Origin: Bdellovibrionota bacterium FG-2
GTDB taxonomy: Bacteria > Bdellovibrionota > UBA1018
Length of the DNA: 36,660 bases
Assembly (NCBI GenBank): GCA_051382305.1
Contig: JBBCAV010000133.1
Span: 1-36,660 of the forward strand
Direction of reading: 5' to 3'
Positions 1-36,660 of the stretch are shown here, piece by piece. The position numbers and the translations under genes were made by a program. How positions within the stretch are numbered: the first letter of the stretch is position 1; every line of letters starts with the position of its first letter. The notes beneath the pieces are model-generated. The model was not told where the DNA came from. It made no database searches and worked only from the letters and a program-made list of their open reading frames with translations.

Positions 1-171
1 CCAAAATCTAAGTTGTGGTAACCGATATTTTGACAGAGTGCGGGATAGTGACGCTACCAGGTAATTCAACCAAAACTGCGCACCGCATCTAAGTAACAGA
101 TATTTTGAGGCAATTCGCATACGGAGGCTATGTGGCGTTTCGCCATGATAGTGTGGTAAAGTGGATGTTAT

Positions 172-528
172 GGGGACGATCCGGCTTCGACGGGAGTCTT
201 GAAGTCCTAGATGCATGCGGAGGGGCCACAGGCCTCCTAAAAAAGTGGCAACTTGTAATTGACAACAATTACGCAATGGCTGCCTAGTTAATTAATTAAT
301 TAAGCTACCCGTTTTACCTGTTCTCGCCCATGGTTCAGGATAAAACGTCATTTAGTGGGCTAGTTTTCCAGGTCTCGTAGGCGCCCGGATTGCGAAACTA
401 AAGTCTGCGGAGGGTCGCTTAAGTTTGTTTGTGGACGTTTGCGACTCAATCTAAAACACAGACTAAGCATGTAGATGCTGGCGATGGATGGCTTTCGGAC
501 GTGGGTTCAACTCCCACCGTCTCCACCA
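172..528 (+). ncRNA. ssrA: transfer-messenger RNA (tmRNA)
   Basis: 5' GGGGACG pairs with 3' CGTCTCC-A-CCA (acceptor stem with G3:U alanine determinant, encoded CCA). T-arm GTGGG-TTCAACT-CCCAC at 501-517. Internal tag frame ends in YAMAA*. Confidence 0.97.
261..287 (+). other. tmRNA proteolysis tag reading frame (A)DNNYAMAA*
   Basis: GAC AAC AAT TAC GCA ATG GCT GCC TAG inside ssrA, matching the typical YAxAA C-terminus. The exact resume codon is inferred. Confidence 0.85.
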
Positions 529-611
529 AATTAAGTCAGGGAAGTTGGTCAGAATAGAAGTAAAGTATCGGAACTCATAACAAAAGGTTTCAGGTACTTA
601 GCAAGATCAGC

Positions 612-684
612 GGCCAAACTCATTACCCAGAAATACCGAATAATACATTTCTGGGCTGAGTTTGGCCTGACTTTGGGCTGAGTG
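612..684. repeat. imperfect inverted repeat plus three tandem 11-bp direct repeats (candidate integrase arm-type sites)
   Basis: GGCCAAACTCA(612-622)/TGAGTTTGGCC(657-667) and CCCAGAAAT(626-634)/ATTTCTGGG(647-655). Direct repeats TGGGCTGAGTT, TGGCCTGACTT, TGGGCTGAGTG at 652-684. Confidence 0.55.
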
Positions 685-804
685 AATCGCGGCTTCCAAA
701 AAATCTCCATTTCAATGTCTACGCAGCTTAGCTTTATGGAATCATTTGTCTATTTTGCGTAGACCCAAGAGCGTTTTTTTCTTCCACGAAGGGGAACAAA
801 CGCC

Positions 805-1143
805 ATGAAAAGAAGTCAGCAAAAAAAACTCACCCATCACTCAAAAATTCTGCAATTCATGCGGCGGTCCAAGCGCATTTCGATGCGCGAGGCAGGCCGG
901 AGAATCAACTTTTCGGACTCAACCATTAGCCACATTGAGCAAGGCCGAATGGACGTTTCGCCTGAACGCATTCGACTCATTGTCGAAAGCTATGGGTACA
1001 CGATGCCCGAGTTCGAGGAATTCATGGCCGGTAAGGCCATCCCCATACTCAGCATCAAGGAAGAGTGCTTCGCTTTGATTGAGCAGTTGGACGAGAATAA
1101 GCTCCGGGCGGTGCACGGAATGTTGGTGGGATTTGCGCGTTAG
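805..1143 (+). CDS. XRE-family helix-turn-helix transcriptional regulator
   Basis: LQFMRRSKRISMREAGRRINFSDSTISHIEQGRMDVS is a Cro/CI-type HTH. RBS AAGGGG upstream. Confidence 0.85.
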   Translation: MKRSQQKKLTHHSKILQFMRRSKRISMREAGRRINFSDSTISHIEQGRMDVSPERIRLIVESYGYTMPEFEEFMAGKAIPILSIKEECFALIEQLDENKLRAVHGMLVGFAR

Positions 1144-1182
1144 GCAGGGACCACGGTCGAATCCGTGGCCCCAGTGGAGGTG

Positions 1183-1647
1183 CTACCCCGCCGCTTCGAG
1201 TTCGCCTTCGGCTTCATCGAGATAGTTCTCAATATCGTGGGGCCAGTAGTGTGTCGATCCGCCATCGAAGGTGATGAGATTTTCCTCGCTCACCTCCTGG
1301 TCAATGTACTCCGATTTGGCGAGATCCCAAGAGACAGGATCGAGTTCTTTGAGGGCGCTGACTGTATCATAGGTGATCCAGCCGATCTTCACTTCTTCAG
1401 GGTAACACTGGCTCACGGAATCCTCGAAGGCTGCATCAATGTCGGCCGCTTTGACGTTCAATTCGACCAGATAGTTGCGTACCCACGTGATATTCCAGTC
1501 GACGCCGACCCCATCGACGATTCGCATCAAATCATCCGAACCGCAAGAGCGGCAGACTCCCGAGGGCGCTGTCTTGTAACAGCCGTAACAAAACGGTTTG
1601 CTCTTCTTCCACGCGATCGCTTCAAGTCTCTTCATTAGCTCTTCCAT
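1183..1647 (-). CDS. hypothetical protein with N-terminal zinc-ribbon-like motif
   Basis: CYGC...CRSC Cys pairs, acidic C-terminal part, strong RBS AAGGAG. Confidence 0.75.
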   Translation of the reverse strand: MEELMKRLEAIAWKKSKPFCYGCYKTAPSGVCRSCGSDDLMRIVDGVGVDWNITWVRNYLVELNVKAADIDAAFEDSVSQCYPEEVKIGWITYDTVSALKELDPVSWDLAKSEYIDQEVSEENLITFDGGSTHYWPHDIENYLDEAEGELEAAG

Positions 1648-1707
1648 ATGAGTTCTCCTTTACACTTTAAGTTTGATGTTTTGGTTTGAGGCCGAAGCCC
1701 GAGCCGC

Positions 1708-2094
1708 TTACGCGGCCCGGGACTTCTTTTCGTAAGGGAGACCAAGAATGTGCATGTAGGCGTGGCGATGATTCACAATCCGGCCCATGTTTCCTGGCAG
1801 ATAAATCGTCACCCATTGACCATCTTGGCTGAGTGCCATGCTGACTTTCGCTTGAAGGCCCAGGCGCGGAACGAACTCCCGCTTTTCGGTTGCGGGTGCT
1901 TTGGGCGTGTACTCGATCCCAAGGAGCCCCTTGAAGCGATTGACGTGCTCGGTGATCGTGATTTCGCCGGGAAGGAAGATGTACACGTACTCGCCGGTTT
2001 TGCCCAGCACTGGCATCACGTTTGTGATGAAGCCCGCGCGCTCTTTGTTCTGTTCGATCGCCTGATTCTTAGTTTCGTTCTGATTCGTTTTCAT
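1708..2094 (-). CDS. hypothetical protein with internal tandem duplication
   Basis: ATG at 2094 with GGAG RBS. Two similar units: GEYVYIFLPG..HVNRFKGLLGIEYTPK and GQWVTIYLPG..HRHAYMHILGLPYEKK. Confidence 0.75.
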   Translation of the reverse strand: MKTNQNETKNQAIEQNKERAGFITNVMPVLGKTGEYVYIFLPGEITITEHVNRFKGLLGIEYTPKAPATEKREFVPRLGLQAKVSMALSQDGQWVTIYLPGNMGRIVNHRHAYMHILGLPYEKKSRAA

Positions 2095-2100
2095 TGTCTT

Positions 2101-2328
2101 CTCCAATTTGGTTTGTGTGTTTTGGGATGTTTTTTCGCTGCATCCCTTTCACCCAGAGAAGGGATGCAGATGAAAAAAAAGCGATTGGAGGAATCAGTCC
2201 CCGGCGTCGGCCTTCAGGGCAAAGGGAGTGACGGAGCGTAGCGAGGGCGCGAGTCTTTGCGCGACGACGGATCAGGACTGATTCGGGGAAATCGCGAGCT
2301 AACAAAACATAAACAATGCCAATTGGAG
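2101..2328. promoter_or_regulatory. large multi-stem folded element upstream of the leftward genes (ssi/Frpo-like candidate)
   Basis: Stems CTCCAATT(2101-2108)/AATTGGAG(2321-2328), CTGCATCCCTT(2138-2148)/AAGGGATGCAG(2159-2169), GAATCAGTCC(2191-2200)/GGACTGATTC(2275-2284). Contains GGAGCGTAGCGA. Function inferred. Confidence 0.45.
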
Positions 2329-3041
2329 TCCGAAAACGAATGAACTCGAAATAGGATTATGGCGTGAACAGGATTTACGCGCGCTTACGGCTTACATCAT
2401 GACGTTGCATGTGTGCTGCATTTTCGTGAGTACGTTTGCTCTCTCCTCCCAAGCCACGATCCATCCCGTGCCTCAACGCTTCGCGGGCCTTGGGATTGAT
2501 GAATTACGCCCGAGCATTGTAAGCGAAGACGAGCGTGTCTCGGTACTCCTGGGCGCCCCCCGGGCCTCGCGAAAGTCTGCAAAGCCTCGCAGGTCTTGGC
2601 GGTGGGATGGCGAATTTGCCGTGCATTTGGGCGGTTGTGTATTAAGCACCGCTGTGCTCACCTTTGGCTACCGCGAAAAGTCCCGTCCGCGAAACGCCGC
2701 CGGACTTTGGCACACAGGGGCCATCACCAAAACATCAGCGTAAAACCGTGACAAGTGAACGAGTTGGAAAAAGCTAAGGAGCACAGACTTGCTTCGCGTG
2801 AAGTCGGAAGAAGCTTGATCCGTTTCGCTACGGCCTTTCCAGGCAGGACGCCCCCCGGTGTACATCGCTTTGGGCACAATGGTTTTGCGGCTTCTTGGGC
2901 CATGGGATCGGCCCGAGGAGCGTATCGAGGTAAAGCTACATTACCTGGCGAAAGTTCCCGATCGCGAAGGCGGATCATGGGCCTCTTCGTGATCTCCGCG
3001 TCTTGGACTCCCTGTCATTGTGAAGGGAGATCCAATTCGCT

Positions 3042-3209
3042 ATGATCAAGAAAAAGCCTGAATCGAGCCTCGTAATCGACTTGAACATTCATTACCAGGG
3101 TAAGGCGTACTGCTTCACCTTGGGCCGAATCCTCCGATGGCTTCTGCCATTGGCACTCGTGATCGCAAAGCTGATTTCGCAGCTGCGCGAAAGCGCTGCT
3201 TCCACTTAG
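3042..3209 (+). CDS. small 55-aa protein with hydrophobic/amphipathic segment (below ORF-track cutoff)
   Basis: MIKKKPESSLVIDLNIHYQGKAYCFTLGRILRWLLPLALVIAKLISQLRESAAST*. RBS AAGGGAG at 3023-3029 lies inside a hairpin. Confidence 0.45.
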   Translation: MIKKKPESSLVIDLNIHYQGKAYCFTLGRILRWLLPLALVIAKLISQLRESAAST

Positions 3210-3480
3210 GGAGGCGCCATGCCCAAGGATGGGCAAAGATGGGCAAGCCGGGCACTCACGCAACTACCGCGACGCGTTGTAAAAATTACAATTCTTTTCA
3301 ACTTTCCTGAAACCGGCGAGAGCCTGAAAACATCAATAATTTCCATCAGATCAAAGAAGGTGCCGTCCCAAGAGAGGCACGTACACTATCTCTTCATGCT
3401 GCACGGTGTCGTTATGACAATAAAACATTCACAAATGAATTCATATACTTACATGCAAAATCGAGATCTCATTAATGTCC

Positions 3481-3499
3481 TTTTCAAGAAACTTGAAAA
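3481..3499. promoter_or_regulatory. perfect palindrome TTTTCAAG-AAA-CTTGAAAA, candidate enhancer-binding-protein site
   Basis: 8-bp perfect inverted repeat ~110 bp upstream of the sigma54 motif. A second TTTCA-N7-TGAAA copy lies at 3296-3312. Confidence 0.45.
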
Positions 3500-3606
3500 C
3501 ATCCCCCCTTCCCGGGGGTCCATCCTTCTGCTTCAACCGGACCTATAATCATTTTTCACCCATCATTTCAACCCCTTCCACGCCTTCGTAACGCAGATAC
3601 TCTCTT

Positions 3607-3622
3607 TGGCCCAAAGCTTGCT
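3607..3622 (+). promoter_or_regulatory. sigma54 (-24/-12) promoter of the YcaO operon
   Basis: TGGCCCAAAGCTTGCT = GG-N10-GC with TGGC and TTGCT consensus, 30 nt before an RBS-preceded ATG at 3652. Confidence 0.75.
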
Positions 3623-3651
3623 CTATGCCCCGCACGAAAGGGGGCTTCTAT

Positions 3652-4713
3652 ATGTTTGGGTCACTTCAAGATTTGTTCAGGTCGAATATGAATTCAAAAC
3701 AATACACCCCCTTTCTCGTTGGCGTACCCGTGATCTTGCCAACGGGAGAAAAACTCGTCCTTAAAATTTCCCCACCACAACCCATGAAGACGGAGGGCTT
3801 TCGCTTTTCAAAATTCTACTACTGCACCGAAATTCGCGGCGGAGGGTTTCACGAGGCGGGCTTTGGTGAAGCAGAGTTTCCACTTCTCGCGATTCAAAAA
3901 AGTATTTCCGAAGCCGTCGAGCGCATCCTCTTTAGAGCATTGAAGGGAACCACCCACGGAACCCCCAATTCAAACGGATGGGCGGCCCATGTAAACAAGG
4001 AGGCCGCGAAGAAAGCCGCGCTCTACGAATTGCTTGAGCGCGACGCCGTTCTTGTCCATTGGTTTTCCAAAACGCCTTTTTCCAGGATTCAGAATAACGA
4101 GTTGCCAAAATGGCTTCCGGCGTGGTCTGACCAAAATCTTAAAAAATCCGTATTCCCCGAAGTCCGCGTCCTAATTTCGCACGCCGGTCACGCTCCAACA
4201 GTTTCAACGCAGTTTTTGAACGCTGACGGCCATGGGGTCATCTCCCATGCGGCCGGGGACTCGCTAGAAAATGCGCTTGTACGGGCCTTTGCAGAGACGT
4301 GCCGATTAGCGAGGATGGCCGTGTCTCACCGCTACTATACCACTTCGAGACAACTTCTTGATTTTGAGACCCCGCTGACCACAAACCCCGTGGGACCCGC
4401 CGAACAGGCGGTCGCCTACGCACATCATTTCAGATTTCCTGCGTGGCTCTCTGACGAAACGATTCATTGGAAACAAGCGAAGGCGCAGTGGAATCGCCAT
4501 CTTCGTCAATTCACCAAAAACCCGATTCGTCACGAATTTAACGAGATTATCGCCTCCCCTCTGTCCGCCGGATATTGCACGAGTCCCGATGTGCAAAACC
4601 TGTTCTTTGGGAGGACAGAGGACGCGAAGCAGAAGAATATTTTAAACTTTGAGCGACTTGGTCGTTTGAAAACACTGGAAGCGATCAATCAACTTCCTCA
4701 TTTTGTAGCATGA
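3652..4713 (+). CDS. YcaO-family ATP-dependent peptide backbone-modifying enzyme
   Basis: YcaO ATP-binding motifs GFG...KSISEAVER and SNGWAAH...AALYELLERDA, plus RAFAE. C-terminus LPHFVA. Start moved to 3652 because it follows an RBS and lies downstream of the promoter. Confidence 0.88.
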   Translation: MFGSLQDLFRSNMNSKQYTPFLVGVPVILPTGEKLVLKISPPQPMKTEGFRFSKFYYCTEIRGGGFHEAGFGEAEFPLLAIQKSISEAVERILFRALKGTTHGTPNSNGWAAHVNKEAAKKAALYELLERDAVLVHWFSKTPFSRIQNNELPKWLPAWSDQNLKKSVFPEVRVLISHAGHAPTVSTQFLNADGHGVISHAAGDSLENALVRAFAETCRLARMAVSHRYYTTSRQLLDFETPLTTNPVGPAEQAVAYAHHFRFPAWLSDETIHWKQAKAQWNRHLRQFTKNPIRHEFNEIIASPLSAGYCTSPDVQNLFFGRTEDAKQKNILNFERLGRLKTLEAINQLPHFVA

Positions 4714-4734
4714 CGTAAAGTGGAGGTAATACTT

Positions 4735-5085
4735 ATGTCGATTATTAGAAATTCCATTGTAGTTATTCTAACCAGCCTTGGGCTTTTTTCGGCAAGCTCG
4801 CGAACCTTGGTTGCTTTTGCAGCCGAAGCGGAGCCCGCAAAAGCCGACACAAGATCTAACGGCGCTCAAGCAGCAATCGGTGACGAGGGACCCGGCACTC
4901 TATTAACCAGTGACGAGCAGGAGCACCTCAACGGGGAACTTGCAAAACTTCAGAGTGAATTCACGGCAGACGAGATCAATGCACTCATCTTCACCCTTCA
5001 AAACGGTAAAATTGATGTCCTTGGCAAGCGAGGCGAACTCATAAAGACCCTTAAAACTGGCTTAGACCACCCCACCTCGATTTGA
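4735..5085 (+). CDS. secreted 116-aa protein, candidate RiPP precursor / pro-peptide
   Basis: Strong RBS GGAGGT. Sec-type signal peptide (MSIIRNSIVVILTSLGLFS...AFA/AE). Directly downstream of YcaO. Precursor role is inference. Confidence 0.7.
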   Translation: MSIIRNSIVVILTSLGLFSASSRTLVAFAAEAEPAKADTRSNGAQAAIGDEGPGTLLTSDEQEHLNGELAKLQSEFTADEINALIFTLQNGKIDVLGKRGELIKTLKTGLDHPTSI

Positions 5086-5088
5086 TTT

Positions 5089-6594
5089 ATGAATCACGCA
5101 AAGGCATGGATAGTTATCGGAGTAGTTACTCTCGGAGGAATGATGGAAAACGTAAACGCAGCGACTAACGCCAAAAAACAGGAGCTTCGAACCTATCTTT
5201 CGTATTCGCTCCCCATTGATCCTGCCCGAGTAATCACCTTGACCGAGATGGACATGTCCTATGCGTTGGGCTCGACACTCGTTGAAATGGACGACAGCAA
5301 ACAGATCGTGGGCGGCTTATCCTCTCATTGGTCAATAATGGGAGATCGAACCTATCGCTTTCAACTCAGCGAAAAGGCAAAGTGGTCAGACGGTAGCAAA
5401 ATCACCTGCACGGACATCAAGAAAAGTTTCGCGCGCGCCAAACAAGATCACCAAGCGGATCTTCGGTCCCTTTTTGATCGCATAGGTTCAATCGAGTGTA
5501 TTGCTGAAAACCAAATTGATTTCCACCTCAAGGACGCCGAAAAAGACGGCTCTTTTCTCAAAAAACTTACCGAACCGATGTACGGCGTGGTCAAGACGGA
5601 TGCCAACGGGCATCTCGACCTTCGCCTAAGCAGTGGCCCCTTTTCGCTTCAGTCTCAAAGCACTCTGGAATTAACCCTGAAAAAGAACCCTCATTGGGTG
5701 CATCCTGCCGAGGAGTTGGCTGAATCCATCATCATAAAGCAGCCAAGCCGAGAGGCATCTCTTCAAGGAAAACTTCAAGACCCATGGCCAAACATCATCG
5801 CGGCGCACTCCCTTATGGAAGAGGAACTCTCGGCCCGCATTCAGGCACAAGGATTTCATACTTGGGCCAGAAATTTGGATCGCACCTTTTGGTTCATATT
5901 TATGGGAAAGAAACAGATCACCGAGGATGAACGCGGGCTGTTTCTATTTTTGTCTCAGAATTTAACTCGCCAAACGTTGATGACAAATCTCATGGCGAAC
6001 TTAAAGGGCTATACCGCTGGCCAAGAAGTGTTTCCGAGGGGCTACGCCCTCTACGGGGAAACTAAGCAGGAGCAAAGGGCTGCCGCCACCCTTCCCGAAA
6101 TTTATAAGAGCCGAAAACTCAAAATCCTGATCAGCCCGGACCGAGTTTCTAAAAAATTGCAGGACAATCTCTCGAAAGCCATTGAGCAGGCAACCGGCAA
6201 AGCTCCCGAGTATAAGGAGGTGCCAATCAGTGAAGTGTCTTCAACGGCAAAACAAGGGGGATTCGATTTTTATGTCGGATCAGTAGGTGTTGCTGATTCG
6301 AATCTGGATGGAGCCCTTTCGTATTTTCTAGAACTCAACCCCACGTCGATTCCCTCTGGAACGGGAGAACAAGACTACGCAGGCAGGCTTGGCCGGGCCA
6401 GATCCCTTGAATCAGAAGAAAAAAGAATTCGCGAATTTCGGGCCATAATGCTGGATGTGACCCGCAATGGTTATGCACTGCCCCTGTTTCATTTCTCCAC
6501 AACTGTTTTTGCTAGCCCCGATATCGATCTTTCGCAAATTCCGGTCACGGACGAGTCCGTGAGTTTTGCTAAGGTCAGGTTTTCGGGGAAATGA
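5089..6594 (+). CDS. family-5 extracellular solute-binding protein (OppA/DppA-like), no cognate permease nearby
   Basis: Signal peptide, IDPA..., and LSSHW..MGDRTYRFQLSEKAKWSDGSKIT..D, typical of SBP_bac_5. Confidence 0.88.
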   Translation: MNHAKAWIVIGVVTLGGMMENVNAATNAKKQELRTYLSYSLPIDPARVITLTEMDMSYALGSTLVEMDDSKQIVGGLSSHWSIMGDRTYRFQLSEKAKWSDGSKITCTDIKKSFARAKQDHQADLRSLFDRIGSIECIAENQIDFHLKDAEKDGSFLKKLTEPMYGVVKTDANGHLDLRLSSGPFSLQSQSTLELTLKKNPHWVHPAEELAESIIIKQPSREASLQGKLQDPWPNIIAAHSLMEEELSARIQAQGFHTWARNLDRTFWFIFMGKKQITEDERGLFLFLSQNLTRQTLMTNLMANLKGYTAGQEVFPRGYALYGETKQEQRAAATLPEIYKSRKLKILISPDRVSKKLQDNLSKAIEQATGKAPEYKEVPISEVSSTAKQGGFDFYVGSVGVADSNLDGALSYFLELNPTSIPSGTGEQDYAGRLGRARSLESEEKRIREFRAIMLDVTRNGYALPLFHFSTTVFASPDIDLSQIPVTDESVSFAKVRFSGK

Positions 6595-6619
6595 GATAGG
6601 ACAAACCCAAACAAAACCT

Positions 6620-8062
6620 ATGAAACGCCCTCAAAACTCATCACTCAAGCACTACCTCACGAAGCAGATCACGCGTTGGTCCGTGGTAGGCCTGTCGGTA
6701 AGCTTGGTGCTTGCCGGTGTTGCCGTCGTTTACTTCGGAATGCTGTCGAGTATTGATCATTTACAATCCGTGTCTAAGGCCGCAGTCAAAGCATTTCGCC
6801 CGGCGCTCATTTCAACCAACAACGTGAAAGAAGTCGAGTTACAGATCAAGGACGCGTTTCAACTGAAACCTGGCGAATCGATTTTGATTCGAGATCCTGA
6901 TCTAAAACCATTTTACACATTGGGCAAAGGGGCAAAATCCCACCAAGAAGAGCCCACGTGTTCTGCGGACTCGCAAAAAGTGTGCTGGAATCTCAAGAAG
7001 AACCGCATCAGCACCCTGGTACCCATCTACTATGATCCCAGAACGCAGGAAATATATGGCTACCTTGAGGCTAATCTTGAACCGACCCTGAACCTCAAAC
7101 TTTTATCCGTCCTATTTATCTTGATCAGTGCCGGCTTCATGATTCAGTCCTTCGGCCTTTTGATAAAATTGGCCCGAATTACGGATACCGTAGGCGAAAG
7201 GCTCTCGGCCTGGGCAAATCACATCAAGAGTGACCCAAAAATGAAAATCACGGTGACAAATCTTCCCTTCTCTGATCTAAAGCCGATGCAAGAGGCGCTG
7301 GAGGGTCTCCGCGTTGAAATTGAGAAATTTGAAAGTGCCGCCAAAATTGGAGGTCAATTGACCGTCATTCGCGGCATCGCTCACGACATTCTATCCCCCG
7401 TTTCTCAACTGGATCGTCTGATTGCAACCTTGGGACTTCTGATTAAGAAGGAACAGCCAATCACGCCAGATCTCATGAACGAAATCAATCGCTCCTTAGC
7501 CAAAATATCCGACATTGCCAAGCAGGTTAAGGCGCTAAAGAGTGGAAGCTCAAACATGCCTGGTGAAACGGGCCTACCGATTCCTCCCGCTCACTGCAAT
7601 TTGTCTTCAGAACTTGCGACACTCATTCATGATCTCGAAAGATATGATGGCGAGCTCAAAGGCCACAAAATAAAACTCAACATCCAAACACAAGGTCCGC
7701 TCATGGCGGGGGTGTCGTCGAGTGACTGCCAGAGAATTATTGAAAATTTGATTCGAAATGCTGCCCACGCCTCTCGCACGGGCAGTACAATCAACGTCGA
7801 TCTTGCAGCGAATGAAGGAGGCCCTTTCGTGAGCGTTCGCGATGAGGGTTCCGGAGTTTCAGACGAAATTCGAGAGAAGATTTTCAATGTAGATTTCACC
7901 ACGAAGGCTGGGCGAGGTACGGGGCTTGGACTTCCGACGGTGCAATATCTTTGTGATAAAAATGGAGCCAAGATCGACTTCTCAAGCCACGTGGGCCATG
8001 GCTCAGAATTTAGCGTCCTTTTTAGACCGACTAACCCAGCCGATACAGGAGAACACCTATGA
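6620..8062 (+). CDS. membrane-bound sensor histidine kinase
   Basis: Two TM segments flank a periplasmic domain. H-box IAHDILSPV, N-box ENLIRNA, G1 DEGSGV, F-box IFNVDFTTK, G2 GTGLGL. ATG at 6620 preferred over TTG at 6566. Confidence 0.93.
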   Translation: MKRPQNSSLKHYLTKQITRWSVVGLSVSLVLAGVAVVYFGMLSSIDHLQSVSKAAVKAFRPALISTNNVKEVELQIKDAFQLKPGESILIRDPDLKPFYTLGKGAKSHQEEPTCSADSQKVCWNLKKNRISTLVPIYYDPRTQEIYGYLEANLEPTLNLKLLSVLFILISAGFMIQSFGLLIKLARITDTVGERLSAWANHIKSDPKMKITVTNLPFSDLKPMQEALEGLRVEIEKFESAAKIGGQLTVIRGIAHDILSPVSQLDRLIATLGLLIKKEQPITPDLMNEINRSLAKISDIAKQVKALKSGSSNMPGETGLPIPPAHCNLSSELATLIHDLERYDGELKGHKIKLNIQTQGPLMAGVSSSDCQRIIENLIRNAAHASRTGSTINVDLAANEGGPFVSVRDEGSGVSDEIREKIFNVDFTTKAGRGTGLGLPTVQYLCDKNGAKIDFSSHVGHGSEFSVLFRPTNPADTGEHL

Positions 8063-9423
8063 GTTACCGAATCTTGATCATTGATGATGACAAAGCCAAC
8101 ATCACTTCCACCAAGCTCTATTTGGAAGCGCAAGGTTATCGTGTAGATGGCGCGACGTCCGGAAAATCCGCGCTTGAAATGCTTCATAAGAACAACAGCC
8201 GGTACGCCCTCATTTTGATGGACTACTTCATGCCTGAGCTAAATGGAATTGAAACGGCTAAAGCGGTTTTGGCTCTTAATCCCGACCAGCTCATCACGAT
8301 GTACTCTTGTGACGACGCCAAGGATCTTGTTAAAGAAGCCATGCGCGTCGGCATCTCCGACTACATCGAAAAGGATCTCCCTTCTGAAAAGCTTTTAGAG
8401 CGCATCCAAGGGTTGTGTGAAAAGTATGAGCGCACGACAAAGCTAATTGAAGTAGCGCCGGTCGCCCCCGAAGAGAGCAAAAAGATCCTTGGGCTGATTG
8501 GCACTTCTCGCGTGATGGCTCAAGTGAAATCGACCATTGGAAAGTACGCAGCAGAGAATCAAACTGTGCTCATTACCGGAGAGACGGGCACGGGCAAAGA
8601 AGTCGTGGCGAAAGCCATTCATCAATTAAGCCCGCGCGCTAATAACTCCTTCATCGGACTCAATTGCGCCGCTATTCCGGAAAACCTGCTCGAATCCACC
8701 CTATTTGGTCATGAAAAAGGGTCATTCACGGGGGCGATTAGGAGTCAGGTTGGGAAATTTGTTTTGGCAAACCACGGCACTCTATTTTTGGACGAAATCG
8801 GAGACCTATCCCTTGATCTTCAAGTTAAACTTTTGCGAGTGCTTCAAGAGCGCATGGTTGAACCTGTCGGATCAAATGTGCCGGTCAAAGTGGATGTTCG
8901 AATCATCACAGCCACCCACAAAAATCTTGAGCAGCTTGTCAAAGAAGGAAAGTTTCGTGAGGATCTTTACTACCGTCTCAACGTCCTCACGATGGACATC
9001 CCGCCCCTGCGGCAAAGAAAAGAGGATATTGAACCGCTGATTGCGCATTTTACCGAGATGTCTAATCGCGAAAGAGGTGTTGAGATGGGCTTTGAGCGAA
9101 GCACCCTTTCAATTTTGACTGAATACCCATGGCCCGGAAACGTTAGGGAGTTGCGCCACGCGGTCGAGTCTCACCTCATTCGTTGCCCCGGAAAAACAGT
9201 GAAGACAGAACATCTGGACAGTAAGTTTGATAAAAAAGAAAAAGTCCAGACCCTTAAAGGTTTTGGTGAAAAACAACGGGCCGAGCTAAAACGGTTTATC
9301 GAATCCCATCTCAAAACTGCCAAAACTTCAAAGACCACCCAATCCGAGGCCGCTAGAAAAATGGGAATTACCCCCAGCAAGTTGCACTATTACTTGGATG
9401 CTTATGGTATCGTTCCGGAGTGA
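8059..9423 (+). CDS. sigma54-dependent response regulator (NtrC/AtoC family; REC-AAA+-HTH)
   Basis: REC (IIDDD, MDYFMP), Walker A GETGTGKE, GSFTGA loop, Walker B LFLDEIG, FREDLYYRL, WPGNVREL, C-terminal Fis-type HTH. ATGA overlap with the kinase. Confidence 0.96.
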   Translation: MSYRILIIDDDKANITSTKLYLEAQGYRVDGATSGKSALEMLHKNNSRYALILMDYFMPELNGIETAKAVLALNPDQLITMYSCDDAKDLVKEAMRVGISDYIEKDLPSEKLLERIQGLCEKYERTTKLIEVAPVAPEESKKILGLIGTSRVMAQVKSTIGKYAAENQTVLITGETGTGKEVVAKAIHQLSPRANNSFIGLNCAAIPENLLESTLFGHEKGSFTGAIRSQVGKFVLANHGTLFLDEIGDLSLDLQVKLLRVLQERMVEPVGSNVPVKVDVRIITATHKNLEQLVKEGKFREDLYYRLNVLTMDIPPLRQRKEDIEPLIAHFTEMSNRERGVEMGFERSTLSILTEYPWPGNVRELRHAVESHLIRCPGKTVKTEHLDSKFDKKEKVQTLKGFGEKQRAELKRFIESHLKTAKTSKTTQSEAARKMGITPSKLHYYLDAYGIVPE

Positions 9424-10193
9424 ATACGGAAACGCTTGAGCTTCTCTTTAATCGGACTTCGGTAAGGGACTTTTTGAACAAGGTAGTTCCTGATGAAGTC
9501 TTGTCGAAAATCCTTGAGATGGGCACGAGGGCTCCTTCGGGCGGAAACCTCCAGAGCTATGGCATCATTGTCACTCAAGATCCGGATCGAAGGAAGGCTC
9601 TAGGGGAGATTCACTTCGGACAACCGATGTTTCTGACCGCCCCCGTGATTTTGACTTTTTGTGTTGATGTTGAACGCAATTCCCGTTGGTGCAAGCTTCG
9701 TGGCGCCAACGCTGGGTTTGATAATCTCTGGGGGTTTTTACTGGGTATGGCTGACGCCTGGAGCGCTGCTCAGAACGTCGTCGTCGCCGCTGAATCCTTG
9801 GAACTCGGGTCATGCCACTCGGGCGCCACTTTTGTTCGAACATTGAGCCTCATTGATTTTTTTGGCTGCCCACGGGGGGTACTCCCAGTTGCGACACTCG
9901 TCCTGGGTTATCCTTCGAAGCGCACCGCACGTCGGGGCCGGCTCCCTCAACAAAGTGTAGTGCATGAGGAGACTTATCATCAGGCTAGCGACGACGTCCT
10001 TTTAGCGGCTTACCAAGCGCAAGAGGATGAAGGTTTTCGCTACTATGAAGGGCTCTACGAAAGAGTCGGAAAGAGCCAAGGCAAGATCGACCAGCTCGCA
10101 AAGATTTACACAGAGATCAAATACCGCGGCGAAGAGACATCACTTTTTTCGGAAAACTTCACAGCGGCTCTAAAAAAGCAGGGGTTTATTTGA
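9420..10193 (+). CDS. FMN-dependent nitroreductase-family oxidoreductase (NfsA/FRP-like)
   Basis: RTSVRDF, APSGGNLQ, AAQNVVVAAESLELGSC, LVLGYP, RLP..VVHEETY. GTGA overlap with the regulator stop codon. Confidence 0.9.
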   Translation: MNTETLELLFNRTSVRDFLNKVVPDEVLSKILEMGTRAPSGGNLQSYGIIVTQDPDRRKALGEIHFGQPMFLTAPVILTFCVDVERNSRWCKLRGANAGFDNLWGFLLGMADAWSAAQNVVVAAESLELGSCHSGATFVRTLSLIDFFGCPRGVLPVATLVLGYPSKRTARRGRLPQQSVVHEETYHQASDDVLLAAYQAQEDEGFRYYEGLYERVGKSQGKIDQLAKIYTEIKYRGEETSLFSENFTAALKKQGFI

Positions 10194-10199
10194 GGCCTT

Positions 10200-13100
10200 T
10201 TAATGACCCCGCTGCGCGTGCATTGACGGAGTAGGAATCTGGGCGCCTTCTTTCATCTCAAACTTCCACTTCCAAATGTGAAAAATAACCGGGTACACCA
10301 CAAGCTCCAGGATAAAACTCGTAACTAGCCCACCAACCATCGGAGCCGCAATTCTTCGCATCACATCGCTTCCGGCCCCTGATGACCACATGATGGGGAG
10401 CAAGCCCATGAACGCCGCCATTACCGTCATCATCTTGGGCCTAATTCGTCTAACAGCCCCATGCAAAATCGCCTCATCCAGGTCTGCTTTCGTTCTCATT
10501 GTTCCGGCTCGCACATGATCTTCATAAGCAATATCCAGATAAAGGAGCATAAAGACGCCTGTCTCAGCATCAAGCCCCATGAGGGCAATCATGCCTACCC
10601 AAACTGCAATGGAAATGTTGTAACCCAAAAGAAACAAAAGCCAAACACTGCCGACAAGTGAAAAGGGGACCGCCAAAAGAACAATTGCAGTTTTTACAGT
10701 CGATTTTGTATTCATGTAAAGAAGGAAAGCGATGATAAAAAGTGTGAGAGGGATAACGATTTTTAAGCGCTCTTTCACCCGGATCATGTTTTCATACTGC
10801 CCACTCCACACCAGTGTGTAGCCCGTCGGAACCTTCACTTTCTCTTCGACGATTTTCTTGGCTTCCTGAACATAACCCCCCACGTCCCGGCCCGCCATAT
10901 CCACATACACGTAACCTGCGAGTAACCCATTCTCGTTTCGCACCATCGCGGGGCCTTCGACCATTCGAATATCGGCAATCTGGGTAATCGGAATATGCGC
11001 ACCAGTAGGAGACGGAACTAAAACTCGTTTCAAGGAATTAATATCATCACGAAACTCTCGTGCGTAACGAACATTGATGGGATAGCGCTCGCGACCTTCA
11101 ACCGTATAACTGATGTTTTCTCCGCCGACCGCCGTATTGACGACCATTTGAGCATCGGCTACCGAGATCCCGTAACGGGCTAGTTCGTCGCGGTTTAAGA
11201 CAAAATCAAGATAGTAACCGCCAGCAGCTCTCTCCGCATAAACATTTCGCGTCCCGCTAACAGGGCGAAGCGCAAGTTCAATTTGCTCCCCGATGGCTTG
11301 AATTGTTTTAAGATCCTTGCCCATTACTTTTATCCCAATAGGGGTTCGGATTCCGGTTGAAAGCATGTCGATTCTATTTTTAATCGGCATTGTCCAGACA
11401 TTGGGGATTCCTGCAAACCGTAATTTGCTATTCATGTCATTTTGTAACTCTTCAAAGGTGCGATGAGCGGGAACAATCCACGAAAAGAGAGGATACATAA
11501 AATGGGGGAGCCGGGAATACCAACGATCGACTTCCGGCCACTCCGAAAGTGGCTTGAGAACCACCGTGGTTTCCACCATCGAAAAAGGCGCCGGATCTGT
11601 GGGCGTATCCGCTCGGCCCGCTTTCCCAAATACCGTGTCCACTTCCGGAAAGTCCTTAATAAGTTTGTCTTGAACTTGAAGAATACGCTTCGCTTCGGTG
11701 ACCGACATCCCTGGAAAAGCGGTGGGCATATAAAGGAAAGCGCCCTCATTCAAAGGCGGCATAAATTCAGAGCCCAGTTTCAAATACACCGGGATCGTTG
11801 TGAGCATCACAAGCAATGCACCGAGCAAAGTCGCCGTACTATGCTTTAATACAAATTTCACAACTGGCTCATAAATGCGGAACAAAACGACGCTTATCGG
11901 ATGCTTCTCCTCTGGATAGTATTTCCCGACTAATGTTTGGTTTCCAACCCAAACGACGCCATTTCGAATTCTCTCCAAAACAGAGCCTCTTCTTCTAGAG
12001 AGCGGAACGTAGCGAAAGTAATCCATCCTTGTAAACATCATACGAAGCGCGGGATCAACTGTGACTGCTAACAACGAGGCCAAACCCATAGCCAACGTTT
12101 TTGAAAAGGCCAGCGGCTTAAAAAGCCTTCCTTCTTGATCAACGAGCGTAAAAACGGGAAGAAATGAAACTGCGATCACTAAAAGTGAGAAGAATACTGA
12201 AGGCCCCACCTGCTTCAAGGCATTCAAACGAACAAGGTGAAAATCACCTTTCCGGCCAGACGAATCCCACTCCTCCAACTTCTTATAAGCATTTTCAACT
12301 TCGACAATCGCACCATCAACCAAAACGCCGATGGAAATCGCAATACCCGCGAGCGACATGATGTTGGTCGTAAGGCCCATGAAGTACATCGGGATAAAGG
12401 CGAGAAAAACAGAAATAGGAATCGTAAGAATCGGCACTGTCGCGGACGGAATATGCCAGAGGAAAAGCAGAATCACGAGGCTTACGATAATCACCTCGAC
12501 CTTTAGCTCATGTTTAAGCGTATCGATTGCCCGCGTAATTAAATCCGATCGATCATAGACGGGAACAATTTTAACCCCAGGAGGAAGGCTGGGTTTGAGT
12601 TCTTCAAGTCGAGCTTTTACAGCGTTAATTATGTTTAGGGCATTTTCACCCTGTCGCATTATCGCGACTCCACCGACCGTATCTCCCATGCCGTTAAAAT
12701 CAGTCACACCACGACGCATGTCAGGTCCAAGCTCGACACGTCCTAGGTGCTTTACAAGTATGGGGACGCCGGTTTTTGAGTCCGTTGTTACAACAATATT
12801 CTCAATATCCTCCTTATTTTTTACGTAACCACGCCCTCGGACCATGTATTCGGTTCCAGAGAATTCAAGAACCCGTCCGCCGGTATCGGTATTGCCTGAA
12901 CGAACTGCATTCACAACCTGCGCGATCGTCATTCCATAGGCGATGAGTTTATTGGGATCAATGTTGATTTGGTATTGTTTCACAAAACCGCCAACAGCTG
13001 CCACTTCGGCAACTCCGGGGACAGCTTGAAGGTGAAACTTTAGTTGCCAATCTTGAATACTGCGCAATTCTGACAAATTGAGCTGATTAGACTCATCAAT

Positions 13101-13529
13101 CAAAGCGTATTGGTAGACCCATCCCACGCTCGTGGCATCTGGACCAATCTCAGTTTTTACTTCAGCAGGTAATCGAGGCAAGATCTTGCTCAGGTATTCT
13201 AGGACACGAGATCTAGCCCAATAGAGGTCTGTCCCATCCTCAAAAATCACGTAGACATAAGAAAAGCCAAAATCAGATAATCCTCTCACTGCCTTGATCT
13301 TGGGGGCACCCAGAAGCGCCGTCACGATCGGATAGGTCACTTGATCTTCAAGAATATCCGGGGATCGATCCCACTTGGAGTAAATTATGACCTGAGTATC
13401 TGAGAGATCTGGGATCGCATCTAGTGGAATTGTCTTAAGGCACACGGATGCGCTGATGATTGCAACGCCTGTCAAAATAAAAACGAGCAGTTTATTATGA
13501 GCGCTCCATTCAATAATTCTCTCGACCAT
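10200..13529 (-). CDS. cusA: heavy-metal efflux RND permease, CusA/SilA type
   Basis: LDAIPDLSDTQV. Met sites GSEFMP, DPAPFSM, RIDMLSTG. VDGAIVEVEN and RIRPKMMT. Confidence 0.93.
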   Translation of the reverse strand: MVERIIEWSAHNKLLVFILTGVAIISASVCLKTIPLDAIPDLSDTQVIIYSKWDRSPDILEDQVTYPIVTALLGAPKIKAVRGLSDFGFSYVYVIFEDGTDLYWARSRVLEYLSKILPRLPAEVKTEIGPDATSVGWVYQYALIDESNQLNLSELRSIQDWQLKFHLQAVPGVAEVAAVGGFVKQYQINIDPNKLIAYGMTIAQVVNAVRSGNTDTGGRVLEFSGTEYMVRGRGYVKNKEDIENIVVTTDSKTGVPILVKHLGRVELGPDMRRGVTDFNGMGDTVGGVAIMRQGENALNIINAVKARLEELKPSLPPGVKIVPVYDRSDLITRAIDTLKHELKVEVIIVSLVILLFLWHIPSATVPILTIPISVFLAFIPMYFMGLTTNIMSLAGIAISIGVLVDGAIVEVENAYKKLEEWDSSGRKGDFHLVRLNALKQVGPSVFFSLLVIAVSFLPVFTLVDQEGRLFKPLAFSKTLAMGLASLLAVTVDPALRMMFTRMDYFRYVPLSRRRGSVLERIRNGVVWVGNQTLVGKYYPEEKHPISVVLFRIYEPVVKFVLKHSTATLLGALLVMLTTIPVYLKLGSEFMPPLNEGAFLYMPTAFPGMSVTEAKRILQVQDKLIKDFPEVDTVFGKAGRADTPTDPAPFSMVETTVVLKPLSEWPEVDRWYSRLPHFMYPLFSWIVPAHRTFEELQNDMNSKLRFAGIPNVWTMPIKNRIDMLSTGIRTPIGIKVMGKDLKTIQAIGEQIELALRPVSGTRNVYAERAAGGYYLDFVLNRDELARYGISVADAQMVVNTAVGGENISYTVEGRERYPINVRYAREFRDDINSLKRVLVPSPTGAHIPITQIADIRMVEGPAMVRNENGLLAGYVYVDMAGRDVGGYVQEAKKIVEEKVKVPTGYTLVWSGQYENMIRVKERLKIVIPLTLFIIAFLLYMNTKSTVKTAIVLLAVPFSLVGSVWLLFLLGYNISIAVWVGMIALMGLDAETGVFMLLYLDIAYEDHVRAGTMRTKADLDEAILHGAVRRIRPKMMTVMAAFMGLLPIMWSSGAGSDVMRRIAAPMVGGLVTSFILELVVYPVIFHIWKWKFEMKEGAQIPTPSMHAQRGH

Positions 13530-13531
13530 GG

Positions 13532-14827
13532 CTATTTACCTCCGCCCGAACTTCCGTGAACATGCGAAGGCGGTGGCGATGAATTAGGTGGCGCTTGAGG
13601 CGCGCTTTCCAAGACTCCTCGAAGTTTGGACTCGGAATCAATCAAGAAGTTTGCTGAAGTCACGATGGTGTCACCCTCATTTAGTCCAGAAAGTACTTCG
13701 TAATAACTTTGTGACTTTAACCCTGTCTGAATGGCGTGTGGCTCAAATCGCCCCTGATCCTTCACTACATATACAAAGGCCTTCTCACCTGAGAAAAGAA
13801 CAGCATTCTCAGGGACCGCAAGCTTTTCACCTAGATCAACCTTGATCTTTACATTCATAAAGGTATCCGGGCGCAGGAGGCCCTGGGGATCTGGAACCGA
13901 GGCTCTCACTCGAACCGTACGAGTCGGGGAATTGACCACGGGGTTGATGCTGGAGAGTTTGCCCATAAACACCTTGCCCGGAATCGATGGTGCTTCGACC
14001 TCAATTTTCAAGCCGGCCTTCAAGCCAGCGACTTCATACTCGAAAACTTCGGCGTAAACCCATACGGTCCCTTTTGGCAAAAGCAGATTCATGGCACTCG
14101 TTTTTCCTGTGCTCAATGTACGAATCTGGTCATCAGAAAGCCCCATTAACTTAAGTTTCGTTTTAGCGGAGCTGATCATCTCGTTAGCCTGCCCCTGCAT
14201 GAGATCATCCTTCATTTGGACTCTGGACATGAAGGCCTGCCGATACTCCTCTACTGCGGTAAAGAGATCAGGATCAAATGCAACTCTTCCACTTGCGCGC
14301 ACCTCATAGCCCAAGGGCCGGACGCTGACCTTAGCCGTCGTCACTCCGATCATCTGTTGTCTTTCCTGAGATAACGAAAAAGATCCTCTGCCTTGGATGC
14401 CTTGTTGGCTCGATGAAGCTGAACCCACAGTTTCGCCTTCGTCTTGATAAACGGGGATATAGTCCATCCCCATTGAATCCTTTGCAGGAGTTGGGGAAGT
14501 TATTTCGGGTTTCATAGGATTGCGGTAAAGAATGATTTTTCGTTCCTTTTTCACAACCGAGGTGGTTTCCCCTGTAACGGGGCTTGGATTAGAATGTGGC
14601 TCTTCGTTCTCGACCTTCTCAAGGTTCATGTGGCAAATGGGACAAATGTCTGGCTTATCTGATGTCACTGCCGGATGCATGGAACAACGATAGAGATCTT
14701 TCTTGATTTGTTCTATTTCTGTTTTAGACACGCTGATCGTGTTGCCAGACTTTTTTGTACAGGCCGCCCAAAAAACAACGGGAGCAATAAAAAAAGCCCC
14801 GAAAAGAAGTAATTTAAATTTATTCAT
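13532..14827 (-). CDS. cusB: CusB-like membrane fusion protein with heavy-metal-binding domains
   Basis: YRCSMHP...CPICHMNL and YRNPM..KDSMGMDYIPVY motifs, plus an MFP C-terminus (SANFLIDSES). Confidence 0.9.
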   Translation of the reverse strand: MNKFKLLLFGAFFIAPVVFWAACTKKSGNTISVSKTEIEQIKKDLYRCSMHPAVTSDKPDICPICHMNLEKVENEEPHSNPSPVTGETTSVVKKERKIILYRNPMKPEITSPTPAKDSMGMDYIPVYQDEGETVGSASSSQQGIQGRGSFSLSQERQQMIGVTTAKVSVRPLGYEVRASGRVAFDPDLFTAVEEYRQAFMSRVQMKDDLMQGQANEMISSAKTKLKLMGLSDDQIRTLSTGKTSAMNLLLPKGTVWVYAEVFEYEVAGLKAGLKIEVEAPSIPGKVFMGKLSSINPVVNSPTRTVRVRASVPDPQGLLRPDTFMNVKIKVDLGEKLAVPENAVLFSGEKAFVYVVKDQGRFEPHAIQTGLKSQSYYEVLSGLNEGDTIVTSANFLIDSESKLRGVLESAPQAPPNSSPPPSHVHGSSGGGK

Positions 14828-16146
14828 GGCTTTGCTCCTAGCGATTCTCCAATGAGTGCTTCAAATTCAGCTATCCTTGATTGATAACTGACCAGTGCTT
14901 CATTGTAGGCAAATTCAATTTGAAATCTATTGCGAATGAGGTTCACGACAGCAACATACTCTAATTTTCCAGTAAGATAAGAGGATTTTGCCGAAAGCAC
15001 AGCTTGCCTTGCCAGAGGAACCAGTCCCCCATCATATAGACGCATACGCTTGTCAGACTCCTCTAGGTCCGCATACATGGTCTTTACTTGATGATTAAGA
15101 TGAAGCCGTTCTTCGTCCAAAAGTTTTTCAGACCTCACCTTTTCAGCCGAAGCACTTCGGACCTCTTCAGATTGTTTGGAAAATGCCCAGAGCGGAATCG
15201 AAAGAGAGACCCCGCCGGAAATCAAATCAACCCCCCGATCACCCGGACTAGGCTGACGCTTCATATAGGCAACTCGAAACTCAAAATCTGGAAGACAGTT
15301 CCACTTCGCAAAAGAAAGTTTAGAATCAGATGCCGCTAACTCTGATTGCATCGCTCTTAGACTTGGATTCTTGATATGCATCTTCTCTAGAAGTGACTCC
15401 TCACTTAGTACCGAAAAATCAAATGACGGCTTGGGCGGAAGTTCAGGTCGCCCAAGAGCAGTTTCGCTCGGCCGCCCGACTGCTTGATTCAAATCTGCAG
15501 CTTTTACGCGGATTTTCTTCTCCGCCGTTAATAGCTCATCTCTCAAATTGCCTTCTTCTAACTGAAGGGCAAGGAGTTCTGCCTGTTGCGCTTTCCCAAG
15601 CGTATACTTGCTTCGAGTAATACTAATTAACTGCCCCATGAGAGAGACTTGCTCCGTTACGATATCCTTTTTTTTATAGGCTAGAAAAAGCTCGAAATAT
15701 GCAACCCGCACTTCTTTGATCAGTTCTAACTTCTTCTGACTGTAGCCCGCTGACTTTGCCGTATATTCATGTCGAGCAGCATTTCGAAGTTTGCTCAGTT
15801 TTCCTGGAAAAGGTATTTTCTGAGTAATCGAAAACTCGTTTCCAGTCATCCCAAGCTCTCCCGGCGATAAAGTGTCGCTAGGATAATTGAGTGCTGAATA
15901 TCCCAACATCGGGTCATCGTAGGATCCCCTTGGCCCAATCTCTGCTTCTTTGGCAATGGCTTCGTACTTTACCGCCTCTAGGGCCGGACGATTCTTGAGA
16001 GCTTCTTCGATCAGATTTTGAAGTGTTTCTTGGGATTCCTCTTGTGCCTTTGCAGCATGAGATCCGAATGCGACACACCCTACGGCAAATATCACCAAGG
16101 TGGCGGTAAACATTCTAATCCATTTAAGTTTCAGTCTCGTTCTCAT
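14824..16146 (-). CDS. TolC-family outer membrane factor (CusC-like)
   Basis: Signal peptide, QKIPFPGK motif, OMF helical pattern. First gene of the C-B-A operon. Confidence 0.9.
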   Translation of the reverse strand: MRTRLKLKWIRMFTATLVIFAVGCVAFGSHAAKAQEESQETLQNLIEEALKNRPALEAVKYEAIAKEAEIGPRGSYDDPMLGYSALNYPSDTLSPGELGMTGNEFSITQKIPFPGKLSKLRNAARHEYTAKSAGYSQKKLELIKEVRVAYFELFLAYKKKDIVTEQVSLMGQLISITRSKYTLGKAQQAELLALQLEEGNLRDELLTAEKKIRVKAADLNQAVGRPSETALGRPELPPKPSFDFSVLSEESLLEKMHIKNPSLRAMQSELAASDSKLSFAKWNCLPDFEFRVAYMKRQPSPGDRGVDLISGGVSLSIPLWAFSKQSEEVRSASAEKVRSEKLLDEERLHLNHQVKTMYADLEESDKRMRLYDGGLVPLARQAVLSAKSSYLTGKLEYVAVVNLIRNRFQIEFAYNEALVSYQSRIAEFEALIGESLGAKP

Positions 16147-16187
16147 GAATAACCTTTTGTTGCGCGTACATATTTATTTCAAAAGGG

Positions 16188-16216
16188 AATACGTGGCCGT
16201 ACGATGATTTGTGACA
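16188..16216 (-). promoter_or_regulatory. ECF-type promoter for the first cusCBA operon
   Basis: Minus strand TGTCACA-AATCATCGTACGGCCA-CGTATT (16-nt spacer). Confidence 0.8.
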
Positions 16217-16380
16217 CACACCTATTTTTTTACTCCTAATTCAGCACACGGCCCATGGCCCGTCCACACGGCACACTGCGTTCAGCTTGTTGGTCTACAT
16301 TTAAGCTTAACCTCTTCGACTTGTGAATTACAGTGGTTTCATATAGATACACTAGATCAGTAACGAATATTAAACCGCGC

Positions 16381-16409
16381 TGTCACAACTGGATCTTCCC
16401 GAGCGTATT
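16381..16409 (+). promoter_or_regulatory. ECF-type autoregulatory promoter of the sigma operon
   Basis: TGTCACA-ACTGGATCTTCCCGAG-CGTATT (16-nt spacer). Confidence 0.8.
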
Positions 16410-16468
16410 AGAAAGTGAAGGAAGGCGAAGGTAGTCGGTCGACAGCAAATAAGGGGCCGGCACTGGCA

Positions 16469-17011
16469 ATGAATACAAATGAGCAAGAGAGTGATGAAAA
16501 GCTTATGAGTGCGTATCAACTGGGCGATGTTCTCGCTTTTGAAACGCTCTACAAACGGCACTCAGGCAAAATCTATGGGTATCTCCAAGCAAGGATCAGG
16601 GATCGTGGGGTAGTGGACGACCTGTTTCAGGCGACCTTTCTAAATCTCCATCGTGCACGGTCCAAGTATAATGCCGCTCTTCCATTTCTGCCTTGGCTCT
16701 TTGCGGTTTGTAGGAATGCACTTTTGGATTATACGCGCCGGAATAAGAGGTCTCTTGAACGTTCGGATTCCGATGCGGTAGATTCAGCTATTGATGAAAG
16801 GATGACTCAAATAGAATCGGGGTTACCCGAAGAAGCTGAATCGCTCCCCTTGGATCAACGCCAGGCGCTCGAAATGAGGTTTCGCGACGAACTTGCTTTT
16901 AAGGACATCGCCAAACACCTTGATACTTCGCCAGCCAATGCGCGGCAACTCGTGAGTCGTGCCGTACGAAAACTTCAATTTCTCATGAACATGAATGGGA
17001 GGGTGAAATGA
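16469..17011 (+). CDS. ECF RNA polymerase sigma factor
   Basis: Region 2 (SDEKLM...AFETLYKRH...DDLFQATFL...WLFAVCRN..LD) and region 4 (LPLDQRQAL...FKDIAKHL..SPANARQLVSRA). ATG at 16469 preferred. Confidence 0.93.
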   Translation: MNTNEQESDEKLMSAYQLGDVLAFETLYKRHSGKIYGYLQARIRDRGVVDDLFQATFLNLHRARSKYNAALPFLPWLFAVCRNALLDYTRRNKRSLERSDSDAVDSAIDERMTQIESGLPEEAESLPLDQRQALEMRFRDELAFKDIAKHLDTSPANARQLVSRAVRKLQFLMNMNGRVK

Positions 17012-17571
17012 AAAAAGAATCTTCCGTGCAATGGGCGCAGGAATTTCAGAGTTTTGTGGCAGGAGAAGAAGTTTTACCTCCAGCGAATATTTCTGAAAAT
17101 ATTTTAAGTCAAATTCATCGGGATCTCAATCCAGCTGCATGGCGTGTATTCTCGAAGCTTGCGTTTATTCATCTCATGGTCGGATCTGTGACGATTCTCT
17201 TTTGTCCTCAGTTTGGAATTAACCTAATGGGTGGCATGGGTTTGATGTCGTTGTTTATGCGATATGGCGCTCAGGTGTGCATGGTGGCTTGTGGGGCTGT
17301 GTTTATGGGCGGCAGCGCCCTGGCCGGTGCGATTTTCCTTCGACCGGAGGAGGTCAGGGTTATTCGAAGAACACGGTTTTTACAAATCTCTGCGCTTACC
17401 TTGCTTTCGATGGGGGTATTTGTGTGTGCAGGAGCGGTACTTATCTTCAGCCTAGCATCGTTTTGGCTCGTTGGATCAGTTTTGGGAGGCCTCGTGAGCC
17501 TAGAGTTCGGCTGGATTTTGCGGATGGGAGTGGGACGAACACTAGCCATGATCGGCGCGAGGGAAAGATAA
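17008..17571 (+). CDS. multi-TM membrane protein, probable anti-sigma factor
   Basis: ATGA-coupled to the ECF gene. Short soluble N-terminus followed by about four hydrophobic segments. Cys in FCPQFG and VCMVACG. Confidence 0.7.
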   Translation: MKKESSVQWAQEFQSFVAGEEVLPPANISENILSQIHRDLNPAAWRVFSKLAFIHLMVGSVTILFCPQFGINLMGGMGLMSLFMRYGAQVCMVACGAVFMGGSALAGAIFLRPEEVRVIRRTRFLQISALTLLSMGVFVCAGAVLIFSLASFWLVGSVLGGLVSLEFGWILRMGVGRTLAMIGARER

Positions 17572-17581
17572 GGAGGAAAAG

Positions 17582-18166
17582 GTGAAAGGTTGGCTGTACG
17601 ATTGGGAAATGAAGGCGTCCGAATTATTGTCCCTTCGTAGGCTTCGTCGGCGGATCATTCCGCACGCAGCGGGCAGAACCCTGGAAATTGCTTTGGGAAC
17701 TGGCGCGAACATACCTTATTATCGTAATCAAACCGCTCTAACAGGGTTGGAACCGGACCCACAAATGTCCTTACGGGCTCAAGGGCGATTACTAGAGATG
17801 GGGCGTGAGGCGAAGCTTGTTAAGGGCATCGCAGAGCATATGCCATTTGAGAATCAGGCTTTTGACACCGTTGTCGCAACATTCGCCTTTTGTACGATAT
17901 CGAATCCTCAAGCTGCTGCCTTCGAAATTTGTCGTGTCCTTAAGCAGGGCGGATTGCTAATTCTTGCAGAGCACGGACCAAAGGGGCAAGTCTCTTCAGC
18001 TATTTTCAGTCTTCTTGCACCGATGTGGAAAAAAATTGCCGGAGGCTGTCACCTGGATAGGCGTCTGAGTGAGTGGTTCAACTTTTCCGCTTATGCTGAA
18101 CTCATGCATGGCACCTTTTGGTTTGGGTTTGGAGAGTATTGGATTTTGAGGAAACGCGAAGGGTGA
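17582..18166 (+). CDS. class I SAM-dependent methyltransferase
   Basis: LEIALGTGAN motif I, AEHMPFENQAFDTVV, GGCHLDR. Confidence 0.9.
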   Translation: MKGWLYDWEMKASELLSLRRLRRRIIPHAAGRTLEIALGTGANIPYYRNQTALTGLEPDPQMSLRAQGRLLEMGREAKLVKGIAEHMPFENQAFDTVVATFAFCTISNPQAAAFEICRVLKQGGLLILAEHGPKGQVSSAIFSLLAPMWKKIAGGCHLDRRLSEWFNFSAYAELMHGTFWFGFGEYWILRKREG

Positions 18167-18665
18167 AAGAAAAATATATGCTACTATTTATCCGGTTGGT
18201 TACTGTTTGTCTAATAATGAGTGCTGATGTCGATTGGAACTGATTGGGATGCTAGCACTCCTCCGCGATGAGAAGAAGCAGCAGGGCATTTCCCTACTCA
18301 CAATCCTCGGGATCCCAACGGGGGCAGTTCCCGCCGGACACCATGGTTTGGGTTATCTGTTAGGCATTACTGGACGGATGGTTCACAGAAATATCTTCAC
18401 ATGGGATGGTATTTTACATTATGATTTTAATGCAAAACATCTTCTTCCCGAAAGCGGATTTGTGATCAAGACCTGGGAGTCTCTTTTTGCCACGCTGGAT
18501 TTGCGAGCAACTCTAAAGAGCAAATCAGCTGCGGCAATTCTGCCCGGAGTTAAGTACGCTGCAACCCCTTCATTATTCGTCGGCGTTGGTTATCAGGAAT
18601 CTTTCGGCGCAGCCTCGACGTTTGACCGTCAGTTCTATTTACAGGTCGAGTTTGGTCGTCACTGA
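18163..18665 (+). pseudogene. probable disrupted outer-membrane beta-barrel gene
   Basis: A GTGA-coupled signal-peptide-like frame (18163-18243) stops early. A different frame (18234-18665) encodes beta-strand-like text ending FYLQVEFGRH, without its own signal peptide. Confidence 0.45.
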
Positions 18666-18696
18666 CGGACACAGCCTTGGCAAAAAGATTGAGATT

Positions 18697-18724
18697 TGTC
18701 ACAAACTGACTCCGAGATTCGTAT
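18697..18724 (+). promoter_or_regulatory. ECF-type promoter
   Basis: TGTCACA-AACTGACTCCGAGATT-CGTAT (16-nt spacer). Confidence 0.8.
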
Positions 18725-18748
18725 CCTTTGAAAAAGGAGATTCTTTAT

Positions 18749-19294
18749 ATGAATAAGCTAAGTCTTTACTGTAAATGGACGACTACCCTGGGATTGATTG
18801 CTAGCACGTTGGCCTGTCCTGTTTTTGCTGAACAAATCGCTAGTTCTTTTGGAAAAAACATGAACCCTATCGTGGAAAAATACCTTCAAATACAAAGCGC
18901 ACTCGCTGCTGATTCCATGATCGGAATTGCGGACTTGGCCCGCGACATTGCCAAATTAGCGGAGAAGTTAGACAGTTCCACTCTGAAGGATGCGGATGCC
19001 GCACACTTCAAACCACTTCCCGGCGCTATAAAGGAAGCTGCAGAAAAACTGGCGCTTACAAAAAACTTGGAATCGGCCCGAAAAGAATTCAAACAACTCT
19101 CGAACTCAATGACGCTTTGGGGGAGGATTCAGAAACCGGTCGGTATCCAGGTGGTCTCATGCTCCATGGCTCAAGCAAGCTGGCTTCAAAAGGTCGGTGA
19201 AATTCGGAATCCGTATTACGGCAAAAGCATGCTCGGCTGTGGGGAGGTCGAAGGGAAGGCTGATGCTTGCTGCCAAGGCAAACATGGGCATTAA
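18749..19294 (+). CDS. DUF3347-like periplasmic metal-associated protein
   Basis: YLQIQSALAAD and CSMA..SWLQ....IRNPYYG.SML.CG. Signal peptide. RBS AAGGAG before ATG 18749. Confidence 0.8.
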   Translation: MNKLSLYCKWTTTLGLIASTLACPVFAEQIASSFGKNMNPIVEKYLQIQSALAADSMIGIADLARDIAKLAEKLDSSTLKDADAAHFKPLPGAIKEAAEKLALTKNLESARKEFKQLSNSMTLWGRIQKPVGIQVVSCSMAQASWLQKVGEIRNPYYGKSMLGCGEVEGKADACCQGKHGH

Positions 19295-19337
19295 AGTACG
19301 AACTTAGTCTTCGGACACACCGATCCTTGCGCTGATA

Positions 19338-19691
19338 CTATTCCTTTTCGACGATCATCATTTCTTTAAATAAAACCCCAGGGTCAACCTTGGCAACAGA
19401 GTAGTCCTCATTCAAGGAACGTAGAATCGTCGCCTCGCCTATACGCACTTTTGAGCAGAGGGGATCCGTTTTCACGCCGGACCACACCGCAGGAGGTCGC
19501 TGACACTCGTTTTTGAGAATCGTCACTCGGTCCCCCACTTTGACTTCATTGGAGCCAAGCCCGATATGAGCTTCTGTGTCACTGATTTTCATTGCGACCG
19601 TCCCACGCCTGGTGTGAGCGCATCCAGTCACGATGATAAGACAAAGTCCGAGAGTCCAAACAAAAAGATTCATGAGTATTACAGGCCGCAA
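19338..19691 (-). CDS. small putative lipoprotein (paralog of 29536-29871)
   Basis: Lipobox-like VTGC, then RGTVAMKISDTEAHIGLGSNEVKVGDRV. Start uncertain. Confidence 0.75.
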   Translation of the reverse strand: MRPVILMNLFVWTLGLCLIIVTGCAHTRRGTVAMKISDTEAHIGLGSNEVKVGDRVTILKNECQRPPAVWSGVKTDPLCSKVRIGEATILRSLNEDYSVAKVDPGVLFKEMMIVEKE

Positions 19692-19803
19692 GTGATGTTC
19701 CAGTTCGGTTCGGGGCGAGGTAACTCATTAATGCCTTTAAAAATGTAAATTATATGGGCAGACTCCGTTAGTAACTTCAACCCACGTATTTTTGGAGACC
19801 CAT

Positions 19804-20142
19804 ATGAAGCACTTCCTCTTTCTGATTCTTATTTGTTTATTATCTACTACCGCCACGTTGGCGTTAGCTGATAATCCTTGTGCGGCTGGCAAGGACGAGT
19901 TTATGGGTGAAGCGGTTAAGGCTTTTCAAAGCTCCGGGCATCAAGTTATAGATAAAAATGTGTCGTCGACTCCCTTTAACGACTTAGCTAATAATGAAAT
20001 GATATTGGTTGAGGGATACCTTTTTAAAGATCAAAAAATCGTATTTCTTAGTTCGGTCGGCGTATGCAATTCTTCGAATGGAAAATATAAAATGCTGATG
20101 ACAAGCTCCAGGACCAAGAAAAATCAGTGCGCTCTGAATTGA
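19804..20142 (+). CDS. secreted hypothetical protein
   Basis: GGAG RBS, signal peptide ending ALA/DN, Cys residues. Confidence 0.65.
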   Translation: MKHFLFLILICLLSTTATLALADNPCAAGKDEFMGEAVKAFQSSGHQVIDKNVSSTPFNDLANNEMILVEGYLFKDQKIVFLSSVGVCNSSNGKYKMLMTSSRTKKNQCALN

Positions 20143-20155
20143 AAACGCGCTAGTT

Positions 20156-20398
20156 CTAGTGATTATGAGCTGGTTTCACAGATGAAACTGCTTCAGCATC
20201 AGGAGTCGCACCTCTTTTACTGCTAGAGTCATCAGCAGTACCGGACCTTACCTGCTTTTGCTGAGGAGCTTGCTCGTCAGCTGGCAAATCGCCCTTATCA
20301 ACGGCATCGTTAGTTCCCCGGCAATCTGCCATCGCAGAGCCCGTCATAAACGCTGATAAAATCAAACCACTGAAAAACATTTTCTTGAAGGTAATCAT
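20156..20398 (-). CDS. small secreted low-complexity protein (80 aa)
   Basis: RBS AAGAGGGA, signal peptide ending AMA/DC, polar mature region ending HNH. Confidence 0.7.
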   Translation of the reverse strand: MITFKKMFFSGLILSAFMTGSAMADCRGTNDAVDKGDLPADEQAPQQKQVRSGTADDSSSKRGATPDAEAVSSVKPAHNH

Positions 20399-20425
20399 AG
20401 TCTCATCCCTCTTACCCCTATTTAG

Positions 20426-20442
20426 AGCAAGCATAGTGCCAA
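20426..20442 (-). promoter_or_regulatory. sigma54 (-24/-12) promoter
   Basis: Minus strand TTGGCACTATGCTTGCT, a near-perfect TGGCAC-N5-TTGC match, 28 nt upstream of ATG 20398. Confidence 0.8.
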
Positions 20443-20470
20443 AGCGCATCTGGTGATTTTCTCGTATTTA

Positions 20471-20974
20471 TTAAGACCCAATCCTGAGGGTATCGCTGAG
20501 CGTGAGTCCCATCACTGGTGAACTGTGTGGGTGTTGTGCATCGAGAAAGGGTTGGCCATTAGATTGAGTTTCTCCAATTTGAAGAAGTTCGGGATAACCG
20601 CCTTCGGGAAACGTCCATTTCTCAATTGTCCCCATGAAATCCAAATTCAGATAGTGGCGATCGCCAAGCGTGCTTCCAATATCGGCCATGAACATGTTCG
20701 ACGAAAAAGCGGCATTTCGTCCGCGAGCCCCCTGGGCAGAGACGTAGCCGCCGAACGCATTACCATGGATCATGAGCATTCTCATAGGCATTCCAGCCAT
20801 CGGAAAAGGCATACACATGCTCATGCCGACATCGAAGACTTCCATCTCCGAACATTCTGAAGATTCCATCGTGTGCGTTTCGTACTCCTGAGTTGCAAGC
20901 GCAATACGGAGGAATAAAAACATAGAAAACGCAATGTGCAAACTTACTAGGCCCGGATCTATTCTCATAGCCAT
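20471..20974 (-). pseudogene. Met-rich exported protein, probably a 3'-truncated outer-membrane metal-associated gene
   Basis: Signal peptide, Met/Cys-rich N-terminus, LMIHGNAF...GYPELLQIGE...DAQHPH pattern, which I recall from longer outer-membrane proteins. Ends abruptly at 167 aa. Confidence 0.5.
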
Positions 20975-21082
20975 GTCGCTCCGCTGCGATGCAAAGGCTG
21001 TGCTCTGTTTTCAGCGCGGCATCCAACCTTAAATTACATCGAACAACTTCTGGGGTACATTTCTTGCGACATTTGAAGCTGC

Positions 21083-22480
21083 ATGCTCAAACGCTTTTTG
21101 TTAGTATTATGTGCCTTCGCTCTACTCCGTCCCGGAGTCAGCGTCGCTGAATCGTTGACTCTAACTGAGTTCTTGTCCCAGGTAAAGCAAGCCAACCCTA
21201 CTCTCGATGCAGCGCGCGCACGTGCAGAGGCATTGGGGCATCGAGTTGGACCGGTCAGTTCGCTTGATGATCCCTTTGTCGCGGTAGGTATTGACGAAGT
21301 GCCGTTCAGCGGCGGCGGTAGTTCCGTAATTCGTTACCAACTAAGTCAGAGCATTCCATTTCCATGGAAAATTTCCGCTAAAGGTGATGCTGCACAGGGG
21401 CGCGCAAACGCAGCGCTCGCTGATTCTGAAACCACGGCTCGAAGCTTAATCGTTATTGCGACTCAAGCGTATTACCGTACTCATTTCAATCATAAGGCTC
21501 TTATTCTAAATGAAGAGAGTCGTCGGTATATCCAGAACACCATCGAAAGCACAAAAGCACGCTATCAATCAGGAGACGCCAGTCACCATGAGTGGCTTTT
21601 AGGTAAGATCGAACTTGGAGTACTTGAAGCCGAGAAGCTTCGCCTTGGGCGTGAGCAAAAGGCTCTGCATGCACTTCTAAACGAACTGAGAAACCAATTG
21701 CCAGAAGTCGAAATCACACTGGGTGAAATCTCATTCAATGGCCCCAAGGATATCGAAGCCAATCCCAAGAAACTTCTAGCAAATCAGCCCGAACTCAAAG
21801 CAGCCGAGAGCGCCTCGGACTCCGCTGAAGCAGATGAAAGAGCAGCAAAGTTTTCCTATGCTCCCGATTTCGTAATTCAAGGGATGGCCATGCAACCGCG
21901 TTCCATGGATATGGGACAGTCTGCGAATTGGGGTGTAATGGTGGGCATCAATCTTCCGATCTTCTTTTGGCGCAAACAGGCTGAGCTAGTAAGGGCTGCG
22001 CAAGCTGATCGCCAGGGGGCAGCGGCTGAAAGAAAGAGTCTTGAAAACCGGCTCAATACGGAAATCATAGATGCGAAAGAGGAACTGAAGACGGCGCGCG
22101 GCATAGTTTCCCTTTATAAGAAGGACGTAATCCCCATGACTGCGATCGCGACGGAAAACGCGCGAAGCGGCTACGCCGCGAAAAGGCTCCCCCTAACTCA
22201 ATTAATCGACACACTCAAAGTAGAACGAGTTCAGCACCTTGAACTTATGGCGGCCCAGATCGACGTCGAAATAGCCAAAACCCGACTTGAGAATCTTCTC
22301 TCTTCACCGCCCTTAATGAAGCTTGCACCGTCAAGGCCCACGGTCTTTGGGGGAAGTAGCATGGGCTCTGAAACATCCGGAACAGTAAAGATGGGATCTG
22401 GGATGAGTGGTCCTACCCGGCGTGAATCAAAATCGGATTCGCAAGGTCCGAGTTCATCAGGAATGGGGAGCATGCAATGA
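21083..22480 (+). CDS. TolC-family outer membrane factor (CusC-like) with Met/Ser/Gly-rich tail
   Basis: Signal peptide, SQSIPFPWK motif. First gene of the second C-B-A operon. Confidence 0.9.
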   Translation: MLKRFLLVLCAFALLRPGVSVAESLTLTEFLSQVKQANPTLDAARARAEALGHRVGPVSSLDDPFVAVGIDEVPFSGGGSSVIRYQLSQSIPFPWKISAKGDAAQGRANAALADSETTARSLIVIATQAYYRTHFNHKALILNEESRRYIQNTIESTKARYQSGDASHHEWLLGKIELGVLEAEKLRLGREQKALHALLNELRNQLPEVEITLGEISFNGPKDIEANPKKLLANQPELKAAESASDSAEADERAAKFSYAPDFVIQGMAMQPRSMDMGQSANWGVMVGINLPIFFWRKQAELVRAAQADRQGAAAERKSLENRLNTEIIDAKEELKTARGIVSLYKKDVIPMTAIATENARSGYAAKRLPLTQLIDTLKVERVQHLELMAAQIDVEIAKTRLENLLSSPPLMKLAPSRPTVFGGSSMGSETSGTVKMGSGMSGPTRRESKSDSQGPSSSGMGSMQ

Positions 22481-23619
22481 ATCAACTCTGGTGGACTTCT
22501 CTGATTTTGATAGGGGTTTTAAACCTACGGACAATTGCATTTGCCGAGGATCATTCTGCGCATGTCGGTGGATCGCCGCCGTCTACAAAGAATGAAGTAA
22601 AGGAAGATCCGCGAACACCGATTGATGTTCCAGCTGAACAACAGAGCCGAATGGGGATCAAATTGGCCGCGGCTGAGAAAAAGCCCATTAAACAGACCAT
22701 CCGTACCGTTGGCAACGTGACCGCCGACCAGACCAAGGAGGCCCATGTCCATACGAGGATCAACGGATGGGTTGATCAGATTTACGCCGATTACGTCGGA
22801 AAGCCCGTTAAGAAGGGCCAGCCACTTTTTGAACTTTACAGTCCAGACCTTGTATCCACACAGGAAGAGTATCTTGTAGCCAGAAAACAAGGGGGAGCGG
22901 GAAGAGAAATCGCAAAAGCCGCACTTGAGCGATTGAAACTTTGGGACGTTCCTCAATCTGAAGTTGATCGGCTGGTAAAGAGTGGGAAATCTAAACGCTC
23001 TGTGACTTTCACCTCTTCCGTTGGGGGGTACATTATAAGTAAGAATGCGATCCGGGGAATGTACATCACTCCTGAGATGGAACTCTATCATATCGCCGAT
23101 CTTGCAGAAGTGTGGGTTATCGCTACTCTCTATGAGTACGACATTTCTACAATCGCCGTTGGTGATGAGGCCAATGTTCAACTTTCTTACGATTCCGCAA
23201 AAACTTTTTCCGGCAAGATCAACTATATTTATCCCGAAGTCGACGTTGAAACTCGAACCGCAAAGGCCAGAATCGTAATTCCAAATCCAAAGCAAATTCT
23301 CAAACCGGGGATGTTCACAAATGTTGAAATCAAAAAGGATCTCGGAGAGGCGGTCGTCGTTCCAGACGATTCTGTGATTGACACAGGCACTCGAAAAGTT
23401 GTCTTCGTAAAATCTGGCCCCACGCGATTTGAGCCAAGAGAAGTCAAGGTGGGTCCAAGGACGGACGGCAGTTTTGCGGTCCTCTCAGGTTTGAATACTG
23501 GCGAACAAGTCGTCACCAGTGCCCATTTCCTGATTGACTCCGAAAGCAAATTTCAAGCGGCCCTTCAAAAGGGCGAGAGCATGGGCGGTGGTCATGGGGG
23601 CCACACAGGAAAGTCATGA
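22477..23619 (+). CDS. cusB: CusB-like membrane fusion protein
   Basis: GWVDQIYAD..G.PVKKGQPLFELYSPDLVSTQEEYL, SAHFLIDSES, His-rich tail. Confidence 0.9.
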   Translation: MNQLWWTSLILIGVLNLRTIAFAEDHSAHVGGSPPSTKNEVKEDPRTPIDVPAEQQSRMGIKLAAAEKKPIKQTIRTVGNVTADQTKEAHVHTRINGWVDQIYADYVGKPVKKGQPLFELYSPDLVSTQEEYLVARKQGGAGREIAKAALERLKLWDVPQSEVDRLVKSGKSKRSVTFTSSVGGYIISKNAIRGMYITPEMELYHIADLAEVWVIATLYEYDISTIAVGDEANVQLSYDSAKTFSGKINYIYPEVDVETRTAKARIVIPNPKQILKPGMFTNVEIKKDLGEAVVVPDDSVIDTGTRKVVFVKSGPTRFEPREVKVGPRTDGSFAVLSGLNTGEQVVTSAHFLIDSESKFQAALQKGESMGGGHGGHTGKS

Positions 23620-23622
23620 ACC

Positions 23623-26600
23623 ATGATTGATAGAATCATCGCATGGTGCGGAAAAAACGCGAAGATCACGCTTGCGATCGCAGCCGCGTTTGCGATCTGG
23701 GGGGCTTATTGCCTAAAGAACATCAAAATTGACGCCATTCCAGACCTTTCTGAAACGCAAGTAATTCTCTTCACTGAGTGGATGGGGCGAAGTCCTGACC
23801 TTATTGAAAACCAAATTACTTATCCCTTGGTCACCTCCATGGTTTCAGCACCGAACGTGTCCGTTGTGCGCGGCCAATCCATGTTTGGCATGTCGTTTGT
23901 CTATGTCATTTTCAAAGATGGAACTGACCTCTACTGGGCTAGGTCTCGTGTTTTGGAATACCTTTCCAAACTTTCGGGTCAGCTTCCACCAGGGGTAACA
24001 CCCAGTATTGGCCCTGACGCAAGTGGGGTGGGTTGGGTGTTTCAGTATGCGCTCACTGATTCTAACGGGCCCACCGAAAAGCACGACCTTGCCGAGATTA
24101 AGACCTTTCAGGAATGGTATCTGCGTTACTGGCTGGCCTCAGTGCCTGGGGTGGCCGAAGTCGCTAGTATTGGTGGATTTCAAAAACAGTATCAAGTCGA
24201 AGTCGACCCCAATAAGCTTGTCGCCCTTAAGATTCCACTCGACCGTATTGTGGGTGCGATTAGAAATAGCAATAAGGATGTAGGAGGGAGAACGCTCGAA
24301 GTCAGCGAACGCGAGTATTACGTTCGAGGACTCGGTTATATTAAGGACCCCAAAGAGATTGAAAACATCGCGCTGGGCATCGGCCCTAACAATGTGCCGA
24401 TTCGAATCTCCGATGTCGGTCGCGTAAGCCTTGGACCGAACATTCGGCGTGGTCTTTCGGATCTTGATGGGCGTGGCGATACGGTCGGCGGACTTGTGGT
24501 CATGCGCCAGGGCGAAGATGTTTCTCGTGTTTTGGAGGCCATAAAAAAGAAGATTGAAGAGGTCAAACCAGCTTTTCCGAAAGGCCTCGAACTCAAAATC
24601 ATCTACGACCGATCAGCGCTGATCAAAGAAGCGATTTCCACTCTCCGTGAGAACATTATTGAGGAAATTATCACGGTTTGTGTCGTGATTTTGGTCTTCC
24701 TTTTTCATTTCCGCAGCACTCTAGTTGTAGCAATCGCTCTTCCCCTCTCCGTTTTAGTCTCGATTATCCCCCTCTATTACCTAGGAATCACGCTCAATAT
24801 CATGTCCATGGGCGGGATTATTCTTGCGATCGGCGATGTGGTCGATGGGGTTGTTGTATTTATCGAAAACGCACATAAAAAGATTGCTGCCGGAGCTCTC
24901 CAGACTCAAAGCTATCAAGAAATCGCAATTGAAGCCTGCCGCGAACTAGGTCCTTCAATTTTTAGCTCGCTTTTGATCATTGCCGTTTCATTCCTCCCGA
25001 TTTTTGCGCTCCAAGCTCAAGAAGGAAAACTGTTTCATCCTTTAGCCTATACCAAGACATTTGCAATGCTCGTCTCGGCCGTCATTACTCTTACGGTTAC
25101 TCCGCCGCTCATTGCGCTCTTTGTCCGCGGCCGGATTCGCTCAGAAGAAGAAAATCCCGTCAATCGTATTTGCCAAAATGCCTATCGTCCCCTTTTAAAA
25201 TCCTTTCTTGAGCACCCGAAAACAGTGCTCCTTTCCATGGCTGCTTTGGTCGGGATATCGGCCTTCGGATTTACCCGACTTGGCTCTGAGTTTATGCCTC
25301 CCCTTTGGGAGGGGGACCTTCTTTACATGCCCATCACAGTACCTGGAATCTCCGTGACCGCTGCCGCGGATCTTTTGAACCGTCAGAGCGCCGCAATTAA
25401 GGCTGTTCCTGAGGTGGAGACCGTTTTTGGAAAAGCCGGACGCTATGATACGCCAACCGATCCCGCTCCTCTTTCGATGCTTGAATTCACGGTGCATCTT
25501 AAACCCTCCAATCAGTGGCGCAAAGGGATGAGCGAAGAAGGCGTGATCGCAGCATTGGATCAAGCTGTCGCGATTCCGGGCCTAAACCGCGCTTGGACAA
25601 AACCTATCCGTGGGCGAATTGATATGTTGAGTACGGGCATTCGCACCCCCGTGGGAGTGAAGATCTACGGTAAGGATCTTAGCGTGATCGAAGACATCGG
25701 AAAACAGCTTGAAGGCGCCCTTAATAAAGTAAGAGGAACCCGAAGCGTTTACGCCGAGCGAATTCAAGGCGGCTACTATATCGACTTTGAACCCGATCGT
25801 CAGAGTCTAAGTCGATATGGCTTAAACGTAGGGGATGCCCAAATGGTCGTCGAAACGGCAATCGGCGGAATGGATATCTCACAGACCATCGAGGGCCGCG
25901 AACGATACACGGTCAATGTTAGATACCCGCGCGAACTTCGGGATAGTGTTGAGAAGCTGAGTCGCATCCTCGTCTCGACCCCCACCGGAACACAGGTTCC
26001 CCTGGGAGAACTGGGGCATCTCACGATGCGATCGGGTCCTCCCATGATCCTCGATGAAAACGGTTCGCTTTCAGGTTACGTCTACATCGATCTTAAAGAC
26101 CGTGATCCAGGCGGCTATGTTAATGATGCGAAAAAGGCGGTCGCGGCAAACATTCAGCTTCCCCCAGGATATTTCCTTAAATGGACTGGCCAGTACGAAT
26201 ACCTGGAGCGAATGCAGGCAAGAATGAAGATTGTGCTCCCGCTTACCTTGATCTTGATTTTTATTTTTCTTTACATGGGAATGCGAAGTATCAGCCGCGT
26301 CGTTATGGTGCTGGCTTCTGTGCCACTCTCGCTTACAGGAGGCATCCTTCTCATGTGGGTATTGGGCTACAACACGAGTGTAGCAGTTTGGGCCGGTGCC
26401 ATCGCATTGATTGGGGTCGCAGTTGAGACGACCTCCATATTGATTGTATTTTTGGACCAAGCTTGGAAGAAAAAAGGGGAATCTAACCAACTTAATACCG
26501 AAGCGGACTTTTTGGAGGCTACTTTGGATGGCGCCCAAAAAAGCCTTCGTCCTGTATTGATGGCTGTTCTCATGAACGTCTTCGGCCTCATCCCTGTAAT

Positions 26601-26754
26601 GGTGGCAACTGGCATTGGCGCAGATGTCATGAAACGGATTGCGTCTCCGATGTGGGGAGGACTGGTCTCACTCACCATTCTCACCTTAATTGTGATGCCA
26701 GTCATTTACGTTCTTAGAGAAAAAAGACTTGTAATGAAAGGAAAAATGCCATGA
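23623..26754 (+). CDS. cusA: heavy-metal efflux RND permease, CusA/SilA type (second copy)
   Basis: IDAIPDLSETQV. Met sites GSEFMP, DPAPLSM, RIDMLSTG. Confidence 0.92.
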   Translation: MIDRIIAWCGKNAKITLAIAAAFAIWGAYCLKNIKIDAIPDLSETQVILFTEWMGRSPDLIENQITYPLVTSMVSAPNVSVVRGQSMFGMSFVYVIFKDGTDLYWARSRVLEYLSKLSGQLPPGVTPSIGPDASGVGWVFQYALTDSNGPTEKHDLAEIKTFQEWYLRYWLASVPGVAEVASIGGFQKQYQVEVDPNKLVALKIPLDRIVGAIRNSNKDVGGRTLEVSEREYYVRGLGYIKDPKEIENIALGIGPNNVPIRISDVGRVSLGPNIRRGLSDLDGRGDTVGGLVVMRQGEDVSRVLEAIKKKIEEVKPAFPKGLELKIIYDRSALIKEAISTLRENIIEEIITVCVVILVFLFHFRSTLVVAIALPLSVLVSIIPLYYLGITLNIMSMGGIILAIGDVVDGVVVFIENAHKKIAAGALQTQSYQEIAIEACRELGPSIFSSLLIIAVSFLPIFALQAQEGKLFHPLAYTKTFAMLVSAVITLTVTPPLIALFVRGRIRSEEENPVNRICQNAYRPLLKSFLEHPKTVLLSMAALVGISAFGFTRLGSEFMPPLWEGDLLYMPITVPGISVTAAADLLNRQSAAIKAVPEVETVFGKAGRYDTPTDPAPLSMLEFTVHLKPSNQWRKGMSEEGVIAALDQAVAIPGLNRAWTKPIRGRIDMLSTGIRTPVGVKIYGKDLSVIEDIGKQLEGALNKVRGTRSVYAERIQGGYYIDFEPDRQSLSRYGLNVGDAQMVVETAIGGMDISQTIEGRERYTVNVRYPRELRDSVEKLSRILVSTPTGTQVPLGELGHLTMRSGPPMILDENGSLSGYVYIDLKDRDPGGYVNDAKKAVAANIQLPPGYFLKWTGQYEYLERMQARMKIVLPLTLILIFIFLYMGMRSISRVVMVLASVPLSLTGGILLMWVLGYNTSVAVWAGAIALIGVAVETTSILIVFLDQAWKKKGESNQLNTEADFLEATLDGAQKSLRPVLMAVLMNVFGLIPVMVATGIGADVMKRIASPMWGGLVSLTILTLIVMPVIYVLREKRLVMKGKMP

Positions 26755-29453
26755 GTAGTGGAGCTGTTCTGCGCAAAAGACATTTGGAAGAGGACCGGAG
26801 GGTATCGCTTGCACACTCGCGAGAATCGAAAACTCTGCATTTAGTCCCTTGGGCGGAGGATGTAGAAAAGGTCTTACAGAGCCTGGACACAAAGCAGGAT
26901 GAAGGCTTACCGCGTGAAGCGGCAGCAGAAAGACTTGTGCTTCATGGAAAAAACGTTCTTCGCGAAAAAGAGAAGGTTTCAGTATGGATTAAGTTTCTGG
27001 GCCAATTTAAAAGCCCAGTGGTTGTGACACTTTTAGTCGCGACCCTAGTCTCGGCTCTCGTAGGAGAGCTAGTTGATGCGATCGCCATCATCTCAATTGT
27101 TATCATCAATGCCGTTGTTGGGTATCTCCAAGAGAGCAAAGCTGAAGCTGCGGTCGCAGCGCTTCAGAAGCTTGCTTCACCGAAAGCTCGCGTTCTTCGC
27201 TCCAAACAGGTTGCTGAAACGCTAGCCGAAAACATTGTCGAGGGCGACATCCTGATTTTTGAATCAGGTGATTATGTTGCGGCTGATGCCCGCATTATTC
27301 AAGCAAGCCAACTTTCAGTCGATGAGTCGCTCTTGACAGGCGAGTCTCTTCCGGTAAAAAAGGGGCTTGCGGCGGTCGTGGCTAGCGCCCCACTGGCGGA
27401 GCGTTCCAACATGCTCTTTGCGAGCACGGCTGTTAGTACCGGCTCAGGTCGGGCCCTTGTCACAGCAACCGGGATGGATTCTGAGATCGGGCATATCGCG
27501 GGAATGCTCGAATCTGCGGATGCCACAGAAACTCCACTGCAATCTCGCCTTAAAGAAGTGGGCTCAAAGCTTCTGCTTTTATGCTTAGGGGTTGTGGCCC
27601 TGGTTGGGGCACTGGGTCTGATTCATGGGGAGGCGTGGCTCAGCGTACTAATGACTGCAATTAGCCTGGCCGTTGCTGCTATTCCTGAAGGGCTCCCCGC
27701 AATAGTCACTCTGGCATTGGCACTTGCAATTCATCGGATGACTAAACGGAACGCGATCGTCCGGCATCTACCCGCCGTTGAAACACTTGGATCTACCGAT
27801 GTCATTTGCACCGACAAGACAGGGACTCTAACAACAGGAAAAATGCGGGTTCGAGAGCTTGTCGGACCCGATGTGATTATTGTCGAAAACAAGCAGGATA
27901 CGGATCCTAAAGTCTTTAACCGCTTAGTTGAATCATCGGTTCTGTGCTCGAACGCCTCGCTTGGCAAAAATGGGGAGATGACCGGGGATCCCACGGAAGT
28001 CGCGCTCCTTTTCATGGCAAAAGATCAAAAGCAAGACCCCATTCATTTGCAAAAGGACGTTAAGCGTGTCTACGAGTGGAGCTTCGATAGCGTTCGAAAG
28101 CGAATGAGTGTTGCTGTTGCAGGTGATAGTCAAATCATCATCCACGTCAAAGGAGCCCCAGAGTCCATGCTGCCCCTTTGTCAGCTTGATGACACTGGAA
28201 AACGGAAAATTACAGAAGCACTTCAAACTCTTTCCGAAAAGGGTCGCAGAATGCTTGCAGTAGCACGTCGAACGCTGCCTATCCGGCCCGAAGCATTTAG
28301 TGCGGAAAACTATCGGGAGCCCGCCTCGGTTGAAAATGACTTGGAGTTCTTGGGATTAGTCGCGATCGCAGATCCGCCAAGGGACGAAAGTATTGAGGCC
28401 ATTCGTAGATGTAAATCAGCAGGAATTCGCGTGGTGATGATCACGGGAGATCATCCGGCGACCGCGAAAGCGATTGGGCAGGAGCTTGGAATTTTGGAGC
28501 TTGGAAAGTTTGAGGGTGTCATGACAGGGGCAGAGCTTGACGCCATGGACGCAAAGACATTGGCCGAAAGAATCGAAACCACCGCTGTTTACGCTCGAGT
28601 GGCGCCTGAGCACAAACTCAAAATAATCGAAGCATGGAAATCCAAGGGTAGCGTTGTCGCAATGACCGGAGACGGTGTGAACGACGCTCCCGCTCTTAAA
28701 GCGGCTTCTATCGGGATTTCAATGGGCAAAGGAGGAACTGAGGTTGCACGCCAAGCGTCGTCGATGATTCTGGCTGACGATAACTTTGCAACAATCGTGG
28801 GAGCGGTCGAAGAAGGTAGAGCAATCTACGGAAACATTCGCAGGACTATCCAATATCTGCTTTCGGGAAACTTGGCTGAAATTCTTATTATGTTGGGTGC
28901 TGCGGTTATGGGTTGGCCCGCTCCCTTGGCGCCGATTCATCTTCTTTGGATCAATCTTGTCACCGATGGATTGCCATCACTTGCGCTTGCTGCTGAGCCT
29001 GTTCCCAAAGATATTCTCGAAAGCGGAAAGCCATCGCCGAAGAAATTCTTTGATCGGCGTTTTTACAAAGAGATGACTTTCATCGGGGTGACGATTGCGG
29101 TTCTCTCGCTTGTAGTCTATGGCTATAGTTTTAAACGTGAAGGAGCACTTACGGCAAGAACGCATGTCTTTTCGTTTCTAGTTTTTGCGGAACTTTTTAG
29201 ATCTTTTGCTAGCCGAAGCGAAACCAAGACTTTCTTTCAACTGGGAGCCTTCTCAAATACTTGGCACCTCTTTGCTGTTAGCATTCCAATTGGATTTCAG
29301 TTTTTACTTCACCATACGGTATGGTTCACGAGTCTCTTTAAAGTTCACATGATCGAGTGGAATGAGTGTCTGGTTCTCGTTGGATTGACACTTATTCCTA
29401 CTGCGGTGCTCGAAATTCGAAAATTGATGAGATCAAAAAGAAGTCCGAATTGA
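26751..29453 (+). CDS. cation-transporting P-type ATPase, type IIA (Ca2+-type)
   Basis: TGES, AAIPEGL, DKTGT, TGDGVNDAPAL, LLWINLVTDGLP. No CPC motif. Confidence 0.93.
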   Translation: MSSGAVLRKRHLEEDRRVSLAHSRESKTLHLVPWAEDVEKVLQSLDTKQDEGLPREAAAERLVLHGKNVLREKEKVSVWIKFLGQFKSPVVVTLLVATLVSALVGELVDAIAIISIVIINAVVGYLQESKAEAAVAALQKLASPKARVLRSKQVAETLAENIVEGDILIFESGDYVAADARIIQASQLSVDESLLTGESLPVKKGLAAVVASAPLAERSNMLFASTAVSTGSGRALVTATGMDSEIGHIAGMLESADATETPLQSRLKEVGSKLLLLCLGVVALVGALGLIHGEAWLSVLMTAISLAVAAIPEGLPAIVTLALALAIHRMTKRNAIVRHLPAVETLGSTDVICTDKTGTLTTGKMRVRELVGPDVIIVENKQDTDPKVFNRLVESSVLCSNASLGKNGEMTGDPTEVALLFMAKDQKQDPIHLQKDVKRVYEWSFDSVRKRMSVAVAGDSQIIIHVKGAPESMLPLCQLDDTGKRKITEALQTLSEKGRRMLAVARRTLPIRPEAFSAENYREPASVENDLEFLGLVAIADPPRDESIEAIRRCKSAGIRVVMITGDHPATAKAIGQELGILELGKFEGVMTGAELDAMDAKTLAERIETTAVYARVAPEHKLKIIEAWKSKGSVVAMTGDGVNDAPALKAASIGISMGKGGTEVARQASSMILADDNFATIVGAVEEGRAIYGNIRRTIQYLLSGNLAEILIMLGAAVMGWPAPLAPIHLLWINLVTDGLPSLALAAEPVPKDILESGKPSPKKFFDRRFYKEMTFIGVTIAVLSLVVYGYSFKREGALTARTHVFSFLVFAELFRSFASRSETKTFFQLGAFSNTWHLFAVSIPIGFQFLLHHTVWFTSLFKVHMIEWNECLVLVGLTLIPTAVLEIRKLMRSKRSPN

Positions 29454-29535
29454 ACTGTGGCACTCTTTTGAATGCCCGCAATGGGCGCAGCTCATCAAAC
29501 TCATGAGCCCAATGAAACAAAGAATTCGAAAAAGC

Positions 29536-29871
29536 TTATTGCTTTTCGACAATGGTACCTTCATTAAATAACACTCCAGGATTTACTTCGATAAGCGAGT
29601 AATGTTCATTGAGGACTCGCACCACTTGGCCTTCGCCTAATTTCACCTTTTTGCATCCCGCTTGATCTGCATTTTGTTTGCCTGTCCCTGCTTTGCATTC
29701 GCTACTGAAAAGAGCAACCTTGTCCCCGGCTTTCACCTCGTTGTCACCCAAACACACATGAGCCTCCCGGTCGCTCACTTTCATGGCCACGGTGCCGCGC
29801 ATAGTGCTGTGAGCGCAGCCAATTAAAAATAAAACTCCTGACAAAGCCAAAATCTTGAAGGTGTAAGCCAT
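29536..29871 (-). CDS. small putative lipoprotein (paralog of 19338-19691)
   Basis: Lipobox LIGC, then MRGTVAMKVSDREAHVCLGDNEVKAGDKV. RBS AGGAG. Confidence 0.8.
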   Translation of the reverse strand: MAYTFKILALSGVLFLIGCAHSTMRGTVAMKVSDREAHVCLGDNEVKAGDKVALFSSECKAGTGKQNADQAGCKKVKLGEGQVVRVLNEHYSLIEVNPGVLFNEGTIVEKQ

Positions 29872-29976
29872 CGAAATATCTCCTATGTTCTAAGAAGTAT
29901 AATCAGATCAATGGATTACGTAAAGAGGTGTTCTACGGTGTACGACCCATTTGATTAAAAAAGAACTGCAAGGGCT

Positions 29977-30005
29977 TGTCACAAATGCAGGCCGCCGCAC
30001 GTATT
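29977..30005 (+). promoter_or_regulatory. ECF-type promoter
   Basis: TGTCACA-AATGCAGGCCGCCGCA-CGTATT (16-nt spacer). Confidence 0.8.
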
Positions 30006-30016
30006 GACTTAAGAAT

Positions 30017-30451
30017 ATGGCTAAGAGCACCAAAACACACCCCCGCGAGTGGAGCGCAGATATTGTGATTCAGGAAATCATGCGGCTAGAGGAACGTTCC
30101 CCCAAATGCTGCCAACGGTCAAACCCCAGGCTCTACGGTGCGGCTCTCCGATATTTTGGAAGCTGGAAAGAGGCCATTACGGCGGCCGGATTTGATTACA
30201 ATGAGGTTCGCAAGCGTGTCCCGCCCGGATACTGGAGTAGAAAACGCATTATTGATGAACTTATGAGTCTGAAAGAGAAAAGCTCTAGCCAAATGCGAAC
30301 TCAGCGACCGGATCTCTACAGCGCCGCTCTGAGGGTATTCGGAACCTGGAGAAAGGCAGTTGAAGCTATTGGAATTGATTATGATACTGTTCAAAAAGGT
30401 TGGGTTGCTACCGATGTGCTTGCGCTACGTTATAAGAAAAGAGAAAAATGA
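30017..30451 (+). CDS. hypothetical protein with two helical repeats (homing-endonuclease-associated-repeat-like)
   Basis: Two copies of WS...II.E....P.LY.AALR.FG.W..A..A.G.DY. Confidence 0.7.
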   Translation: MAKSTKTHPREWSADIVIQEIMRLEERSPKCCQRSNPRLYGAALRYFGSWKEAITAAGFDYNEVRKRVPPGYWSRKRIIDELMSLKEKSSSQMRTQRPDLYSAALRVFGTWRKAVEAIGIDYDTVQKGWVATDVLALRYKKREK

Positions 30452-30470
30452 GATAAGGAGAAAATGCTGT

Positions 30471-30797
30471 ATGAAACTTTCAACTAGGTTTGTTTTTGTG
30501 TTTTTGTTTTCAATGACGCTAGGGTCTTTTCCTTTAGCCTTCGCACATGACCACTCTGAAAAAGGTGTTGCCCCAACTGACCAGAAAAAGACCCCGCCGC
30601 CTAAAGCGTTCGATAGCTCACAGAAGGTTGGAGCGGCAGCCACCTGCCCGGTTGCGGGAGAATCTTTCAAGATTGCGAAAGATACGCTCAGTTCCCAGTA
30701 TGACGGAAAATGGGTCTATTTTTGCTGCCCTGATTGCAAGACTCAGTTCGATCAGGATCCTGCACACTTTTTGCCCGCCAAAACTTCAGGGCATTGA
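30471..30797 (+). CDS. exported YHS-domain protein
   Basis: Signal peptide followed by HDH, CPVAGE...YDGKWVYFCCPDCKTQFDQDP. RBS AAGGAG. Confidence 0.85.
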   Translation: MKLSTRFVFVFLFSMTLGSFPLAFAHDHSEKGVAPTDQKKTPPPKAFDSSQKVGAAATCPVAGESFKIAKDTLSSQYDGKWVYFCCPDCKTQFDQDPAHFLPAKTSGH

Positions 30798-30824
30798 GTT
30801 AGTCTGCGATTGGGGTTCAGCGAG

Positions 30825-31232
30825 TTACCGTATGGATGCGCTGCAGTCGTTCGGCGCTCCCAGTGTAATCCAGTCCGAAATTGCTCGAAGCTCATCCTCG
30901 TTCAACGGCTCCGCTGCTGGCATTCCTTCCATTTGCTTTGGCATCACCTTATTTTTCACTGCGACATAGATCCGACTACCTTCAGGATCCCCAATTTTAA
31001 TTAGTTTGAGGACGCCGTTATAATCATCAAAATTGGCAGAACCCAAACCATCGCCATCACCTTCTGTTGTCGTATGGCACATTGCACATTTAGGCATGAT
31101 GATATTTTTGTGTATCCAAGAAAAAGAGGCTCGATTCGTCCCACCAGGACTTGCAGGATCACCTACTTGAACTGCATGAGCAACCGGACTGAAATACAGC
31201 GCGACAGAAACAAAAAGAATTGGGAATTTCAT
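30825..31232 (-). CDS. exported monoheme c-type cytochrome
   Basis: CAMCH, GDPEGSRIY, MP, L...E...I.DWI..GA. GGAGG RBS. Confidence 0.85.
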   Translation of the reverse strand: MKFPILFVSVALYFSPVAHAVQVGDPASPGGTNRASFSWIHKNIIMPKCAMCHTTTEGDGDGLGSANFDDYNGVLKLIKIGDPEGSRIYVAVKNKVMPKQMEGMPAAEPLNEDELRAISDWITLGAPNDCSASIR

Positions 31233-31341
31233 AGCCAAGGGGGTCCTCCAAATTGGAATAGCTTCGAGGATTTGTAACCCCGGCTCCAGAATGAGTCAAC
31301 ATCGCACCCACTGCGGCCCACAATAAAAATATCAGCTACGA

Positions 31342-31367
31342 GTCACAAAACTGCATCGCCAATCGTA
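31342..31367 (+). promoter_or_regulatory. ECF-type promoter
   Basis: GTCACA-AAACTGCATCGCCAAT-CGTA (16-nt spacer). Confidence 0.75.
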
Positions 31368-31408
31368 CTACCTCACGTTAGCTTTAATTTAAATGGATCG
31401 GAGTATTA

Positions 31409-31918
31409 ATGTTTCGACACAAAATGTTTCAGGTGTTGCTATTGAGCGCTATGCTCGCACTAGGCGCACGCGAAAGCTTCTCTCATGGCACTCATGAGCA
31501 CAAAACGACCGCGGAACCCAACGCCAACAAAACGGAGACTGATAAACTTCAGGCAAAACTTCGAGAGATCAACCGGCGATATGTCGAGCAGATCAAACCC
31601 ATTTTTATTGCAAAATGCGGTGATTGTCATAGCTCGCAAATCCGCTACCCTTGGTATTACTCCGCCCCAGGGATTCGCCAACTGATCGATCACGATCACA
31701 ATGAAGCAATGAAGCATCTCGACATTTCAAAAGACTTCCCGTTTGGGGGACATGGCTCGCCGAAGGAGGACTTGCGGGCGATTCAAGAGAATCTCGAGAA
31801 GGACTTGATGCCTCCTTTGCGGTACCGACTAATGCATCACGAATCCGCACTGACGAACGAGGAGAAGAAAGCTGTGTTAGAATGGGCTGTAAGCGGTGAA
31901 TCACTGTTAACAAAGTGA
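31409..31918 (+). CDS. exported haem-binding-domain c-type cytochrome
   Basis: KCGDCHS...YPWY...MPPLRY..MH...LT.EEK...W. His-rich mature N-terminus HGTHEH. Confidence 0.85.
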   Translation: MFRHKMFQVLLLSAMLALGARESFSHGTHEHKTTAEPNANKTETDKLQAKLREINRRYVEQIKPIFIAKCGDCHSSQIRYPWYYSAPGIRQLIDHDHNEAMKHLDISKDFPFGGHGSPKEDLRAIQENLEKDLMPPLRYRLMHHESALTNEEKKAVLEWAVSGESLLTK

Positions 31919-31973
31919 TCCTTTGAGTATAAAATGTAAGCTGATTTGAAAACTAACTGAAAGTGAGGAAACC

Positions 31974-32333
31974 ATGAATACTTTACGAATGACAATGCTA
32001 GTATTTAGCGTCGCAGTCTCCCTCCCTGCCTGGGCGGAAGGAATGGGCGGGATGCAAGGTGCTCAACATTCCCAACACATGCAGAGTATGCAGAATATGC
32101 AACAGGGGATGCAAAATATGATGAAGAAGACAGATCAAGATATGATGAAAATGAACACCCAGATGCAGAACATGATGTCTGACGAGAAGATGATGTCCGA
32201 CCCTGCAATGAAGCAGTCGATGGAGAAAATGCAATCTCGGATGAAAACGATGATGAGCGAGATGGGAAGTATAAAAGAAGAGATGGCAAAATTGCAAGGA
32301 ACCCTAAAAGCACCGCTAAAAAGTAATGAGTAA
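31974..32333 (+). CDS. periplasmic methionine-rich protein
   Basis: Signal peptide AWA/E. 24 Met in 98 mature residues. Confidence 0.8.
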   Translation: MNTLRMTMLVFSVAVSLPAWAEGMGGMQGAQHSQHMQSMQNMQQGMQNMMKKTDQDMMKMNTQMQNMMSDEKMMSDPAMKQSMEKMQSRMKTMMSEMGSIKEEMAKLQGTLKAPLKSNE

Positions 32334-33147
32334 TCTCGTTGACCGAATCCGATCGTTTGGTTTCCTCCTCTTGCTCTTGAGCCTTTCTTCTAGTCAGGCT
32401 TTTGCGGGACAGTTCGGTTTCAATGGGACGTTTCAGTACCTAAAATCTTCTCCCAAGTTTGGAAGCGCAGAAAGTTACTCTCTGACTCCCGGCCTTCGCT
32501 ATGATGAAGACCTTTGTACCGCGAGCGCCTATCTGCCGATTCTATTTCAGAATCAAGATTCGATGGCACGAGTGGGCCAGATTACCGTGCCGACGGGGTC
32601 TGGCATGGCGGGAAGCGGTGGAATGTCAAGTCATATGGGTGCGGGCGGAGGGACGAGTGGAATTCTTCCGGCGCTTGGCGATTTGAATTTCAGTGGGGGT
32701 TTTCGCGTCTTAAATGAAGAACACGTGACTCCCGCTGTTAGCCTGACCACACAGGTGAAGACACCCACTGCGATGAGTGGCTTCGGCACCGGTGAGTGGG
32801 ATTTTGGTGCTGGAGTGGGACTTAAGAAGACCTTCGGATCAGTCGTAAGCTTCTTTGATCTTTCATATGTCGTTACGGGAGATCCAACTGGCAAAACTTA
32901 TCGAAATCCGCTCATCTTCGGTCTGGGCGCAGGACCCATGTTTGGAGATGGTCAATTATCAATGCTGCTCTATTACCTTGGGTCCACACCTGTCCTAGAA
33001 GGACTGCCCGGTCAGAGTCAATTGTCTGTGGGGGCTAATTATCGAATAACCGAGGCGCTGTTTCTTTCAGCGAGCCTCGCACGCGGGTTCAGCGATTCCG
33101 TTCCTGAAACCAGCGCGGCGGCTGGGTTCTCAATTTACTTGCGCTAG
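32326..33147 (+). CDS. outer-membrane beta-barrel (MetA-pathway/transporter-like) with Met/Gly loop
   Basis: Signal peptide, LGDL...VKTPTA...GFGTGEWD, amphipathic strands, aromatic C-terminus. Confidence 0.7.
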   Translation: MSNLVDRIRSFGFLLLLLSLSSSQAFAGQFGFNGTFQYLKSSPKFGSAESYSLTPGLRYDEDLCTASAYLPILFQNQDSMARVGQITVPTGSGMAGSGGMSSHMGAGGGTSGILPALGDLNFSGGFRVLNEEHVTPAVSLTTQVKTPTAMSGFGTGEWDFGAGVGLKKTFGSVVSFFDLSYVVTGDPTGKTYRNPLIFGLGAGPMFGDGQLSMLLYYLGSTPVLEGLPGQSQLSVGANYRITEALFLSASLARGFSDSVPETSAAAGFSIYLR

Positions 33148-33149
33148 CG

Positions 33150-33644
33150 TTACCTTGAATTCAATGCACGTTGACAGCTTGGGGTAGAGTCGAAGCGTTT
33201 CTGTTGCTCTGGTACAAGCAGGCCACGGATCGCAGAGACGAGTTCAGGATAGACCCGTACTTCTTCAGAACAGATAAAAAGACCATTTTTAAGGCAATGC
33301 CCCATAATGGTTTGCCAATCTTGCAACGGAATAAATACGCGCGCGCACGCGTCTTGGAAATTTGTTTTTGCGAGCGCATTATTGAAATTTGTGACGTAGG
33401 TTTTATCTTGGGTAAGCTTGAGCGCTATCTGTTCAATTTCTGAAAAATAATTTTTAAAAGCTTGATGCTGCTCAAGATGGTACGGGAAAGAGTTCACGGA
33501 TTCGACTGTTTTTGCACGAAGTGGGTCGACTCTGCCTATCCATTCTTGGACTGCGACGTTCTCATTACATCCGGAAAGCCCTCCGGAAACACCAATGACC
33601 AGTAAATTCATCACCGCCAAAATCAAAAGCTTATTGTAGCTCAT
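33150..33644 (-). CDS. hypothetical lipoprotein
   Basis: Lipobox LSGC, four further Cys. ATGA-coupled to the TolC gene. Confidence 0.7.
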   Translation of the reverse strand: MSYNKLLILAVMNLLVIGVSGGLSGCNENVAVQEWIGRVDPLRAKTVESVNSFPYHLEQHQAFKNYFSEIEQIALKLTQDKTYVTNFNNALAKTNFQDACARVFIPLQDWQTIMGHCLKNGLFICSEEVRVYPELVSAIRGLLVPEQQKRFDSTPSCQRALNSR

Positions 33645-34930
33645 TTCTGCCCCCTCACTCGCTGGGTCACCAATTCGATCGCAGCAGGCTCTTTGAAATA
33701 ATCTCCCTGGAAGATCATTCGTTTCAATTTGTCTTCATTCAATAAGAAACGGTAGTGTACCGCAAAAAGGGCTGTCTCCGCCTGAATGTGATTGCGGGAT
33801 GCTTCAACGAGCATCAACATCTCGATATTTTCGCCCAAACCCAGTCGCTCATAGAGTTGCTTTTGGGTCAGCTCCGTCAAATCCGCATGCCTACTTAAGT
33901 CAGCATAATTGGCAAGGTCAAGGTTGTAGTTTTCAATCAGCAGTTTAAGTTGACGACGAAGAGTTTCAGTCACAGCACGTTGTTGAATTTGAAGCACGCT
34001 CTTTTGTGAATCCACAATGCGCATCGAGGCCCCGGTTCCAAAACCGAGTCCAACCTGAGAAGGAAGCATATCGAATGCGCCCCCATTCAACCCACGGCTC
34101 ATGCTTGAGCCACCAAGAAACGAATAGGTCACTTCCTTGCGAACGTACTCTGAGGCAGCAATAAAGTGATCGAATTGACGAACCTCAGGAGAGGAATCAA
34201 TAGCTCTAAATTCAAAATCCTCATATTGAAGCGGCTCAAAAGAATTAAAATCAGGCAAGGGAATAGGCGTGAGAGCAACTTCAATCTCGTTGGGGAACCC
34301 CATCATAAATGAAAGGAGATTTGTTTCCTCCAGGACCAAGACTTCTAAGGCCCGGCGATCTTCCTTGAGAGACAAAATTCGAGTCTCAATATCTCGTGAA
34401 CCCCCGTCACTAGCTCCCCCTAGGATTTCGCGTGTGCTGACAATGAGTAAGAGTTCCTCAAGCTCTCCAATGTTCATGTTCACATGCTCAAGTACCGATT
34501 GATCCAATAGAGAATGGAAGTACAAGCCTTTCGCCGTCATCACCTCATTCGCCCAAAGAGCGCGATAGCCTTCTTTTTCGGCGAGAAAAAGGATTTGCGC
34601 TTCTTTGAGCCGAAACCAGTTGGCGGGAATCAAAAAGGGAGCGACATCCTCGATAAGCCCCATTGCTGCGCCACCATAATTTTGCATGACAGTATCTGCG
34701 ACAACGCCGGCCACCTTCCAAAGATTCAAACGTGGCAGCAGGTTTCCACGAGCCACCTCGATGGCTTCCTTGGCCTGGTAGACCCGTAATGCGTTTTCAA
34801 GCACCTCGTAGTTCTCAGAGGAAACCTTCTTGACGACGTCTTCTTGTGTGATCGTCTGAGTGCTCGAAGCCTGACTTACGGTTGAAACTAAAAGAACCGC
34901 AAAAAAATTAAGAAGAAGGGTAATACGCAT
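33641..34930 (-). CDS. TolC-family outer membrane protein (divergent)
   Basis: Signal peptide, N..VLENAL.VYQAKE.I.VARGNLLP.LN, SPEVRQ, OMF-type helical repeat. Confidence 0.75.
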   Translation of the reverse strand: MRITLLLNFFAVLLVSTVSQASSTQTITQEDVVKKVSSENYEVLENALRVYQAKEAIEVARGNLLPRLNLWKVAGVVADTVMQNYGGAAMGLIEDVAPFLIPANWFRLKEAQILFLAEKEGYRALWANEVMTAKGLYFHSLLDQSVLEHVNMNIGELEELLLIVSTREILGGASDGGSRDIETRILSLKEDRRALEVLVLEETNLLSFMMGFPNEIEVALTPIPLPDFNSFEPLQYEDFEFRAIDSSPEVRQFDHFIAASEYVRKEVTYSFLGGSSMSRGLNGGAFDMLPSQVGLGFGTGASMRIVDSQKSVLQIQQRAVTETLRRQLKLLIENYNLDLANYADLSRHADLTELTQKQLYERLGLGENIEMLMLVEASRNHIQAETALFAVHYRFLLNEDKLKRMIFQGDYFKEPAAIELVTQRVRGQK

Positions 34931-34935
34931 ATTGC

Positions 34936-36198
34936 CTACTCCTTTTGCTTTTCAGCTAAGAAAGTAAAGGTATTCGAATTTGTACTCGGAAGAACCTTGC
35001 CCGCAAGCCTTGGGATCGTATCAAGTAGACCTTCGGCAATATTGTGCGCAAATTCTGCGCTAGGACTAGCCGATCCTGTTTGAGCGCCATCAGCGTCGAT
35101 TTTGATTTCGTAAAAATTCGGACATCCTTCGGAAGCGATAGAAAGGGTCCCCTTGATAAGATCCGGTCTCACCTTCTCAATACGGCACCCCACGGCACTG
35201 CGACTATCCAGGGGGTTCCACTGCACAATCTGAACGTTAAAATAGAGACTTTCTAAATCGGACTGAATCTCTTCCAAACTTCTGGCCCGATTTGGAATAT
35301 AAAGGGGAGCACTGGGGACGAGGGCCAGGCGAATTTTGAATTCTCCGAGGCTTGAGTGCAACGTGCCCTCATAAGTGCCGCGCACAGCCTGGTAGAATCG
35401 CTGACGCTTTAGGAGGTCCGCCTCCATCTGCCAGATATTTCTTGCAAGATCTTCATCGGTAATCGCGTTCGGGTAGGAAACGGGCGCAAGCTCACCTGTG
35501 ACCTTGCGAACGGAGAATCCATCAACCGCAGTGCGAATCGTCGTTTTGCGCTCTCCTATTAGTAGATTTACTTTGGATTTTGCTCCATCCAAAATATCTG
35601 AAGCAAGCTGGGCACTTGTCTCGGCAGCAACCTGCGCAGAATCGGCACGATCTGGGCTATCGGAAAGGGCGGCACTGGAGTTTGATGCTGCTGCGACCTG
35701 CAGGGAATATACACTGGCACAATTGGACGCAACAAGGTCAAGACGGCCTGATACAAGATCAGGGCGCACTTTTTCAAATGAGCACCCAAACACTAAGGGT
35801 CGAGAGGTACTCCATTGAACGACCTGAACATTGAGGTAAAGATTATTGAGATCCTCAGTAATCTCTTCAAGCGTCCTCAATCGAGCAGATTGATAAGGGG
35901 GAAGGTTCAGTGCAACGGTGAAGCGGACATTGATTTCTGGATCAATTTCCTGGCTGCTGTCGGAACTCATTTGTTGTTGGAATCTTCCTTCGAAAGTTCC
36001 AGTGACAGCTTGGTAAAAACGATAACGGCGGGTCAAATCCGCTTCCATTTCAGCAGCACGCTTTGTGAGATATCCATTCTCCGCATCAACCTGTTGTTGA
36101 CTCTGGAGATTGGAAATCTCTTTGATTTTGTCGTTACTTTTACTGGCATCACAGCCCGTTAGGATTGCGAGGACTACCAAAAACAATGTCCGCTTCAT
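34936..36198 (-). CDS. hypothetical lipoprotein with two tandem homologous domains
   Basis: Lipobox LTGC. Duplicated MEADL..R.RFYQAV.GT.EG...R.LEEI..DL..LY.NVQ.VQW...GC..EKVRPDL..G...C. Confidence 0.8.
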   Translation of the reverse strand: MKRTLFLVVLAILTGCDASKSNDKIKEISNLQSQQQVDAENGYLTKRAAEMEADLTRRYRFYQAVTGTFEGRFQQQMSSDSSQEIDPEINVRFTVALNLPPYQSARLRTLEEITEDLNNLYLNVQVVQWSTSRPLVFGCSFEKVRPDLVSGRLDLVASNCASVYSLQVAAASNSSAALSDSPDRADSAQVAAETSAQLASDILDGAKSKVNLLIGERKTTIRTAVDGFSVRKVTGELAPVSYPNAITDEDLARNIWQMEADLLKRQRFYQAVRGTYEGTLHSSLGEFKIRLALVPSAPLYIPNRARSLEEIQSDLESLYFNVQIVQWNPLDSRSAVGCRIEKVRPDLIKGTLSIASEGCPNFYEIKIDADGAQTGSASPSAEFAHNIAEGLLDTIPRLAGKVLPSTNSNTFTFLAEKQKE

Positions 36199-36232
36199 AT
36201 AACCGCCTTTTTACTTCTTAACCAAAAAACAA

Positions 36233-36610
36233 TTACTTCGTAATCAAGACCTCTTTAGAAAGAGTGTCGTCGACTCCGCCTGCAGATACCGTCGCATCAA
36301 ACTTCCAAGTGCCATTCATGCCGATGAAAACCTTCTTCTCGTAGGCGCCATCTTTCTCTTCGACGGGGCGATCAGGAGGACTCATTGTCATTCCTTTCAT
36401 GTCGTAAGCGACAGACACGGTTGCACCTGTGACACCTTGCTGATCAGTGTTAACAACCTTAAGCGTAAGGGTATTCCATCCGCGTTTAAGTTCAGACCAG
36501 TTTCCCGAAATGTCGTACGTTCCATTTGCGGTTGCGTCTGCAAAAGATAGGGTTTCTGACACCAAGGCGAGAGTGCCAAATATGGCAAGAGTTGAAATGA
36601 TGTGTTTCAT
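36233..36610 (-). CDS. exported YtkA/FixH-like Ig-fold protein
   Basis: Signal peptide, G.N.L.L.V...D...VTGATV.V..DM.GM.M...E..DG.Y......M.G.W. Confidence 0.75.
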   Translation of the reverse strand: MKHIISTLAIFGTLALVSETLSFADATANGTYDISGNWSELKRGWNTLTLKVVNTDQQGVTGATVSVAYDMKGMTMSPPDRPVEEKDGAYEKKVFIGMNGTWKFDATVSAGGVDDTLSKEVLITK

Positions 36611-36660
36611 AAGTTTCCTTTCATTGAGTTTTTGGGGTCCTTTGCGGCATCTGCTTGAGC

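Follow-up and report, generated by a model that had tools for sequence, protein, structure and literature searches.

The region 3607-10193 of the window (the whole stretch of 36,660 nt that was analysed) was found to carry six co-oriented genes on the plus strand. Judged from sequence comparison, the first five of them, encoding a mini-YcaO enzyme, a small ORF, a solute-binding protein (SBP), a histidine kinase and a response regulator, form a conserved module. There is about an even chance that a ribosomal peptide is the centre of an autoregulated signalling cassette at this locus, one coupled to transfer in most relatives. The circuit is apparently real, autoregulated and undescribed, and most of the full-text literature searches gave no description of a YcaO/small ORF/SBP/kinase/regulator system. 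According to the ORF calls and family scans, the intergenic spacings along the run are 21, 3 and 25 nt, followed by two 4-nt overlaps, which bears out the earlier note's description of six same-strand genes with gaps of at most 25 nt or overlaps.

A gene-neighbourhood survey, which the earlier note had proposed as a check, showed that the five-gene order is conserved across several families of the phylum. Among 42 related Bdellovibrionota loci, the order ycaO/small ORF/SBP/kinase/regulator was kept in 31 of the 35 assessable for gene order, related loci not being independent samples. The full set in order was present in 26 loci, a further 5 kept the order as far as a contig end that truncates them, 7 ended directly after ycaO and 4 were exceptions. 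Matches were found in 30 of 401 sampled genomes of the phylum, patchily distributed over many families, and some genomes carry two or three modules with differing peptides.

The first gene encodes a stand-alone mini-YcaO of 353 amino acid residues (3652-4713). Its ORF is open from 3625 (3625-4713), and the real start is probably the ATG at 3652, because the promoter box at 3607-3622 lies too near the ATG at 3625; GGGGG precedes the ATG at 3652, and the homologues start at that position too. The Pfam YcaO family matched the ORF with 42.3 bits (E = 7.7e-11) against a gathering score of 25.7, and PF02624 was carried by 58/58 homologues. The AF2 model had a pLDDT of 95.2, and Foldseek returned 41 PDB matches at E ≤ 0.001 to YcaO-type enzymes (best E 1.7e-9, TM 0.5-0.6), with 6peu and 6ci7 as the best. 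Sequence similarity to solved YcaOs was marginal (best E 0.002, for MusD). The residues E87, E90, R91, G109, W110, H113, E126, E129, R130, D131, E215 and P263, which include five glutamates and an ERD motif, are invariant in 57 homologues. Of these, E87, E90, E126, E129, E215 and R91/R130/D131 fall within the motifs S-x-x-E-x-x-ER and E-L-x-ERD, which MusD and TruD have too, and they may be the counterparts of the ATP/Mg2+ ligands of E. coli YcaO.

The SagD-type model TIGR03604 (NCBIfam) was missed, with a score of 44.6 bits against a cut-off of 219.25. No E1-like, Ocin-ThiF or RRE partner gene was detected in the window operon by family scans, and the flanks of 18 loci contained no conserved extra gene. 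A C-terminal PxPxP is a feature of azoline-forming TOMM/LAP cyclodehydratases; the C-terminus here (LPHFVA/LPHIVP) has no clear PxPxP, and only P349 and H350 in it are nearly invariant. TfuA (PF07812) was found in none of the five genomes searched (G000, 85% completeness; G001, G019, G034 and G032, 93-98%), and the control found TfuA in Methanosarcina. Partner proteins required by most azoline-forming YcaOs are missing here, an observation that, like the low SagD score and the lack of a clear PxPxP, counts against the proposed mechanism. The enzyme resembles the methanogen McrA-thioglycine YcaOs (6peu, 6ci7) in length (∼350-400 aa) and in having no fused E1-like domain. The bottromycin YcaOs are minimal stand-alone enzymes; in substrate and genomic context, the enzyme described here is unrelated to both the methanogen and the bottromycin YcaOs.

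The small ORF (4735-5085), with GGAGG located 8 nt before its ATG, encodes a precursor-like protein of 116 aa that matched no Pfam or NCBIfam family. It is composed of a signal-peptide-like N-terminal leader, a disordered linker, a small helix plus beta-sheet domain and a flexible tail ending in GLDHPTSI, and its fold model is poor (mean pLDDT 49). A homologue occupies the same position in every locus reaching that far. Alignment of these ORFs showed that the N-terminal leader is conserved, that the middle is hypervariable and that a short motif is kept at the C-terminus, namely G-x-[ST]-C/G in short forms and P-[ST]-[CST] in long forms (HPTSI in the window). The 19 distinct short ORFs (47-60 aa) all have M-S-x-[FIL]-K, a hydrophobic segment and S-G-S-x-[RK]-x-L in common, after which they vary; the tail motif is [ST]-C in 11 of them, [ST]-G in 5 and T-G-C in 1, and the other 2 have SSG or TSVGG. 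Each of the 12 distinct long forms (94-118 aa) terminates in P-[ST]-[CST], and the only invariant residues of their alignment are a hairpin Gly and the Pro of this motif. In many precursor tails, a His adjoins the Ser/Thr-Cys site. These alignments give the small ORFs the appearance of RiPP precursors: the leader and a putative modification site are conserved, the core varies and the gene adjoins that of the enzyme, much as the earlier note had supposed for the window's small ORF. One chemistry for all precursors is not obvious, since the window's own precursor has no Cys and five short forms have Gly for Cys.

The third gene (5089-6594) encodes a periplasmic family-5 SBP with a signal peptide (SBP_bac_5, 65.6 bits, E = 5.8e-18). 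Its nearest solved relatives are MppA, the Vibrio chitin-oligosaccharide binding protein and OppA (E 1e-8 to 1e-3), and its best NCBIfam match was the nickel-binding Opp5A/NikA model at 2e-12, far under the cut-off. The ABC permease family PF00528 gave 14 matches in the genome and none on contig C133, for which reason the SBP is regarded as an orphan here; it was also absent from the paralogue contigs C307 and C271. The earlier claim of an orphan SBP was thereby upheld; translational coupling joins the SBP gene to that of the kinase, and transporter genes are absent from its vicinity, as expected for a binding-protein-dependent kinase. The distance from the SBP stop to the kinase start ranges from -29 to +13 nt in 20/21 loci, and the SBP is proposed as a co-receptor of the kinase. 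The membrane histidine kinase is encoded at 6620-8062 (ORF 6566-8062, likely start 6620; HATPase_c 63.4 bits, E = 3.3e-17) and has two hydrophobic segments around a periplasmic stretch of ∼120 aa. It overlaps the regulator gene by 4 nt in 14 of 21 loci, with larger apparent overlaps from over-extended ORF calls at the other junctions. The regulator (8059-9423) is an NtrC-type sigma54 enhancer-binding protein with REC, AAA+ and C-terminal HTH domains (Sigma54_activat 241 bits, E = 5.9e-72; Response_reg 2.9e-22), and the GSFTGA loop of its AAA+ domain presumably matches the GAFTGA loop of sigma54 enhancer-binding regulators.

A sigma54-type -24/-12 box, TGGCCCAAAGCTTGCT, with canonical GG-N10-GC spacing, was found at 3607-3622 (plus strand) ahead of ycaO. 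The pattern TGGC-N7-TTGCT occurred twice in the window versus 0.51 expected, and the box is not significant there alone because 8 of 100 shuffles reached 2. Its weight comes from conservation, as 33 of the 35 related loci scanned have a sigma54 box in front of ycaO in the same orientation, with none recognisable in L028 and L086; the box stands where the earlier note had put it. About 125 nt upstream of the -24 element lies a perfect palindrome with 8-nt arms, TTTTCAAGAAACTTGAAAA (3481-3499, no strand assigned), a candidate enhancer (UAS) for the NtrC-type regulator. It is the sole TTCAA-N5-7-TTGAA site in the 36.7-kb window, is identical in the congener L019, and 2-4 copies of its repeat class are found at the equivalent position in L020, L036, L037, L084, L085 and L088. 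An imperfect inverted repeat, TTTCA-N7-TGAAA (3296-3312, likewise unstranded), was found by regex scan; with its 5-nt arms it is weak alone and is a possible distal regulator site. The repeats upstream of ycaO mark lineages (TTCAA-N5-TTGAA; TGCGC[AG]-N6-[CT]GCGCA; CGACGAA-N2-TTCGTCG). Judged by sequence, a single operon that holds the putative signal and receptor genes together with that of a sigma54-AAA+/HTH regulator, behind a sigma54 box and upstream palindromes, has the layout of an autoinduction circuit.

In relatives, a zinc-ribbon/TraR-like gene heads a type IV secretion (T4SS) operon and an integrase is located at the end of this operon. In G034, for example, the module is followed by genes for a VirB2-like pilin, TraL, TraC/VirB4, TrbI/VirB10, an FtsK-like ATPase and a tyrosine integrase. 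The module is flanked by two or more homologous T4SS genes in 17 of the 42 loci; where a full module has 5 kb or more of sequence on either side, this holds for 10 of 12. Each locus's own repeat class recurs before the zinc-ribbon/TraR-like gene in L020, L026, L027 and L029; in L036, L037, L081, L084, L085 and L088 it takes up the shared divergent intergenic region. The element before the zinc-ribbon gene (TGGCAC-N15-TTGCA, or N3/N4) is not a canonical sigma54 promoter, an observation against the proposed control of the transfer operon by a sigma54 activator.

The window itself differs in its surroundings. No integrase or conjugation family was detected among the 23 other ORFs scanned, tblastn with the T4SS proteins and integrase of a relative gave no match in the window, and the 10 kb further upstream covered by the congener L019 contained no T4SS, coupling ATPase or integrase. 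The module lies instead among metal-efflux genes (two Cus-type RND systems, a P-type ATPase and DUF3347), with a CDF transporter on its other side as seen in L019; such genes were seen next to the module in the window's genus alone, apart from a distant occurrence in L028. The sixth gene (9420-10193), translationally coupled to the regulator gene, encodes an NfsA-like nitroreductase-family flavoenzyme (66.4 bits). It scored 104.9 bits against PRK10765 (NfsA), with a cut-off of 223, and matched no SagB-type model. By tblastn the gene was found in 3 of 42 loci (the window, L020 with 58% identity and, weakly, L086), and on this distribution it is a lineage-specific accessory. The earlier reading therefore stood in part: gene order, precursor pattern, promoter and orphan SBP were supported by comparison, whereas the flavoenzyme is not core and family scans and tblastn revealed no genes of an integrative element in the window. 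Its suggestion that the circuit gates transfer genes agrees with the relatives, in which the module abuts the T4SS/integrase cluster and the palindrome is present in both promoter regions, but a transfer-gene output is inapplicable in the window because conjugation genes are absent there.

From this arrangement we infer the chemistry, export, binding, phosphorelay and output of the cassette as follows. Using ATP, the mini-YcaO would modify the backbone beside the Ser/Thr-Cys/Ser dipeptide in the C-terminal tail of the small protein, most likely to an azoline ring. The small protein would then be exported via its Sec-type signal peptide and cleaved, and the orphan SBP would bind the modified tail in the periplasm or outside the cell. 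The loaded SBP would dock on the kinase encoded directly after it, and the kinase would phosphorylate the NtrC-type regulator, which would bind the lineage-specific palindromes ∼100-300 nt upstream and activate the operon's own sigma54 promoter in a positive feedback loop. Most relatives have the same palindromes ahead of the zinc-ribbon/TraR-like gene as well, and there the circuit would most likely tie DNA transfer by an integrative conjugative element to a peptide signal specific to that element; in the lineage of the window, the cassette stands apart from conjugation genes, has an additional nitroreductase gene and is set among metal-efflux genes. A broader proposal is offered tentatively, with the chances somewhat against it as a whole: that integrative conjugative elements of Bdellovibrionota carry private pheromone systems, each with a YcaO-tailored, Sec-exported peptide, an SBP and a kinase that match it, and a regulator paired with its own operator, which time the assembly of the transfer apparatus, and that the window's copy is domesticated or stranded, now controlling only itself and the flavoenzyme next to metal-resistance cargo.

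The same operon architecture would fit equally well a regulated RiPP effector locus, in which the SBP, kinase and regulator sense an external cue (foreign peptides, cell-wall fragments, recipient or prey cells) and induce the YcaO-modified secreted protein as an output, such as an antimicrobial, adhesin, mating or exclusion factor, without the peptide serving as ligand for the receptor encoded with it. Among solved structures, the proteins closest to the SBP have murein peptide, chitin oligosaccharide and oligopeptides as ligands, the long-form precursors are predicted to be small folded proteins rather than short diffusible peptides, and a place beside pilus and secretion genes would suit a mating-related surface factor. 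We nevertheless consider such an effector unlikely: genes for immunity or dedicated export are lacking, every locus has the precursor gene within the sensor operon, between the enzyme and receptor genes, and tail, receptor and operator diversify together between elements, even within one genome, which is a hallmark of private signal-receptor pairs.

The metal-efflux neighbourhood of the window, between the CDF transporter seen in L019 and the Cus-type RND, P-type ATPase and DUF3347 genes, could point to a periplasmic metal-handling peptide analogous to the bufferins, whose Cys/His/Gly-rich modified tail would chelate copper, nickel or zinc and whose metal complex would be reported by a NikA-like SBP to the kinase, tuning expression under metal stress. 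The sub-threshold Opp5A/NikA match of the SBP and the His next to the Ser/Thr-Cys site in many tails are in line with such a role, and the bufferins provide a precedent for Sec-exported metal-binding RiPPs. This role is improbable, as the neighbour conserved across the family is the T4SS and not metal genes, Cys is absent from the window's tail and several others, and no metal-responsive regulator or promoter element was found. There is similarly little likelihood that the small ORF is not the YcaO substrate at all, the enzyme modifying another protein such as the SBP, the kinase or a pilin, or having a non-RiPP role like that of E. coli YcaO, with the small secreted protein as an unmodified accessory of the sensor. 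No RRE leader-recognition domain or partner is present, enzyme and substrate are paired by adjacency only, and the fold model of the small protein is poor; against this, the small ORF is always directly 3' of ycaO, it has the conserved-leader, variable-core pattern, and its sole conserved core feature is a C-terminal Ser/Thr-Cys-type dipeptide, the kind of site on which YcaO enzymes act.

The signalling cassette can be compared with several known systems. In agr (AgrBDCA) and NisRK (nisin/subtilin), one autoregulated operon holds precursor, modifying enzyme, histidine kinase and response regulator, and in such Gram-positive modified-peptide circuits signal and receptor are split into specificity groups. 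The same four components share an operon here, and the putative signal and receptor diversify; in contrast, the enzyme is a YcaO, unrelated to AgrB or LanBC, export is by a putative Sec signal peptide, sensing would proceed through a periplasmic SBP and not by the kinase directly, the regulator is a sigma54 enhancer-binding protein, and the hosts are diderm Bdellovibrionota. A periplasmic SBP encoded beside a kinase is also found in LuxP/LuxQ, TorT/TorS, ChvE/VirA and CBP/ChiS of Vibrio; CBP (1zty), the ChiS partner, is also an SBP_bac_5 protein and is among the nearest solved relatives of the SBP described here. LuxP/LuxQ-type ligands are small metabolites or sugars made elsewhere, whereas the presumed ligand here is encoded and tailored in the same operon. 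In CBP/ChiS and similar systems the SBP acts as the ligand-binding subunit of the kinase, and none of the binding-protein-dependent kinases listed in the available part of the source senses a ribosomal peptide (PMC8050422).

Like the Firmicutes systems of peptide-controlled conjugation (pCF10 with cCF10/PrgZ/PrgX, ICEBs1 with RapI-PhrI, and pLS20), in which PrgZ is an OppA-type family-5 binding protein, a mobile element would encode a secreted peptide and the sensor that decides transfer. The peptides of those systems are unmodified, imported and perceived by cytoplasmic receptors, whereas here the peptide would be enzyme-modified and sensed by an extracytoplasmic two-component route. No conjugative element under peptide control is known to us from diderm bacteria, and a literature search gave none. 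The bufferins are Sec-exported RiPPs with a protein-like fold; they are modified by MNIO + DUF2063 and not by YcaO, and they buffer copper under ECF sigma control, with no SBP/kinase sensor.

If the reading is true, YcaO chemistry would have its first signalling role and conjugation in diderm bacteria its first control by a peptide-based cell-cell signal, and a second enzyme class would be added to the very new group of Sec-exported RiPPs. Laboratory-host reconstitution is realistic, since the system is compact (five genes, one promoter), and the co-varying tails, receptors and operators would form a natural set of orthogonal signal-receptor-promoter triples. Through the T4SS link, the timing of conjugative-element transfer, a long-standing question, would become testable in a new phylum. 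In the textbook view, peptide quorum sensing is Gram-positive and homoserine lactones are Gram-negative; a tailored ribosomal peptide acting through a periplasmic SBP and a sigma54 two-component system would break this division.

The six co-oriented genes described in the earlier note were confirmed by ORF analysis and family scans, and they extend from 3625 to 10193 of the window. They comprise a ycaO-like ORF (3625-4713, +; Pfam YcaO, 42.3 bits against a cut-off of 25.7), a small ORF of 116 amino acid residues without a family (4735-5085, +) and, as assigned by family scans, an SBP_bac_5 binding protein (SBP; 5089-6594, +), a histidine kinase (ORF 6566-8062, +), an NtrC-type regulator with REC, sigma54-AAA+ and HTH domains (8059-9423, +) and a nitroreductase-family protein (9420-10193, +). 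The first three junctions along the operon are gaps of 21, 3 and 25 nt and the last two are overlaps of 4 nt, and GGAGG is located 8 nt 5′ of the ATG of the small gene. The box TGGCCCAAAGCTTGCT (3607-3622) shows the canonical sigma54 spacing. Given that it lies only 2 nt from the first ATG in the ycaO frame, the true start of ycaO is probably the ATG at 3652, which has GGGGG just 5′ of it and at which the homologues also start. When the cluster was subjected to simple scans, no excess of sigma70-like promoters (5 vs. 6.1 expected) or terminators (8 vs. 10.9 expected) was observed within it. No ABC permease was found on the 36.7-kb contig, and the genome contains 14 PF00528 matches. The ORF of 109 residues upstream of the promoter (3219-3548, +) was set aside as probably non-coding; in the congener it carries a frameshift, and it overlaps palindromes that are candidate enhancer sites.

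The gene neighborhood was analyzed in 42 loci (the window, 19 loci from GTDB species genomes, nine from a phylum survey and 13 from metagenomes), with the order of the module scored by tblastn using the proteins of the window. The ycaO, SBP, kinase and regulator genes were found in the same order and orientation in 26 loci; five more kept the order until the end of the contig cut the module, and in seven the contig ended no more than 570 nt past ycaO. The four exceptions were L031 (1663-2664), a decayed module with a truncated SBP, no kinase or regulator, and an integrase 7.7 kb downstream; L034 (10001-10489), a lone ycaO fragment, likewise decayed; L086, without a regulator match; and L087, in which the gene order differs. 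A decayed module copy with a frameshifted SBP was also seen at 1653-3102 of L020. The SBP and kinase genes are tightly coupled, overlapping or lying at most 13 nt apart in 20 of 21 loci. The conserved order anticipated in the earlier note was thus recovered, and chance juxtaposition of the module genes was rejected because of this conservation; that the conserved module is real is highly probable. The proposed operon membership held for ycaO, SBP, kinase and regulator, but the nitroreductase falls outside this core: L020 alone has a homolog 3′ of the regulator (58% identity), a weak one (29%) lies 3′ of the kinase in L086, and a methyltransferase takes its place after the regulator in L021. 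According to the record titles, the hosts are Oligoflexia, Bdellovibrionia and Bacteriovoracia MAGs, and of 401 genomes sampled evenly across the phylum, 30 had a match at E ≤ 1e-20, scattered over many families. The genome of the window itself contains two further, distant sets of mini-YcaO, signal-peptide ORF and family-5 SBP, on contigs C307 (16763-19714) and C271 (112-3112), with the tails DGTSTCRSVRGG and DGSSTCFSHG, respectively.

A word-indexed search retrieved 58 YcaO homologs of 275-402 residues, all with PF02624, which are named solely "YcaO-like family protein" in records from Bdellovibrionota and Bacteriovorax. In 57 aligned homologs, residues E87, E90, R91, G109, W110, H113, E126, E129, R130, D131, E215 and P263 were invariant. 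The AlphaFold model of the enzyme (pLDDT 95.2) gave 41 PDB matches at E ≤ 0.001, which were YcaO-type enzymes; the minimal enzymes of methanogens (6peu and 6ci7) ranked highest (E 1e-9 to 1e-8, TM 0.5-0.6), ahead of E. coli YcaO, LynD, McbD, MusD and TruD. In sequence, the clade is far from all solved YcaOs, with MusD (E 0.002) and TruD (0.007) as the top matches of the profile. The NCBIfam SagD model scored 44.6 bits, below its cut-off of 219, and no E1-like, RRE or TfuA partner was found. A TfuA-type thioamide pathway was ruled out as a family assignment, given that TfuA was present in none of the five genomes searched. The enzyme is a mini-YcaO that stands alone and whose active site looks intact. 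When 1.84 billion representatives were searched with the full profile, 105 proteins reached E ≤ 1e-30 and 861 reached E ≤ 1e-10, so that the wider mini-YcaO group is of considerable size.

In every locus that reaches beyond ycaO, a small ORF fills the gap. The 19 distinct short forms (47-60 residues) begin with M-S-x-[FIL]-K and 12-15 hydrophobic residues, as revealed by their alignment, and continue with S-G-[SG]-x-[RK]-x-L-x-x-x-A and a variable part rich in Gly, Ser and His. Their tails carry [ST]-C (11 forms), T-G-C (one), [ST]-G (five) or SSG/TSVGG (two), followed by 0-4 residues. The 12 distinct long forms (94-118 residues), including that of the window, contain an inserted helix plus beta-sheet domain and terminate in P-[ST]-[CST] plus 1-8 further residues; the tail is HPTSI in the window and EPSCW, NPTCW, QPTCW, EPSCV, QPSCV, NPSCY, APSCV, APSSI or NPTTT elsewhere. 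The hairpin Gly and the Pro of P-[ST]-[CST] were the sole invariant residues of the long-form alignment. The AF2 model of the small protein of the window was weak (mean pLDDT 49, with residues 56-110 alone reaching about 65-70) and showed a helix and three strands at 59-107, whereas the linker and the five C-terminal residues were disordered. The small ORFs matched no family in Pfam, NCBIfam or the Atlas. ESM Atlas returned only unrelated clusters for the small protein (scores of 0.81 or less), and the NCBIfam scan of 10 precursors gave nothing at E ≤ 0.01, with two chance-level matches for L084 (E 0.029 and 0.2). By inspection, the N-terminus resembles a Sec signal peptide. At the level of sequence, a leader that is conserved, a core that is hypervariable and a short, conserved site of Ser/Thr-Cys type beside a YcaO gene form the pattern expected of a RiPP precursor, and it is likely that YcaO and the small ORF pair as enzyme and precursor. 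As Cys is absent from some tails, the members may not all be modified in the same way.

The sigma54 promoter proposed upstream of ycaO, with the canonical spacing of TGGCCCAAAGCTTGCT, is supported by the related loci. A TGGC-N7-TTGC[TA] box with correct GG/GC spacing was found on the coding strand within about 220 nt 5′ of the ycaO match in 17 of 18 loci, and likewise in 16 of 17 further loci; L028 and L086 are the loci without it. Since the spacer sequences differ, this conservation exceeds simple identity by descent. Perfect or near-perfect palindromes lie a further 85 to 300 nt 5′ of the box, and their sequence varies with lineage: TTCAA-N5-TTGAA in the window, L020, L036, L037, L084, L085 and L088; TGCGC[AG]-N6-[CT]GCGCA in L026-L029, L031 and L033; CGACGAA-N2-TTCGTCG in L021 and L025; TTCAG...CTGAA in L081; and TGGACG...CGTCCA in L080. 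The promoter of the window is preceded by one strong (3481-3499) and one weak (3296-3312) palindrome. In the loci of 17-21 kb, these sites occur almost solely 5′ of ycaO and before a gene of zinc-ribbon or DksA/TraR zinc-finger type, where second clusters were located in L020 (7177, 7253), L026 (15637-15659), L027 (9099, 9294) and L029 (7940, 8015). In L036, L085, L037, L088, L084 and L081, this gene is divergent from ycaO, and three to six palindromes fill the common intergenic region. Because the operator class varies between lineages and matches within each element, both promoter regions are most likely bound by one and the same protein, and the obvious choice is the regulator encoded in the cassette, which has an HTH domain.

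In the loci named below, a conserved TGGCAC/TTGCA element also occurs once per locus, 10-70 nt 5′ of the gene that heads the operon of the type IV secretion system (T4SS). The zinc-ribbon/TraR-like gene is preceded by TGGCAC-N15-TTGCA in 10 loci (L020, L022, L024, L025, L026, L028, L029, L030, L033 and L080), by an N14 version in L027, and by TGGCA[CT]-N3/N4-TTGCA in L036, L037, L081-L085 and L088. The element resembles sigma54 −24/−12 boxes with non-canonical spacing, and a sigma70 promoter (TTGGCA/17/TGCAAT) is an alternative reading of it; it does not fit well with control by an enhancer-binding protein. Canonical sigma54 boxes 5′ of T4SS operons were found only in L029, on the divergent strand. 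There, in the region 8270-9414 (−), the second box TGGCATTTATCTTGCT shares its palindrome array with the ycaO promoter and precedes two small secreted-looking ORFs and then the zinc-ribbon gene.

In genome G034, the zinc-ribbon gene is followed by genes for a 140-residue protein, a TrbC/VirB2-like pilin and a TraL-like protein (weak matches, below the Pfam cut-offs), a TraC/VirB4 ATPase (TraG P-loop, 6e-42), two unknown proteins, a TrbI/VirB10 protein, an FtsK/SpoIIIE ATPase and a tyrosine integrase. Homologs of two or more members of this T4SS set flank the cassette in 17 of the 42 loci, with the T4SS either divergent from ycaO or 3′ of the regulator. Of the full modules, 12 are flanked by at least 5 kb on each side, and such homologs were found beside 10 of these; the other two are L080, with one weak match, and L083, with the zinc-ribbon gene only. 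In genome G256, there are two cassettes, each of which has a T4SS of its own next to it; they differ in their tails (EPSCWTAPF vs. QPSCVGGL) and in their palindromes. The location on an integrative element suggested in the earlier note therefore applies to most relatives, but it is not shown for the window, because no T4SS, integrase or zinc-ribbon gene was found in its contig; nor were these found when the congener (L019) was followed upstream for another 10 kb, a stretch with a CDF transporter and housekeeping genes. In this fragmented genome, such genes lie on C168, C212, C111, C263, C385 and other contigs, with no link to the contig of the window established.

Downstream of the module, the window encodes a Cus-type RND system with an HMBD domain, an ECF sigma factor, a DUF3347 protein, a second RND system and a P-type ATPase. 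The whole stretch 10200-29453 is a dense metal-resistance island, in which the CusCBA-like system with the HMBD domain is accompanied by a methyltransferase and a second OMF/MFP/RND set; a near-duplicate cusCBA is present on contig C55 (CusA 95% identity). A perfect sigma54 box TGGCACTATGCTTGCT (20426-20441, −) lies inside the island, 27 nt 5′ of an ORF of 80 residues (20398-20156, −) with a signal-peptide-like start and a tail ending in KPAHNH, which may encode another sigma54-driven small secreted protein.

Taken together, the module could operate as follows. YcaO would modify the tail of the small protein at the Ser/Thr-Cys/Ser site, Sec would export the product, and the orphan binding protein would bind the tail and signal to the kinase; the regulator would then activate its own operon through the sigma54 promoter and act at the transfer operon too. 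The chances for this whole chain are about even; self-sensing of the peptide is similarly balanced, and control of the transfer genes in relatives might equally prove right or wrong. When the mature SBP (residues 25-501) and the mature small protein (30-116) were submitted to complex prediction with alignments and without controls, the score was 0.00 against a mark of 0.32, which speaks neither for nor against binding. The small protein might instead be an effector that the system regulates and not a self-signal, a reading that is rather unlikely though the strongest of the alternatives. A bufferin-like metal peptide is favored by the neighboring genes of the window and by the His/Cys content, and by nothing else, and is improbable; the same low probability is given to a YcaO substrate other than the small ORF.

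The proposed peptide-sensing circuit resembles several known systems. Its logic is like that of agr or nisin-type autoinduction, and its biological role is like that of peptide-controlled conjugation in Firmicutes. In sensing, it is like the binding-protein-dependent kinases, e.g., CBP/ChiS (CBP belongs to family 5 and is one of the nearest solved relatives of the SBP), and in export it is like the bufferins, the MNIO-modified RiPPs. The cassette belongs to none of these families; the memberships found were those of the YcaO-superfamily enzyme and the family-5 binding protein only. No such module was described in the results of full-text searches, as judged from titles and the opening parts of abstracts.
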